DNA from: a virus
Direction: 5' to 3' (one strand)
IMG/VR virus record: IMGVR_UViG_3300040796_000034
Location: 62,851-126,850 of that record
Length of the DNA: 64,000 bases
The notes below the pieces were generated by a model. That model worked only from the letters and a program-made list of their open reading frames with translations. It had not been told where the DNA came from and made no database searches. Shown here in pieces: positions 1 to 64,000 of the stretch; positions within the stretch are counted from its first letter, which is position 1; the number at the start of each line of letters is the position of its first letter. The translations under genes and the position numbers were made by a program.

Positions 1-61
1 AGCTTCTACAAACTCATTGTAGCCTAAATATGCGGTTAAATCTATTTCAAGTTTAGCCATA

Positions 62-928
62 TTAACAAGGGCTTATTGTAATTTGTCCACATTCAATTAC
101 ATATTGTTCATCTAAGGAATTATCTACAATTAATTCGTAGTTAAATTTCCTATCAATAGATGATTGTGGGAAAAGACTCATATCAGAAGTCCTTAATTGA
201 ATTTGATAAATCAACTCTTTCTTATTATCTTCAAGTAGAGTTTCACTACGAAGAATAATTGAATTATCTCGATATCTTGTAGATTTATCTATTACTAAGT
301 TGTTTCCATCAAATACTTTGAAAAGAATAGCTGTACCGATTTGAGATATCTGTTTCCCATATAAATAAAAGTCAATAGCATAGTTGTTAAGTCTTTTAAG
401 TTTTTGATTCTTAAAAGCTTTGTCGCCTAACATTAAGTCACCGCTTGGGGGTGTAGTCATCATGTATCGTTGTACAGGATTTACTACAAAATGAGACTCA
501 TCAATCCCTATTTCACTACCTATATTTCTTATGTAATTTGTCTTTGCAAAGGTATTACATGAATCAATATAGGCAGACATTTCTAAACTTCTTTCTTTAT
601 TTGGGCTAACATCTATATCAAAGGTTTCTAAATATGTTGAAGCTTTCATAGACCTTTCATAATACACTTTTGAAAGCATATTACTTATATCTGTTTTAGC
701 TGAAACATATAAAGCACTTGATTTATTTGGAACTACTGAAACACTAAAACTATCAAGATAACTTTTTGCCGTCGCACTACGCTCAAAGAATACATCAGAC
801 ATTACTGTATTAGCAGAATCCAATACAGCTTTATTAGATAAACTCCTTTCAAAAAAGAGAAGAGCATTGTCTAGTTGAATGTTTGAAGTATCTAAATAGG
901 TCGTACATTGTAAGTTATATGTAGTCAT
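62..928 (-). CDS. hypothetical virion protein (tail/baseplate neighbourhood) with internal repeats
   Basis: 288-aa ORF in the structural operon; repeated units FERSATAKSYLDSF..V.PNK / YERSMKASTYLETF..V.PNK. Confidence 0.5.
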   Translation of the reverse strand: MTTYNLQCTTYLDTSNIQLDNALLFFERSLSNKAVLDSANTVMSDVFFERSATAKSYLDSFSVSVVPNKSSALYVSAKTDISNMLSKVYYERSMKASTYLETFDIDVSPNKERSLEMSAYIDSCNTFAKTNYIRNIGSEIGIDESHFVVNPVQRYMMTTPPSGDLMLGDKAFKNQKLKRLNNYAIDFYLYGKQISQIGTAILFKVFDGNNLVIDKSTRYRDNSIILRSETLLEDNKKELIYQIQLRTSDMSLFPQSSIDRKFNYELIVDNSLDEQYVIECGQITISPC

Positions 929-929
929 G

Positions 930-1781
930 TTATTCAGAAATAGTTATAGAATTAATACCGATTTTAAGTTTGTCATCTTCAAATAAGACTACACTTTTAC
1001 TACTATCAAAATTATTTGCATAGAGTAAAGAAGTCATACCTGTTGCGGTTTTATAAATCGCGTAAGACTTTGCTTGTGGCCAATCAGCGGTAGCTTTTTC
1101 AAAAATAAGCACCAGTAAGTTCACTGCATTACGACCTGTAACTGACCAATTTGAGCCATCACAAGGGATTGGTAAACGTAAGTAACCGGGTGCTGTAGTA
1201 ACGTCAAATTCTTTAATGTCTCCAGTTGTCGGAGTATTTGTATTAACTAAATCACTACCTAATGCTAAAAATACTTGAGAAGGTGTTTCAAAAATCTCAG
1301 AACGTAATAGTTTTAACTGAGAGTTTGCTAAATAATCACTTTTTTTACTCAGAGTATTGTCTGATTTAGTTTCAGAAATAACTAACTTACCGGGTGGGAT
1401 ATTAAAGTTATCACCAACTCCAATAGAGCGAGCTAAATCAATGTGACCATAGTAAAGAATATTACCTGCTGTAGAAGCATCAAAAATACCAAAAGCTACA
1501 ACACTTGGATAAATTTCTAAAGCATCGTTGAAGGTTATATCTTGCTGATTATGGATTTGCCTATTACTAGGTTCACTCCAATATGCTGTACCCAATGGAT
1601 ACGCTACTCTAGCATATCCTGTAGTACCAGGAATTTCTGTAAAATTACTTCCATCTGTTGCGGGTAAAGTGCTAGATAAGGCTATGAAAACATTACCAGC
1701 GGTGTTAGGTAAGGATACTACGTCTCCAGTTAAGAAGCTAAGTAAGTTACCTGCTAAAATTGTTGATTTACGGTCTGCCAT
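930..1781 (-). CDS. phage tail/baseplate-associated protein, two tandem copies of one domain
   Basis: GYARV..W...NQQDITF..FGIFDASTAGNILYYG, repeated as GYLRL..W...NLLVLIF..YAIYKTATG; motif typical of small tail structural proteins. Confidence 0.65.
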   Translation of the reverse strand: MADRKSTILAGNLLSFLTGDVVSLPNTAGNVFIALSSTLPATDGSNFTEIPGTTGYARVAYPLGTAYWSEPSNRQIHNQQDITFNDALEIYPSVVAFGIFDASTAGNILYYGHIDLARSIGVGDNFNIPPGKLVISETKSDNTLSKKSDYLANSQLKLLRSEIFETPSQVFLALGSDLVNTNTPTTGDIKEFDVTTAPGYLRLPIPCDGSNWSVTGRNAVNLLVLIFEKATADWPQAKSYAIYKTATGMTSLLYANNFDSSKSVVLFEDDKLKIGINSITISE

Positions 1782-1784
1782 ATT

Positions 1785-2276
1785 TTATATGTATCTTTTG
1801 TATTTGTTATAAATCTGTGTGTATCCAGGTGACATATCTGTTTTATGTTGAATTTTCTGCCCCTCTTTAAGTAACTCTACTTCTTTTTCTTGAATATCAT
1901 AAAACATTAAGTCTTGATTACTTGTAAACTCTGTAGGTATGTCAACTAATGAAATAGATTGATAGTAGTCAAACAGACCTTCTCTATGTTCATTATAGCA
2001 ATTAATCCAAATACATCTATCTTTAGGTATCTTGTATTGAGATAGAACTTTAGTGATTAATAAATACCTTCCATTAGTTATATCAGAACCTTTATGGTCG
2101 TCTAAATCTTTTACCGTTACAAGCCAGTAGTGATATGGTATCCATCTGAAATAGTAATCTTTAAGGTCTTCATCTCTTACGGGGCTGTAGATGTTTAAAA
2201 TACATTTACTATCATCGTTTGACCATTCAAATACATGGTCTTTGGGTTGGTTATAAAGCTTTAGAATCGGTTCCAT
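1785..2276 (-). CDS. hypothetical protein
   Basis: 163-aa ORF tightly packed in the operon. Confidence 0.55.
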   Translation of the reverse strand: MEPILKLYNQPKDHVFEWSNDDSKCILNIYSPVRDEDLKDYYFRWIPYHYWLVTVKDLDDHKGSDITNGRYLLITKVLSQYKIPKDRCIWINCYNEHREGLFDYYQSISLVDIPTEFTSNQDLMFYDIQEKEVELLKEGQKIQHKTDMSPGYTQIYNKYKRYI

Positions 2277-2281
2277 AATTG

Positions 2282-2590
2282 TTAATCTTTCAAATATTTA
2301 CCAATACGAGCTTTGTAAACTTCTTTTTCTCTACCTAATTCTGTATGACTGTTAGGTGTTACTTCTGGCGCTAAATCACTTCTATCAAAACCTTTTTGAC
2401 TTCTATCAAACGGGCTTACAGGTCTAGTTATCGGACCTAGCGTATTACTAGGAGATAAGTTATTAGCCTCTCTAGCCATTTTATATTTCATAGTCTCTAA
2501 ACTACGTTCTTTCTCTTTACGTTCTCTAATCTCTTCGCTGAAGGGGTTTAGTCTTAAACTTTGTCTTACGGGAAATCTTGGTTGCATCAT
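2282..2590 (-). CDS. hypothetical basic protein
   Basis: 102-aa ORF, operon packing. Confidence 0.5.
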   Translation of the reverse strand: MMQPRFPVRQSLRLNPFSEEIRERKEKERSLETMKYKMAREANNLSPSNTLGPITRPVSPFDRSQKGFDRSDLAPEVTPNSHTELGREKEVYKARIGKYLKD

Positions 2591-2774
2591 ATTTATTTCT
2601 CTTCCTATTTTTGTAAGCAGTATAACCTGCCATACTTAAACCGCCTAATGTAGCAATACCGAGTCCAACCCTGTAGTCAAATTTCCTACGACCTTTTATA
2701 CCGTCATAAGCATAAGGGATTGTTCTTGCATCGCCCGCTACATCTATGTATTTAGCCATTACTAATCTCGGCAT
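2526..2774 (-). CDS. small basic protein with Gly/Ala-rich hydrophobic segment (putative internal virion protein)
   Basis: VGLGIATLGGLSMAGYTAY followed by KNRKRNK. Confidence 0.55.
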   Translation of the reverse strand: MPRLVMAKYIDVAGDARTIPYAYDGIKGRRKFDYRVGLGIATLGGLSMAGYTAYKNRKRNKYDATKISRKTKFKTKPLQRRD

Positions 2775-3384
2775 TCATTGGTCTATTTCTTCCACCTCGT
2801 TTAGGCTCATCTTCAAAGTTGATACCTAATTTATCGAGAGTGTCTTTACCCATTCTACCAATCATTACAGTTGAAGGAGTTAATAAATCTCGTCTTCTGT
2901 TTCTCATAGGAGTGTGAATAAGTATTAATGGATGAGCTTCTGTAGAACCTTCTTCTCTATTATAAGAGACTCCAGGGATATAGATGTTTGTGCCTACGAA
3001 ATAAGCCTTAAGCTCTTCTCTAGCCCGCTGTAACATCGTTCCACCGTATCCACTGTCTCCACCTAGTGAAGGTACAAGAGAGGTATCATACAGGGATATT
3101 GCTAACTCAGCTAATACAAACTTTTCTACAATATCTTTAAGTACAACCTTATCTCTCTCATCTACAGGTAATACATAAAGAGTCCCAAAGTAAACGTCAA
3201 TCTTATGTTCAACTTGATGAACAATATCTTCAACTAACTCAGGGTCTATAGTTTGACTTATAACTCCCGTCTCGTCTAAAGGTATTAATGCAGATTGAAA
3301 TACGTTAGCTCTCCTACCTATTTTACGATTAAGAGATGTGAAGGATGTGTACCTAAATTCTTTATCCATAACTCTATTTAGCAA
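2752..3384 (-). CDS. putative head-tail connector/adaptor (Mu gp36/DUF1320-like)
   Basis: IVHQVEHKIDVYFGTLYVLPV...LKDIVEKFVLAEL...RAREEL pattern; downstream of the capsid gene. Confidence 0.5.
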   Translation of the reverse strand: MLNRVMDKEFRYTSFTSLNRKIGRRANVFQSALIPLDETGVISQTIDPELVEDIVHQVEHKIDVYFGTLYVLPVDERDKVVLKDIVEKFVLAELAISLYDTSLVPSLGGDSGYGGTMLQRAREELKAYFVGTNIYIPGVSYNREEGSTEAHPLILIHTPMRNRRRDLLTPSTVMIGRMGKDTLDKLGINFEDEPKRGGRNRPMNAEISNG

Positions 3385-3628
3385 ATTTGCGTAATGTACT
3401 AATCCATCCTCTAATCTCTCTTGATGTAGAAGCTCCTGTAGATACGGTATCTTTAGCCAGTCTAGCTCTGTGATAGCTTCCTACATTTTCAATATCGTCT
3501 TTATTGCTTGGTTTACTGGGGCCAGAAGGACCGGGCTTAACTCGTTCTTTTGTATTCTTCCGTCTTAGACCGTGAAAGCCTTTGTCTTTTTGTTCTTTGG
3601 CAAAGTTTACAAATCTTCTAGGCATCAA
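3374..3628 (-). CDS. small basic protein (putative internal virion protein)
   Basis: 84 aa, K/R-rich, N-terminal FVNF motif. Confidence 0.55.
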   Translation of the reverse strand: MMPRRFVNFAKEQKDKGFHGLRRKNTKERVKPGPSGPSKPSNKDDIENVGSYHRARLAKDTVSTGASTSREIRGWISTLRKFAK

Positions 3629-3965
3629 AATTAGTCCTCCCTGGTAAACCGGATGGCGTACTTAAAAGTTTCTTTTCTTTTTTCAGTTTATCTTTAATCT
3701 CATCTTTATTCATTGCCATATTCATTAAGTTAAGGTACTCATCGTTAATTTTAAAGCGCTCTCTAAGTATTTCTAATACACCTAAGCCTGTACCTCCAAT
3801 AATGGCAAAAAGAGCTTGAAAAGATTCTTGAGTAACTACACCATCATCTAAATAGTCGTAATAAATATTTAAACAAGGTGTAGAAACTGAAATAAGAAAA
3901 GTAAGACTTACTACATAGAATAAAGGTGTTGTAAAAAAATTCTTTGTATCTTTATTTTTGCTCAT
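3618..3965 (-). CDS. two-TM membrane protein, holin-like
   Basis: Two hydrophobic segments (FYVVSLTFLISVSTPCL; FQALFAIIGGTGLGVL) and a charged C-terminus. Confidence 0.4.
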   Translation of the reverse strand: MSKNKDTKNFFTTPLFYVVSLTFLISVSTPCLNIYYDYLDDGVVTQESFQALFAIIGGTGLGVLEILRERFKINDEYLNLMNMAMNKDEIKDKLKKEKKLLSTPSGLPGRTNFDA

Positions 3966-4329
3966 ACCTAATAACTCCTCGTTCTACAGTTAGCAAAGCA
4001 GTGTCAGGGAATGTTACTAATATTTCATAATCTATTTTAAGATTATAACTATCAGGTATTCCCGTAATTTCTAAAGTGTCGATTAATGTTTCAAACTGAA
4101 TTTTATTAGTATCAGAGTATATTTCAATTAACGGTTTTGTTAAAGAAAATACTGGTGTACTGTAATTATGTGAAAGAATGATTTGACAAGTGCTTCCCAG
4201 TAGAGTAGAGCTATCTAATACATTCTCTCTTTCCAAGATGACACCTACAGGTAAATCATCTCCTTCATACAAGACACTGCCTTTAAATTTGTTCTCTAAC
4301 CACCTTTTATAGACATTAACTTTTAGCAT
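3952..4329 (-). CDS. hypothetical protein
   Basis: 125-aa ORF overlapping its neighbours in the operon. Confidence 0.5.
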   Translation of the reverse strand: MLKVNVYKRWLENKFKGSVLYEGDDLPVGVILERENVLDSSTLLGSTCQIILSHNYSTPVFSLTKPLIEIYSDTNKIQFETLIDTLEITGIPDSYNLKIDYEILVTFPDTALLTVERGVIRYEQK

Positions 4330-4742
4330 ATAAAATCCTCTTGTATCGTTTTACTGTAATTAATTCTTTTAGAAATATCTTTAAAATCTAAGACTAAATT
4401 AATTTGATAACTACGTTCAGTTCGATACGTTAAAAGCTTGTCTATAAAAGCTGTCTCTACATTTATCTGAGGTATGTAAATCTGAAACTCTACAACAGCA
4501 TACATCCTTTTAAAAAAGAATATGACTGAAGTATCTATTTCAGAATCTAGTTCAAATAAGGTAATCCCACTAAGTTTATCAATAATCGTACCATTAAAAG
4601 TAAGACTAGAGAAATCAAAACTGTTGTTATTATCTTCTATCTTAAATTTTAAAGATATATTGTCTTCAAAGTTGAGTTTTTTATACTCGATATCTAATGC
4701 TAAAGGATTAGTTAGACTTAGTTGATTCTGTTTCATTCTCAA
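4323..4742 (-). CDS. hypothetical protein
   Basis: 139-aa ORF in the operon. Confidence 0.5.
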   Translation of the reverse strand: MRMKQNQLSLTNPLALDIEYKKLNFEDNISLKFKIEDNNNSFDFSSLTFNGTIIDKLSGITLFELDSEIDTSVIFFFKRMYAVVEFQIYIPQINVETAFIDKLLTYRTERSYQINLVLDFKDISKRINYSKTIQEDFIC

Positions 4743-5184
4743 TCACATAACCTAGTTTAGTGTAGTCTTTCTCAGGTTTTACAAGACTATTAAAAGACTT
4801 CCAATCTTTAAAAGGTCTCTTTTCTAAAATAATATTAATCTTTTTAAGAGTAAAATCTTGAGAATCTAACATTTCCTTTTTTTCTAAAGTGTTTAAATTC
4901 TTCTTATTAACAATAGTTACTTTAGAAGTATCAAAAACCTCTTGGTTAATAGGGAGACGACCTTTAGTCTCTTCACCTATTTGCGTATCAATTAATCTTT
5001 CACGGTCTAAACTATTATCAATCTTTTCATAAACAGGTGTTTGATTATCGTTTAATTTAATAATATCAGCACTGTGTTTATCTAAAAGTTCTTGTGATAG
5101 TTCCCCTTCTTTATAAGGAGTCTGTGAAGGGTAGTAAATGTTTCCAAATCTATCCCATATTGTCTTTTTTAGTAAATATTGCAT
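4708..5184 (-). CDS. protein with C-terminal helix-hairpin-helix (ComEA-like) domain
   Basis: NLNTLEKKEM...KKINIILEKRPFKDWKSF resembles the HhH signature; directly after the capsid gene. Confidence 0.5.
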   Translation of the reverse strand: MQYLLKKTIWDRFGNIYYPSQTPYKEGELSQELLDKHSADIIKLNDNQTPVYEKIDNSLDRERLIDTQIGEETKGRLPINQEVFDTSKVTIVNKKNLNTLEKKEMLDSQDFTLKKINIILEKRPFKDWKSFNSLVKPEKDYTKLGYVIENETESTKSN

Positions 5185-5190
5185 ACTAAT

Positions 5191-6369
5191 CTAGTTAACC
5201 TGGTGTGTAAAGAAATACTTAGGATTTAATGCAATTGGTAAGAATGTACTAATTACGGATACTAAATCCATTGGAGGACTTTGTTTCTTTTCTTCAATGT
5301 GTACATAAAAACCCGTCTTAGGTTCTGGGATTCTATCTCCACCAGTTACAACAACCTTACTAGATTCAAGTACGGGGCCGATAGCAGATAAGCCCATACC
5401 TTTTCTTGCAAAAGAGTATTTGTTATTAGGATAGAAACGAGTTGGTATTTCTTCACCCTTCTCATTTTCTTCATAATACTTATAATCTATTGTTTGGATT
5501 GGTGGAATACCTCTAATCTGAAGCATCTTATCTAACACTTCTGGAGATACTGTACCGACTTGAGCAACTGTTAAACTCGATGCCGCATCCTTGGTACTCT
5601 TTTGTTGTAAAAGTTTTAAATACAAGTCTCTACTCATAATCACAGCATCAGGAGGGAATCCGTTAGTGTCAATGTAAGTGTTTACATCTTCAAACAAATT
5701 CTGAAGTCCGTTAGCGTTTTCTGTATCATCCCACTTATTTAGTGTAGGAGTGACTGTATTACCTGTAGCTACTAAAGCAGCCGGATAGTGATTATAGATT
5801 ACGCCTGGTTTTTTCCAATCAATAGAAAGACGAGATTCTGTACGGTTATCTACATAATCTACTTGACATTTCTCTAATACTTGAAACTTAAGACTGTCTT
5901 GACGTACAATAACACCTTTAATTAGAGAGTCAACTGTACCGTAGATATAGGATGCTAGCTCATCCCTAGAACCTTTACGAATAATACTACCATCAGCAGC
6001 ATAATCGTGAGTTACCGATAAACCTTTCCACTGTGCATCGTACATAGCATCTCTCATTTCCCACTGTCTCTCTTCATCAAAGATAGTCCCTAGACCTATC
6101 TTGATTAATTGAGACCTAACTCGGTCAAGCTTACCGCTCATCGTTAATGGGATTTCAGCACCGTAAGCTACGATAGATGCAGCTTTGATAATACGTTCAG
6201 TAAGTAACTGTTGGAAATTCCTAGATTCAAAAGTCTTATTAGTGAAGTAATCATCGATAATATTATCTCTTCGGTCTCGGTTTAAATACCAGACTAAAGT
6301 ATCATCAGTGAGAACATCAACTGTACGAGACTCTTTTCTTGTTTCTAAGAAACTTTTAATAAAAGCCAT
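5191..6369 (-). CDS. major capsid protein (lambda gpE-like)
   Basis: 392 aa; AASIVAYGAEIPL, W....NGL.NL, PDAVIMSR..Y..L, RFYPNNK..F, FLPI..NP pattern; gene order protease-scaffold-decoration-capsid. Confidence 0.8.
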   Translation of the reverse strand: MAFIKSFLETRKESRTVDVLTDDTLVWYLNRDRRDNIIDDYFTNKTFESRNFQQLLTERIIKAASIVAYGAEIPLTMSGKLDRVRSQLIKIGLGTIFDEERQWEMRDAMYDAQWKGLSVTHDYAADGSIIRKGSRDELASYIYGTVDSLIKGVIVRQDSLKFQVLEKCQVDYVDNRTESRLSIDWKKPGVIYNHYPAALVATGNTVTPTLNKWDDTENANGLQNLFEDVNTYIDTNGFPPDAVIMSRDLYLKLLQQKSTKDAASSLTVAQVGTVSPEVLDKMLQIRGIPPIQTIDYKYYEENEKGEEIPTRFYPNNKYSFARKGMGLSAIGPVLESSKVVVTGGDRIPEPKTGFYVHIEEKKQSPPMDLVSVISTFLPIALNPKYFFTHQVN

Positions 6370-6407
6370 AGTTTGTTATTTTCTTATATTCTGTGAATTA
6401 ATGAGAT

Positions 6408-7238
6408 TTAACCCCATTTAGTTTTTATTTCAATTAGGGGTAGATGCTTTTTAATAGTTGCATCATAGTGAGGTAGATGTCCTTTATAGACTTTACCTTG
6501 GTTACATCCTGCAAGATTAAGTGTAGGTTGATTTGTTAAGTCATAACTATGAAAAGTTAAGCAAAAAATATTATCTACTTCAACTCCAATAGGCATTCCT
6601 ATAGGAGCAGCTTCCGTAATAGTACCTGTCATTACAATTTCTTCAGTGTCTAAATCAATGTAGGATACTGTACCAATAGTTGCTGGCGCATTAATCGTAG
6701 CATTTCCCGCACCAAGACTACCTGTTAAGGTCATAGTCTCTTGGGTTACACCATCTGTACTGTAAAAATAGATGTCATCTTCATAAGCAAAGAATGTGTA
6801 CACCTCTGTTAAAGACGTATAGCGATTCAACTCATTAGCAAACATTACAGCGGCTTCCTGTACGGTACTTGCACCAGTAGGAGTATAACTGTAGGTAATA
6901 CCTTTAACAGCTACAGAACCAATTGCAACGGAGCTTACAGTAATTACACCATAAGGAGCTATGTGTTTAATAACATCTCCGTTAGTGAATACAAAAGGGT
7001 TTTCCACTTTAATGCGTACACCACTAGGAGCTACCGTTACAGTACCTCTTGGTAGGAATCTATTTTCTTCACCAATTTTCGCTACGAATGTACCTGCTGG
7101 CACTGTTCGTTTACCTTGTTTGTTTAAAGAAATCTTTTCGTTGGTGATGTGAAAAGAATAAGGTGTAGAAATATAATCAGGAAAGGCAAAAATAGCTTTA
7201 TCCTGAGAATATGTAGGGTCTCTTAATACAAAACTCAT
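6408..7238 (-). CDS. putative head decoration protein
   Basis: GKRTVPAGTFVAK near the N-terminus and VYKGHLP near the C-terminus; immediately upstream of the capsid gene. Confidence 0.55.
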   Translation of the reverse strand: MSFVLRDPTYSQDKAIFAFPDYISTPYSFHITNEKISLNKQGKRTVPAGTFVAKIGEENRFLPRGTVTVAPSGVRIKVENPFVFTNGDVIKHIAPYGVITVSSVAIGSVAVKGITYSYTPTGASTVQEAAVMFANELNRYTSLTEVYTFFAYEDDIYFYSTDGVTQETMTLTGSLGAGNATINAPATIGTVSYIDLDTEEIVMTGTITEAAPIGMPIGVEVDNIFCLTFHSYDLTNQPTLNLAGCNQGKVYKGHLPHYDATIKKHLPLIEIKTKWG

Positions 7239-7251
7239 ATTTTATTTTTGT

Positions 7252-8139
7252 TTAGAATTGGTTGTTACGATATGCAGCAGCTTGATTACGGGCTTGCTCA
7301 ATTTCACTCATTTCAAATTCAGCCGCAGCGTAAATGTCTTCACCGACTACAGCACCGAAGTCCACTCCACCAGCCTCGTGAAAATTAGCAAGAGTAAATC
7401 TCATTGCAAATAGTTGAGTCTCAATACTTACACCGTTATGTTCACACATAGCAGCAAACTCAGCAGCCATTGTATCAATATCTTCTGCATTAAAACTTAG
7501 ACATTGATTGTAAATATTAGCTGGTAAGAAACCTGCTTCAAATAATTCATCAGCATAATCTACGATTTCAGCAAGTTCATCTTTAACTTGTTCGTTAATA
7601 GAGAACTCTGTAATATAACCACTGATGTCATCTATACGACTTTCAACTTCTGGAAGATAGCTATAAGCTAATTCTTCAGCTAAAGGTTCCCCTTCATCTT
7701 CTACATAGAGGTAATCCTCGTCATCATATTCGTCTATATAGTCGTCATCGTAATAATCGTAGTAATCGTCTTCATCAAAATCATCATCGTATTCGTCGTA
7801 ATACTCATCATCGTATTCGTCTTCATAATCTTCATCATCGTAATACGCATCTTCTTCTAATTCATCGTAAATATCGAAAAAATCTTCTTCATCGTATTCA
7901 CCTCTATCTGTTGCCGCACCTAGCTGTACAAAATCATAGACATCTTGTACATCTGCATTTTCAAAAGCATCAAGCATACCATCTACAACATCTTCATCTG
8001 GTACAAGTTGACCAGAAATAATTGCATCTAGTGTTTCTGCATCGATACCTGTCGTATCCATCATATCTTCAAGAGCATCCGTATAATCGTAATACTCTTC
8101 GTTAATTAAATCTTGAAATAGTTCGGAAGTTATTGTCAT
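7252..8139 (-). CDS. highly acidic putative scaffolding protein
   Basis: D/E/Y low-complexity tract; lies between the protease and decoration/capsid genes. Confidence 0.55.
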   Translation of the reverse strand: MTITSELFQDLINEEYYDYTDALEDMMDTTGIDAETLDAIISGQLVPDEDVVDGMLDAFENADVQDVYDFVQLGAATDRGEYDEEDFFDIYDELEEDAYYDDEDYEDEYDDEYYDEYDDDFDEDDYYDYYDDDYIDEYDDEDYLYVEDEGEPLAEELAYSYLPEVESRIDDISGYITEFSINEQVKDELAEIVDYADELFEAGFLPANIYNQCLSFNAEDIDTMAAEFAAMCEHNGVSIETQLFAMRFTLANFHEAGGVDFGAVVGEDIYAAAEFEMSEIEQARNQAAAYRNNQF

Positions 8140-8141
8140 TG

Positions 8142-8441
8142 TTATTTAGCTTTTCTGAATATACCTGCCATTGTCCCTATACCTAAACCTGCTATTGCAG
8201 CGGCTCTATCAGCGGGTAAACCTTTACGTTTAGTGGAAGAGCTAGAAGATTTTTTTTGAGTACGAGATTTTTTTCTCTTTCTTCTCTCTCTCTTCTCTCT
8301 GGTTTCACTACTCTTCTTTTTTCTTTCCCAAGTAGGTAAGGGATTAGTTCCACCAACAGCATAACCAATACCCCAACCAGCACCCGCACCAGTTCCCGCA
8401 TCTAACAGGATTTGTTTAGTTTTTCTACCAGCATAGTTCAT
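8142..8441 (-). CDS. small basic protein with two Gly/Ala-rich hydrophobic segments
   Basis: AGTGAGAGWGIGYAVG; K/R tract; AAAIAGLGIGTMAGIFRKAK. Confidence 0.6.
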   Translation of the reverse strand: MNYAGRKTKQILLDAGTGAGAGWGIGYAVGGTNPLPTWERKKKSSETREKRERRKRKKSRTQKKSSSSSTKRKGLPADRAAAIAGLGIGTMAGIFRKAK

Positions 8442-8450
8442 GGTAGTTCC

Positions 8451-8639
8451 TTATCGATAGTTTATAGGTATCCCTGGAAGACCTACAGTAGCTTGACCGT
8501 AAGAAGCTCCTGGTTTTACTTTTTTACCGAGAGTCTTAATCCATCCAGCCGTATAAGTGTCTCGTAGATTACATTTACGAGCTTTATCTAACGTAGGGGT
8601 TGTAGTCGTATGCGACCTTGTATTATGTTTATTTTTCAC
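8451..8639 (-). CDS. small basic hypothetical protein
   Basis: 62-aa ORF filling an operon gap. Confidence 0.4.
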   Translation of the reverse strand: MKNKHNTRSHTTTTPTLDKARKCNLRDTYTAGWIKTLGKKVKPGASYGQATVGLPGIPINYR

Positions 8640-8683
8640 TGTTATATACCTCTTTTACGTTGTTTGTTTGTAAGAAGTATTAT

Positions 8684-9940
8684 TTATCTTTTTTTCTTAC
8701 GACGACTTAAAGCATAAGCTCCCCCAGCACCAGCGGCTCCCGCACCTACCCCAATACTATACTTACCAGCATTACTTTTAAGATGACGAGCGCCTTTACC
8801 AACAAAAGATTTAGAGAGTTTTCTCTTACCCCTACTTATTAAACCTTCTTTCCCTACTACTTTTGTTGTTGGATTTCCATAAACAAAAGGGCCTGATTTT
8901 ACAATACTTTCATCAAGTAATTTACCTCGGACGGCTCTGATTGGTGTAGTTAAGAAACGACCTACTTTTGCAACGGTGTCTTTACCATATTTATATTCAG
9001 TTACATCCTCATCTTCATCATAACCGACTACAGGTACACCGTTTAAATAGTAAAATTGCATATTTGAATTTCCTTGATTTTTTTTAGATAATTGATTTGA
9101 GTATTCTACAAAGTCTTGTAAATTGTTAAACTTCGGACTTTGATTTTGTTGAGAAGTTTGTTTCTGTAAGGTTTGATTACTTTGGTTTTCATTTTGAACC
9201 TGTTCATCTTTACTTACTTTGTACATTTCTAAGACTTTATCTTGAAATTGTGAAAGATTCTGTTGAATTAATACCTCCTTTTGCATATTACCTTCTACTT
9301 CATCTTGAGAAGATACGTTTTTCACATTATCAAGTACATCTAATAGTGTATCAAATATTTTTTGAGCTTGCTGTCTCAATTTCCCGGATTCATCTTTATC
9401 TTTCAATGCTTCATCTAATAGTAGCGCATTAAAATTTACTATGTTACCCATATCATCGTGAAATAATACTGTATTGGGTATTGCGGGAATACCTACTAAA
9501 GAAACTTCCCTTATATGGAAATTTTTTAAGTCGATGCCTGCACTTAAAGTTTTTGATAAACCTCTATTAATCTTATCGATTAAATCATCGTCCATTATTT
9601 TAACACTATCAGAAAAAACTCCCCATCTTCCTAGTAAATGTTCCCACTTAGGATTACTGTTAATATCATCTTCTGTAATTTGTCTTACATCTAACGGTTC
9701 ATCTATTTCACCTACTTGATTATTTACATCCTTATTATGTTCAGTAAATATAGGAATACCAGAACTGTATGAAAGATAGTTATTAGTATTCTCTACAAGC
9801 TTTTTAATGTCGCTATCTGTAAAGAAAAATTCACGACCTTTAGAATCCTTATGTGGTTTACCCTCTTCTGTTGAGTAGAAGATAAGACCTTTTTTAATAA
9901 GTTCTTTAGGTACGCTTTGCTTAAATTCAGTAATTCTCAT
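8684..9940 (-). CDS. prohead protease (Mu gpI/herpes-assemblin-like) with long C-terminal extension
   Basis: IPIFTEH...VG; LSAGI...IREVSLVGIPAIP catalytic pattern; position in the head module. Confidence 0.7.
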   Translation of the reverse strand: MRITEFKQSVPKELIKKGLIFYSTEEGKPHKDSKGREFFFTDSDIKKLVENTNNYLSYSSGIPIFTEHNKDVNNQVGEIDEPLDVRQITEDDINSNPKWEHLLGRWGVFSDSVKIMDDDLIDKINRGLSKTLSAGIDLKNFHIREVSLVGIPAIPNTVLFHDDMGNIVNFNALLLDEALKDKDESGKLRQQAQKIFDTLLDVLDNVKNVSSQDEVEGNMQKEVLIQQNLSQFQDKVLEMYKVSKDEQVQNENQSNQTLQKQTSQQNQSPKFNNLQDFVEYSNQLSKKNQGNSNMQFYYLNGVPVVGYDEDEDVTEYKYGKDTVAKVGRFLTTPIRAVRGKLLDESIVKSGPFVYGNPTTKVVGKEGLISRGKRKLSKSFVGKGARHLKSNAGKYSIGVGAGAAGAGGAYALSRRKKKR

Positions 9941-9961
9941 ATTATAGTATATTAATTTCTT

Positions 9962-10237
9962 CTATCTCTCTTCCCAAAGTGTCTTACCATCTTTTTTTAT
10001 CTTGCTTTTCTTTCCATCACTTGTGATTACAGTAGGGTTTTTTAAAGTTTTTGTTCCAGTAACTTTTTGTAAAAGAGAGGGTTCTTGTTTCCATAATACC
10101 TTATCTTTACTCTTAACACTATATCCTTTCTCTTTAATATCTTTTTTCACACTCGGACTATTAAGAAATTTACTAACTTCTCTAGCTTCTTTATTACCTT
10201 TCTTTTTTTTCTTATTTCTTAGATTGTCTAGCCACAT
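9962..10237 (-). CDS. small Lys-rich protein
   Basis: 91-aa ORF in the operon. Confidence 0.5.
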   Translation of the reverse strand: MWLDNLRNKKKKKGNKEAREVSKFLNSPSVKKDIKEKGYSVKSKDKVLWKQEPSLLQKVTGTKTLKNPTVITSDGKKSKIKKDGKTLWEER

Positions 10238-10242
10238 ATTTA

Positions 10243-11253
10243 TTATAAACCAAAAAATTGTTTTATGTTATCTATTACATTATCATATACTGGATTGTCA
10301 GCATACCGTCCATTAGCTTGCTTAAGTCTTTTAATAAAATATGAAGGGTATAGATGTAAATCGTAGTGATATTCAAACCCTTTTTCTTTTTGTAAAGGAG
10401 CTACTAAATCAATTTCTTTAATTGCTTTGTTTTTAATAGGAAAAGGAGTTATTTTATTAAAAAACTCTTCTTTAATAATAACATTCCTTGTAGGATTCTT
10501 TGATGGTACTATATCTAAATAAGGTGTACCAACAGTTAAATTTCTTAAATCAGATTTATTAATACCAGTTTGGTGAAGTATATATGCCACGTCTTTACTT
10601 GTAAGTCCTCCACCACTATGTCCTATTAAATTTATTTTAGCATCTGGGTTTTTCTGTTTCCAATCATAGATATATTTAGCAATCTTTTCTGAGTCAGTAT
10701 TCTTACCTTTAACAAGATTACCACCTGCTACAGATATAACTGCTTTAGGTTTACCTCGATTAGTCATCTCTTGAGTAACTCCTATTAAGTTAGTTTTATT
10801 TAAAAAACCCTCATCTCTAAAACTCTTTCGTATAGCGCTATAAGCTTCTTTTACCTGAGCATGGTTATTTGATAGCCCGGCAAAGAAAAAAGTTAGTTGA
10901 GGTTTTCCTGTTTTCTTAGGTTTAGGAGTTAGTCCGGTCACTCTCATCTTAGGTATGTCTTTACCTTCTTTAATATTCTTACCAGATTTTTTAAGATTAT
11001 CTTCATACCGAGCTTTAAGAATAAGATAATTAGTAATAGGTCGTCCTAACATAGCTGCTGTTACAACAGTATTCCTAAATATTTTGTTCTTACGAGTTAA
11101 CCCAAACCCAGTAGCTCCTAGTAAAGCTGTATTACTTACAATAAGGTCTCTTGTATAGTTTCTTTCAGACTTTTTCTTATATACCCTACTATGAGACTTT
11201 ACAAGCTTACCATCTCGTATATAAGACTTGACTTGACTTTTTTCTGTTTTCAT
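10243..11253 (-). CDS. alpha/beta-hydrolase (lipase/esterase-like) with basic N-terminal leader
   Basis: FFFAGL oxyanion strand, INLIGHSGGG (GxSxG), LTVGTP, C-terminal His (DLHLY). Confidence 0.7.
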   Translation of the reverse strand: MKTEKSQVKSYIRDGKLVKSHSRVYKKKSERNYTRDLIVSNTALLGATGFGLTRKNKIFRNTVVTAAMLGRPITNYLILKARYEDNLKKSGKNIKEGKDIPKMRVTGLTPKPKKTGKPQLTFFFAGLSNNHAQVKEAYSAIRKSFRDEGFLNKTNLIGVTQEMTNRGKPKAVISVAGGNLVKGKNTDSEKIAKYIYDWKQKNPDAKINLIGHSGGGLTSKDVAYILHQTGINKSDLRNLTVGTPYLDIVPSKNPTRNVIIKEEFFNKITPFPIKNKAIKEIDLVAPLQKEKGFEYHYDLHLYPSYFIKRLKQANGRYADNPVYDNVIDNIKQFFGL

Positions 11254-11258
11254 TCAAA

Positions 11259-11681
11259 CTATTGTAACCGTCTTCCTCTTTTTCTACGATTTAAAGCCCC
11301 CATAGTTATTGCAGTAGCTCCTGCACCTAGCCCAGCCAAACCAACCCCAATAGCACCTCTTCTAGCCCATTTACCTGTTAAAGCTTTTCTTAATGGACGA
11401 AATTTATTAGCTTTACGATAGGCTTGACTTCTAGCACTCTTATCTAAATTTTGTTGAGCAGTTCTTTGTAAGTTTATCTTTGACCCTTTTTGTGGCTGAG
11501 AAGGTTGAGGTGCTTTTTTTAAATTAAACTTATCATTTGCTTCCCTAGCTTGCGCCCTTAATATCTCATCTTGATTTGGTTTATTTAATCTACTCTCTCT
11601 TTGACGCTTAAACTTATCATTTGCTTCCCTAGCTTGTGCCCTTAATATCTCATCTTGATTTGAAAAATTAATGTAATTCAT
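11259..11681 (-). CDS. basic protein with 17-aa duplication and C-terminal hydrophobic segment
   Basis: NQDEILRAQAREANDKF twice; GAIGVGLAGLGAGATAITMGAL followed by NRRKRGRR. Confidence 0.65.
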   Translation of the reverse strand: MNYINFSNQDEILRAQAREANDKFKRQRESRLNKPNQDEILRAQAREANDKFNLKKAPQPSQPQKGSKINLQRTAQQNLDKSARSQAYRKANKFRPLRKALTGKWARRGAIGVGLAGLGAGATAITMGALNRRKRGRRLQ

Positions 11682-11711
11682 AATTTTTTTTATATTTGAT
11701 TTTTTATTTGT

Positions 11712-12062
11712 TTAGAATTTCCATACATGATTCGGGTCGTCTAATTTCCGACGTATCTCTTCAGTAGTATTATCTTTACGAGCTTTTCTCATAGCTTCTC
11801 TATAAGTCTTCTGCGTATCTCTAACCGCCGCATCTGAGGCAGCTTTCTTTTGAGCTTTTGACACACCCCCCATAGTCGATACATTCTTTCTAACATTAGA
11901 AGCTTTACGAACTCTTGGAAACTTACCTCTAGTTGCTAATAAAGAAGCACCTCCCGCTAAACCAGTAACACCTACCCCTGCAATTGTACCAGCAATAAGA
12001 GCTTGTGTACCTCTATGCTGTTCTTTAAATCTTTGTACAAGACTTTTTTTTATTTTTTTAAT
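11712..12062 (-). CDS. 116-aa basic ORF missed by the track (begins ATT; in frame with the upstream ORF)
   Basis: Manual translation IKKIKKSLVQRFKEQHRGTQALIAGTIAGVGVTGLAGGASLLATRGK...HVWKF*; same composition as its neighbours. Confidence 0.6.
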   Translation of the reverse strand: MKKIKKSLVQRFKEQHRGTQALIAGTIAGVGVTGLAGGASLLATRGKFPRVRKASNVRKNVSTMGGVSKAQKKAASDAAVRDTQKTYREAMRKARKDNTTEEIRRKLDDPNHVWKF

Positions 12063-12065
12063 AAA

Positions 12066-12872
12066 TTATCTTACTACTCTTCTATAAGCTTTATTTAGTA
12101 TATCTAATGACCTTAAACCTTTTTGTTTAACCCATTTTTTAGCTTGCTGATAACCTTGGTTAGTTCCTTTAGTTACATTACTTGCAACATTAGAGATTCC
12201 TTGCTGTAATCTAGGGTTTCTCCTTTGTCCCCAAGAATCAATACGGTAGGTAGGTGAGCTTCTATTGCCTGTTAAGTCAATTCTTCTATATGCAGTCTTC
12301 CCCCTAGAAACAAATCGACCTCCCGGATTCTTAATATATCCACCGTTATTCTGTTGACCTAATGTAGTAATATTACTTTGTTGAGGTGTTTCTACCTTTG
12401 GGAAGATATTTCTATTATTCTCTAACGGGTGTACTTTAGGAAATATATTTCTGTTGTTTTGTAAACTGTTAGGTACTCCAGGTACACTAGGTATTCTCTG
12501 TTGAGTATTTTGATTACCTCGTACTGCTAAAGCACCTCCAGGAGTTTTCTTTCTAGGCCCTACAGCCTGGTCAAGAGTTAAAGACCTAGCAGGGGGTAAA
12601 GCTCTTGTAGGTTGTTTAGGGACTCTTGCTTTAGGTACAGTTGCTAAGGCTCCCGCAGCTTGTGGTGAATAATTTCTAGGTTGATTAGCTTGTGTAGGGA
12701 CTCTGCTTGGTGGTAAAGCAGCTTGTGGAGATTTAGGCTGTTTAGGAACTTTTCTACTACGTCTTTTCCTTCTAACGGCATTAGGGTCAGCACTACGCAT
12801 CTGACCATTACCACGATTATCATAAACTACTTCTGGTATTACATTTCTGAAATAAATATACCTTGGTCTCAT
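12066..12872 (-). CDS. basic, Pro/Gln/Arg-rich disordered protein
   Basis: 268 aa; repeats KVPKQP..ALPP and NNRNIFPKV twice. Confidence 0.6.
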   Translation of the reverse strand: MRPRYIYFRNVIPEVVYDNRGNGQMRSADPNAVRRKRRSRKVPKQPKSPQAALPPSRVPTQANQPRNYSPQAAGALATVPKARVPKQPTRALPPARSLTLDQAVGPRKKTPGGALAVRGNQNTQQRIPSVPGVPNSLQNNRNIFPKVHPLENNRNIFPKVETPQQSNITTLGQQNNGGYIKNPGGRFVSRGKTAYRRIDLTGNRSSPTYRIDSWGQRRNPRLQQGISNVASNVTKGTNQGYQQAKKWVKQKGLRSLDILNKAYRRVVR

Positions 12873-12873
12873 T

Positions 12874-15726
12874 TTAGAATTTTTTGTAAGTTTCTAATCT
12901 ATTGTACAATATTCCCATCTTATACTCAATATTATAAATCTTATCTCTTAAAGTCTTTAATCTTTTAAACCTTTCACTACCTAATTCATCAACCATATCT
13001 CGTGTAAATCTACGTCTATCAAAAATCTTTAGATACTCTAAAATAACATCTCTATCACCTGATAAGTTAAACTCTTGACCAATAGTGTCATATAGCTCCT
13101 CTAACTGTCTTCTTTGATTACGGTATGTATTCTTAGCTCTCTTATAGATTCTTTGACTACTTTTAAAAGTTTCTTTATAACCTAAATCTTTAGCTCTTCT
13201 ACTATATAGAGGCTTAAACTTAATATTCTCAAATCGATTAATGTAATTTAACCACTCAGCGTTATTTACACTCTCTTTTAGTAGGTATTTACCGTTGTCT
13301 AGTTTAGTGAAAATACCGTCTAATTCTCCCTGTCTAATAAATAGTTCGGTTACATTATTCTGTACATTCTTAAGATTAATTTCATTGTTTCTAAAATTGT
13401 TAATATCTCGAATCTGTACATTAATTTTAAACCCTTTTCTATACCGTTGAATAGGTGTGTTTAAACTTTTAGAGGTTCTATAAACTAAATCATCTAAGTT
13501 ATTATAAGAAGATAGTTCGCGAGTAGCTGCTTCAAGACTGTCTGTTAGTAAATCTAATGTCTCAGGTATTTTTTTACCTTTAATCTTTGAGATAATAGCA
13601 TTGTTAGTATTCCTTAGCTGTCCTTTATTAAATGGAAGTACGTTACGCTTTATTAGGGCACTCTCAACACTTGTAATTGATTCTATGTAGTCTTTATTAA
13701 TAAGACCTCTATCATCTTTAAAAGCATCTCTAGTACGCTTAAAATCGTTAACAAGTTTTAAAGTATCAGTTTCTTCAACAACCTGTTTTTTTACATCTAA
13801 GGGTAGATGACCTGCAACTCTTTCTGTTTTCTCCCTGATAGTACGCTCCATTTCATTAATCGATATACCGAAAGTATCCATACTACGGTTTATGTCACTA
13901 ACTTCATTAACAAGATTTCGAGTAGCTTCTTTATACTCACCTAATTTCAGTTGAATAGTGGTAACATCTATCTCTGGTAAAGTTAATAAACTATCTATTT
14001 CATTTCTTAACTGTGAAGCCTTTCTTGATTTAATTATATATCCTTCTGCTAATTCTTTATAGTTAATAGCTTGTTCAAGATTATTTACTCTAATACCTGT
14101 CTTAAAAGCTTTCGACTCTTTCTCTGTTTCTTGATTTACTTGTTCAGTTAACTCTTTAACATTAGGGACTTCTGTAAGAGTTTGTACAACAGGAGTTTCT
14201 GATTCTGTAGTTTTAGGTTCAATATCTTTGTTAACACCAGATTCTACACCTTCATTAACCTGTTCATAGACTTTTTGTACTTCAGAATAAGCTGATTTAA
14301 TAGTCTCTTGATTTGATTTACCAAATTCTTGTACAGTATTAAGTACATCCGTAGAAATGCTTCGTAGTGAAGGTCTAAAAGCTCGATAAGCAGCGTATAA
14401 AAGAACTGTACTAGCTATTCCACCAAAAAGTGCCGCTCCAAACTTCTTAGAGTCAATATCAGGTTGTTTATCAATACTTACAGCGCCCGTAGTACCACCT
14501 TTTACGTCGTCTGAAATAGGTATCCAGAAACATCCACAATAGGGGTGTGCAGGTATCATAGGTATCTTATTACCTATCTGAGAAAGAAGACCTTGAGACA
14601 TCTTTCCTTCTACCGGAGTAGGGAAAGACTTACCTGTAAAAGCAAATTTAGGACTCATTAAATCTAAAATGTTAAAAATCTTACCGTCCATACCAATACA
14701 GAAATGACAAGTCTTATCGGACAAAACACCTGTACGAAGACCTTTAGGTGTAGTAGTTTTATGTTTTTGAATATCTTCAACCTTTAGTTTTACCGGAGTC
14801 TTTACACGACCATATTCTAAATAACCCGCTGTCCACCTTACTCGGGTATAACCTCTTCTTAAGTATTCATCTAATATACCTAAGTTGTACATAGCATTTG
14901 TTTCTGTAATTACAATTTTACGGATACGTCTAATAAACCGACCTCGTATGTCAATATCTCTTTTACTAGGAACACCTTTAGATAGAGTTTGGAAAGCCGT
15001 GTCTCTTTTTAAGTCAGCACTATTATAAAGGTCATTAATAACTTCCTCCACAGCATTACCGTAGTTACCTTTAGCTTTATAACGATTATTGAAAGAAGAG
15101 ATAGACTTTTTAGTAGATTCAGTTAAATCCCTATTCCAGACTTCAGCTAAAAAATGTTGACGTTTATCTAAATAGGTTTTACCGAATTTAGTGTAATTAA
15201 TATCTACATTAGATTTAAAAGTCGTATAAGGGGCTTTACCTTCTTTAAGCTCTAACTCTTTAAAAGTTTCTAATACATTAAGCTTGTGGTTAATATCTCT
15301 CTTTATTATTTCACTACTACTTCTATAGTAATCAGGAGATGTACCGAACTTACCTACTCTTTTAGGTGGAGGGACTATTCTGGAATTAGTCCTTAACCTT
15401 CTTTGTTCATCTTCATTTCTTATAAACTCAGCAAATGTAGATGTATCTGTATTTAGTAAAAAAGAAATAGGAGATTTATTCTTTTCAATATTCCTAATAC
15501 CTTGTTCTTTCCCAAAAAGAAACGATGCAAAATGTAAAGTCTTAAGTTTTTTAACCAATATATGTTTAACTCTTACTGGTATATTCTTAATCTCTCTACC
15601 TTTACCTTGTTTAGATAATTCAAATTTAATGTAAGTCTGAGTATCCCTGCTAATTACTTCAGTGAAATAATCAGTAATAGTATCGGTAACAGCTTGAGTG
15701 ACCCGTCTTTGATTAGCTATTGACAT
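12874..15726 (-). CDS. MuF/SPP1 gp7-like head morphogenesis protein with long C-terminal extension
   Basis: IVITETNAMYNLG, RVRW, DKTCHFCIGMDGKIF, IPAHPYCGCFW; adjacent to TerL. Confidence 0.75.
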   Translation of the reverse strand: MSIANQRRVTQAVTDTITDYFTEVISRDTQTYIKFELSKQGKGREIKNIPVRVKHILVKKLKTLHFASFLFGKEQGIRNIEKNKSPISFLLNTDTSTFAEFIRNEDEQRRLRTNSRIVPPPKRVGKFGTSPDYYRSSSEIIKRDINHKLNVLETFKELELKEGKAPYTTFKSNVDINYTKFGKTYLDKRQHFLAEVWNRDLTESTKKSISSFNNRYKAKGNYGNAVEEVINDLYNSADLKRDTAFQTLSKGVPSKRDIDIRGRFIRRIRKIVITETNAMYNLGILDEYLRRGYTRVRWTAGYLEYGRVKTPVKLKVEDIQKHKTTTPKGLRTGVLSDKTCHFCIGMDGKIFNILDLMSPKFAFTGKSFPTPVEGKMSQGLLSQIGNKIPMIPAHPYCGCFWIPISDDVKGGTTGAVSIDKQPDIDSKKFGAALFGGIASTVLLYAAYRAFRPSLRSISTDVLNTVQEFGKSNQETIKSAYSEVQKVYEQVNEGVESGVNKDIEPKTTESETPVVQTLTEVPNVKELTEQVNQETEKESKAFKTGIRVNNLEQAINYKELAEGYIIKSRKASQLRNEIDSLLTLPEIDVTTIQLKLGEYKEATRNLVNEVSDINRSMDTFGISINEMERTIREKTERVAGHLPLDVKKQVVEETDTLKLVNDFKRTRDAFKDDRGLINKDYIESITSVESALIKRNVLPFNKGQLRNTNNAIISKIKGKKIPETLDLLTDSLEAATRELSSYNNLDDLVYRTSKSLNTPIQRYRKGFKINVQIRDINNFRNNEINLKNVQNNVTELFIRQGELDGIFTKLDNGKYLLKESVNNAEWLNYINRFENIKFKPLYSRRAKDLGYKETFKSSQRIYKRAKNTYRNQRRQLEELYDTIGQEFNLSGDRDVILEYLKIFDRRRFTRDMVDELGSERFKRLKTLRDKIYNIEYKMGILYNRLETYKKF

Positions 15727-15741
15727 ATTTTATTCATGTTA

Positions 15742-17448
15742 TTAATTAAAAATATTTCTCCTACTTTTTATGACTTTTTCCGTTCGGTAAATATCTGTAA
15801 GAGATGTATTGTTAGGTAAGAAGTTAAAATCACTTCCTACTAAACTTCTAGTAATTTGTTTAGGGTATATTGATGTTGCATTTACATATTGACCTCCGGT
15901 TAAAGTAGGTACAAGGTTTTCTTCACCATATAAAACAGTGTAAATAAAAGCATCCATCAAATCATCATTTTTACAAAAAGGAAATGTAAGTAGTTGATTC
16001 TTTAGTTTTTTCACTAACGGTACAATCTTTTCATTAGGAAAAAATACTCTAAAATCTTGAAACACAGGTATAGTTGCTTGTAATCTTACTAATTTACTCT
16101 TACCGTATTTCCTAGATTTAATAGGTACAATACCTGGTACTTTATCTCGTAAAGCTGCAATAGTAGCAGGGCCTATAATCTCTTCTTCAATACACTTGGC
16201 TGACAAAGAATATTTCTTATCAAACATCTTAATAATATCTACAACTTCTTCAAACTCTAATCTTTCTTCAATCATATCCAATATCGTGTAACAGTATTTA
16301 TCAATGTGTTTTCTAATACCTGTAACAACCATACCAGTGTAGTCATTGTTATCTTCAGTTATATAAGACAAATCAGCACCCAGTATTATGTGGTCATATT
16401 CACTTGAAAGGGATAAAGCTGTTTGAAAGTATTGTACATTAACCACATTACCTTTCTTCTTACCAGGGTTTTGTTGATACTGCTGTTCAAAAGTGATTGG
16501 TAGCTTATCGTTAGCTAGTTGGTTCTGTAAGGTCTGTAATTCTTTTTTTGTGTACAAGTCATCTACAAGAGGTTCCCCTATCGTTGTACGCCAATCTTTG
16601 AAATGTAAACTTGTTCTTGATTTACTTTCACCTGTATAAAGAAAAGGTAAATTAAGATGTTCCCATTCACCTGTCTCTACAAGAAAACCAGCAGGGTCGT
16701 CTTCAGCTAGTCTTTGCATGATAAGGATTATGACCTTATCAGGACTATCGTGGTTAATACGAGTGAATACAGTGCTAATAAGGTCGTCAATAACACGCTT
16801 TTTAGTTTTCGTACTGTTAGCATGGGCGGCTTTTAACGGGTCATCTATGATAATAAAGTCAGCACCAAAGCCTGTAATAGTTGCACCTAGACCAGCGCTG
16901 TATCTATACCCTTCATAGTTGTTAAGGTAAAAATCTTCAGTAGATTTCTTAATGACAACTTTCTCTTTTCTCTTCTTTCTTACTCCCGCAATATCATCTA
17001 ACTCTTTATACTCTTCTGATTCGATAAGCATCTTAGTCTTTAAACTAGCATTCTTAGCAATCATATCTGAGTAAGAAACTGAAATGATTTTCTTTTCCGG
17101 GTTATGTAAGTGAATATAAGCAGGTAAATAGATTGAGGTATATAAAGTCTTACCTAATCGCGGCATAATATTAATGACCAGTCGTTTGATACCTCCGTCT
17201 ATCGTTGCTTGTAAATGTTCAACCAGGACTTCTATAGCTTTTCTCTCTACAAAACTATTCTCTCCATAACGACTGTTAAACATATAACGACTGAAGCTAT
17301 AAAGATTTTCTAATGCAGATAACTTAGATTCAATTGCTAATAGTTGTTTTAGTCTTTTATCTCTGTACAACAACTGTTTCTTTTTATCTTCAATCTCTTT
17401 ATATTTATCAGTCTTTATTATTCGACTTTCCAGAGTCTTCCCTTTCAT
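15742..17448 (-). CDS. terL: terminase large subunit
   Basis: Walker A INIMPRLGKT, ITGFGADFIIIDDP Walker B, IMQRLAEDD, YQQNP, nuclease GADLS...FP..KNDDLMDA. Confidence 0.92.
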   Translation of the reverse strand: MKGKTLESRIIKTDKYKEIEDKKKQLLYRDKRLKQLLAIESKLSALENLYSFSRYMFNSRYGENSFVERKAIEVLVEHLQATIDGGIKRLVINIMPRLGKTLYTSIYLPAYIHLHNPEKKIISVSYSDMIAKNASLKTKMLIESEEYKELDDIAGVRKKRKEKVVIKKSTEDFYLNNYEGYRYSAGLGATITGFGADFIIIDDPLKAAHANSTKTKKRVIDDLISTVFTRINHDSPDKVIILIMQRLAEDDPAGFLVETGEWEHLNLPFLYTGESKSRTSLHFKDWRTTIGEPLVDDLYTKKELQTLQNQLANDKLPITFEQQYQQNPGKKKGNVVNVQYFQTALSLSSEYDHIILGADLSYITEDNNDYTGMVVTGIRKHIDKYCYTILDMIEERLEFEEVVDIIKMFDKKYSLSAKCIEEEIIGPATIAALRDKVPGIVPIKSRKYGKSKLVRLQATIPVFQDFRVFFPNEKIVPLVKKLKNQLLTFPFCKNDDLMDAFIYTVLYGEENLVPTLTGGQYVNATSIYPKQITRSLVGSDFNFLPNNTSLTDIYRTEKVIKSRRNIFN

Positions 17449-17746
17449 GTTTATAGCTCGGTAGTTTGTACAAGAGTTCTAAGTATTTTCTAGTGTCTTT
17501 TAACGAAAAGTTACTCTGTTTAAGGTATTGACATATATCAACAATATCCCAAGTAAGACCTTTCTTTTCCCAACAATCTAAATAACCTATTAGTACAGGT
17601 GATTTTAATACAGATAAAGAGTTGATATAGATGTTTATTCTACGCAACTCTCTATCGTATTCAATGTAACTATTCTTCAGTAGGCTGTGTAGCTTCTGTT
17701 TCTTTTTTGTTCTGGATATATGTTTGAGTAATGGATTTATATACAT
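17408..17746 (-). CDS. hypothetical protein
   Basis: 112-aa ORF overlapping the terL start. Confidence 0.45.
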   Translation of the reverse strand: MYINPLLKHISRTKKKQKLHSLLKNSYIEYDRELRRINIYINSLSVLKSPVLIGYLDCWEKKGLTWDIVDICQYLKQSNFSLKDTRKYLELLYKLPSYKHEREDSGKSNNKD

Positions 17747-18425
17747 TATTAAAATCGGACAATCTTTGCTTGTCTCTTACCATTTTTTCTCGGTAGTTTG
17801 GATTATAAACATCTTTAGTAGTCTCTACAAACCCTTTATGGTATTCAAAAACAAACTTAGCAGGATGGTATTTGTAAACGTTGCTTATAAGATAAACACC
17901 TCGGTCAACCTCTTCATTACTTTCAAAGCCACCAAAAGTTGCAGTTTTGTTTTCTGTATCGATGTCAATAATTTTTGCATTTGGAATTTCCTCTTGTACA
18001 TCTTCTAACTTCTGCTGAATCTTTAGTATGAATCTCTTCTTATGTAATTCACGAGCAAACTCTTCATACTCTTTTTTCTCAATTAACTTCCACCTATCGG
18101 GGTCTCTAGGAGTGTAAATAATATCTACCTCTTTTCTTTCATAGTCAGGTTCACCTCGATACACCTGTAAAGCACACCATTTAGTCCTTGCATCTTTCAT
18201 TTTGTATGTACCGAATTTAGGGATATGATAATAGTTATATCCTTCATTAGTAAAACAATCAATTAGTACGTTCTTATAGGCAGATAATATTTTTCGTATC
18301 TCAGCAAGACTGAATTTAATACCCTGTCCATATAATATTGTCTGTATCTTTTTAATTAAATCCTCTTGAGTTAATTGTTTTTTCTCTATCTCAATTACTG
18401 TGGATTCTCTAGGTTCTTTTAGCAT
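17670..18425 (-). CDS. HU/IHF-like DNA-binding protein with large insertion
   Basis: LTQEDLIKKI..SLAEIRKILSAY..VLIDC..YHIPKFGTYKMK matches the HU N-terminal fold. Confidence 0.5.
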   Translation of the reverse strand: MLKEPRESTVIEIEKKQLTQEDLIKKIQTILYGQGIKFSLAEIRKILSAYKNVLIDCFTNEGYNYYHIPKFGTYKMKDARTKWCALQVYRGEPDYERKEVDIIYTPRDPDRWKLIEKKEYEEFARELHKKRFILKIQQKLEDVQEEIPNAKIIDIDTENKTATFGGFESNEEVDRGVYLISNVYKYHPAKFVFEYHKGFVETTKDVYNPNYREKMVRDKQRLSDFNNVYKSITQTYIQNKKETEATQPTEE

Positions 18426-18426
18426 T

Positions 18427-21400
18427 TTAAATTAATATTTGGTTGTGTAACTCGTTGAGTGTATTAATTATCTTGTCTTCAATATCAACTAACTCATAGT
18501 AAGAGCCTTTATTAGGTGCTGTGACCTCGTTAGTTAAGTAGGATTTAAAACCAATTAAATGACTTATCTCTGCTAAGAGTCTGTTCGGTGAAGGTCTTCC
18601 TTTAGGCCATCTACTTTTATTTGGTTCAATATCTATAAGAGCTTCTTCTATTCCACCTTGAGGTATATTAGTCGGTATATCATAGCCATATTTAGTTTTT
18701 AAAGTTTCTTTTAATTCTAAATATCTTGTATGGATTTTAGTTTTAGATGCTCTAACATTCTCTAACTCTTTACTATTCTTTACATAATTTTTATAAGTAG
18801 ATAATTTTTTCCCAAGAATTAATCTATCAACATCATCTCCTTTAATTTCATGGTAGTTTTTTAACCACATAATTAAATCCATGTTAGGTATATTGTATTT
18901 TTTAGAAATCTTATCTATCTCATAAAAATTAACATTTAAGTCTCTATTTACGGTTTTTATATTTTTTACACCGGGAAATAATTTTTTTAATTCTCGTATA
19001 TCATCATCTGTATGAATGACTTTATTTTTGTAAGAAATATGTTTACCAATAAACTCTTCATAAGCTTCGAGACTTTGTGGATATTTTGTTCGATTTTTTA
19101 AACCTTTGACAGTTTTTAAATAGGATTCAGTGAAAGATGTAATATCCTCTAGTTTTTGTGTATCTAATATAGCCTTCTTACTTTGTACAATCTCTTTAAC
19201 TTTATCTAACGTTACAACGTCTTGGATAAGCTCGCTATTAGTTTCAATGTTTTTACCAAAACTCCTACCGAGTTCATGTCTTACATTATAAAGCTTTTTG
19301 TATGCTTTGATATCCTTACTAAGCTCCTTGTACTCTTTATCTAAACTTAATACAGCATCATCGACTTTACCTTGTATCTTAGTTAAGTTAGTCTGTAACT
19401 CTTTAGAAGAAATTAAATCGTCATACCCGGCAAGCTTATTTTTATACCACTGTAGATTAGCTTTTAGCGTTGACAACTCTTCGATATGAGTCTTTATCTT
19501 ATTTCTACTGTTTACAAGCTTTTGGCGCGGTATATCGTCGGTATATTCTAATATTTCACCTAAGACTCCTTTAACAGATGAACCTCCTTCATAAGGAACA
19601 TACGTCTCGCTAATACTATCTTTAACTTTATTAAAAATCTTACTTCGTACCCTGAAATAATTACGACCTACTTCCCCTGATTTTTTAGCACCTTCACCAG
19701 TAAAAGAGCCTAAAGCATTCATTTTTCTTAGTGAAGTAATGTAGGGGTTTGATTGCATATTAAATTGTGTAGTGGCTATATTTTCTAATACCTCAGTATC
19801 TCGTAAATGATTGACAAGGAATACATCTCCTACACCATCTTTCAATCTCATATTTTTAAGAAAACTCTCTCTTTTCAAATATGTTGCAAATAATTTATTC
19901 AAAGCTTTTTCTGTATTAGCCTCTTCTTTAGCAATTTCTATAGCTAAGTCTTTACTTATATAGGAAAGTGTTTTATCTATCTCTTTCTCTATTTGAGGTA
20001 TTCTTTTCTTAGCAAAGTCTTTAATCTCTTTATCTAGTTCAAGAAATTCGTTAAATCTTTGTGTTCTTTGTCTAATTAATATATCATCAGCTTGTATTCT
20101 AGCTTTTATATCTTTATCAACGGACTTAACTTTTTCATATTTACCTTGTAAATCTTTGTTAATAATCCTATTCTTAGGTAATCTATCAAGCCGTTCTTTA
20201 GTTTTCTCTAGTTCAAGAATCTTTTTCTCTAACTTATTTACATAGATATCTGATTGAACTAAGCCTTTAGAGCGTTCCTTAAGCCTTGTAACACGCTGAA
20301 AGACATCTAACCGACTCTTATCACCTAAACGACTTAACTCTTTCTCTAAATCGCTTAAAATGGCTCTCTGGTGATTGCCTAGAATAGCTGTGTTCTCTTC
20401 TTTAAGCGTCAGTAAAGTTGAATCAATAACAGACTCTATTTTGTTTCCTTTATATTTCTTATTTAATAAGGACTCAATATCGTTAAGATTTTTCTCAAGA
20501 TTCTTTCGATTGATACTCTTTACTTTTTCACGTTCTTTCTTTAATAATGTCAGTGAATCGTTGACTAGCTTTTGCTCATCTTTAATAAGTTGAGTAATTT
20601 CTTTACGTCTAAAACCGGAAGACGTGAAATAAGTATGGCTATATAAATCTTCAGAACTCTCTGCAAGCTTCTCAAAATAGTTTATATTAGTAGTTTCTTT
20701 TATTTCACCTAAAGAACTTCTCTTATTAAGGTTAATGTAATCGTCAATAGTATTTTCAATACTGTTAAGTCTTTTATCTACACGCTTACCACGATGGAGT
20801 AAATTCTTAAGTCTTAACGATTCATCTTGTATTTCTTTTGCCGCCGAAGATAACCCCATTGTAAGTTTACCTTCTATACGACTAAATACATCAAGCCTTT
20901 GTTGAGCTACTGTTATTCTACGAGCGTTACTAAAAACAGGCTTTGTCTGTAGTATTCCAAAATTTTTAAAACTATTCTGGTCAATACTTTTCTGTACAGT
21001 ACCAGAGACAATAAGATTGTTTTCAATAAGTTCTTTTGTAGAAACTATTTTAAGATTTTTTTTTTGAGAAATAGGTAAAAGTTTTGTATTGTCTATATTA
21101 TTCTCAACCCAGTCTTTAAGTATCTGTTTTTGATACTGACTTTTTTGAGCTTCAATACTTTCTTCTGAAAGAACAATACCCTTATTTACTAATTCACTTT
21201 GTATTTTTCTGTAGTTAGCAGCTTTCCTGCTTAAGTCATTATATCTTTCAAGTAGTGAAATATCAATAGAAGGTTTTAACACTCTATTTTTTAATTTAGA
21301 CTCGTAAGCTTGACTACCATACTTAAGGAGTTCATCATATATCTTAGGGTTTTGTTTGTACATCCTAAGACCTAAAAGATTTATTTCAGATTCTATTCTA

Positions 21401-22863
21401 GGTATGTTTTTTTCTAAAACAGTTTTCATACCAGTCTTTGCTTGTACAAGATTTGAGTTATGTAATGAAGTAGCTTGACTTTGAATATAGTTCTTATTAT
21501 TTAATAAAGTCATATAAGCTTCTATCTGTTTTTCTACTTTCACCTGTACGTTATCTAAGCTATTGTCAATACGAGTAATAGCTTCTACAGTGTTATCCGT
21601 TTGAGCAAAGTTTGTAGGTAAACCCTTAGTCTTAAAAGCTTGTTTAATATCTAAATTATTCTGTATCTCTGGAATGTATTCATAAGTTTTTTTATCTGTA
21701 TCAATTGCTCTTAAATTCTTTTTAATCTTTTCTAATACAGGGTCATCAACATCTTTTACTCGTATAATGACCTTACCAGAATTTCCAGATGCTACAGAAT
21801 AACCGCTAATTTTATTCAGTAGAGTTTTAGTGAAAGTAGTATTCTTACTATTTAAGTTAGTTAAGTTAGATATCTCAATAACACCTGTCTCAGGATTTAG
21901 TCCCGCATTAAAGAATCCTTCTAATTTTTCACCTGTACCTTTAGCTGAAGATATAAAACCAACTTTTTTTGTGGTTAGTGAAGATGTAAAGGAGTTAAAC
22001 TTTTCTATATCGGCGGCATCTGTACTCTTAAATAAAGATGCCAGTATATCGTCTTCAATAAATTTACCTCGAACCTTTCCTAGTTGTATAGATTCTGTCG
22101 GTAAAATATCGTCTAAAACTCTAGTGTTTAAACTCTTTAACTGTTTCTGTAAACGATTTCTTACTGACTCGCTCTTTGTAATGTCATCTGTAACAGCCTT
22201 TAATGCGCCTTCAACGTCAACTAAGACACCTTTGCCACCATCTTTAAGATAACTCCCTTCAGTAAGTCTTATATTGACCTCTGAAAGGTCATCTGTGATT
22301 TGTTTAACTCGTGTAGTAACCTCTTGGTTACGACGGTTAGCTGCATTTAAGTTATTAAGTAAGTCTGCATTACTTTTAGATAATTCTTTAGCAGTAATCT
22401 CTTGCTTTTTTACCTGGTCAACTAATTTGTTATGTTGACTGAAGATATCGTCATACTGTCTAATTACTGTATCCTTTTCACTTTTAAGCTTTACAACATC
22501 ATCTTGGAGAGACTTTACTTGAGAAGAGAGTATGTCTTTACTTTCCTTAGTAGCTTTACTTTTAGAAACCTTAGTTGATGTTTCCTTGACGACGTTATCT
22601 AGCTGGTCAATCTTTTTAGGTACATTACTTTTAAAGGTATTAGCCTTCACTAGACCCTTAGACAAGGCAACACCTAAGACTGTAGTAGCTAAGACAACAC
22701 TACCAATGGCAACTCCGGTAGCTAACTTAGATTTCTTTTTCTCTTCTTCAATCTGTCGTCTATAAGAACCTACTTTACTTGCATTGACGTTTTGTATCTT
22801 ACCTTTCACTAACCTGGTGTAGGCTTTTCTTTTATGAGCTTTAACCTTTTTGTCTCGTTTCAT
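18427..22863 (-). CDS. 1478-aa coiled-coil protein with N-terminal TM segment (putative internal/ejection protein)
   Basis: Basic N-terminus, hydrophobic LATGVAIGSVVLATTVLGVAL, long heptad-rich K/E/L stretches. Confidence 0.6.
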   Translation of the reverse strand: MKRDKKVKAHKRKAYTRLVKGKIQNVNASKVGSYRRQIEEEKKKSKLATGVAIGSVVLATTVLGVALSKGLVKANTFKSNVPKKIDQLDNVVKETSTKVSKSKATKESKDILSSQVKSLQDDVVKLKSEKDTVIRQYDDIFSQHNKLVDQVKKQEITAKELSKSNADLLNNLNAANRRNQEVTTRVKQITDDLSEVNIRLTEGSYLKDGGKGVLVDVEGALKAVTDDITKSESVRNRLQKQLKSLNTRVLDDILPTESIQLGKVRGKFIEDDILASLFKSTDAADIEKFNSFTSSLTTKKVGFISSAKGTGEKLEGFFNAGLNPETGVIEISNLTNLNSKNTTFTKTLLNKISGYSVASGNSGKVIIRVKDVDDPVLEKIKKNLRAIDTDKKTYEYIPEIQNNLDIKQAFKTKGLPTNFAQTDNTVEAITRIDNSLDNVQVKVEKQIEAYMTLLNNKNYIQSQATSLHNSNLVQAKTGMKTVLEKNIPRIESEINLLGLRMYKQNPKIYDELLKYGSQAYESKLKNRVLKPSIDISLLERYNDLSRKAANYRKIQSELVNKGIVLSEESIEAQKSQYQKQILKDWVENNIDNTKLLPISQKKNLKIVSTKELIENNLIVSGTVQKSIDQNSFKNFGILQTKPVFSNARRITVAQQRLDVFSRIEGKLTMGLSSAAKEIQDESLRLKNLLHRGKRVDKRLNSIENTIDDYINLNKRSSLGEIKETTNINYFEKLAESSEDLYSHTYFTSSGFRRKEITQLIKDEQKLVNDSLTLLKKEREKVKSINRKNLEKNLNDIESLLNKKYKGNKIESVIDSTLLTLKEENTAILGNHQRAILSDLEKELSRLGDKSRLDVFQRVTRLKERSKGLVQSDIYVNKLEKKILELEKTKERLDRLPKNRIINKDLQGKYEKVKSVDKDIKARIQADDILIRQRTQRFNEFLELDKEIKDFAKKRIPQIEKEIDKTLSYISKDLAIEIAKEEANTEKALNKLFATYLKRESFLKNMRLKDGVGDVFLVNHLRDTEVLENIATTQFNMQSNPYITSLRKMNALGSFTGEGAKKSGEVGRNYFRVRSKIFNKVKDSISETYVPYEGGSSVKGVLGEILEYTDDIPRQKLVNSRNKIKTHIEELSTLKANLQWYKNKLAGYDDLISSKELQTNLTKIQGKVDDAVLSLDKEYKELSKDIKAYKKLYNVRHELGRSFGKNIETNSELIQDVVTLDKVKEIVQSKKAILDTQKLEDITSFTESYLKTVKGLKNRTKYPQSLEAYEEFIGKHISYKNKVIHTDDDIRELKKLFPGVKNIKTVNRDLNVNFYEIDKISKKYNIPNMDLIMWLKNYHEIKGDDVDRLILGKKLSTYKNYVKNSKELENVRASKTKIHTRYLELKETLKTKYGYDIPTNIPQGGIEEALIDIEPNKSRWPKGRPSPNRLLAEISHLIGFKSYLTNEVTAPNKGSYYELVDIEDKIINTLNELHNQILI

Positions 22864-22889
22864 ATTTACCTGTACGTTAAACTTCTAGT

Positions 22890-23264
22890 ATGATTAATAA
22901 AACTCAATTAATTAAATCAACTGTTAACTGTCCATATTATACACCGGACAAACATCTCTTAGCTGATATAGAGTATTCAGTAAGACTACCTGGATGTAAT
23001 TACAAGTGTACACTCTTTATAGATTTAGATGTACAGAGTCTTGTAATCTCTGCTAAATATTATTTCACAGGAGACTTTATTCTTAAATATCTTCTACACA
23101 CTTTTTGTAAAAAACTTTACAACAGGAGTATTAATGAAATACCTGATATTTATAAAGAGATATTGACTAATATACCCGAGTACCTAGATACAGAAACGTT
23201 TACTTACATTCAAGATAAACGTGGATACAAGACTTTTAGTTTATTAAATAAGCAGTTAACATGA
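22890..23264 (+). CDS. hypothetical protein
   Basis: First ORF of the divergent + block. Confidence 0.55.
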   Translation: MINKTQLIKSTVNCPYYTPDKHLLADIEYSVRLPGCNYKCTLFIDLDVQSLVISAKYYFTGDFILKYLLHTFCKKLYNRSINEIPDIYKEILTNIPEYLDTETFTYIQDKRGYKTFSLLNKQLT

Positions 23265-23704
23265 TTCAAGTAAAAGTTTTTGTACAAAAGACAATCGGAA
23301 TAAGTAACCAAATTAAATTTATAGCACCTAAAGAAAATTTTGAAGTGATAGATAATAAAACAAAAGAGTCTTATTCTTTAAATTTTTATGATATTTTTCC
23401 TAATGAAGGAATTAGTAAATTATTAATTAGAAAGTATTTTACTTTTACAAAAATCCTATATAAGTTTAACAACAAGGAAATTAAAATTAACAATTGTGAT
23501 TATGAGTTTGATAACGACAATTGGTTTGTTACAGATTTTGATGAAATGAAACTTCTATTAGATTATTTTGGACAGTTTTTGTTTAAAGATATTGTTAAAG
23601 AAGTTAAAGAATTAGAGTTAAACGATTTTTATAAGGATATTGAAATAGAGTATGTTGGATTAACGATAAATAACTCTTACACATCAGTAAAAAAATATGA
23701 TTAA
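23261..23704 (+). CDS. hypothetical protein, paralog family A
   Basis: IKFIAPKENFEVID...LLDYFGQFLF...YKDIEIEYVGL. Confidence 0.65.
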   Translation: MIQVKVFVQKTIGISNQIKFIAPKENFEVIDNKTKESYSLNFYDIFPNEGISKLLIRKYFTFTKILYKFNNKEIKINNCDYEFDNDNWFVTDFDEMKLLLDYFGQFLFKDIVKEVKELELNDFYKDIEIEYVGLTINNSYTSVKKYD

Positions 23705-24101
23705 ATCAGCTAAAAACCCAACTATTAAATATTTCGATACAATTCTTTATGATGTACTAAAATACAACAGTCTAATCCTATTTCCAACAGAAGAGTCTGG
23801 TATCTGGGAGCCTATTACACTAAAAGAGTTAATGCCCGACGAATCTACTATTTTTGAAGAGTTATTAGATAATTTTTCTCAGACAATTAATGACTTTGTT
23901 ACAGATTACATGGAAATGGTAAAATCAAATAATGATTTTAAAAATTTTCCACAAGCTACTTTAATAGACAATTATGCTAAATATCTTTTTAGTGATTTAT
24001 ATAGATATTTACGAGTACAACCAGGTTTTAAAAATGTGAAGGTAGAGTATCGTGGATTTGATAAAAAATATTGTTATGAAAAAACTAGAGAGGTTAAATA
24101 A
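23697..24101 (+). CDS. hypothetical protein, diverged paralog family A
   Basis: LIDNYAKYLFSDL...FKNVKVEYRGF. Confidence 0.6.
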   Translation: MIKSAKNPTIKYFDTILYDVLKYNSLILFPTEESGIWEPITLKELMPDESTIFEELLDNFSQTINDFVTDYMEMVKSNNDFKNFPQATLIDNYAKYLFSDLYRYLRVQPGFKNVKVEYRGFDKKYCYEKTREVK

Positions 24102-24102
24102 T

Positions 24103-24522
24103 ATGATTAAAATACAAATAACAAAAACATTTGAAATAGATAACTTGATAAAGTTTATTGCGGCAAAAGAGTGTTTTGAAGTGATTGATTCAGTTACTAA
24201 GATATTTTACAATGTAAGTTTTAACGATATCTTTTCACAGGGTAGTGTAAGTCAATCATTAGTTTTAAAATATGAGACTTTCTTAAAAACGTTGAATAGG
24301 TTTAATGAAGGAATAATCTGTGTTGAGGAGGATAACGGTCCTGATGAAGATAATTATTTAGGAGACCATTTTTTGTATTTACAAGATGATGAAGATTTAA
24401 AATACTTTATAGATGATTATGGAAATCTTTTGTTTAACGAGATTCAGAAAGATATAAGAGTTAAAGATGATTATAAAGATATTGAGATAGAGTATGTTGG
24501 TTTATCTGAAAGCTATAAATAA
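24103..24522 (+). CDS. hypothetical protein, paralog family A (start moved to ATG 24103)
   Basis: IKFIAAKECFEVID...FIDDYGNLLF...YKDIEIEYVGL; GAGG upstream of the ATG. Confidence 0.65.
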   Translation: MIKIQITKTFEIDNLIKFIAAKECFEVIDSVTKIFYNVSFNDIFSQGSVSQSLVLKYETFLKTLNRFNEGIICVEEDNGPDEDNYLGDHFLYLQDDEDLKYFIDDYGNLLFNEIQKDIRVKDDYKDIEIEYVGLSESYK

Positions 24523-25172
24523 TGAAAAAATATAAATTTAGTAAAGGTTCTTTTAATTTTCACTTATCCAGTTTAAGTGTTAATATACCAAGTGGTTTAG
24601 CAGCCAAGTTGCGGCAAAAGAAAGCAGATTATGTACAAACTGTTGATACAGTGTTATCTTCTTTCACAGATGTTTATAAAGAGTCTTACGATGAAAGTAA
24701 CGAAACTCAGGTTAGTAAAAACAAAGATGTACTGTATCTAGTTGAACTATATAACAAAGATTCAGAAGAATTAATACAAGAGGTCCAATCTTTATGTGAA
24801 ATTGTAATTAAACATAAACGTCTTAAGGTACATCTTATTGGCAACAATATTTCTATTGGGGATATCCTTCAAACATACGCTGAAGCTGTTGAAGTCGTAA
24901 CCAGCGATACTTTAGATTGGTATAAGAAAAGTTTTCAGATAGATGAAGCTATGACAGACTATCTTGATAAGCTTTCATATAAAGTCCTTATGTCTTTCCA
25001 AAAAGAATTTGGAGAGTTAACTAAACAAGGCTTTTTAACTAGAGAGTTTATACGAAAAACAATTTCTTCTATAAGTGAAAGCAGTGAGTTATCAGAAAAA
25101 GAGTTTGCTTACTTAACTAATAAAGTTACTGAAGACTGGTGGTCTTACGTTAGACATTCTCTCGATAAGTAA
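24522..25172 (+). CDS. hypothetical protein
   Basis: 216-aa ORF, TAATG translational coupling. Confidence 0.6.
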   Translation: MKKYKFSKGSFNFHLSSLSVNIPSGLAAKLRQKKADYVQTVDTVLSSFTDVYKESYDESNETQVSKNKDVLYLVELYNKDSEELIQEVQSLCEIVIKHKRLKVHLIGNNISIGDILQTYAEAVEVVTSDTLDWYKKSFQIDEAMTDYLDKLSYKVLMSFQKEFGELTKQGFLTREFIRKTISSISESSELSEKEFAYLTNKVTEDWWSYVRHSLDK

Positions 25173-25211
25173 AATATCCGCCGCCAGAATGCCCGTTAAG
25201 GCTATGTAAAC

Positions 25212-25664
25212 TTGTTTGATGATAATTATTTCACGATAGTTCTTTTAAAGGTTTTAAATATGGAAATGACAACTGAATATATTTTAGAATTTAATAGTAA
25301 GTGTGGTTTAAGTATATCTAGGAAATATTTGAATGTAGATGTAGATGAATTAGAAATACCTGACGAATTAAAAAAAGATATTGATTGTTGGTTGACAGGT
25401 GTTAGATGTCTTCGTGATTTTGAGTATGCTGTCAATAACGAAAACTTAACTAGACTTGCAGATTTACAAGGAAAATATTTAGCAAAAGAACTATTTTGGA
25501 ACTTAATTTGTTCACAAAATATTAAAAAAGAGAATTGTGGAAATGAATATCGTTCAAAGTATTATTATAGAAATATTTTTAATAATGAGTTAGTTTGGGT
25601 ATTAGATTGGGAGGATGATGAGGAGATAAATACGTTTTCTGGAAGATGTTCTTTATTATATTAA
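25212..25664 (+). CDS. hypothetical protein (true start probably ~25260)
   Basis: 150-aa ORF. Confidence 0.5.
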   Translation: MFDDNYFTIVLLKVLNMEMTTEYILEFNSKCGLSISRKYLNVDVDELEIPDELKKDIDCWLTGVRCLRDFEYAVNNENLTRLADLQGKYLAKELFWNLICSQNIKKENCGNEYRSKYYYRNIFNNELVWVLDWEDDEEINTFSGRCSLLY

Positions 25665-25665
25665 T

Positions 25666-25908
25666 ATGATTAAATTTATTTATTTTAATAATACACGAGT
25701 ACAAGTTGTAGCTAACCCTTATTTATTTCTTTTATCTTTATGGGATAGTAAAAAAGATGAATTGGGGATGTATCCAAGAATGTTTCAGATAATACTTACT
25801 AGAAGTTTTCCTAAAATTAAAATAGTTTATCTTGATATATCGGTAAAGAATGGACATTATCTTAATTTTCAATTGTTTAACTTAGTCATTACAACATGGA
25901 GTCATTAA
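25666..25908 (+). CDS. small hypothetical protein
   Basis: 80-aa ORF in the operon. Confidence 0.5.
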   Translation: MIKFIYFNNTRVQVVANPYLFLLSLWDSKKDELGMYPRMFQIILTRSFPKIKIVYLDISVKNGHYLNFQLFNLVITTWSH

Positions 25909-25912
25909 AGTT

Positions 25913-26356
25913 GTGTACAAGATTTATAAAAATAATGTATTGATAGCAACTCTTGAGTTAGTAAAATATAATACAGATAACAAACCTAATAGATTTACTT
26001 ATTTAGAGTTAGTAACTGAACCGTTTGATGAAGATTATCTAGTGTCAAATAATTTCAATCTTTTTATGAACGACCTTGCTGCTAATTGTTTTCACTACCT
26101 AGAGTTCGACCAAAAATTTTGGAAGGATATAAACCTTAAATGTTTAAGAGGTTTCATAAACTATTGGCCTAAAAGATTTTATAAAACTCCTGATTATAAT
26201 ACTTCACCAAAGTTTTTAAAAAGGTATGGAATTAAGTACAGTTTTTCAGACTATATGCCTTACAGTTTGATTGAGGATAATTTAAAAAGTTTAGTTGTGG
26301 CTTTGTTAGAAGAAGATGAACTATTGAAAAAATACAACATAGACATACAGTATTAA
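25913..26356 (+). CDS. hypothetical protein
   Basis: 147-aa ORF in the operon. Confidence 0.55.
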   Translation: MYKIYKNNVLIATLELVKYNTDNKPNRFTYLELVTEPFDEDYLVSNNFNLFMNDLAANCFHYLEFDQKFWKDINLKCLRGFINYWPKRFYKTPDYNTSPKFLKRYGIKYSFSDYMPYSLIEDNLKSLVVALLEEDELLKKYNIDIQY

Positions 26357-26359
26357 TTT

Positions 26360-28174
26360 ATGAAACAATCAGTTAAGATTACAATACCTGAAGGAGTCTT
26401 ATATCTTTCAGAAGTTATGAAAGAGTTACCTAATGGGATTCTTAATAAAATGGCTACCGGAGTAGGTGGTTCCTATATTGCTTTAACTAATTCACAAGAT
26501 TATATTATTGCAGTTCCTACAATAGAACTAATCCATAACAAGAGTTACCAACACCCAGATGTTTTAGGGGTCTATAACGTAGCTAAATCTAAAGTTACTT
26601 ACAATGTCTGTAAAGATTATTTAGATAAGGTTAGGCGTGAAGAGAAGCCTCTTAAAATACTGGTAACGTATGATGGTTTACCTAAAGTAATTTCTTGGTT
26701 AAGTAAGTATGGGATTAATCCTTATAAGGATGTAAGACTTTTAGTAGATGAGTACCATAAATTATTAAGTGATTATAGTTATAGAAATGAAGCTATAAAT
26801 AAATTACTTAAAGAGTCCGTACAATTTTTAAATTGTACTTACTTATCAGCTACTCCAATACAACCAAAATATATTCCAAACATATTAAAAGATGTTGATA
26901 TATATGAGCTTTATTGGGAAGGTTGTACAAAAGTTCAACCAATAAGAAAGAAGACTAATAAACCTTTTCTTTGTGTATCAAACATAATTAAGAGACATAA
27001 AGCTGCGGGTTATAGTGAATATTTTACGGTAGATGGTAAAAAATATGAATGTAAAGAACTCTATTTCTTTATTAATTCTGTAAAAGCAATATCAGATATA
27101 CTGTCTCAAGTTAAACTTACAGCTAAAGAAGTGAAAGTAATATGTGCAGATACCGAAGAGAATATAGAGGAATTATCCTTCCCTATTTCTCAAATATCAG
27201 ACCCTAATAAACCTTACACTTTTATAACTTCTAAATCGTTTCTTGGTGTTGACATTTACAGTGATACAGGTATTGCCTTTGTTGTATCTAATGTTGCTAA
27301 GAAAAATACATTACTAGATGTTGCAACAGATATTTTTCAGATTGCAGGTCGTATAAGAAATACGAATAACCCTTTTAAGAATAAACTAATTCACATCTAT
27401 AATACGAGTACACTTGATGCAACTCCTGATGAACTAGAAGAACTCTTTAATACAAAAATAGAAGACACTCATATTATGATACAGACATTTAATCGTATGT
27501 CTGATAAAGAAAAGAAGGCAGTGTTAAAACGTTTCGCTCTTGATTTAGAAGACGATTATTCTATTTATAATAAAGAGACTAATCAATTAGAGTTTAATGA
27601 CCTTAAGTTAAAAAATGAACGGTTTGTTAGGTCAATACTTACAGACATTTACATTAACGGTATGACTTTGCGCAAAGCTTATTTGAATGCCGGATTTAAT
27701 GTAAAGGAGTCTCAACAGTGGGTTAGGTGTGAAGAAGAGTTTATAGAAGACATTACTAGATATTCGTTTAAAGATATTTTACGAAAATATTGTATTGCAA
27801 GAGATGCAGGAGATACAGAACAGGTTAACTATTATGAGAAGTATGAACCCGATGTAAAATATTTGGTTGATGTACTGGGTACTAAAAAAATTAAGGCGCT
27901 TAAGTATGTTAAGAAACATTTGTACAAGTTGGTTTATACGGAGTCATCTGAAGTACAAGATGCTGTATCAGAGAATGTGTACAAGAAGTTTGTCTTAAAT
28001 AAGTTCTACACTAAGAAGGATGTTAAGTTTATTTTTAAGGAAATTTATAACTTGTTAAAGATTGATAAGACTCCTAAAGCTACAGAAATAGATAATTACT
28101 TCACGACTATTAAAACGTCTAAAATGGTTGATAGTAAACGACTTCAGGGTTTATTACTCAAATCCAAAGTTTAG
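26360..28174 (+). CDS. SF2 (DExH) helicase-like / putative origin-binding replication protein
   Basis: TGVGGS (degenerate Walker A), IIAVPT, LLVDEYH, YLSATP, FLGVD, FQIAGRIR. Confidence 0.75.
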   Translation: MKQSVKITIPEGVLYLSEVMKELPNGILNKMATGVGGSYIALTNSQDYIIAVPTIELIHNKSYQHPDVLGVYNVAKSKVTYNVCKDYLDKVRREEKPLKILVTYDGLPKVISWLSKYGINPYKDVRLLVDEYHKLLSDYSYRNEAINKLLKESVQFLNCTYLSATPIQPKYIPNILKDVDIYELYWEGCTKVQPIRKKTNKPFLCVSNIIKRHKAAGYSEYFTVDGKKYECKELYFFINSVKAISDILSQVKLTAKEVKVICADTEENIEELSFPISQISDPNKPYTFITSKSFLGVDIYSDTGIAFVVSNVAKKNTLLDVATDIFQIAGRIRNTNNPFKNKLIHIYNTSTLDATPDELEELFNTKIEDTHIMIQTFNRMSDKEKKAVLKRFALDLEDDYSIYNKETNQLEFNDLKLKNERFVRSILTDIYINGMTLRKAYLNAGFNVKESQQWVRCEEEFIEDITRYSFKDILRKYCIARDAGDTEQVNYYEKYEPDVKYLVDVLGTKKIKALKYVKKHLYKLVYTESSEVQDAVSENVYKKFVLNKFYTKKDVKFIFKEIYNLLKIDKTPKATEIDNYFTTIKTSKMVDSKRLQGLLLKSKV

Positions 28175-28386
28175 TAAAATACTCTTTTTTCTGATTTAAA
28201 AAATTTAGCTAGTTTTTGACGATAACGAAAATAGCTAAAACCCTTGATACATAAAGGTTGTAGTGTAGTAGGTGATTTGTTAATCTACTACGTTTTCTTG
28301 GAATAAATAGCTATATACAGAACAGAAAATGAAAAAAAAAGTAGTAGTTGTCATAAGTTAGTCAGGATTACTAAAATTTCTAAAGA

Positions 28387-29145
28387 ATGTTAACAATCGA
28401 AAACTCAAATTTAATACCTAAACGTTTTAAAGGTATTTATTTATTTTATAACTCTGATAAGGAATTATTATATATCGGTAAGACTTCTCGGATACAATCA
28501 AGGTTTTTACAACATAGTAATACTGCTAATACTTTTGAAGATGATTGGAGAAATAAAATATCTTATGCTGAGGTGTTTGAACTAAAGTCATCCTGTGATA
28601 GAGAGATTTACGAAACATATTTAATTAATAAACTAAGACCTAAACACAATGTTGACAAAGTTTATAAAGATTTAACTTCGATAGAACTACCTGAATTAAA
28701 GAAAACATTCACTGTACTTTTTAGTTATTCTGATATTTGTTTACTTAGGAGTAGTTTTGAAAATAGTATTTTACAGCTTAAAGATTTATACCCTTCACAT
28801 AATCAAGTTTTATCAAAAGAACAAGAAAAATTTATAGAAGGAGTATTTTACAAATATCCTTATTTAAAAGTTGTAATAGACAGATTAGGTTATGACTATA
28901 TTGAAAGTCAAAATTACAAAACAGATAAAGTTAAAAGAAAGTCTCGTCAGTTAATACCTCTGTCTGTAGATGAGTTAATTATGGAAGAGTTACGAGATAA
29001 TTTTTTTATTCAGTTTAGAGGTACGATGAGTAATAATGAGCTAGTTTGTCTCTTAGATGATATTTATAAGAGTCTTGATATTTGTCTAAAGGCTAAGGCT
29101 AATCATATTGAAAAGTATTATCATGCTAAGAAGACTACCTACTAG
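28387..29145 (+). CDS. GIY-YIG nuclease domain protein sharing a C-terminal domain with the upstream helicase
   Basis: GIYLFYN..LLYIGKT..IQSRF.QH...E.YLI.KLRPKHN. Confidence 0.75.
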   Translation: MLTIENSNLIPKRFKGIYLFYNSDKELLYIGKTSRIQSRFLQHSNTANTFEDDWRNKISYAEVFELKSSCDREIYETYLINKLRPKHNVDKVYKDLTSIELPELKKTFTVLFSYSDICLLRSSFENSILQLKDLYPSHNQVLSKEQEKFIEGVFYKYPYLKVVIDRLGYDYIESQNYKTDKVKRKSRQLIPLSVDELIMEELRDNFFIQFRGTMSNNELVCLLDDIYKSLDICLKAKANHIEKYYHAKKTTY

Positions 29146-29227
29146 GACAAGTCTCTTAAAAAGAGAGTCAATGGATACAATCTTATAAAACCCAGAGATA
29201 TTAAAATTTTAAGTAAAGATTAATAAA

Positions 29228-29506
29228 ATGAAAGTAATAGATTTTCAATATAAACTTGGTAAAGATGTTGTAACTTTAGAGAGTTACTCAAACCATCGTT
29301 ATGTTGTATTAGGGGTTAGTTTATTTACTTATGAAGGTGTGGTGGGTATAGAACCTAAGAGTTTATTGATGTTTAACTTTTGGAGACGACCTTATTGGGA
29401 AATGAAACCACGCATCTATATCAATATACAACAGAAGGGTCATAAAAATCTAAGATACTATTTAGATGTACAGTGGTTAGGGTTACATTTAAAAACTTTT
29501 ATTTAG
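29228..29506 (+). CDS. small hypothetical protein
   Basis: 92-aa ORF. Confidence 0.5.
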   Translation: MKVIDFQYKLGKDVVTLESYSNHRYVVLGVSLFTYEGVVGIEPKSLLMFNFWRRPYWEMKPRIYINIQQKGHKNLRYYLDVQWLGLHLKTFI

Positions 29507-29728
29507 GAAACATAATGAGAAATTATATTTTTACTCTATTGAAAGATAAAGAATGTTTATTAGAGATAGCAGCGTCAGTAGATTACGAACGTTTGTACAA
29601 CTTAGGAGACCCTGATAGTACAAAGGTTGTTGTAACATCTTACACAAAGCGTCCTACAGACCTGTATTATATCTAATCAGATTTCTTTTACAATATCCTC
29701 AACGAGATAGAGTTAATTAAGTGTGTAT

Positions 29729-29956
29729 ATGATTCCTGCTAAGGTTACAGAAGAGATATGTTGAGTTCGTATTAAAACGCTTGTAGATATTGTCTCAGAG
29801 TCTTCTGGTAGGATTATACCTAAAGGGACTTATGGGACTATTATAGAGTCTTACAGTGACCCTGGTATGTATCCTGATATGTATGCTGTTGTTTTAAAGA
29901 CTGACGATTGTTATTATCACGAGACGCTTGTAAAACATTAATTTAAAGTATTATGA
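29729..29956 (+). pseudogene. DUF4926-like small gene with two in-frame stops
   Basis: MIPAKVTEEIC*VRIKTLVDIVSESSGRIIPKGTYGTIIESYSDPGMY..YAV...H*FKVL*. Confidence 0.5.
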
Positions 29957-30273
29957 AAAAAGTTAAAATTAAATGTGACTACTCTAAGGATTTACCTGAT
30001 ATAAATATTTCTGTAAGTGATGGAAGAGCTTTAATTAGCGAACATATCGAGAAACATTTAAAGAACTTGAATTATATAGCTTACAAAGTAAATGAAGATT
30101 TAGGAACTTTAAAATATCAAGAAACTCCAGATGTCGATGGATGTCTATATCAACATTTAGATACTATTAATGACTATCAGGAATTGCTTGAACAGATAAT
30201 AACGTACTTAATTAATGACCCTTATGTTGAACTTTGTAAAATAGTATCCGAAGCAGATGGAGTAGATATTTAA
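29953..30273 (+). CDS. hypothetical protein
   Basis: 106-aa ORF. Confidence 0.5.
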   Translation: MKKVKIKCDYSKDLPDINISVSDGRALISEHIEKHLKNLNYIAYKVNEDLGTLKYQETPDVDGCLYQHLDTINDYQELLEQIITYLINDPYVELCKIVSEADGVDI

Positions 30274-30316
30274 ACAGTTTGAGATAAATTTTCTACAACA
30301 CTATTTAAGGAAGCAA

Positions 30317-30550
30317 ATGGAAAAGAAATTACAGTTTAAACAGTTTGATATACATCTTTACTTAGATAAAAAACGATTTGACATAACGATAATAGACTTT
30401 TATGGAGCTACAGGTTTTAGTATGCTTTTTTATGATAAAGGTTGGTACAAACAAATTTTACCCAAAGTTGAAATAAATGTTAAAGATGATTATGGTTACT
30501 CCCTATTATTTGATTGGTTAATTTTTAGGTATTTCACTTCGATTCATTGA
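30317..30550 (+). CDS. small hypothetical protein
   Basis: 77-aa ORF with AGGA RBS. Confidence 0.5.
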   Translation: MEKKLQFKQFDIHLYLDKKRFDITIIDFYGATGFSMLFYDKGWYKQILPKVEINVKDDYGYSLLFDWLIFRYFTSIH

Positions 30551-30572
30551 TTAGATATTTAGATATAAGGTA

Positions 30573-30604
30573 GGATGGGTATTGTTTTTAGACAATACCC
30601 ATCC
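30573..30604. terminator. hairpin between convergent genes (bidirectional terminator)
   Basis: GGATGGGTATTGT-ttttag-ACAATACCCATCC, perfect 13-bp stem. Confidence 0.7.
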
Positions 30605-30617
30605 GTACAGATTAAAG

Positions 30618-31277
30618 TTATTCGTCAAATGAAGATATAATGGATTTTTCGTAACTGTTTATATCTTCTTCTGTTTCATTTATAAGTTTTTCTAACATTC
30701 CTCTTTCTTGAGTAAGAGTTTGTATTTCATTTCTAATATCTTCAGTAGATTTGTTATAACTGATTTTACGTTTGTTGTATTCTTCTCCAAGAGCTTTATC
30801 TTTTTCATTGTTTGAAATAATTTCTTTACTAATGTTGTGTAGTTCTTTAATACAATCTACAGCGGTCTTAAGTCCTTTAATATCAATCTCTTCAGCATAT
30901 TCGTTTTGTTGGATGTATTGAGTTAGTAGTACGTCTATCTGAGTTATTTTACATAAAGTTTTTCTGTCTATGTTTGTTGACTCTTTTAGTAAATCACCTA
31001 ATGTTGTGTCATCTGCTAATGCTAATTTTCTTTGAACTAACTGTCGTTGTATTCTCCATTGTTCTTTTCTTGCAGTGTAAAGAAGTTTATTATATTGTTT
31101 AGTGGTTAAATTGTATTTATTGGAAAGCTCTTTTAATGTGTAATTTCTATGTGTGTATCCTGAATCGGAATCCTTTGAGTTAAATCCAGACAAATACTCT
31201 CTTTTTATGAGTTCTAATAGCTTTAGACTTAGTTCTGTAGGGGTTTTCTTATCTTGCTTGTCTTTATTATTATTCAT
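30618..31277 (-). CDS. probable terminase small subunit
   Basis: IKREYLSG...TLKELSNKYNL...ARKEQW..QR HTH pattern typical of TerS, followed by coiled coil. Confidence 0.6.
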   Translation of the reverse strand: MNNNKDKQDKKTPTELSLKLLELIKREYLSGFNSKDSDSGYTHRNYTLKELSNKYNLTTKQYNKLLYTARKEQWRIQRQLVQRKLALADDTTLGDLLKESTNIDRKTLCKITQIDVLLTQYIQQNEYAEEIDIKGLKTAVDCIKELHNISKEIISNNEKDKALGEEYNKRKISYNKSTEDIRNEIQTLTQERGMLEKLINETEEDINSYEKSIISSFDE

Positions 31278-31666
31278 TATGATTTGATTTTTTACGATTT
31301 TTTCTGATGGAATTGATTCGGTATTTTTGTAAGTTGAGTGAGGTTAGGTAAGGTTTAATGATGGATAGTTTGTTATTAGTGAATATGTTAGCATATTTGG
31401 AGAAAAGATATGTGTGTATGTGAATGTATGTAGATGTGGGAAGAATATGGTAGAAATGGTTATTGGATTTATGCCAACACCCACCCCCACACAATCCCTA
31501 TCCTTTTTCACATAATCCTATCAACATCACACCCAAACCATATCCCACACATTCCATCAAACATTACCAATAACTAACATTTTATCTATTTCACCTACTA
31601 TTAATAAATATCAATATCTACATTTCACATATTATTAAATAAAATATCACATTATGGGCCTTTCCT

Positions 31667-31765
31667 ACGAGCGATGGCCCGGCAAACGAGCGATGACCCG
31701 GCCGACGAGCGATGGCCTGGCGATGGCGTACATTAGGCGATGGCCCGGCAAACGAGCGATGGCGG
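31667..31765 (+). repeat. tandem array of six GCGATG(G/A)C-core repeats (unit ~ACGAGCGATGGCCCGGCAA)
   Basis: Cores at 31671, 31690, 31709, 31720, 31737, 31756. Confidence 0.85.
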
Positions 31766-31789
31766 GGCCTTCAAAATTATTTTTAAAAA

Positions 31790-31832
31790 TGTATCGTAGA
31801 ATACAGAAATAAGAATTGAATAGATTTATGGT
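31790..31832 (+). promoter_or_regulatory. canonical NtcA-activated promoter
   Basis: TGTA-TCGTAGAA-TACA (31790-31805), then TATGGT (31827-31832) exactly 22 nt after TAC: GTA-N8-TAC-N22-TAN3T. Confidence 0.75.
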
Positions 31833-31861
31833 TAAATAGTTCAATTAAGTTAGGTTCAAAA

Positions 31862-32122
31862 ATGAATACAACAGTTAAAGAAGTTATAACGCCGAACGAG
31901 TTAATCTCATTAGCTATGGGACAATTTGAGAAAGATTACCCCAACTCATTAATTGACGTAGTGAGTGTTAATCATAAACTTAGTTGGAATGAACGTCACC
32001 CCCGAGTGGCTGTGTGTTCACTAATTTTAATCGAGTTAACTTGCAAGCGTTTTTTAGTTTACAAGTTTGCTGCAAAATACTCTGAGGCGTATCTATTCGA
32101 GCGCTATTTTGAAATAGACTAA
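31862..32122 (+). CDS. hypothetical protein downstream of the NtcA promoter
   Basis: 86-aa ORF with AGG RBS. Confidence 0.6.
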   Translation: MNTTVKEVITPNELISLAMGQFEKDYPNSLIDVVSVNHKLSWNERHPRVAVCSLILIELTCKRFLVYKFAAKYSEAYLFERYFEID

Positions 32123-32602
32123 ACCCGTCGCCGCTAAACTTTTTTAGGCTCTATTAATTTAGGGCCTTTTTAAGAGCCATCCGGTATAACAATTATTACT
32201 CTTTCCGGTATAACCGCTCTAGTGGATTTTAAGCTAGGATAAGACTGCTTTAGGGTATTCCTACCATTAGAGCATTTAACAGCTATTAACGAGCTGAATA
32301 GTCGCCGCTATTTGATTAATTAGATTATTGCCGGCCCCCCGTTATCTTTATTATTTTCACTCCTATTAATAGAAGATAATCCGGCCCACCTATTCCTACT
32401 ACATTAAAGGCCCACCCTTACCCGCTATGGCCAAGGCCCAACTTATTCCAGTAACAGAATACGGTGGCCCAAAGATGGCCAGAAAATGTCCAAAATGATT
32501 TTTTAATCAACATTTTACCCCTAATTTGATTTTTTAGTCAACAGTGAAACCTATATGCAGCAACGGTTACAAGACTTTTTTAAAAAAACTTTCTAAAAAG
32601 GG

Positions 32603-32631
32603 TTGACAACTAAAGAATTACTAGCTACTAT
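32603..32631 (+). promoter_or_regulatory. strong sigma70-type promoter
   Basis: TTGACA-N17-TACTAT with upstream A/T tracts. Confidence 0.8.
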
Positions 32632-32767
32632 GAAGTTGGTTAAGAGAAAGACAAAAAAAACAAACCGCCGATAACTCTTGCTGAGTGACACAAATCACAA
32701 GGCCAGGGATAAGGTCCAAAGTTTAACTTTCTCTTAATGATGTACCTTAACAATTGAATAAAAAATA

Positions 32768-33418
32768 ATGTCGAACTACAAGTTTAACTGGTCCGCAATA
32801 AGTATGGGTGAGGACGTGAACGACTCTAAGCACTGTGCTTTATACTGGTATTGTAAAGAATACCATCAGGGACAAAGTGACTGGCGCTATGAGGTATTGA
32901 GTAAATCACCTTATACACCCGGGCCGTGTCAGAGTGACATCTTAGACTCAGAAGACTTCGCAGCTATCCAGTATTATCAGCATTTACTGAGGTTATTTGA
33001 ACCCAATATTTGCGATATAGACTTAGTGAGCTATGAAGTCGGGTCAAAAGGGATTATCGACTTTTGGTCCCATACCCATAGCATAACCATTTCTGTTAAT
33101 GGTGACTGGTTTAGTGCTACCGATTTGGCGCGTGACGTGTACGAGCAAGTACAGCGCTGCGATTGGGGCTACCAAGTGGACCTGGCTGATATTTTTTCCT
33201 GTCTCGGCTCTTTTCACTATCCCTTAAGTGTAGAAGTCGATAACGATACCGATGAGGAAGAAACAGAATTATTATGGCTAGGGTTCGACTGGTATAACGA
33301 ACCGGAGGAACCTGTGGATACCTGTAATGGGTGTATCTACTTCACTGGGGAATCAGCCCTACGTTGCGCGGTGAATCCACTGTCAACGGAGCGCTGTATC
33401 GAATATCAAACAGCCTAA
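32768..33418 (+). CDS. hypothetical protein with C-terminal DUF6464-like Cys motif
   Basis: TCNGCIYFTGESALRCAVNP...C. Confidence 0.6.
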   Translation: MSNYKFNWSAISMGEDVNDSKHCALYWYCKEYHQGQSDWRYEVLSKSPYTPGPCQSDILDSEDFAAIQYYQHLLRLFEPNICDIDLVSYEVGSKGIIDFWSHTHSITISVNGDWFSATDLARDVYEQVQRCDWGYQVDLADIFSCLGSFHYPLSVEVDNDTDEEETELLWLGFDWYNEPEEPVDTCNGCIYFTGESALRCAVNPLSTERCIEYQTA

Positions 33419-33544
33419 TAACCTATCAATTATGCCTGGGGGGTTAATCCCCCCAAGCCTTACTATTGTATTCTAAGCTTATAAAGCTATTCATAGAATA
33501 CAATACAAGGCAAAAATTATCAAGGATTATCGAGGTTAGAAAAA

Positions 33545-33817
33545 ATGAAAATTAATGTAGATTGGGTTGAACACATTGGAAACCTAGATACATACACCCG
33601 ATGGTTTCAAAATCTGTATGAAAATATAGATTCTGAAATCGAAGATTATATCTCCCTTAGAAAGGGAGAAATTTTAGGAGATGTTGTAGAAAAACAATTA
33701 AGCTACAGTTATCAACAAAATCTTGAGATATCTTGGTTTGGTGATTACGACATTGGTGTAGAGTTGCACCGCGCATCCGGAGATGAAACTTGGTTCATCA
33801 AGTTTACTATCGATTAG
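33545..33817 (+). CDS. acidic hypothetical protein
   Basis: 90 aa, GAGG RBS. Confidence 0.6.
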   Translation: MKINVDWVEHIGNLDTYTRWFQNLYENIDSEIEDYISLRKGEILGDVVEKQLSYSYQQNLEISWFGDYDIGVELHRASGDETWFIKFTID

Positions 33818-33912
33818 AATCTAGCACTAGGGATATAGTGCGATTATATCCCTGGCTGCTGTATTCTTTAGGATACAGTGTAAAACTTAGAAAATTTTCG
33901 AGGATAGAAAGA

Positions 33913-34602
33913 ATGGACCCTATCGTAGGAATTAACGTAAGCAGCCACCCATACATAACGCAAGCTTTAGAATGCTGCAAGTTTGATATCGCAGCCCCTC
34001 TATGGGCACGATTAGCAACGCTTCGTCGTATGAAATTACATTGTAATGCGTACCGGATTAAAGTGGACATTAACCACATGGTCTGGAAGAAAGGCCAAGG
34101 CCCTTTAAAAACCTACTCCGTAGGGGAGTCTTACCCAGTTAACTTACAGTGCTTTCTGGGAGAACACAAAACTTTTTACATACCTGGGAGTTACTCCCAG
34201 GTAACAGGGAGTCACCGACTAATTAAAGTACCTCTGAGTGAGGTAGATGCTTTTTTGGTTGACAAAAAAAGCATAATCGTCTACCCGAAAATGGACGCGG
34301 CGTTCTTCTACCGTTCCCACGAACAGTATCCCCAGTATTTGGGGACTAATCCATACAAATACAAAGAAATGCCTCAAAACGGTATTTCTTTCTTTTTCAA
34401 ACCTCAATCATCATCTGTTGTAGGTGAGGCAGTCTCTCAGAATAAAGGTACACGGTTAGAGTGCTTCTACCCCCATACAAATATTTTAAAGGGAGTAGAG
34501 ATGGATTTTGGGAAATATTTCCCGGATTACCCGGAGTTATCTGTTGAATGGGCTTTGCAAAAAGAAGTTATTAGCAAAAAACTTCTTAAAGCCTATTCAT
34601 AG
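33913..34602 (+). CDS. hypothetical protein (start moved to ATG 33913)
   Basis: GAGG RBS before ATG 33913; the 5' part of the track ORF overlaps an RNA hairpin. Confidence 0.6.
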   Translation: MDPIVGINVSSHPYITQALECCKFDIAAPLWARLATLRRMKLHCNAYRIKVDINHMVWKKGQGPLKTYSVGESYPVNLQCFLGEHKTFYIPGSYSQVTGSHRLIKVPLSEVDAFLVDKKSIIVYPKMDAAFFYRSHEQYPQYLGTNPYKYKEMPQNGISFFFKPQSSSVVGEAVSQNKGTRLECFYPHTNILKGVEMDFGKYFPDYPELSVEWALQKEVISKKLLKAYS

Positions 34603-34693
34603 AAGCTTTTATTTCACCCCTTGACACAAGCTAGAATCTAGCACTAGGGATATAGCGGCCTTCCCTATATCCCGCGCCGCTAAAGTCTTATTT

Positions 34694-34724
34694 AACCCAC
34701 CCTAACCCGGTGGGTTTTTTTTTT
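34694..34724 (+). terminator. intrinsic terminator
   Basis: ACCCACC-ctaaccc-GGTGGGT plus T-tract; near-identical copy at 37026. Confidence 0.75.
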
Positions 34725-35044
34725 GCTCGAAAAATGCAGCGATCGCCCCGAGTTTTTAGCGCCGCAGTCCCACGGGTTGTCACTTGTCCGGGCCATCACT
34801 TGTAATTGTTTGTCCGGGCCTTCATACGGGTTGTCTTGTCCATAGTGTTTGTCATAGTGTTTGTCATCCTTTCACTAACATTCATTCTCCGGCCCCTAGA
34901 AAGCTCGTAAAGGTGCATTAAGCTTGTCTCTGGTATATTCTACCCTTTATTATTTCACAAACCTTAAAAGCCCGTATATGCAGGGTGATTTGTGTTTTAA
35001 ATGTGAAAGGAGCAAATTGGACACAAGCTAAAAAACTTTTAATT

Positions 35045-35087
35045 TGTGATTCAAATCACAGACAAAGGATTTTTAACTAGCTAAAGT
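35045..35087 (+). promoter_or_regulatory. class II CRP-dependent promoter
   Basis: TGTGA-TTCAAA-TCACA (35045-35060), -10 TAAAGT (35082-35087); site centre at -41.5; no consensus -35. Confidence 0.75.
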
Positions 35088-35117
35088 AGAAACATAGAAA
35101 CAACAAAGAGGATTATC

Positions 35118-35858
35118 ATGGCAATTTTGAAACTAGAGTACGTTAAACGTTCTACTTTTTCTTGGGAACGTGATTTGGTAGAGCTACCAGCAAACACCCC
35201 CCAGGGTATCTACTACTCAAAGGATGAGCTAGGGGACATTCTTTATAATTTCTTAGGTGAGGAGGAATTTACCGATGAAGATGAGGATGGTTTCCCGGCG
35301 ATACCTTACAAGTTAAGCTTTGATGGGGTGAAGGTAAGTGAATCATCTGTAATAATGGCTGTCCGCGATATGTTTCCTGGGACGACGCTAATTGATATTA
35401 CTGAGGACGACGTAGCTTACATCCGTATGGAGTGTTACCCCAACACTTTTAAGGAGTGGGTAAACCTTCAATTTGCTGAGAGCTTTACTCTCGAATATAT
35501 TAAGACGGCACTCCCTGACATATCTGAGTGGGCGCAGTCCAACTGCCCGCGGTCTGCTAAACTTTTTGACATCTATTCAGAAGAAATTCAAATTCTGGCA
35601 CTTGTAGAATCTGCGGACTTTGAGACCCGGTTCGAGGGGTGTCTAACGGGTTTTAAGACGGACCTACTCGATATTGCGTTAACTGAAATTGTGATGATTA
35701 TCGTCAACGAATTAGAAGAAGCCGACGACGATGACTTCAACGAATGGTGTGATAGTGAGGATGAGGACGACGATGAGGACTATAGCGACGGGTATTTCAA
35801 TGATGACCTCGTTGCATTGAAATATGAGGTACTAGACCCAGATAACGATTTATTCTAA
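35118..35858 (+). CDS. highly acidic hypothetical protein
   Basis: 246 aa, GAGG RBS, D/E-rich tail. Confidence 0.65.
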   Translation: MAILKLEYVKRSTFSWERDLVELPANTPQGIYYSKDELGDILYNFLGEEEFTDEDEDGFPAIPYKLSFDGVKVSESSVIMAVRDMFPGTTLIDITEDDVAYIRMECYPNTFKEWVNLQFAESFTLEYIKTALPDISEWAQSNCPRSAKLFDIYSEEIQILALVESADFETRFEGCLTGFKTDLLDIALTEIVMIIVNELEEADDDDFNEWCDSEDEDDDEDYSDGYFNDDLVALKYEVLDPDNDLF

Positions 35859-35917
35859 TACCAGAAACACTCCCGGCCTTCCGGGGGTGTACAATCCAAA
35901 ATTACCAAGGTAAAAAA

Positions 35918-36241
35918 ATGAAATACATACCAGACTCCCTACCTACACCCTCCTTACAAGAGGATATAGACCGGACAGAGAAGGCAATAGCCTTTTATGT
36001 AACCGACTACCTAGAGGCGACACCACATTGTCCATGTACTTTAGGGGAAATTATCCAAGATATAAAAGGGTTAGCTGAATTGCCCGCTAATTTAAGAAAT
36101 AGGGAGGTTAGTTCTTTTAGCTTACGGTTAACAGACAATGATGAAGATACGAATCGTTTATTTACTTTACTGGTGGCGTACTTAAAAGATTTACAAAACT
36201 TAGAAAAAGAGCAAATCAAAGACCAAACCTCACGACTTTAA
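35918..36241 (+). CDS. hypothetical protein
   Basis: 107-aa ORF. Confidence 0.6.
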   Translation: MKYIPDSLPTPSLQEDIDRTEKAIAFYVTDYLEATPHCPCTLGEIIQDIKGLAELPANLRNREVSSFSLRLTDNDEDTNRLFTLLVAYLKDLQNLEKEQIKDQTSRL

Positions 36242-36244
36242 AAA

Positions 36245-36323
36245 ACCCGAAACATCCTCAGCCTTCTGGGGGGTGTACAGCCCAAAAAAATAGCTCTGGG
36301 GCTGCTGATGAAGGTAGGAGCTA
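36245..36323 (+). ncRNA. type II hammerhead ribozyme with loop I/3'-tail pseudoknot
   Basis: ACCC-GAAA-stem III(CATCCTCAG cctt CTGGGGGGTG)-TA|CAGCCC-loop-GGGCTG-CTGATGA-AGGT; loop TAGCTCT pairs with GGAGCTA; predicted cleavage after GUA (36277). Confidence 0.75.
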
Positions 36324-36348
36324 TGCTTAGAAAATTAGGAGATACAAG

Positions 36349-36747
36349 ATGGCTAGTAAGATGCCACAGTTTGATTTGGACCAAGTGAAATCTGTATTAA
36401 CAGAGGAAGAGTACAAGCTCTTCCAACTCACCCTTAACAAAGACCGACTCCGGGCCACCAAGCCCACAGAGAAAAAATGTGGGGACAAATTGGGGGAAGC
36501 GTATTACGTCTGGCGTATGACCGCATTTTATTTAGCGGGGTTTCATCCCCACAACAGTATGCCAGTCTGCGCAGATTTGCTGATTGATTCTTTCTATCTG
36601 TACGAGTACGAGGAAGACCCAGAGAAAGTAAAAATCAAACGAGCGCAGTATGATGCTCGTATTGCCGAACTAGATGAGATAGTTGATAAAGTGGTAACAA
36701 GTCAAAAAGGCATCATCAGGTGGGGGCGAGCATTAGGTTATTTCTAG
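36349..36747 (+). CDS. phage hypothetical protein
   Basis: RLRATKP..AYYVWRMTAF..H.SMPVCAD; AGGAG RBS. Confidence 0.6.
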   Translation: MASKMPQFDLDQVKSVLTEEEYKLFQLTLNKDRLRATKPTEKKCGDKLGEAYYVWRMTAFYLAGFHPHNSMPVCADLLIDSFYLYEYEEDPEKVKIKRAQYDARIAELDEIVDKVVTSQKGIIRWGRALGYF

Positions 36748-37025
36748 CCCCTAAAATCTAGCAAGATGGGGAGTAGTGCGATTCCTCCCCTCTCTGCTGT
36801 ATTCTGTTTAACTTTGTAAGGATTTGTATGAGAACTTTCTCAGAAACGTATTGGACAGTAAACGACTTGTATCTGGACAATCTCTCGATTGCCTCGAAGC
36901 GGTGGAAAACAACCGACACCGTTATCGGCGGTGTGAAATACCGCTAGAACAGGTTTGCAAAACCCAGGAATGGGGCGAAGAGCTTATTAAAAAACTAACA
37001 ACCCTTTCATAATTTCAATTTCCAG

Positions 37026-37050
37026 CCCACCCTAACCCGGTGGGTTTTCT
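37026..37050 (+). terminator. intrinsic terminator
   Basis: CCCACC-ctaaccc-GGTGGG plus TTTTCT. Confidence 0.7.
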
Positions 37051-37092
37051 CTTGTCTCAATTTCCCGGATCGCAAACCCTTTTATTAGCGGC

Positions 37093-37149
37093 GGCCATCG
37101 CCAGTCTGGCCATCGCCAGTCTGGCCATCGCTACAGTCTGGTCATCGCT
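37093..37149 (-). repeat. four GG(C/T)CATCGC repeats (reverse complement of the 31.7-kb core), period 15-17 nt
   Basis: Copies at 37093, 37108, 37123, 37140. Confidence 0.85.
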
Positions 37150-37210
37150 TGTCTAAGCCCCGCCACCGCTTGTAATTGTTTGTCTGCTGGACCTTTATAC
37201 GGATTGTCTC

Positions 37211-37275
37211 AGTGATTAGCATCATATAACCTAGTGATTTGTATCACCCCTTAACGATTGTCAATTGAATATTAT
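37211..37275 (+). promoter_or_regulatory. CRP-type promoter with two degenerate sites
   Basis: AGTGA-N6-TCATA (37211-37226), AGTGA-N6-TCACC (37233-37248, centre -41.5), -10 TATTAT (37270-37275). Confidence 0.6.
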
Positions 37276-37308
37276 AGTAATTGTCAAGAGAATTAAAGGA
37301 GTTTTAAA

Positions 37309-37638
37309 TTGAATGAATTAGAAATTGCCAGGCAAGCCGCTATAGGCGCATCCTGGTATCAGAATGAACGAGACCGGAAAAGTTACACTAAGAATTGTAG
37401 TCGAGCCTACTTGTCTGCATTCTACAAATCTAGGGGCTACAAGTACACCCCTAGTAAAGAAGTTGAGTACAACTTTATAGGCAATTTGTTTTTAGTTGTA
37501 CGGGAGCCAATAGTATTATATCGCGATAGGGGTCATGTACTCCTTTGGAGCGATAAAATCGTCTATCTTACTTCTAAAATAGGAGAAAGGATAGATGAGG
37601 GTGACTACCTCTTAAAGTATTACTGGGAGGGGTTCTAG
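37309..37638 (+). CDS. hypothetical protein (TTG start)
   Basis: AAGGAG RBS. Confidence 0.6.
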   Translation: MNELEIARQAAIGASWYQNERDRKSYTKNCSRAYLSAFYKSRGYKYTPSKEVEYNFIGNLFLVVREPIVLYRDRGHVLLWSDKIVYLTSKIGERIDEGDYLLKYYWEGF

Positions 37639-37686
37639 TAGTAAATAGTTGAATAAAAGTTAGATAACGTAAAGGAGTTAGATACA

Positions 37687-39354
37687 GTGGGAAAATTTGT
37701 AGAGGACAATGAGTCCACAGACTTATTTCAGTACAGCGTGGACGTAGTGAAACACGCCACTGGAGAATACAGAAGAGAGTTAGAAATATGGGAGGATACC
37801 TGTGAGGGGTATCGATGCGGGGGGTATAATGCCTACCGCGACTACAACCCCTGGCGGACGGTGATAGGGTTGGAGTTGGAGATGGAAGGGACATCCTTCT
37901 GTATCGAAAACTACTCATCACTGTTAAATTACGGAATCTTTTCAGAGGATTCCACGGTAGATGCTGAATTTAAAGGGCTACCGTTTCGGCTCTCAGATTG
38001 GCTACGAATAGCGGCTGAGAATCGTTTTAATTTTGACAAATTTTTGCGGTATAACAGTGAGGACAATGGCGCGGGTCTTCATATCCACATATCACAGAGG
38101 TGTCTGTCGGAGGAGGCAGCCGAGTATATTAGAGGGTTTCTCTGTAATTGCGGAGAAAGTGTTTTGGAGACAGTTGCAGGGAGAGAACTCCCTAACAACT
38201 ATGTAACGCCATACACTACCCTTGATAGTGGGAAATATGGATATACAACCCGACATAAAAGTGGAGTGACCTGGGAGATTCGTATTTTCCAATCGCCGAA
38301 TGATTGGCAAGGATTAATACGATGTCTTGTATGGGTAGCGATGCTCGTACAAAAAGCAGAGAGTACCAGTGATAGACCGGGTAAGTATGGTCCGCTATCA
38401 TACAATGGTATTCCACAAGAAACTTGGAAAGAAGTTTTCCAGGAGATGTTAGATAAGTTTGAGGGTATATATCCACAGATTGTTAGTAATCTTGAAAAAT
38501 TACCCTTAAGGCAGGAGGATATCTGCCTAGAGTATCTATATGATGAAGACGATGAGGAGGGGTACGGGGAACCATTATATTACGACCCCGTAACAGATGA
38601 CGAGTTTGAAAGTTACGAAACTTATGTAGAAGTCATCTATGGGAGGATAATTGACGACCCCTTTAGCTATATGGAGGATGGTTACAATTCAATCAAAGAC
38701 TTGTATGAGGTTGGCGATTACAATCTTTTCTACGAATCATGCTTTCCGAGTCTTTGGGTTAGCGATATCTATGAGGTGATTCGCTACGACGATGACCGTA
38801 TCATAGAGATGCTCCATGAGGACTTATGGGAGTATATCCATAAAATCCCTTGGAAAAGACTTCTAGTACCGACGGCGGATAACCTGTTTCGGGTAAATCG
38901 CAATAACCCGTTAGGACGTTTAACTCACGCTATACAAGAGTATGGCTTTAATGAGGATGCCATTGTTGAGGAGTTTGTAGAGAATTTCTTAAGTCTGGAT
39001 TTCCCTGAGTGGTATAGAGATAAATGTAATGAATACCATCGATACAACTACTACTCCAATGACTATAGCTTACAGAAACACCCTACAGAGGAGGTGTTAT
39101 ATGAATACCTTCGAGAGGAGATTCGTAAGTTAGTCCGAGAGACAATACAAGCTAACTGGGTAACAAGAGCTAACTGGGTGTGGATAAATGAGTATGATAG
39201 TAACACCCTTATACGCCGATACTCAAATCCTGTACTAGAAGTACAACTATTCTCGGAGTATTGCGATTTGTACCCCATGTTGCCGTTAGGATTTGAAATG
39301 GAGTATAAAGTCGCTAATGCAGTAGGTATCCCCTCCTGCTGGATAGTGAAATAA
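37687..39354 (+). CDS. putative amidoligase (COOH-NH2 ligase type 2) with acidic C-terminal extension
   Basis: IGLELEME, EDSTV..EF, GAGLHIHIS, WEIRIFQS. Confidence 0.7.
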   Translation: MGKFVEDNESTDLFQYSVDVVKHATGEYRRELEIWEDTCEGYRCGGYNAYRDYNPWRTVIGLELEMEGTSFCIENYSSLLNYGIFSEDSTVDAEFKGLPFRLSDWLRIAAENRFNFDKFLRYNSEDNGAGLHIHISQRCLSEEAAEYIRGFLCNCGESVLETVAGRELPNNYVTPYTTLDSGKYGYTTRHKSGVTWEIRIFQSPNDWQGLIRCLVWVAMLVQKAESTSDRPGKYGPLSYNGIPQETWKEVFQEMLDKFEGIYPQIVSNLEKLPLRQEDICLEYLYDEDDEEGYGEPLYYDPVTDDEFESYETYVEVIYGRIIDDPFSYMEDGYNSIKDLYEVGDYNLFYESCFPSLWVSDIYEVIRYDDDRIIEMLHEDLWEYIHKIPWKRLLVPTADNLFRVNRNNPLGRLTHAIQEYGFNEDAIVEEFVENFLSLDFPEWYRDKCNEYHRYNYYSNDYSLQKHPTEEVLYEYLREEIRKLVRETIQANWVTRANWVWINEYDSNTLIRRYSNPVLEVQLFSEYCDLYPMLPLGFEMEYKVANAVGIPSCWIVK

Positions 39355-39405
39355 GGAAAGAGAATTAGAAGAGCTTCCATAAAGGAGCGGCTATTAAATT
39401 TGTAC

Positions 39406-39431
39406 AACCCGGCGATAAGTCGGGTTTTTTT
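39406..39431 (+). terminator. intrinsic terminator
   Basis: AACCCGGC-gataa-GTCGGGTT plus T-tract. Confidence 0.7.
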
Positions 39432-39683
39432 ATGCTAAGGATCGCAAGAAAAAATAAGCGCCGCTAGCACTTGTCAATCTATACCCGCCAACTGTCTTTG
39501 GCCCATAGAATTACTTGGCCCTTTACCTTCACTGTCCCCAAATCTGATAGCGCGGTTCTGGCTCATAGTGTTTGTCCATCATAAGCGCAATAGAGGAAAT
39601 AGGGTATCATAAGCTGCTAAATAAGACTGTATTGTATGACACTTTTTCTAATATTTATTTCACAACTTTTTAATAAGAAGAAA

Positions 39684-39712
39684 AGGATACCATACTTCGG
39701 TTAATTTGTCAA
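39684..39712 (-). promoter_or_regulatory. sigma70 promoter on the minus strand facing non-coding DNA
   Basis: TTGACA-N17-TATCCT with extended TGn. Confidence 0.55.
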
Positions 39713-39811
39713 GCATTTATTAAAATTAATTTTTTTTAAAAAAATTTTTATAAGCTGAAACTCTTGTACAGTAAAGGTTACAAGCATTGGACATCGGCTA
39801 TTTCACTAAAT

Positions 39812-39856
39812 GAGGGGTCAGACCCCCTATGCAAATTCCTTAAAAGATGTCATTAT
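39812..39856 (+). promoter_or_regulatory. HetR-type palindrome upstream of an extended -10
   Basis: GAGGGGTC-A-GACCCC (perfect GGGGTC-N-GACCCC); TGtCATTAT at 39848-39856. Confidence 0.55.
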
Positions 39857-39969
39857 AGAAATGTGGAAGGAAAAAGAGCTTGAAACCTAACGGTGGTAAG
39901 ACTTTCACCTAACACGAGTTACTACCAAGGGCCAGAAAAAAAAACTTAAAAACTTTTTTTGAAAAACCC

Positions 39970-39998
39970 TTGACAAACTAGCTAAACAAAGCTAAAGT
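39970..39998 (+). promoter_or_regulatory. strong sigma70-type promoter
   Basis: TTGACA-N17-TAAAGT with upstream A/T tracts. Confidence 0.75.
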
Positions 39999-40043
39999 AG
40001 TAATAACGAGTTAAATAGTTAACTCCTTACAATTTAGAATTTA

Positions 40044-40228
40044 ACCGGGACGACCGCTAGAGGCTCTCGTTTGTTAAATGTCAATTTTTTCTTTACTGGA
40101 ATGAGGTTTAGCTAAATCTCTACCGAGTAATCTAAATGATTGTAATCATCATTTACTGATTGCCGAATAGAGCTTTAGTCATACAACAGACAAAGTTCGT
40201 TGATAGGGTTCAAATCCCTATCCTGGTA
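40044..40228 (+). ncRNA. 185-nt tRNA-like structured RNA
   Basis: Acceptor-like stem ACCGGGA/TCCTGGT+A, T-arm TAGGG-TTCAAAT-CCCTA, several internal hairpins. Confidence 0.6.
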
Positions 40229-40274
40229 TTACCTTTTAGGTAAAATGTAAAATCCATAATGGAGTTTAAACCCA

Positions 40275-40667
40275 ATGAAAATATTCAACGGAACCCAACA
40301 TCAGATAACCTTTTATAAGGTACAGGATACAACTCCTGTCGAGGGAGGTCGTAAGCTCATACTAAACGAAAAAGGAGCCGAGCCTTACTATGTAATCGCA
40401 CCGGGTACAAATCTCAACTGTATAAAGTGCAACGCTGATGCACCTAATCTCGAAAGTCCTGTCCCCCTAGTGGGGGCGGTGCAATTCAAAGATGCAGATA
40501 TCCTTCCCGAGGGGTATGACCTGTACATAGTCTCAAATCTGTACCGCGCCGCGTGTGTAGAGTTAGGACGCAATACCGACAAACTCGCTACGGTATCAGG
40601 AACCGTGTATAAAGGGGTTCCTGGAGAATTTAAACCTTGCGGAGTTATCGAGCTTGCTGTAGGTTAA
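40275..40667 (+). CDS. hypothetical protein
   Basis: MKIFNGTQHQI...LYIVSNLY; GGAG RBS. Confidence 0.65.
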   Translation: MKIFNGTQHQITFYKVQDTTPVEGGRKLILNEKGAEPYYVIAPGTNLNCIKCNADAPNLESPVPLVGAVQFKDADILPEGYDLYIVSNLYRAACVELGRNTDKLATVSGTVYKGVPGEFKPCGVIELAVG

Positions 40668-41005
40668 TAATCCTGTCCTGTTTGGCAGAGTTCGTTAAAC
40701 TGCCATCTTTCAATCACCAAGGTTTACCCGGTCCCTTACCTAAATACCGGGAGTAAATCTATTAACAAGATATCATGTTTAAGTGTCCAATGATTTATCA
40801 AAGACTTTACCGAGATGGGTGTACACCCCCTATAATTGTACATCCGTTAAATACAATGCCTGATAGTAGTGAAATCATCTGAGATGAAAAAAAAACTACT
40901 CCTAATCTATCTGCTCTATTACTTACTGCTGGATTGTATTCTGTAAAGTCCCAATTCAGCAAGAGTTAATAGTCAATCAAGAAGAGTTAATCGGAGACTA
41001 CAACG

Positions 41006-41236
41006 ATGGGTTTATATCAATTAGGTTTGCAAGATTCGATGTTAGAGAAACCTCGTACACGAGAGTCGTTAAAAATAGTAATAGGCTCGGAAATTCCAAT
41101 AACATCTTACTATCAGGAATATTTACGGGGGTTCCATTTCCAAAAGCCCGTAATATGTCCCTTTTGTAAAGCCGTACAAGGCATTTCAGGGGTTGACAAG
41201 ATACCCTTTGAATGTCCAGAGTGTGAAGCTACCTAA
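41006..41236 (+). CDS. small protein with CxxC...CxxC zinc ribbon
   Basis: CPFC...CPEC; GGAG RBS. Confidence 0.55.
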   Translation: MGLYQLGLQDSMLEKPRTRESLKIVIGSEIPITSYYQEYLRGFHFQKPVICPFCKAVQGISGVDKIPFECPECEAT

Positions 41237-41386
41237 AACTTAGTCGAACAGTCCTGGATATGACTTTAAACTGTCTAAGTAAACTAATTAACAGAGGTTT
41301 TCGACTGACATGAAAAGAAGAAATGAACTACTAGCACAAGCTAACTATTTAGGTTCTACGGATAATACCCTATAAAACTGCTTATC

Positions 41387-41458
41387 GGCCCTGATACCGA
41401 ATGGTCAGGTGAAAGACTGCAAATCTTTTTTAAGAGAGTTCGATTCTCTCCAGGGCCT
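41387..41458 (+). tRNA. trnC: tRNA-Cys(GCA)
   Basis: GGCCCTG/CAGGGCC acceptor, AAAGA-CTGCAAA-TCTTT anticodon arm, GAGAG-TTCGATT-CTCTC T-arm, U discriminator; no encoded CCA. Confidence 0.9.
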
Positions 41459-41478
41459 TGTCCACAATAGAGGTGACT

Positions 41479-41808
41479 ATGTTAGATATTGATAAACGAT
41501 TTAATGCCTTCGAGAAGGCATTTCAGAAGAAGTCAACAATTTACCTGAATACGGAGATTGCTAATCTGCTAAAAAACTATCCTAACTGGGAGTTTGGCGG
41601 CAGTTACGAACCCTCTTCAGAAGGGGTGGCAAAGTTCTGGATTCTATTGAACGACTGGACTTTTCTAGAACCATTAGGGGACACTTCTATCTCCTACAGC
41701 AGTGGGCTAGAAATAACTGTAGAGTTGTTGTCTCAGCAACAGGATTACCGATTAACCCCTAGCTGGTCTCAGCGTTTTGACGAAGAATCTCCAGGGAACG
41801 CAAATTAA
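41479..41808 (+). CDS. hypothetical protein (start moved to ATG 41479)
   Basis: GAGGTG RBS; the track start overlaps the tRNA. Confidence 0.6.
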   Translation: MLDIDKRFNAFEKAFQKKSTIYLNTEIANLLKNYPNWEFGGSYEPSSEGVAKFWILLNDWTFLEPLGDTSISYSSGLEITVELLSQQQDYRLTPSWSQRFDEESPGNAN

Positions 41809-41910
41809 GCTAATGCTATATAGTCCGTTTGCTTGTAGTGGACTTTAACTAAAACAAGTTGTTTTGTTAATTTAACAGAACTTACAGAATACAACATGGA
41901 GTAGTAAATT

Positions 41911-42162
41911 ATGTTTAGAAAAGCCACTGACAAATACTTTCAAGAGTTGTACGAATTAGAGTTCGATAGACTGAAGGCTATCTATCAGCATTCTCATAAT
42001 GCTGCAAAAGATTCTTGGCTCAACCCTATCTTTCATAGCCAGGCTCAATACTGGGAGGAGAAAGCCAAGAAAATTCAGTGGGAAATATGGGAACTTGACT
42101 TAATATTCCCTACGGTAGAAGAGTACCATAAACAGAATGAAGTAGAACTTGAGATAACCTAA
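41911..42162 (+). CDS. hypothetical protein
   Basis: 83 aa, GGAG RBS. Confidence 0.55.
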   Translation: MFRKATDKYFQELYELEFDRLKAIYQHSHNAAKDSWLNPIFHSQAQYWEEKAKKIQWEIWELDLIFPTVEEYHKQNEVELEIT

Positions 42163-42359
42163 TTGCTCGTACATCTGTACAAGCATTAGTAACCTTTCTG
42201 TTTATGAAATCATCTTTACGATGATTCGAGAAATAAGTTAGTTAGAGCAAACAATATTTAGTAATTAGGGATGTCTTTACATCCTTTCCTACTGCATATT
42301 CACGTCCAAAAGAGAAATGACGTTAAACTTGCTCTCTATGTAGTTTCTTAAGGTCCAAT

Positions 42360-44273
42360 ATGTTAAAAAGAGAGAGTGAAATAGAAGTACCTGAGTTTAA
42401 GGTATCTGTAGGGAAATATGTACGGCTGAAAGGCCGTGTACACCCTGATGCAAAGGGTGAAACAGGTGTGGAAGTTGTATCTGTTGATGAGGAACGTAGT
42501 CGAGTCCTTGTCAGAACGTCTGACGGTAGCATAAAGTCATACTCAAAGACGTTTGTGGATGAGGTACTCGAACCTCCTGTGAAATCAGTAGATGACGTGG
42601 ATACTATACCCGTTGAAGTGAAGGGTTACGAGTCGGTATATGACAATTTAGAAGTTTTGTTCGACTTGTATGGGTTGACACCTAAACCCAACAGCTTTTT
42701 AGCAGATACCGAGCTAGAGAAGTTTGAAACGTTGTTTCTTGAAGGTCGGGAACAGGAGATTTTGTCCTACTTAATCTCGTACTCAAAGTATATTGAGGAG
42801 GATGTTGCGTACATTAAATATCTTTGGGAATATGAATTTGTCCCAAAGATGAAAGCTACTTTAATACGTCTTGGATACCCTGAGAAATCTATTGAAGGTT
42901 ATTTCGATAGAACTGAATACCGTTTTGATAATACTGAGTTGTTGTCGGAAACAGAACTTATCAACGATTTTGAGGAGTATTTACTGGATAAATACCTACC
43001 AACTGGCTATGAGATTAACCAGTTTGATAAGGTTGAGAGAACCTACAAAAGCGCTGTACAACTTGTCTTAGTAGCTGTTGTGGAGGACGACTTCTCTAAC
43101 CTTGAGAAAGGGTTAGATAGTCTTTTAGAAAGTGAGTCCCCAGAAACTATGGCGGACTTACGAAAAGTGGAAAGGCAACAAGAGTCTCAATTCACTCCTG
43201 ACGATAACTCTGCATTGATTGTCAATACTCCAGAAGCTCCTAAAAAGAGTGTTGGCGTACCTTTAAAAGACCAATTAAAAGAAGTTATTGGTGAAGAGTT
43301 TACAGTTCCGCGGCCAGTATCATCAGAAATAACAGTTGCTAAGGCTCCCGAAGTCTTCTCCCCTTGGAAAGCGATTAAAATGTCACGAGGGGGTAATGTT
43401 ACCCCACAAAAACCTAACAACTCCTATACAGAAGGAGATTTGGTAGGGGAAGGGAAATTTCACGTTCTAAGCGTGTACACCCCTAAACTTAATGAGAAAG
43501 GTAAAGGGGGTTTTGATTGGGTATCCAACGTAGGACTCCCCAAACCTACGGGAGTTGATAAAGCTTTTTTACAACCCCCCAAAATTACAATGCTCCGAGG
43601 GGAGCAGTCTGGTATCACTATGAAACTAGAGTGGTACGTTGTACAGCTTGTAGAGAAGACTGGAAAATCCAAAGATGCCGGAAGCCTGTCTTTAGCAACG
43701 TCCTATTTTCAAATAGGGCAAGTAAAAATAAAAGACGGAGTAGTTGATGCCAAACTACCTGACAGCGATTGGGATAAACTCCTAACTGCACTACTCTCTC
43801 TGAATAGGCTGCGAGATGGTAGTGGAAAAGGAATCGAATACAGTATAGTCACCGACTATACGGAGGCAGGTAAGCCTATCAAGTTCCCTTTGAACACCCC
43901 AGAAGTGTTCCCTGGAAAGTTAGGAATAGATTTCTCAGGTATCCGATATTTGGATTACCTGTCAGAGCCTCAGTTTTCGGTTCTCCTTAAGGATTATCGC
44001 CCTAAGTTGAGTGAAACATTAGATATCGGCGCAAGAATTTGGATATTAGCCCTTCTGGCATTCTCCTTTCAATCCAATAAGGAATATGTAGCTAAAGAAT
44101 TGAACATTCCTTACAACGAAGAGCAAGACGGTGATATCCCACCCTTTAAATTTATCTATAAGGGGTTAGGTCAGAAATTTCAACTACCCGAGTCGTTTAT
44201 GATAGATTTGGGTTTAAAAGAACGTCCTAAGACGTTTTTTGACCGAAACCCTTATATGAGAGATTTGCAGTAG
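42360..44273 (+). CDS. 637-aa hypothetical protein, possible N-terminal SH3/KOW-like barrel
   Basis: VSVGKYVRLKG...VEVVSVDEERSRVLVRTSDGSIKSY. Confidence 0.65.
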   Translation: MLKRESEIEVPEFKVSVGKYVRLKGRVHPDAKGETGVEVVSVDEERSRVLVRTSDGSIKSYSKTFVDEVLEPPVKSVDDVDTIPVEVKGYESVYDNLEVLFDLYGLTPKPNSFLADTELEKFETLFLEGREQEILSYLISYSKYIEEDVAYIKYLWEYEFVPKMKATLIRLGYPEKSIEGYFDRTEYRFDNTELLSETELINDFEEYLLDKYLPTGYEINQFDKVERTYKSAVQLVLVAVVEDDFSNLEKGLDSLLESESPETMADLRKVERQQESQFTPDDNSALIVNTPEAPKKSVGVPLKDQLKEVIGEEFTVPRPVSSEITVAKAPEVFSPWKAIKMSRGGNVTPQKPNNSYTEGDLVGEGKFHVLSVYTPKLNEKGKGGFDWVSNVGLPKPTGVDKAFLQPPKITMLRGEQSGITMKLEWYVVQLVEKTGKSKDAGSLSLATSYFQIGQVKIKDGVVDAKLPDSDWDKLLTALLSLNRLRDGSGKGIEYSIVTDYTEAGKPIKFPLNTPEVFPGKLGIDFSGIRYLDYLSEPQFSVLLKDYRPKLSETLDIGARIWILALLAFSFQSNKEYVAKELNIPYNEEQDGDIPPFKFIYKGLGQKFQLPESFMIDLGLKERPKTFFDRNPYMRDLQ

Positions 44274-44307
44274 GTAGTTTATAAGAGGGGTTTTATACCC
44301 CTCTTTT

Positions 44308-44841
44308 TTGTGGATGGATATCAACGATTTTCAAAAAAGAGAGGTTTTCTTTAATACTTATCAACAGGTGTTAGACTCAGAAGACCATGAAAAAATAATA
44401 GAGTTGTGTAGTGACCCCTCTTGGGATTATTACTTATTCACTCTATTAGAGGAGGTGTTTAATCGCCTCGATTTTGCTAATACAAAAGAGACAGATAACA
44501 CTCTATGGATTGATGCTGTACAAGCAATTTTGGACAATCCTATACTGAGTCTTCTCTTATTAGAGACGTGCGGTAACTTACCGAGTCAATATGAGGTTAT
44601 TCCTTCTAAGAGTCAACACTTCAAACGATTGTCTATTTACTTTCAAGTTACTGAATACGTTGTACATTCTTTAAAAGAGAGAGTGTATGACAAGATTTTA
44701 CCTTATTTAGACAACCCTCAAAAAATTTGGAGGAATCATTTAACTTTCAAAAACTTTATCCGAGTATATCAGCTAAAATCTTTAGATAAAGAAGCTAGAG
44801 AAATGCTGCAACTGCTTTGGGACTTTACAAACATTAGATAA
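44308..44841 (+). CDS. hypothetical protein
   Basis: 177-aa ORF. Confidence 0.55.
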   Translation: MWMDINDFQKREVFFNTYQQVLDSEDHEKIIELCSDPSWDYYLFTLLEEVFNRLDFANTKETDNTLWIDAVQAILDNPILSLLLLETCGNLPSQYEVIPSKSQHFKRLSIYFQVTEYVVHSLKERVYDKILPYLDNPQKIWRNHLTFKNFIRVYQLKSLDKEAREMLQLLWDFTNIR

Positions 44842-44855
44842 GGAGGTTAGATAAA

Positions 44856-47576
44856 ATGGCAAGACTAGCAATTGATGAAAGTGTATTTGAGCAAATGCTC
44901 AACGACACACAAATTTTCCAACAGGCTATACAGCAAGAGACTGAAAACCTAGATACCGCAGTTAAAGAACAGAAAATAACTGTAGAGGTTGTCACTGAAG
45001 AAAACGAGAGTGAAATAGAAGAGATTGATAGTTCTAGTTCTTTAACTGAAATAGCTGTTTATCAAACGATATCTCAAGAAACACTCTCCAATAAGATTGA
45101 CAAATATATCTCTGAAGAGCATCGGGTCAGTGTCTCTGCCGAGAAGGTTCTTATACCTAAAGACCTGCTGTATTATTATGTAATGAACACTGGTGCGGCA
45201 AGTTTACCTAATGAGGTACTGGATAATAATCGCCAATTCATTATATACTCAAAACCCCTACGAAGGCCGCTAAGACTCAATAACGGCTCTATAAGGCTAG
45301 TTACTGAGAAGGCTACTAACAGAAAAGATATGGTCTTAGGTGGGAAAGTTGTCTCTGGTCGTTATGGCAATAATCAGAAACAAAACATAAACCTTCGGGA
45401 ATTTTACCCAAACGAAGTCTTGTCATTAGAAGACCATGAAGGGAATGTACATACCGTTATTACTTCACAAGCCTTAAGAACGAACGGCTCAAGTATAGAG
45501 GTTGTTACTGTATTTGTTCCCTACGAATACTTTGAACTAGAGGATGGTTCTAAAAAGGATTCTAAAAAACTGAAAATTTCTGGAATGGAGTCCTTTGATA
45601 AGAAACGACATTTCTGTATTTCTGGTATCCATAAAATTTTGATAGGGAACTTCTCTATTACAAAGAAGTCCGAAAAATACACGGTAGCTAATCAACTAGC
45701 TACGGTGAAGTATAAAGGTATCCTCTACGACAAATATCGAATACACTTCAAAAAAGACTACCCTATTACCTCCTGCTATGCAATTTGTGTAGCGGGTAAA
45801 TATATCGGTGTATCTCCTGATGCCGTGAAAGAAGTGGAGATTGATACAGAGTACATCTTTCGTCAAAAGGGTGTACCGTTAATTCATCCTGTACTAAGTT
45901 CTAAAATTTGTGTAGCTTCACACAATAAAGAAGTCTCAACAGGGTTTATCTATAAGTCTAAGATAGATTCTGAAAATATTCAGGATTCCTCTTTCATTAA
46001 GTCTGCTAAGACTAATACAGGTGATTTAGCTCTTACAGACGTTGTACCAGGGATAAAGCTAACTCCAGAAAAATTACCCAATAAAATCGATACACCGCAT
46101 TATTTATTTATTAAGCAAGGGATTATTTACGCAACCCCTTGGAAGATATCTAGCGTAAAAACTGTTGATATAATCGCAAGTCGGTTAGTTAATTTCTCTG
46201 AGGGAGAAGCAGAACGACAGCTTTTCTATAACAAAAGTAAAGTCAATTTTCAAAAGTTAACTGAACTAGAGCTTGAGAAATGGGTGTTAGATTTTCTGTT
46301 TCAAAATTTAGGGTCTAAGTTTAGCAACAATTTTGTTACACGAGTCGGACAGTTGAAAGTTGTCGCGCCGTCAAGATATGAATGGCAAATCATTCGTTAC
46401 GATGGCTCTAAATTTGGACCTGCATTTGTTTTAGGAGATGCTCTATTAAAAGCTAAAGCTGCTGCTGTAAAAACTTTTGAAGACTTAGTATCATTCCTTA
46501 AAAAACGAGGTCTGTTAATTACATATCACAATTCTCAAAAAAACATTGTTCATATAAAATATCCAGGGACTAATCGAGTCTCTGAATATGAGATTTCACG
46601 ACTCAAATCAGACCCGAAGGATACCGTTGCCAAGTATCCGTACTTCTTTAATCAGAAGCATAAATCGTTTGATAAACCATTAAAAGAATTACTGAATAAA
46701 GATAGTAATTCGACCTTGGGTAAATGTGGAGTTGGCGATGTTTTAACAGTACCTAAAAGGGTTGTGAAAGTCAATAAAGAGGGTGAAGTAGTTATGGAAT
46801 CAAATACTGTTTACAGTTATGGATTAAACAAAAGCTTTGAGACTTTAAAAGCTTTTTTACTTTCACTGTCTCCCTACATCTATCACGCTGACAACACTAT
46901 GTTCAGTCCTGATGACGTTGACCGACTGCTTAAGTATTTTGTAGATACTAAGCAAGTTAAAGATACTCATCATTTTTTCGATAACGATTGCCGGGGTTAT
47001 CGAAACAAGTATTTACTGGAAGGCTATAAAGATTTTCCTAAAGACTTAAAGGGTATGTTAGCTTACCCTTTAAGTTGTTTAGTCCCGATGCCCTTTTATC
47101 GAGATATTAAAAACAAAAATACATCTCGATTCTTGGAGATAGATAAAGCAGGTGTAAGGTTTTCTCAATACTGGGACACGGTAGAAGAGAAAATAACAGA
47201 AGCTTTTGAGGATTCTAATAGCAGCTTTAATACCTCAACACCTTCTACGGTAGATTCATATTCACCTATACCCATTTACGAGTATGGATGTAGTATTTAC
47301 CAGGTATTACAAAATGCTTGGGAGAAAGTTGTAGAGAATGATGTCTTTACGATTAAAAATCGTACACCCTACATTACTCTTATATGGGGAAGGTTGCCTA
47401 TATCTGTACACCAAGATACAGAGGCAAAGATTGTTATATCTCATCAAAGGAGTGGGCTTGAACTTGGGCAAATTAAGAAAGCTATAGACACTCAATCGGA
47501 TAGCTTAGGCTTAAGTCAGTACGAGATATCCTTCTTTAAGGAGTACGCTGCAAAATCCTTAGAGGATGTACTATAG
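44856..47576 (+). CDS. 906-aa hypothetical protein
   Basis: Long ORF with AGGAGG RBS; no motif recognised. Confidence 0.7.
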   Translation: MARLAIDESVFEQMLNDTQIFQQAIQQETENLDTAVKEQKITVEVVTEENESEIEEIDSSSSLTEIAVYQTISQETLSNKIDKYISEEHRVSVSAEKVLIPKDLLYYYVMNTGAASLPNEVLDNNRQFIIYSKPLRRPLRLNNGSIRLVTEKATNRKDMVLGGKVVSGRYGNNQKQNINLREFYPNEVLSLEDHEGNVHTVITSQALRTNGSSIEVVTVFVPYEYFELEDGSKKDSKKLKISGMESFDKKRHFCISGIHKILIGNFSITKKSEKYTVANQLATVKYKGILYDKYRIHFKKDYPITSCYAICVAGKYIGVSPDAVKEVEIDTEYIFRQKGVPLIHPVLSSKICVASHNKEVSTGFIYKSKIDSENIQDSSFIKSAKTNTGDLALTDVVPGIKLTPEKLPNKIDTPHYLFIKQGIIYATPWKISSVKTVDIIASRLVNFSEGEAERQLFYNKSKVNFQKLTELELEKWVLDFLFQNLGSKFSNNFVTRVGQLKVVAPSRYEWQIIRYDGSKFGPAFVLGDALLKAKAAAVKTFEDLVSFLKKRGLLITYHNSQKNIVHIKYPGTNRVSEYEISRLKSDPKDTVAKYPYFFNQKHKSFDKPLKELLNKDSNSTLGKCGVGDVLTVPKRVVKVNKEGEVVMESNTVYSYGLNKSFETLKAFLLSLSPYIYHADNTMFSPDDVDRLLKYFVDTKQVKDTHHFFDNDCRGYRNKYLLEGYKDFPKDLKGMLAYPLSCLVPMPFYRDIKNKNTSRFLEIDKAGVRFSQYWDTVEEKITEAFEDSNSSFNTSTPSTVDSYSPIPIYEYGCSIYQVLQNAWEKVVENDVFTIKNRTPYITLIWGRLPISVHQDTEAKIVISHQRSGLELGQIKKAIDTQSDSLGLSQYEISFFKEYAAKSLEDVL

Positions 47577-47681
47577 AATCTAGCACGATAGGGTTGTCTG
47601 TAAAAAGACAACCCTTCTATGCTGTATTCTTTTGGGTATATACAGCTTGATGTAAACCTTACGACTTTGAGGTTAATTAAA

Positions 47682-48059
47682 ATGAATTTGAGTCTAATTG
47701 AACTACTTGAAAAGTATGATGACTATTATGTGTTTTACACCCCTTATAGTTACAGAAAAAAACTAGAAGTATGTTATCTAGGTTTTTATGTAACTGACCC
47801 TTACGGGGGTGCTGATGCAGGTCATTTTAGTTCGGTATCTGAAGAACTAAAGCCTGATGATTTAAAACGTTTAGAAAATTTAGTAACGACATTAGATGGA
47901 GAATGGTCTCGTAATTTACATATTGAACTTTGTTTAGATATGTCAAAAGAGGTTATCGTTCTAACTTTAAAGAAAAATGACACTAGCTATACTAAGGCTA
48001 AAAAAGTCAAACAAATAACAGTTTCTAAAGAGTTCTTTAGTGAAATAAAGTCAATCTAA
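47682..48059 (+). CDS. hypothetical protein (start moved to ATG 47682)
   Basis: GAGG RBS. Confidence 0.55.
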   Translation: MNLSLIELLEKYDDYYVFYTPYSYRKKLEVCYLGFYVTDPYGGADAGHFSSVSEELKPDDLKRLENLVTTLDGEWSRNLHIELCLDMSKEVIVLTLKKNDTSYTKAKKVKQITVSKEFFSEIKSI

Positions 48060-48174
48060 TAGAATCTAACAATAAAGGAGTCTTAGCACCACTCCTTTTC
48101 TGTTGTATTCTACTAAAAATCATGGGAAACAATTATCCCCAGAGATTATAAGAAAACTAATTGAGGAATAACTT

Positions 48175-48621
48175 ATGTTAACCGTAGTCAAAAATCAAAA
48201 TATTTTAGACTTCCCAGGTGATGTGATTGTCAACACTGTCAATTGCCAAGGAATTATGGGTAAAGGACTTGCTAAACAAGTCCGGGAAAGATATCCAAAC
48301 GGCGTTCTTAATTATTTAAAAAACGCATCCACCATGATGAAACCAGGTGATGTAATTGTTGATACCGTTTGTGACATTTTCATATTTCACTTAGCAACCA
48401 AAAATACTTGGCGAGCTAACTCAAAAATAGAATGGATTCGGGCAGGTTTACAAAACCTAATCGCTAAAGGTAACGAATATAATATTAAATCCATAGCTTT
48501 ACCTTTAATAGGTTGTGGTTGTGGGAAGTTAAATCCTTTAGATGTTTATCGAGAGATTCAAGACTGCGGTATTGCTAACTATTTTGAAGTACATCTATAC
48601 ATTAAATCAGAAATAAACTAA
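48175..48621 (+). CDS. macrodomain protein (ADP-ribose hydrolase, DarG/TARG1-like)
   Basis: IVNTVNCQGIMGKGLAKQV..YP; FHLATK..W..SKIEWI..GL; SIALPLIGCGCGKL. Confidence 0.85.
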   Translation: MLTVVKNQNILDFPGDVIVNTVNCQGIMGKGLAKQVRERYPNGVLNYLKNASTMMKPGDVIVDTVCDIFIFHLATKNTWRANSKIEWIRAGLQNLIAKGNEYNIKSIALPLIGCGCGKLNPLDVYREIQDCGIANYFEVHLYIKSEIN

Positions 48622-48623
48622 GA

Positions 48624-49061
48624 GTGGAGATTAGAATGATAAAGTACCAGAATCGAGTGAAACAAACATTTCAAGAAATTGAAGAATTACTTTTTCTTGA
48701 AAAAGATTTAACGAAATTTAAGAGGTTACAACTTATCTACCTATTAAAAAGTGGAGAAGTAGAAAACCCTAGTCAAGCTGTTCGTTTTTTAGGAGTTCAC
48801 AAAACAACTCTCTGCCGTTGGTGGGAAAAATACGAACAGGGTGGTTTAGACAGACTCTTAAACCGTTCAGTTAAGAATGTGAAAGGGCCAAGTAATTACG
48901 TCATCCCGATTCATATTATTTCTAAAATCGAGACAAAGAAAGGCTTTTTTAAATCTTATCGAGAGATTCAAGACTGGTTACGAGAAGAATATCAACTAGA
49001 TGTCTCATACACGACTGTTCATAAGCAGTTTTCTAAAAAGCAGTTTTCTAAAACACAATAG
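48624..49061 (+). CDS. IS630-family transposase-like HTH protein without a catalytic domain
   Basis: RLQLIYLLKSG...LGVHKTTLCRWWEKYEQGGL..LL; FKSYREIQDWL..EYQLDVSYTTVH. Confidence 0.7.
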   Translation: MEIRMIKYQNRVKQTFQEIEELLFLEKDLTKFKRLQLIYLLKSGEVENPSQAVRFLGVHKTTLCRWWEKYEQGGLDRLLNRSVKNVKGPSNYVIPIHIISKIETKKGFFKSYREIQDWLREEYQLDVSYTTVHKQFSKKQFSKTQ

Positions 49062-49168
49062 CAGAGAGTTTACGCTGTACTCTTTTAAGAATACAGCTTC
49101 ATAGTTGAGTAGGAGTACAATCTAAAATTGGTTGTACTCTTTTTGTTTACCTATTTAGGAGAGATTCA

Positions 49169-52100
49169 ATGAAGTACGATTTCATGTCTTGGTTAGATAC
49201 ACCCGTATCAGATGATTGGGAAACTATTGCCGCTGGTAAATCTGAATATTTAGCACTACATCTTAGTGAAATTATTCAAGAAATTGAAAAAGATAGTAAA
49301 GTAGAAGCTTTATCAGTAGAGGAGAAAGCCGCAGGGTTAGAACTACTTGATAAGTTAGTACGTTTCTTGACCGCCGCTAATGCTGACTTAGTTTTAGCGA
49401 TTAACCGTGAAGGTAACTGTTATCAAGCATCTGCTAATAAAGAGCAACCTTAAACTTAATTAGTAAAGAAGTCGCTTGTCAGAATCCACTACTTGTATAA
49501 ATAGTGGATTCTGAAGTAGTTTAATCTTTTAACTTTTCACATACTTGGAGAAATTCAATGGAAAATCGGACATTCGATATAAGGGTTATTACAAGCCCTA
49601 CAATGAACGATAAAGTTGTTACAGATATTTTATCGTCAATGGAGCAAAAAGGGTATGAGTGCATCAAAAAAGGCTCTCAAAAGAGTAGGAAAGATAATAA
49701 CGTTCTAACCTACCTAACTTTTCTCAATCCAAAAGATGAGAGTGAGTTGACTCAAGCGTATTTTGATGCAAATACTGAAGAGTTCTAGTGTACAAAGCAT
49801 CTGTAGTAATTTCAACAAACAAAGGACACTATACAGTTTTATTAGAGAGTGCGGCTTCTAATGAGTTACATAATGACTTAATTAAAGAAACGACTCTTTT
49901 TACAAGTTTCTTAGTAGAGGTATCAGGAAATACCTTGTATCAGGGGTTTTACAAATCGTCTAAAGAAAAAGTTTGGGAAAAATTAGAAAAAATTCTCCTT
50001 AAACATTTCTTAGAAAAAGAGTTTGTAATATGTTACTTAGAAGATAACTAGCTAGTTAACTGTTTTCCATAGCCCTTATTCCGAGGCTTATAATATCGGA
50101 ATAAATCTAATTTAGAGGAATAAAAAATGACTTGGTTTTTCTTTGCAGTTTGTTTTGTCGTAGGGTTTGCAATGGATTGGTATGGTTACTATTACAATTA
50201 GTTTAGGACTATGGATTATTTTGAAGTTCTTGAAGCTGCGTTAGATTTGCAGCCACAATTGATTTGTAAGATATCCACACCACCAGCTAATACAGTTGTA
50301 TGGTATGGCGATACAATAGAAGGTGAGTATGTACTCAAACCTTGGGTTGCATACGACTTTTCTGTAAATAAATACATTATAGGCTACCAAGCAGTATAAT
50401 GTATTTAAGTAAACATCAACAGGACATAAACATGAAAACAACTCTTTTTCTTTTAGCCTCTACCATAGCTTTACTCTTTTTCACGGTACTTCCAGGGTAT
50501 GCAGAAGGTGAAGACCCTCTTACTGGGGAAGGTTCTATTGACGACCATACCGGAGATGTCATCGTCAAACCTCCTGTGAAAAAATAACAATAGTAGTTTG
50601 CAGGTTAACTGTATCTCCTAGATATTTTGTAAAGAGTGTTACCTCATTTTACATTTGTAAATTTTTAGTTGATAGAGGAAAATGGACTATCTTGCGACGT
50701 TAGAAGCTTGTCAAAAAGCTATAGACAGGGAAGGCTCAGACTACTTTAAGAAACAGTCTAAGAAGCTAGTCTCTGTTCATTACAATAAAGACACTGTAGA
50801 GGGGTGTAGTGTAGCTGCCACCTTTCATTCTTTAAACTGTATGAAAACCTTAACGACTGAGTATTTGTACTCAGCAAATCCTGGTTTAGCGCTTTTTAAT
50901 GAAATAGGAGTCTTAAAAGGTATTTCCACTACTGAGATACCTCGGAATTTAATGACTCCTCAAATACAGGCAGAGACTCTGGTAAGGTTTATCCAACTGA
51001 GTTTTACACCTGCAAGCGAGTTACAGGTTGACCCGACAATGTGTCGCGACAAAATCCTCATCGAGAAAACACTTGAGGATGAGTGGGAGCGTTACGGAGA
51101 TTCCTTTGAGTTCTATATCAAAAAACTCGGAGTCGACCCCCGACTACTGAAATCATGTCAAGAAAAGCTATTAAGACTAAAGTATATCTAATCTAGTCTT
51201 GTTAAGCTATTTATCAGGGTTGCATCTACTTAATTGTAGGTGCTTCTCTATGTAATCGACAAAAGAGTTAGATATGAAGAAAGAAAGATATTTAAAAGTC
51301 ATTCCTGAAGTGACTATAATCTGGTCAAAGATGTTACCCCCATACATTCATCAACGGGCTATCTACACCCCTCCTAAAGGTTTAGTAACTCAGGTTTTGA
51401 ATGAATACCAAGAAAACGTTAATGAGGCTTACCAAGCCGCCATTGTTGTAGGCTATTCTGAAGATGACTACATTCGGTGGTACGAAAGCTTTAACTACGA
51501 CTGGATGTCGTATGAAAAAGTGAAAAAGAAATATCTACATAGTCCTTGTACGTCATTTAGGGATATTGGAGATATTATGTTCCCCAAATGTCAGCTATGT
51601 GGATACTACAGACCTGACAGGTGTACAATTTGTGATGACTTTAAAGGGTCGTTATTTAGCAGATAACATTATTCACAGGGTTTAGGTGACAAAAGCTTAA
51701 ACCCTTTTTAACTAAATGAGTAGAACCTATCGCAGTCCTCAGTGTCTTAAAAGTGGTTACAGAAAAGCTCATGTACAATCAACTCGTGTATTAGAATACT
51801 ATGCTGTATATGAGTTAAAAGAGAATAGTTTTAACCCACCTAATCGATTAGTTGCACGAGCTAATCCTAAAAATACAGGGAATAAAAATCACCCGTTACC
51901 TAGTACCTACGCTGAATTACCTATATCAGCTTGGTGGGAGTACGGTAAGATAGTTGAAAAATTCTACAACGATTAACCATTAATTATGAATATCATAGAA
52001 TTTCGTTCAGGGATGAAAACACACTTCAATATCACTAACGATGTTAACTCTTATCTTGTCAAAGAGTTATTACCTTTTGGAGTAGTGGCTCTTGATGTAG

Positions 52101-52855
52101 TTAAGTTCGATGAGGATTTTCTTATTCCTAAATTTGGTGATTACACTGAAGAGAAAGGTATGAGCATGAAGGATATAATCACAGAAAAATACGGTAAAGC
52201 TGCTCGGGACTTTGTAGAGAACGCTATTTAGTTTAGGAGATAAAACCATGAATGATATTGAGTACAAACAATTGTTAATCGACATCCTCTCAATAAGCGG
52301 GTTTCACTGTAACATCATAGGTGTACAAGAACTTATACCAGGGTTTGTACAGATAGTGAAAAACTGTAACTTCCCTGTACAAGACCCTTTGTTACTAGAC
52401 CCGCAAACAAAAGATGCCTTAGACCATGATTCCTTGGTTATTTTAGTGGTCGAGAAACTACCAACACCTTACCGATTTGTGAACGGGGAAAGTGTTATGT
52501 CAATCATTTGTACAAATTAGATTTAGGAAATACAATGATACAACTCGAAACAGACCAACTAACACTTCTTTCAATACAAGAAAACCTCTACCTTATTGAG
52601 TTTTTCTCTTGTACAAACAAACCTTACGAAATAGGTGTAACTGTATATTTTATCCAGAAAGATTCTACTCTATATCTATATCTTTCAAATCTGGATAAAA
52701 AAGTAATTACACACGAAAGCTTACCTAAAAAATATCGTGACATGATTGAGAAATTACCTTTTGAGGATTTCTACCTCAATATGACGTTCATAGTCCAGTG
52801 GGCTATGGATGAAAGCAATTCTTTTACTAAATTAGGTATTTTCCCAGTAAACTAA
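49169..52855 (+). other. run of small hypothetical ORFs (49169, 49558, 49788, 50127, 50211, 50399, 50682, 51274, 51716, 51986, 52248, 52508)
   Basis: Co-oriented ORFs, many with GGAG/GAGG RBS and hairpins between; 50127-50201 is an untracked 24-aa hydrophobic ORF. Confidence 0.55.
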
Positions 52856-52930
52856 TTTACCGATAGGCAGGGTTTTTTAACCCTGCCTTCTTTCTCACTT
52901 TTAAAAAATATACAAACAAAAGGAGGTATT

Positions 52931-53452
52931 TTGGTTTCACTAATAGCTCACCAATACATTAATCAAGAAAATGAATTAAGATATCTACCTCGTAGTTTAA
53001 GAATCACCCGGCTGGACATTGAGTCAATGCTGTATCACGAAATTCGTTTCTTACAAGCGGTTCTTAAGACAGATGACGTTGAGTCAATAGTTGACTTCTA
53101 CTTGCTTAAGATAGAAGACGGTACGTTAGATGTGATAAAACTCTTTAATAAGGCATTAAGAAGCCTTAATCAACGGTGTGACTTTACCGTTACAGAAGAC
53201 TACTACCGTGAGTTTATCCATACCTTTGTAGAAGATAGGCAGTTTAATTTAATCTACTATAACTGGGTTCAATCAAACTATGAAGAGTTTAAGAAACCAT
53301 CTTTAGACCACATAATACCCCTAGTTAACGGAGGTACGAATGAAATAAGTAATTTACAGTGGTTAACGCTTGCTGAAAATCAAATGAAAGGATATTTCTC
53401 ACCTCAAGATTGGAATTTCATTAAAAGTCGGATATCTGATTACCTCGTTTAG
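52931..53452 (+). CDS. HNH endonuclease domain protein
   Basis: KPSLDHIIPLVNGGTNEISNLQWLTLAENQMKG. Confidence 0.8.
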   Translation: MVSLIAHQYINQENELRYLPRSLRITRLDIESMLYHEIRFLQAVLKTDDVESIVDFYLLKIEDGTLDVIKLFNKALRSLNQRCDFTVTEDYYREFIHTFVEDRQFNLIYYNWVQSNYEEFKKPSLDHIIPLVNGGTNEISNLQWLTLAENQMKGYFSPQDWNFIKSRISDYLV

Positions 53453-53467
53453 GAGAGATTTACTACA

Positions 53468-53641
53468 ATGCCTACTAAAATAATGTCATGTCAATGTACA
53501 CATAAATACCAAGACAAGCTCTATGGCAATAATAAACGGGTGTACAACAAAACTGTAAAAGGAACGACACCTGACAGTCAAGGATATCGTTGTACAGTAT
53601 GTAACAATTTAACTAAAAAAAATAAGAAGAAGGAAGATTAA
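53468..53641 (+). CDS. 57-aa putative zinc-binding protein (not in track)
   Basis: MPTKIMSCQCTHKYQDKLYG..RVYN..YRCTVC; AGGAG RBS. Confidence 0.6.
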   Translation: MPTKIMSCQCTHKYQDKLYGNNKRVYNKTVKGTTPDSQGYRCTVCNNLTKKNKKKED

Positions 53642-53706
53642 GCAATTAGGAGTATATAGAAATATGTACTCCTTTAATCTTTAAAAAATAGAGAGAAAGT
53701 AGAATT

Positions 53707-54081
53707 GTGAAACTATTAATTGCAGGAAGTAGAAACATTTGTCTAAAAGTTAGTAAGTTTGAAGAGTTGTGTGACAGATATTTACAAGAAACTTCTTATG
53801 AGGATTTAACAATTGTTTCAGGAGGAGCTAGGGGTGTAGATACTTGGGCAAAGAACTATGCAACATCAAGGGGTGTTAAGTTTATTGAGATACTTGCTAA
53901 ATGGAAAGATAGTACAGGTAATTTTATTAAGTCTGCTGGAATGCGCCGCAATGCTGAGATGCTAGATATTGTGGACAATTGTTTATTCTTTTGGGACGGA
54001 GAAAGTCCTGGAACTAGACAATGTATTCAACTAGCAGAGAAACAGAAGAAAATAGTTAAAATATTTTTAATAAAACAATGA
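53707..54081 (+). CDS. SLOG-superfamily protein (YspA/DUF2493-like)
   Basis: KLLIAGSR, IVSGGARGVDT, AGMRRNAEM, FWDGESPGT. Confidence 0.8.
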   Translation: MKLLIAGSRNICLKVSKFEELCDRYLQETSYEDLTIVSGGARGVDTWAKNYATSRGVKFIEILAKWKDSTGNFIKSAGMRRNAEMLDIVDNCLFFWDGESPGTRQCIQLAEKQKKIVKIFLIKQ

Positions 54082-54419
54082 AAATAGAAATATCTACACC
54101 AAGATTAGTCGAAGAAATTGATAAGTTTTTAGACATTTACAGTAATCAAACTAAAAATCTTTGGTCTATATATGTCGCCAATCACCTAATATTGAAAGAG
54201 TTAGTTGTAGGAGATATTCTCCAAACAGATTATAAAATTGTAACCTTTACAACTAATGTTATAATTTTTCACTGTAAGGTTATTCACAACATTCATGGAG
54301 ACACCCAGTTTAACACTATTACAAAACAACTTAATCAAATACAACCTCTTTTTGATTATTTGAAAAAGATGAATAGTGAACAAGAAAACATCAACTACTA
54401 TCAAGAAAACAAAATTTAA
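54078..54419 (+). CDS. hypothetical protein
   Basis: 113-aa ORF, ATGA coupling region. Confidence 0.5.
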   Translation: MKIEISTPRLVEEIDKFLDIYSNQTKNLWSIYVANHLILKELVVGDILQTDYKIVTFTTNVIIFHCKVIHNIHGDTQFNTITKQLNQIQPLFDYLKKMNSEQENINYYQENKI

Positions 54420-54428
54420 GAGGATATA

Positions 54429-54605
54429 ATGGCATTTACTTGGATATCTATATTAGGAGTTTTATATGCTCTATGGGTATATTTTTTATTCATTGGTATG
54501 TGTATAGGGCTAATCAACAAAGATTTCGAGTTAACGGTGCTTTGTACAACTACCCTAGTAATTTCTTCGACATTTTTCTACATTTTATGTATGGTCTTTA
54601 ACTAA
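54429..54605 (+). CDS. 58-aa two-TM membrane protein (not in track)
   Basis: MAFTWISILGVLYALWVYFLFIGMCIGLINKDFELTVLCTTTLVISSTFFYILCMVFN; GAGG RBS. Confidence 0.5.
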   Translation: MAFTWISILGVLYALWVYFLFIGMCIGLINKDFELTVLCTTTLVISSTFFYILCMVFN

Positions 54606-54775
54606 CGTTATTATAAGCTATCAGTAACAAATAGGTATTAGGGGATTTATTTAAGTAATAAATACTTCTATACCTATTCTGTTTCAATCTTACACAGATT
54701 TTTGACTATGTAACTACTGTCGAAAACGTTAAGTGTTACTCTGTCTCTAGTAAATGATGTCTATAAGAGGTCTCA

Positions 54776-55300
54776 TTGTACAACCCAATCTACAAAAAGA
54801 ATGATTTGATACTCGGTAGTGGTAAATCTGCTATCATTACCGGGTGGACAGATAAAAGACAAATCGCTAAACATTTGGATAGTTCAGAATACGCTGTCGT
54901 AGGTAATCTTTTCGACCCTGATATAGGGTTAGATTATTTAATAGCCAATGTATTAGCAAACCCCCAAGTTAACTCTCTTAAGCTGTATTGTGACCCTAAG
55001 AATCAACTGAGTATTGAGTCTCTTACACCTCTTTGGAAATTGACCTATCGAGGTTATATTGAAAAGCTAGATTACTATGCTATTCAAGATAGTTGTCGTG
55101 GTAGAGTTTCCAAAAAGTTTACTGTAGAAGACCTAGAAATTTTTAGACAGATATCTAGTCAGTGGGTCTGTTCGGTGAATACCTTAAAAGAAAGTCTTTG
55201 TTTTAATGTATTTAATACGAGACAAGCTAGGGTTATAAAACTTACTACTACAGTGAAAGAAATACTACCACCCGGTAAACTGTACAACCATTGTTTGTAA
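54776..55300 (+). CDS. MtrA-like N-terminal module of a cyanobacterial-type thymidylate synthase
   Basis: LILGSGKSAIITGWT...YAVVGNLFDP..GLDYLIANVLANP. Confidence 0.6.
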   Translation: MYNPIYKKNDLILGSGKSAIITGWTDKRQIAKHLDSSEYAVVGNLFDPDIGLDYLIANVLANPQVNSLKLYCDPKNQLSIESLTPLWKLTYRGYIEKLDYYAIQDSCRGRVSKKFTVEDLEIFRQISSQWVCSVNTLKESLCFNVFNTRQARVIKLTTTVKEILPPGKLYNHCL

Positions 55301-56157
55301 AAATGTTAAATCAAAATGAGTTGTTTACTAAATGGGTAAATTCTTTACAGTATATTACCTCAAACGGATATCTTGATAAGAAAAGAGGTTTTTTAGAATG
55401 TAACAACTTAAATATTCAAATATCATCTAAAGACTTTAACACTATATCGTTACTAGATTATTCAGATGTTGAAGTAGTTCCTACAAAAGAAGCTTGTTTA
55501 GAGTATTCATCTAAACTTATTTTTGGTACTTCTGTAGAGGGAGTAGAGTACACCTACGGCTCTCGATTAACTGAACACTTTAATAGTAATCAAATTTATC
55601 AGATTATTGATAAATTAATGATATATCCTGACATGACATCTCATTACATAACTCTTTGGGATGTAAATAAAGACAGTGGAAGTTTAAACCCACCTTGTCT
55701 TACGTCTATTTGGTTTCGATGTAGAGAAGAAGTCTTAGATATGTTCTGTACATTTAGGTCACATGATATGTACAGAGCTTGGTTACTGAATACAGTAGGC
55801 TTAATAAGTTTACATAGTTATATTGCTAAAAAAGCTAATAAGTCTTTGGGGTTATTAAATGTAAATTCCTTATCAGCCCATATCTATGAAGATTGTCTGC
55901 TGCAAGCTAGGTCAGTAGTAGATAAGTATTTCTATTCACTGAACAAACAGAAAAAGTTTAGTGACCCCATAGGACAGTTTGTAATTGAAAAAGATGGTAA
56001 GGAAGTCGTGGCTTCTCTCTACCGTGAGAAGGCTCTAATAGCCTCTTACAGGTCTGTTAACCCGCAAAAGGTAGTAGATGACATTATTACCTTTCACAGT
56101 GGCTTACAGCCCTCTCATGTAGCGTATATCGTTAAGGAAGTGTTGAGCTATGAATAG
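55291..56157 (+). CDS. thyA: thymidylate synthase-family protein with DUF4346-like C-terminus
   Basis: YTYGSRL, PPCL (catalytic Cys), FRSHDMY.AWLLN, SAHIYE; C-terminal DPIG.F.I...HVAY. Confidence 0.7.
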   Translation: MFVKMLNQNELFTKWVNSLQYITSNGYLDKKRGFLECNNLNIQISSKDFNTISLLDYSDVEVVPTKEACLEYSSKLIFGTSVEGVEYTYGSRLTEHFNSNQIYQIIDKLMIYPDMTSHYITLWDVNKDSGSLNPPCLTSIWFRCREEVLDMFCTFRSHDMYRAWLLNTVGLISLHSYIAKKANKSLGLLNVNSLSAHIYEDCLLQARSVVDKYFYSLNKQKKFSDPIGQFVIEKDGKEVVASLYREKALIASYRSVNPQKVVDDIITFHSGLQPSHVAYIVKEVLSYE

Positions 56158-59100
56158 CTCCAAATCAAAATCAATCAAACAAAAAAAGGTAAAACCTATG
56201 ATGATGACTAAATCTGTAATGACTGATTGGACTTATCCTGCGTTTTTCTATAACGAAGGTAAGGATGAGTTGCTAGAATATCTAGCTTCTAGCTCTTTTC
56301 AAAAGTTTGCTAATCCCGAAGATTTCCCTAATTTAAAAAATCTCTGGATACAACAAAATCGAGGAATACAGATACAACTTCTCGAAGACACGGTTTTGTA
56401 CTATGACTGGACCGATAAGCCATATCCTACAAAGTATTCTTATGAGGATGTTGGTTTTCTAATTTACCATCTCCAGTATCTAGGTATGTAAAAGTTTGTT
56501 TTATATAGGGTAATCAGAGATTACCCTTTTTTTGATTACAGTATCTTTGAATTAGAGAAAAAAATGAGACTACAAGATTGGAAAAATTTACAACAACGTG
56601 ACAGACTTATCAACGCTAAACAAGTTGGTAAAAAGTACAGAAGAGTGGAATCCTTTAACTTAAGGCAAGGAATTTTGCTAGAAGAGAAAATAGCAAAGCT
56701 CTTAAGTAAAACTTTTACTTCAGTACCTCTTATTGAAAAAGAGACGTTAGTAAAATCTTTAGTAGCTTTTCATAAGAAAGAAGGTCATACTTATTTGCAA
56801 GAGGTTATTAATCATCAAAGCAAATCCTTTGACTTAATGAAATATCGAATAGACCTATCTTCTGGTTATTTAACTGAAGAGCAGTACAGAGAAAAAGTTG
56901 TAGATAAAATTCTTGATTGTACAGGTTGTGACTATTTAGGTATTGATTTAGAAGGTTCTTTAAACTTTTTCGGTATTAAATACATTCTCCCAACAAAATA
57001 CCGTGTCTCATCATACCAAGAAAATGCGGGTACGGTTGATGAGTATAAAATCTCAAAAGAAAACTGGGGTAAGATTTCTATGAATCAAAGCAAATTAAGA
57101 AACCTTGCAAAGTCAATTACACAACTTGATAACTCGTATAACTGTGAACAGATTAATACTTACGTTCTTGTCTTTACTAGACCGTATTATCAAAAAGCTC
57201 GAATACAAGATATCGAAAGTAACGTCATCATTAAAATTAATGAGTCAAAAAGAGAGGAAGAAGAGTCTCAAAGAAAAGTTATTTTTTACCGATAGTGAAG
57301 AATATGAAGACCGTGGTTTAACTATTTATTTCACGGTCTATCTCTCAATTGCAAAGTTACAGCAGTCTATTAGAGATTTTACTAATCTAGGAGTTGCTGA
57401 CCCCGAGTTAATGGCTGTACAACATTTATTAGTTTTAAACCTCAATGAGATATATCAAGGATATTCTTACGAACAGTTGTATCAGATAGTAATTTTAACC
57501 TTGCAGTTTAAGGACATGGATGTAACAACCCCTTTGATTTTACAAGCTAATATTGATAATGAAGTTATTCAAGATTATTTAAAAGCCTGTAAAAAATTAA
57601 GGAACTCCTTAGAGGAGAATCTGAGCAAATATGATATAAACTCCTCTTGTACAGAGGAACGACAAATATGGTTATCTAATCAAGTGTTAATAGAGATAGT
57701 CTCCAGATTAGGTTATTATTTATTTAGTAAACACAATAACGAAGGAGAAATTTAATGGACAAATTACAACTACATGAAATTGTTGACGAATCAGATAATT
57801 TAATGGATATCTTCCTCAAAGATATTGATGAGCCAAGTATCGTCAAAGAATACAAACTATTTTCCCGACTAGGCGTATTAGCCAGCCATACCAATGCAAG
57901 AGAGATTATCCCTCACCCGGCTTTTCTTGCAGGTCAATGGGTGACTAAACATGGTTATAAGCAACTTAATGAGCGAAGGAAGCTTTTAGAGGCTTCTTTA
58001 AAATCAGATTCAAAGAAATCTGTCGAAAAGCCTACTGAATTAGACTGGTAAATTTGATACACTATTAAGATATTTGAGATAGATAACTAACGTAATACAA
58101 AAAGTTAAAGAAAGTATGTACAGTTTTTTAGAGTTAGACGAAGATTATATTGAAATGGATTGTGAAAAAGTAAATAAACTTGTTAACACCTATGTAGTGT
58201 ATGACAAGCCTTTTACACCTGTTGTAGATGTGTGGGGATATTATGATTATGTTAAAGACAAATATCTCTACCCGTATATTCCTAATCAAAATCTTGAAAG
58301 AACGACTTTGATTAGTGAAGCTAAATACCAATATTTAAACTACACGGTGATGTATCACTGTACAAGGTGGCTTAAGAACTTTTTTTACTCAGCAAACCTA
58401 GTCAGTGAAACTGATTTTGATACTATCGGGTTTAATGTTGATACCTTAAACGCTATCTGTGAAGACTTAGAGGTTCCTTACCCTGATTGGGATTATTATT
58501 TTGAGAAATGGTTAGAAGACCCTTTATCTACTTTCACGTTATCTTCCGGTCCGTATTATCTTCTAGTTCATCAGAATAAGCCTGTATGGTACTCTGGATA
58601 CTTTAATCGAGTTCAGTATAAACCCAAGCATTGTTATAAAGGAGTTGACGGGACTGTTTTTACGCATAATGCTTATGGGTGTATTAAGGCGTATTACAAA
58701 GGGAAAGATTTTTATAGAGAGGATGCAGAGAATTTATTCCTTCAGTATAAGAAAGAGAATAAATTAGAGGATGCTAAATACTTCTCAATGAAAATCAAAG
58801 TCAAAGACCGTGTTGTACAGTCTCTTTGGGATTACGATGAACTATCTAACAAGATAGATGAACTTGTAGGAGATTCTGAATATAGTGACAACTCTGTTGT
58901 GTTTAAAAATTTTGTAAAAGCTGAGTCTCGTGATTTAGTATCAGTCTAGTGTAGTTTATAAGGAGGCTAACTACCTCCTTATGTAATTTATGAACCCAGT
59001 AATTTTAAATAAACCTTACCAAAGTTATTCTAAAATTAGGGTCTTTGGGTATCCCGTAGATGTAGGTAAACATCTTTATTTTGTCAATGAAGATAGTGAA

Positions 59101-59932
59101 TCAGTTGATATTGGAGGGTATTTAAAGTTTATTAACAGTGTCTTTAATAATCTTTGTCTTGAAGGAAAGTTTTTTAAGGAATCGTTAAGTATATACCTGT
59201 CTCAAGATGTTAATTCTTTCACATTAATAAATGGAGACCAGGCAACAATTGTTGTACAGTCTTGTAAAATAACATCAGTTACCGGATGTAAATTTAAACG
59301 AAACCTTTACCAAGATATTACTTTTTCATACCCTATTAAAGGTACTAATAATTTTGTAAAAGATAGCGAGTTAGCTAAAATCAAATTATCTAATATAGAT
59401 TTTACTAAGAAATATTTTACAATACCTTGTATTGATGGTATTGGAGTGTACAGCTATAAAGAGCTACTGTCTTTGAAGAAAAAAATATATGAAAAGTATG
59501 AAAAGCCTGTTTAGTCAAATAAAAGAAATTTCTCCCAATATGGATATAGAAGCTGTTTCAGAAATGTTAGGAGTAGATAAAGATGTTCTATTAACACCTA
59601 AAGCTAATATTGCGACAAAGAATAGTTTCTACAGTCTCCTTAAAGAGAAGTTATTAGAACTTCAGTTATCTAAAACAGAAGAGCAAACCTTTATTGAGAA
59701 TCTTGGTAAATACATCATTCACTGTATTGATGAAAAGCAGAAAATTGACAGCGAATATATTCCTATATATGAAATGCTGTTAAAAGACTATCAAGATGCA
59801 ACATCTTTACACCCTGTATTAAAGCGGGTCTTCCATGCTTGGGGATTGAGTGCGTATAGCAAGGCTTTTCGTAAATGGAAAGGAGAATATACTGAGAGTA
59901 GTGAAAATGATTTAAGTTATCTTAAAGATTAA
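56150..59932 (+). other. run of hypothetical ORFs (56150, 56564, 57240, 57755, 58116, 58990, 59489)
   Basis: Co-oriented, mostly coupled ORFs; no motif recognised with confidence. Confidence 0.55.
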
Positions 59933-59999
59933 GCTATAATGAATAAAATGAATAAACTGATACAAGGACTGATAAACGTTTACTTTATTTTTTTTTAAA

Positions 60000-60869
60000 A
60001 TGTCTAACAAATCTAACAGTCTTAATTTGGTCACGACAAACCTTAATGAAGTCTTAAAGCACTTAAACTCTTATGAGATAATCTTGTCACCAGATGAGAA
60101 GACTCTTGACCGTCACAGGCTTGAGACAGTTGCGGATGATGAAGACTTAGATAAACAAATACTTTGCCCTACACGGTCTTTTAAGAAGGACCACAGCTAT
60201 TTAAAAAATCAAGATATCTTGGGAATGATTAACCACTTAAAAGTAGAAGATTACGATATTGAAAAAGCACACTTACGACCGCTATCTTTTTCCTTTTCAC
60301 TAAAACTTAAAGATATTGAACCTATAGAGGGTCTTCAACCTCAGTTATTTCTAATAATCAAGCGATTTGGTCGTTGTAAAATTCAATCGGTGTATCGGCA
60401 AATTCATTGTCAAAATCAAATACCAAGCTTAAATAGGTACGAGCCGATTAATGATGAAAAATCTGTTGATAGTAGTAATTTTATGCAGCATCTAAAAAGC
60501 TACGATATAGCAGGTCATGTGAAGCAAGTAAGTGAATATATTAAAAGTCTCTATGAGATTGAGTATTCACAAAACAAGGCAATTGACCGACTTGTATCGT
60601 TGTTTAAAATCCCTACAGGTAAAGAGGTTTCCAATACTTATAAAAACCGATACAACCTTCTTGTGTCACAGTATCATACAAACGAGCTAGCGGCTCCTAA
60701 TACATTAGCAGGTATGATGAATGGCGGGACAGGTTATTTAAGGGAATTATGTTATATGAGTAACAATAAAGAGAAATATGAAACCTACGGGTTTCCTCAG
60801 ACAAGTGTGTACAATCAAGCTTGTAAATTACTAAGAGAGGTATCTAGCCTAGCTAAGACTCTCAAGTAA
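60000..60869 (+). CDS. DUF932/DUF945-like phage/plasmid protein
   Basis: Y..LKNQDI, PQLFLI, RQIHCQNQI, NTLAGMMNGGTGY. Confidence 0.55.
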   Translation: MSNKSNSLNLVTTNLNEVLKHLNSYEIILSPDEKTLDRHRLETVADDEDLDKQILCPTRSFKKDHSYLKNQDILGMINHLKVEDYDIEKAHLRPLSFSFSLKLKDIEPIEGLQPQLFLIIKRFGRCKIQSVYRQIHCQNQIPSLNRYEPINDEKSVDSSNFMQHLKSYDIAGHVKQVSEYIKSLYEIEYSQNKAIDRLVSLFKIPTGKEVSNTYKNRYNLLVSQYHTNELAAPNTLAGMMNGGTGYLRELCYMSNNKEKYETYGFPQTSVYNQACKLLREVSSLAKTLK

Positions 60870-60928
60870 ACTGTTCAAAGTAAACGCTAGAGAAGGTAAG
60901 GTGATAAATCTTACCTTTTTTCTTTTCA

Positions 60929-61475
60929 ATGATTAGTTATTCTAAGTCACAAACAAATAAATCAAGAAAGCTTTCTTACTGTCTTAGACATTCATTTGAT
61001 GTCGAAATGTATCCTGGTGGTTGGGTTAAGCTAATTGATGTCTGTAAGGCTACTAATTTAACGCTTAAGGATGTCTTTGACCTTGTAACCACAAGATGAT
61101 AAGCAAAGGTATTCTTTCGATGCTTCAAGCTCATTTATTAGAGCTAATTATGGTCACAGTATTTCTGTAGATATGCAATACAAAGCTATCCTCAAAGGTA
61201 CTTGGCAATATCCTGACTATCTATTTCACTTAACTAGGGAAGAGTTTACTCAGTCTATATTAGAGAAAGGGTTATTACCCGGAAAAAGACTTTATGTACA
61301 CTTGTATTACTTTAGTGATTATGAAGTATTACCTCGACAGAAAGCTGATGAAATTTGGTTAGAAGTAAATACAGAATTATTGAAGACAGACCTGTACAAT
61401 TCTTGTGGACGTATATATTTAGCAAAATGTGTACCATCACAAGCTATTAAAATTTTAGGAAAGGTTTATGAATAA
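60929..61475 (+). pseudogene. kptA: RNA 2'-phosphotransferase (Tpt1/KptA) split by a +1 frameshift at ~61089-61099
   Basis: Frame 1 SRKLSYCLRH...GGWV; frame 2 DDKQRY...IRANYGHS...LFHLT...ILEKGLLPGKRLYVHL. Confidence 0.8.
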
Positions 61476-61621
61476 TTTAGAAAGTGAAAAACTTAAAGAT
61501 ATTTTATCAAACATATATCTTGTATGAAGTCAGATGCAGAAAGGTTTTGAGGATATTCATAAAGAATTGGATGAGATTCACGAAGAGATTGATAAGTTAA
61601 AAGCAATGAAAACAAAACAGC

Positions 61622-63222
61622 ATGAGCAAGATTAAAGAGACGTTAGACAAGCTATATCAACTTTGGGGTGAACTCCCTGAGATAGAAATTGAAGAGGATA
61701 TTTTACATTTCGAGAATCGAAGTCAACTAATCTTAGATGATGCCAGGGATTTTAAACCTGTCATTGAATTACTTACTTCACTTATTCAGACAAAGAATAG
61801 TCAAGTCTTAGATTTGTACATCTGGAATAAAGGTTTTGAAGTTTTTTACTGTAACAAAGTAGTTAAAATTCCTTGTGTATTAAATTTTTCAAATTATGAA
61901 GATAATATACCTAGAATACACATACCGTTAGTTCTGTACCCGTTCTTTAAAAAATTCTTTTCTTGGAAACGAGAAGTAAGGGTGTATGCAACAGATGTTG
62001 GTATCTATCTATTTATGGTAGAACAGCCTAAGACTAAAACTAAAGAGGAAAATCTGTTACGATATTTTATACCGAAGAGTCCAAGTAATTGTATAGGGCT
62101 TTTACAAGATTACGAAAGTCTTACAAGACATCTTAACGATTATATCAATGTTGAAAAGATGTCTCTAAATAGTGTTTCTTATGAAATTCATACAATCAAA
62201 ACATTGGAGGAAATGTAATGGATATTTTAGTCTATAATCGCTTGAAGCTATTTGTTGATGTAGTATTATCTGAGTTTCCATCAGATGAAGGTACTAAAAC
62301 AGATTGGTTACAGCTTAAACAAGCTTATTTAAAGACTCTTTCATTAGAGGAATCCAGTTATGCTAAACATGATAAGACTGAAGTTACTATTACTATATCG
62401 GATTGGAACAGTGTAATTTTCAAACTAAAAAGCCGTACAGAGTTAGTCACTGAATGTTCGGCTCCAAATATCTTAATTCCCAAAATAGACTACTCGTTAG
62501 TTAGTAGTAAGTACAAAGAGATTAATAACTATTTTTGTGAAAAATTTAATACGTTTGATACTGCCGTATTAGAGTCTGATACAGAAATTACAGATAAAGT
62601 AAAAATCGTGTTTGACACAACTAAACAGGAGTTTGTTTTATTTTATGAAGAAATATAATTTGCAGACACTACCTTTACCTTTGTGGGTAATTGCCGTCGC
62701 AGCCGTTTGTAGTGTTGTTGGTGGATTTATTATTGATTATTTTATAATAGATTTTCTTTTTGGGAATTATTTTCCTAAAGAAGATAAAGTGTCTTTATTG
62801 TCTCAATACAAGCATATACGTTTTTTCGTTTAGCTATTATTAGTAGTTATTCTGGGAAATAAATTAAAAAACTAAGGATACTGTCTTTTTTAGGGGCAGT
62901 ATCTTTTTTTATATTTGTACAACTGTAAAAATCAATAAATTATTAAAATTTTTGGATATAAACAATTATTGAAAAGTCAATGACTAAAACACTACAAGAG
63001 TTTCTAAAAGAGCCACTACTTGTCTCATACTGTCTTGTGTTGGATGAGTTAAAAGAGGTGATAGGTCAATACATTGATACAAGAGGGAGTAAACCTACTA
63101 CAGTTTATTTGGTTAGAAAAAATAAACCCCTAATAATGTTAGATGTAAAAGAGTTAGGGTATCGAGGTATTGTAGATTATTTAAGAAAAGAGTATAACAT
63201 TAATCAAGTGGAGTATTTCTAA
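61622..63222 (+). other. hypothetical ORFs (61622, 62218, 62612 membrane, 62980)
   Basis: Co-oriented ORFs. Confidence 0.5.
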
Positions 63223-63806
63223 TGGAAACAGTAATTTGTTTAACAGGTCTATCGTCTTGTGGAAAGTCTTATATGACTGGACACTATTTTAAACCAAAAG
63301 GTTTTCAAGTGTTGTCTTTAGCGACACCAATTTATGAAATATTATCTTTCATTTCTCAAGAAAAAATAAGTCATTTACATCTTACAAAAAAACAACCTGA
63401 TAAATTAGCTTTTGAGAAGAATACTAGAGAGCTTCTATGTGCAATAGGTCAAGGACTTCGAGAATACATTAGTAACGATATTTGGGTTGATTTGTGTATA
63501 AAAGAAATTGAATTTTTTTTAACCGCTACCTACTGTAATAGGTTTATTATTGATGATATTAGGGACGTAAATGAATATAATAAAATACGAAAAACATTTA
63601 AAACAAAACTGATTTATGTGTACAGAGAAGATAATAACCCTTACCTTTCTTCGGACCCTCTTGTACAGGAGAGAGAGTCTCATTATGAGGAGCTAAAGAA
63701 ATATGCTGACTTGGTATTTGATAATACAATACCTAGAAAAAATATTCACAATCCTGTAGATTTTTACAATAATACATTAGATGTAGAGGTTCAAAAATGG
63801 TTGTAA
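63222..63806 (+). CDS. deoxynucleoside monophosphate kinase
   Basis: ICLTGLSSCGKS P-loop, LSLATPI, RELLCAIGQGLR...DIWV, IIDDIR..NE. Confidence 0.8.
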   Translation: METVICLTGLSSCGKSYMTGHYFKPKGFQVLSLATPIYEILSFISQEKISHLHLTKKQPDKLAFEKNTRELLCAIGQGLREYISNDIWVDLCIKEIEFFLTATYCNRFIIDDIRDVNEYNKIRKTFKTKLIYVYREDNNPYLSSDPLVQERESHYEELKKYADLVFDNTIPRKNIHNPVDFYNNTLDVEVQKWL

Positions 63807-64000
63807 TAAAAAATTTGGAGATTAAAATGAAAAAATTTAACCGAGGTTACTACAAAGAATTTATCTTGCCTCCAGAATGCAACATTCCAGAAGAATTAAA
63901 ACTAATACTTCAAAATGTCTGGAACCGCAAATATGACGATTTATATGAAAGAGGAGGAAACTGTTCTGTTGAAACCGCTTTTGAAGATGTTTTAAAAGTA

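Follow-up and report, generated by a model that had tools for sequence, protein, structure and literature searches.

Two promoter classes, one carrying CRP/FNR-family dyads, in an orphan-gene island of an uncultured siphovirus

Our analysis supports the presence of two promoter classes in a single stretch of phage DNA: one follows the sigma-70 consensus, while the other is devoid of a -35 element and carries a dyad of the CRP/FNR family. The window (the whole stretch of DNA analyzed, 64,000 nt) is part of the 126,850-nt record of an uncultured phage, and the motifs, their common register, their enrichment and the paralogy of the blocks were established directly from the sequence. The best explanation we can offer, held with about even confidence, is that a host CRP-family activator docks at the dyads and drives three early units by class II activation; the same evenly weighted explanation takes the phage to be a distant relative of the Pseudanabaena phages PA-SR01 and Pam2. 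On this model, the stretch would be an orphan-gene ('takeover') island in which paralogous cassettes mark off five transcription units. Two units (predicted starts near 32638 and 40005) would start from A-tract-bearing promoters of the sigma-70 consensus type and require no helper, whereas three (predicted starts near 31839, 35094 and 37282) would depend on promoters with a good -10 element, no -35 element and a 16-bp CRP/FNR-family dyad at -41.5. There, a dimeric host CRP-family activator would dock on the dyad and recruit RNA polymerase (class II activation), such that three gene sets would follow a host physiological signal. The dyads would act as protein sites, the protein would be the host's, and it would sense that signal.

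Paralogous cassettes between orphan genes

The transcription units and the non-coding blocks that separate them are as follows.

31495-31861: non-coding block 1
31862-32122, plus strand: 86-aa ORF, behind dyad promoter 1
32123-32767: non-coding block 2 (645 nt)
32768..34602, plus strand: three orphan genes (216, 90 and 229 aa) in one operon
34603-35117: non-coding block 3 (515 nt)
35118-36747, plus strand: genes of 246, 107 and 132 aa, behind dyad promoter 2
37013-37308: non-coding block 4 (296 nt)
37309-39354, plus strand: genes of 109 and 555 aa, behind dyad promoter 3
39355-40274: non-coding block 5 (920 nt)
40275-40667, plus strand: 130-aa gene, behind the consensus promoter at 39970

None of the ten ORFs of the stretch matched a Pfam family, and nine of the ten had no PHROG match. 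The 130-aa gene has homologues, 53-54% identical, in PA-SR01 and Pam2. Hairpins at 33438-33455 and 33816-33867 part the three genes of the 32768..34602 operon, within which RNA contigs cover 32873-33422, 33614-33779 and 34035-34217; a further contig (31976-32133) overlaps the 86-aa ORF. Two more begin at 32654 and 32669, 3' of the predicted start—contigs of this kind cannot prove a start.

The sequence-only reading had described short operons separated by non-coding blocks of about 0.3-0.9 kb, and this description holds: by a rough gene call, the median intergenic gap of the whole record is 49 nt, 14 gaps measure at least 250 nt, and the 920-, 645- and 515-nt blocks rank first, second and fourth. 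Its statement that most blocks open with a terminator went too far, with canonical terminators found at the start of three of the five (34694-34716, 37024-37046 and 39406-39426). The blocks are paralogous cassettes with a common order—terminator, GATCGC, GC-rich iterons with TTGTC words, then an AT-rich promoter—the main elements of which are listed here.

31667..31770, minus strand: iteron array, a tandem repeat of six GCGATG(G/A)(C/G)(C/G) units with a 19-nt period
34635..34716, plus strand: intercistronic hairpin, then the intrinsic terminator CCCACCCTAACCCGGTGGG followed by T10 (fold z -3.86)
34739..34865, plus strand: spacer cassette with GCGATCGC, AGCGCCGC, one iteron and seven TTGTC words inside 150 nt
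37024..37215, plus strand: second terminator copy, GATCGC (37068), iteron array (37093-37154) and TTGTAATTGTTTGTC segment
39406..39576, plus strand: third terminator, GATCGC (39440), AGCGCCGCTAGC, TGTC-type words and CATAGTGTTTGTC

The array at 31667..31770 consists of the same iteron as that at 37093-37154, inverted, and stops 20 nt short of the first dyad; all nine copies of GRYCATCRC in the record lie within the blocks (31671-31737, 34791 and 37093-37140). Similarly, the second terminator copy is identical to 34696-34718 over 23 nt, the TTGTAATTGTTTGTC segment is homologous to 34792-34836, the 39406..39576 region repeats the spacer cassette in diverged form, and the hairpin at 34635 has further copies at 33816 and 36755. 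The sequence-only reading had not noted that the blocks are paralogous.

This arrangement resembles the PeSL cassettes of T4-type phages. [quoted passage not shown] Here too, repeated promoters and terminator stem-loops flank orphan genes, with terminators identical over 23 nt and paralogous spacers. Unlike the small PeSL elements, the present cassettes measure 300-900 nt, belong to a siphovirus and contain TTGTC words and GATCGC in addition to iterons; in three cassettes, dyad promoters take the place of a sigma-70 consensus. The DNA contigs displayed no recombination joints, which is weak evidence.

Consensus and dyad promoters

All six motif positions named by the sequence-only reading (31790, 32603, 35045, 37233, 39812 and 39970) are occupied as it described. 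The promoters and related elements, including those that it did not list, are these.

32603..32631, plus strand: TTGACA-17-TACTAT with an upstream A-tract and the spacer word ACTAGCTA (sigma-70 consensus)
32512..32541, minus strand: TTGACT-18-TAAAAT, consensus-like, back to back with the 32603 promoter
39970..39998, plus strand: TTGACA-17-TAAAGT and an A-tract (sigma-70 consensus); the 130-aa gene comes after a leader of 270 nt
39684..39712, minus strand: TTGACA-17-TATCCT with TG, facing a terminator-like hairpin (39472-39456)
31790..31832, plus strand: dyad promoter 1, TGTATCGTAGAATACA (TGTA-N8-TACA, 31790-31805), 21 nt, TATGGT
35045..35087, plus strand: dyad promoter 2, TGTGATTCAAATCACA (35045-35060), 21 nt, TAAAGT
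37233..37275, plus strand: dyad promoter 3, AGTGATTTGTATCACC (37233-37248), 21 nt, TATTAT
32637..32740, plus strand: long 5'-leader hairpin with the third GTGA-N6-TCAC copy at its tip (-27.9 kcal/mol)
39812..39828, no strand assigned: GAGGGGTCAGACCCCC, a GGGGTC-A-GACCCC palindrome identical at 14/17 positions to the hetP HetR site

The two TTGACA promoters at 32603 and 39970 are consensus, non-coding and upstream of genes, as had been proposed. Sites of the form TTGAC[AT]-N16-18-TAN3T number 16 in the record; only four are fully non-coding, and all four fall in the blocks at 32123-32767 and 39355-40274. Sigma-70-like sites as a whole class occur as often as expected (39 versus 40.7). The divergent minus-strand twins of the 32603 and 39970 promoters had been overlooked, and the putative RNA from the 39712 promoter folds no better than its shuffles (z +1.0).

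The activator-type promoters do lack a consensus -35 element, as the sequence-only reading had noted, with CAGAAA, CAGACA and CCCCTT at the corresponding positions of dyad promoters 1, 2 and 3. Their register is identical: a 16-mer dyad centered at -41.5, exactly 21 nt, and TAN3T (22 nt from the inner dyad). The cores are GTA..TAC at 31791 and GTGA..TCAC at 35046 and 37234, and the CRP consensus is matched at 10/10 positions by the 35045 dyad and at 8/10 by the 37233 dyad, the latter accompanied by an additional, weaker half-site at 37211-37226. Dyad promoter 2 retains the A-tract and the ACTAGCTA words of the consensus promoters—as if a consensus promoter had traded its -35 element for a dyad. 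The CRP-type layout claimed for 35045 and 37233 (dyad at -41.5, TAN3T spacing, no -35 element) is present and corresponds to that of class II promoters, and non-coding DNA is enriched in this arrangement. The NtcA-type layout claimed for 31790 also fits (GTA-N8-TAC, N22 from TAC, TATGGT and no -35 element at 31791-31832), but the bare dyad stands at chance, since GTA-N8-TAC occurs 65 times in the record with three non-coding copies versus 4.3 expected. In the window, TGTA-N8-TACA is found seven times against 1.83 expected, mostly in coding DNA and linked to an over-represented TGTACA. The GTA dyad at 31790 gains weight only because its register is exactly that of both GTGA dyads.

These counts bear on the possibility that the motifs have no role at the DNA level: the GTGA..TCAC words would form small RNA hairpins or be due to chance, the shared register would be fortuitous, and the blocks would serve as recombination or replication spacers (the iterons) or be decayed cassette copies. 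We regard this as unlikely. The exact dyad-N22-TAN3T geometry occurs in 4 of the 16 orientations of the eight strict non-coding dyads, versus 0.54 expected, and in none of 66 further relaxed GT-N10-AC orientations; among 115 coding dyads there are three matches, and all of these figures concern a small sample (three promoters) and motifs chosen after the sequence had been read—a point in favor of chance. GTGA-N6-TCAC occurs three times in the window against 0.62 expected (one of 100 shuffles reaches three) and three times in the whole record against about 1.2 expected by composition, with all three copies non-coding and inside the blocks. Moreover, neither promoter copy folds better than its shuffles do (z -1.07 and -0.05), which also speaks against a hairpin function there. 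The third copy, at 32685-32698 in the 5' leader, behaves differently: its place is at the tip of a significant hairpin (z -2.94; 3 of 200 shuffles fold equally well), outside the promoter geometry, so the word may function there either in the RNA or as the target of a repressor. The sequence-only reading had missed this copy. Additionally, both PA-SR01 and Pam2 have a similar GTGAT-N4-ATCAC behind a conserved hairpin, and in Pam2 it keeps its pairing only through G-U, which favors an RNA reading in these two phages. The presence in the blocks of repeats unlinked to promoters (iterons, TTGTC clusters and GATCGC) likewise speaks for a role other than DNA-level regulation.

Host and candidate readers of the dyads

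The phage is a siphovirus (long-tailed), with a tape measure protein of 3153 aa. Among 50,697 phage records, the best matches of its capsid protein were PA-SR01 and Pam2 (E 1e-28), and 13 of 163 ORFs match the fetched parts of these genomes. GATC is absent from those parts (0 versus 168 and 174 expected), and the record is GATC-free except for three retained GATCGC sites—the capsid protein and the avoidance of GATC together point to Pseudanabaena-phage relatives. Scans of the collection—five with proteins of the stretch, one with the terminase and one with a methylase—brought up no copy of it from a relative. A cyanobacterial host, probably a mat-forming one, is suggested by the capsid, the ORF matches and the absence of GATC, and questioned by the C5 methylase of the phage, which is closest to Clostridia MAGs (~48%).

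For a cyanobacterial host, NtcA would fit the GTA dyad and cAMP-CRP the GTGA dyads. In cyanobacterial CRP-activated promoters, TGTGAN6TCACA is followed about 22 bp downstream by TAN3T, and crp is absent from 17 of the 29 cyanobacterial genomes surveyed (PMC2633013). The phage promoters share the dyad, the ~22-bp TAN3T spacing and the missing -35 element with the class II promoters of SyCRP1 (Synechocystis) and AnCrpA (Anabaena); they differ in standing on a phage before orphan genes, in sharing CAAATCAC, and in having a third dyad copy in a leader hairpin. Our literature search, over sources seen in part, found no paper linking CRP sites to cyanophage promoters. For NtcA, PMC3037559 reports GTA-N8-TAC sites predicted in all 16 T4-like cyanophages (cyanomyoviruses) studied, with 1-16 each. 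The 31790-31832 promoter fits that consensus and spacing; unlike those phages, the present one is a siphovirus unrelated to the T4-like group, with a single site and a bare dyad that is not enriched. In the fetched part of PA-SR01, one dyad stands in the same register with TAAAGG, a poor -10 element; the fetched part of Pam2 has no GTGA-type dyad in this register, and a perfect NtcA-type copy, TGTA-N8-TACA-N22-TATAAT, is found at the head of its early region.

Dyads of the TGTGA-N6-TCACA type are also recognized by other CRP/FNR-family proteins. A regulator encoded by the phage itself could, with low probability in our estimate, use the dyads as its operators. This would be a protein of the early or middle phase that turns early transcription off or switches it by binding GTGAYWCAAATCAC, both at two promoters and at +47 in the leader transcribed from 32603, where it would act as a roadblock. 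A single repressor would explain all three GTGA copies, each of which fits GTGAYWCAAATCAC, even the 32685 copy on the 3' side of a consensus promoter, and their common inner word CAAATCAC is more specific than the generic CRP consensus. The record also encodes many orphan proteins and one winged-helix DNA-binding protein (145 aa, 48624-49061), but the latter is of the transposase/terminase HTH type, and HTH_Crp_2, Sigma70_r2 and HTH_3 had no match anywhere in the record. Promoters 2 and 3, having no -35 element, look activator-dependent rather than repressed, and the GTA dyad shares the register and not the half-site. CheckV puts the completeness of the record at 41%, so it may be incomplete and a phage-encoded reader of the dyads may lie beyond it.

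Returning to the host activator, a more elaborate version would have two host CRP-family sensors gating separate early operons—the GTA dyad answering to NtcA and 2-oxoglutarate, the GTGA dyads to cAMP-CRP—with constitutive neighbors, and with the iteron arrays and the three GATCGC sites as a further, undescribed layer of control. We consider this version quite doubtful: our results do not support the reading of GTA and GTG dyads by two different host sensors, or by a host rather than a phage factor. If true, the nitrogen and cAMP status of its mat-forming cyanobacterial host would determine which set of orphan genes the phage deploys.

The HetR-like palindrome

The sequence-only reading had gone further, proposing that four host regulators (NtcA, cAMP-CRP, HetR and sigma-70) each gate one operon, with the phage reading nitrogen, carbon/cAMP and cell type. 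We find this highly improbable, although all four motif types occur at the places given and the GTA and GTGA half-sites differ as NtcA and CRP sites do. The evidence supports two promoter classes, with the NtcA dyad by itself at chance and HetR borderline. The associated lysis/dormancy decision is left without a basis, since the Pfam and NCBIfam families listed for 143 ORFs include neither an integrase nor a repressor, nor any lysogeny gene.

The HetR-type palindrome at 39812 is indeed present. Like the hetP site GAGGGGTCTAACCCCTC, it has a GGG-N5-CCC core (GGGTCAGACCC at 39815) and an A two bases 5' of GGG; in contrast to it, the phage palindrome is a single copy with a five-C arm, by which the outer inverted-repeat positions are lost. 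One such match occurs in the window against 0.05 expected per window in shuffles, but unrelated terminator-type hairpins at 33438 and 44287 reach 13/17, GGG-N5-CCC is found twice versus 2.49 expected, and the fetched parts of PA-SR01 and Pam2 hold no comparable site (best 12/17). The claim of a HetR site stands as a single borderline match, and our results do not support a heterocystous or even hetR-bearing host for this phage. HetR sites are not known to have a fixed promoter geometry. No stable RNA fold was found at the palindrome (z +0.67), which most likely lies outside the dyad-promoter scheme. It sits within a 185-nt insert separating two divergent consensus promoters, and the strong -35 element 142 nt to its 3' side serves the same gene, which would make HetR control largely redundant.

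Dyad and consensus promoters in the early region

All ten ORFs of 31862-40667 are carried by the plus strand and are separated by five non-coding blocks of 367, 645, 515, 296 and 920 nt. A rough gene call across the record gives intergenic gaps with a median of 49 nt; ranked by size among all gaps, the blocks of 920, 645 and 515 nt come first, second and fourth. Most of the descriptive part of the sequence-only reading stands: its blocks of about 0.3-0.9 kb are present (296-920 nt), every motif that it named was found at its place, and its TTGACA promoters at 32603 and 39970 exist, each paired with a divergent minus-strand site. The promoters considered here are as follows.

31790, plus strand: dyad promoter 1 (dyad at 31791), block 31495-31861
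32603, plus strand: consensus promoter, block 32123-32767
32512-32541, minus strand: consensus-like promoter pointing leftwards into the spacer
35045, plus strand: dyad promoter 2 (dyad at 35046), block 34603-35117
37233, plus strand: dyad promoter 3 (dyad at 37234), block 37013-37308
39684-39712, minus strand: consensus-like promoter pointing leftwards into the spacer
39970, plus strand: consensus promoter, block 39355-40274

GTA-N8-TAC, the word behind the proposed NtcA site, occurs in 65 copies in the record, three of them non-coding against 4.3 expected; the motif and its spacing are present, but the word alone does not rise above chance. For GTGA-N6-TCAC, composition predicts about 1.2 copies in the record; there are three, each inside a block, at 32685, 35046 and 37234. 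Within the window, these three compare with 0.62 expected, and one of 100 shuffles reaches three; the narrower word GTGAYWCAAATCAC fits all three. Matches to AGAATACA and CTTTCCTACGA were discarded, being within chance once the number of screened words was counted.

We took as decisive a test of geometry, in which a strict dyad (GTR-N8-YAC) is followed by TAN3T exactly 22 nt downstream, in both orientations. The record holds 123 strict dyads, eight non-coding and 115 coding. TAN3T stood at this distance in 4 of the 16 orientations of the non-coding dyads, against 0.54 expected, and in three cases among the 115 coding ones; relaxing the dyad to GT-N10-AC added 66 non-coding orientations with no further N22-TAN3T case. 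Three of the four non-coding matches (31791, 35046 and 37234) face the next gene; the remaining one, a minus-strand match at 39629 with TACCCT, is probably a chance occurrence. The three dyad promoters align in one common register, with CAGAAA, CAGACA and CCCCTT at the -35 positions of promoters 1, 2 and 3, respectively, in agreement with the earlier remark that the activator-type promoters have no consensus -35. Like the two consensus promoters, dyad promoter 2 still has an A-tract upstream and ACTAGCTA as a spacer word.

This layout is the one given for cyanobacterial CRP-activated promoters—TGTGAN6TCACA with TAN3T about 22 bp downstream—in excerpts of PMC2633013, and also the one given for NtcA promoters in excerpts of PMC3037559. 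On sequence grounds, we give an even chance to a reading with two promoter classes, in which a host CRP-family dimer would dock at the -41.5 dyad and activate the dyad class. The dyads might instead be read by a phage-encoded regulator, which would also account for the dyad at 32685, located about +47 from the consensus promoter at the tip of a leader hairpin (z -2.94). Domain searches found no Crp-type HTH, sigma-70 or HTH_3 domain in the record, which speaks against such a reader and leaves it unlikely in our estimate; a single winged-helix protein is encoded at 48624-49061. That the motifs have no role at the DNA level also seems improbable to us. Activation by a host CRP-family protein would offer a concrete, testable case of early gene expression dependent on condition.

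Divergent promoter pairs, leaders and the HetR-like site

The record has 16 matches to the pattern TTGAC[AT]-N16-18-TAN3T. Only four are fully non-coding, and these pair up divergently: +32603 and -32541, +39970 and -39712. Blocks 32123-32767 and 39355-40274 have in common the segment TGAAAC..GGTTACAAG, and we regard them as paralogous divergent-promoter blocks because each contains a divergent consensus pair. The minus-strand promoter at 39712 faces a terminator-like hairpin (39472-39456) and would yield an RNA of ~230 nt; the minus-strand RNAs from 39712 and 32541 do not fold beyond shuffles (z +1.0 and -1.1).

Two metatranscriptome runs on the same sample gave RNA contigs that start at 32654 and 32669, just past the predicted start of the 32603 promoter, with the limits that contigs cannot show starts and that RNA libraries can hold DNA. 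Other contigs cover 31976-32133, 32873-33422, 33614-33779, 34035-34217, 36329-36711 and 40368-40580, and expression of the covered parts is probable. The stretches 35118-36328 and 37309-39354 are bare, an absence of cover that says nothing on silence.

Downstream of the 39970 promoter, the leader of 270 nt (region of interest 40044-40228) ends in a GGGTTCAAATCCC that resembles a T-arm, together with an acceptor-like 3' strand; neither ARAGORN nor Rfam (E<=5) recognises a tRNA or tmRNA in this region. tRNA-Cys was the only hit of ARAGORN and the only Rfam family above threshold (gathering threshold on the window; E<=5 on 31400-41500), and no hammerhead match was obtained at 36245-36323.

The HetR site of hetP is GAGGGGTCTAACCCCTC, with GGG-N5-CCC as the minimal requirement, according to excerpts of PMC4192349. 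One 14/17 match to it exists in the window, at 39812-39828, where shuffles give 0.05 per window; this null is too kind, since ordinary GC-rich hairpins of the record at 33438 and 44287 score 13/17. The GGG-N5-CCC core is not enriched (2 found, 2.49 expected). The site falls inside an insert, 185 nt long, that lies between the divergent consensus promoters, and a TTGACA box serving the same downstream gene follows 142 nt further on. This single match does not sustain the palindrome as a regulatory wire, and HetR control at 39812-39828 is unsupported rather than refuted. With GTA-N8-TAC at chance and the HetR match borderline, two of the four wires (NtcA, CRP, HetR and sigma-70) of the proposed switchboard fail to stand out under controls, and the full four-regulator model now appears very improbable. 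The case illustrates how far an interpretation resting on four motif matches contracts once simple controls are applied.

Most of what is documented on phages using global regulators of their hosts consists of NtcA boxes predicted in marine T4-like cyanophages. To this the present region adds a few clear-cut activator-type promoters beside constitutive ones, in a siphovirus lineage that is uncultured and unrelated to those phages. Published predictions of NtcA boxes in cyanophages already exist (excerpts of PMC3037559); in the cyanophage literature with cAMP receptor protein or HetR, no title among the matches listed concerned phage promoters using either.

Spacer blocks as paralogous cassettes

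Canonical terminators open three of the five blocks. Those at 34696 and 37026 share 23 identical nt, with a decayed half-copy at 32410. Just before the second lies a plausible 62-aa ORF (36824-37012; TTG start, AAGGA upstream) that had been counted as non-coding, which reduces the block to 296 nt. The cassette order is terminator, GATCGC, a AGCGCCGC-type word, GRYCATCRC iterons and TTGTC words. GATCGC follows each of the three terminators by 14-25 nt (34741, 37068 and 39440), in a record with four GATC copies against 388 expected; three of the four are these very sites, one of which is also the sole copy of the HIP1-like word GCGATCGC. Five of the six copies of CGCCGCTA lie inside blocks, as do all nine GRYCATCRC iterons, which occupy three blocks (31671-31756, 34791 and 37093-37154) immediately before the three dyad promoters; the arrays at 31671-31756 and 37093-37154 run in opposite orientations. 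TTGTC words reach a density of at least five per 150 nt only at 34777-34861 and 37149-37281 across the record, and blocks 34603-35117 and 37013-37308 can be aligned over about 130 nt.

These 0.3-0.9-kb blocks are paralogous cassettes. Promoter-terminator cassettes repeated around orphan genes are described as PeSLs in T4-type phages (abstract of PMC2839356), and the present ones are perhaps relevant to the shuffling and insulation of orphan genes in phage genomes. The iterons could serve as an origin, as a site for partition or packaging, or as an upstream regulator array.

Three intercistronic hairpins keep an outer stem (AGAAU.UAGCA / UGCUGUAUUCU), and their inner stem varies yet pairs, making them candidate RNA processing or stabilising sites.

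33816-33867: intercistronic hairpin, z -5.1
34635-34690: intercistronic hairpin, z -3.9
36755-36805: intercistronic hairpin, z -2.7

The phage, its relatives and its host

The window makes up the final 64 kb of a virus record of 126,850 nt, whose DNA was found in sequencing runs labelled microbial mat metagenome. The record codes for a terminase, a capsid protein and a 3153-aa tape measure protein, with family matches to DNA polymerase A, a DnaB-type helicase, RNA ligases, Thg1, three DNA methylases, MazG, thymidylate synthase and a macro-domain protein—a gene content that identifies a large siphovirus. The 3153-aa ORF (minus strand, 50788-60249 in full-record coordinates) was also considered as a virion RNA polymerase and rejected in favour of the tape measure protein; its length implies a very long tail. 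Two portal families (Portal_Mu and Phage_portal) matched in the record's first half, apart from the terminase/capsid module in the window, with assembly or a second module as candidate causes.

None of the ten ORFs of 31862-40667 matched a Pfam family, and one had a marginal PHROG match (E 0.0095). A set of 5.8 billion proteins contains only two relatives of the 555-aa orphan protein (37687-39354), with identities of 67% and 60%; the 246-aa protein, first after dyad promoter 2, has four besides itself. In the ESM Atlas, the 555-aa protein falls with viral hypothetical clusters only, one of which carries Amidoligase_2 on 14% of members, a possible link that we treat as a lead only. Among 50,697 phage records, the stretch had no megablast match, and tblastn with the 555-, 906-, 637- and 950-aa proteins likewise gave none; viral and metagenome contig collections, queried with single proteins and two alignments (A1 and A2), gave no confirmed locus. 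G+C is 40.6% in the island 31.5-44.3 kb versus 28.5% (22.9-31.5 kb) and 33.4% (44.3-64 kb) in its flanks, and the island holds 8 of the 19 occurrences of fourteen rare six-base palindromes (1-3 copies each in the record), which suggests younger or foreign DNA.

The capsid protein matched eight of 50,697 phage records. By far the best matches are PA-SR01 and Pam2, both Pseudanabaena phages, with 27% identity across 95% of its length (E 1e-28). Fetched parts of these genomes match 13 of 163 ORFs, including the 130-aa gene 40275-40667 (53-54% identity to its homologues). GATC is absent from 47-kb parts of PA-SR01 and Pam2 (168 and 174 expected), which also lack GGCC and CCGG, both kept in the present record. 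This kinship and the shared lack of GATC argue in favour of a cyanobacterial host. Among six-base palindromes, 28 of 64 are absent from the record and 14 more have 1-3 copies, versus 1-2% absent for non-palindromic hexamers of like composition; TGTACA is over-represented (146 versus 43). Shine-Dalgarno-like words precede a low share of ORFs (50 of 163, rough starts); this and the palindrome avoidance are compatible with a cyanobacterial host, though not specific. The C5 methylase, which has its nearest counterparts in Clostridia MAGs—genome contigs gave 19 loci, mostly from these and none cyanobacterial—counts against such a host, although genes of this kind travel. Overall, we hold a filamentous cyanobacterial host to be probable. 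The names NtcA, cAMP-CRP and HetR depend on it, whereas the proposal of a CRP-family activator does not.

Comparisons with PA-SR01 and Pam2 are leads from distant relatives rather than tests. In the fetched parts, GTGA-N6-TCAC occurs once in PA-SR01 and never in Pam2. The PA-SR01 copy precedes an early gene in the register of dyad promoter 2: 21 nt, the last of them AACTAGC, separate the dyad from TAAAGG, a poor -10 that lies 8 nt from the start codon. In both phages, a GTGA..TCAC-type word sits after a conserved hairpin, within a repeated element consisting of CTTTCCYTACGRTA, a variable hairpin, then TATCGTGWGGAGTGAT(GCTAATCAC).

PA-SR01 132430 and 136058: repeated element before early genes
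Pam2 132071 and 133684: repeated element before early genes

In the Pam2 copy of the word, pairing is preserved via G-U, which suggests an RNA structure for this element. Lastly, at the head of its early region, Pam2 carries a perfect TGTA-N8-TACA-N22-TATAAT (136415-136458, minus strand) followed by an unannotated ORF, the control pattern read backwards giving no match; two P-II-like proteins (Pam2_158 and Pam2_177) are annotated in the Pam2 record.
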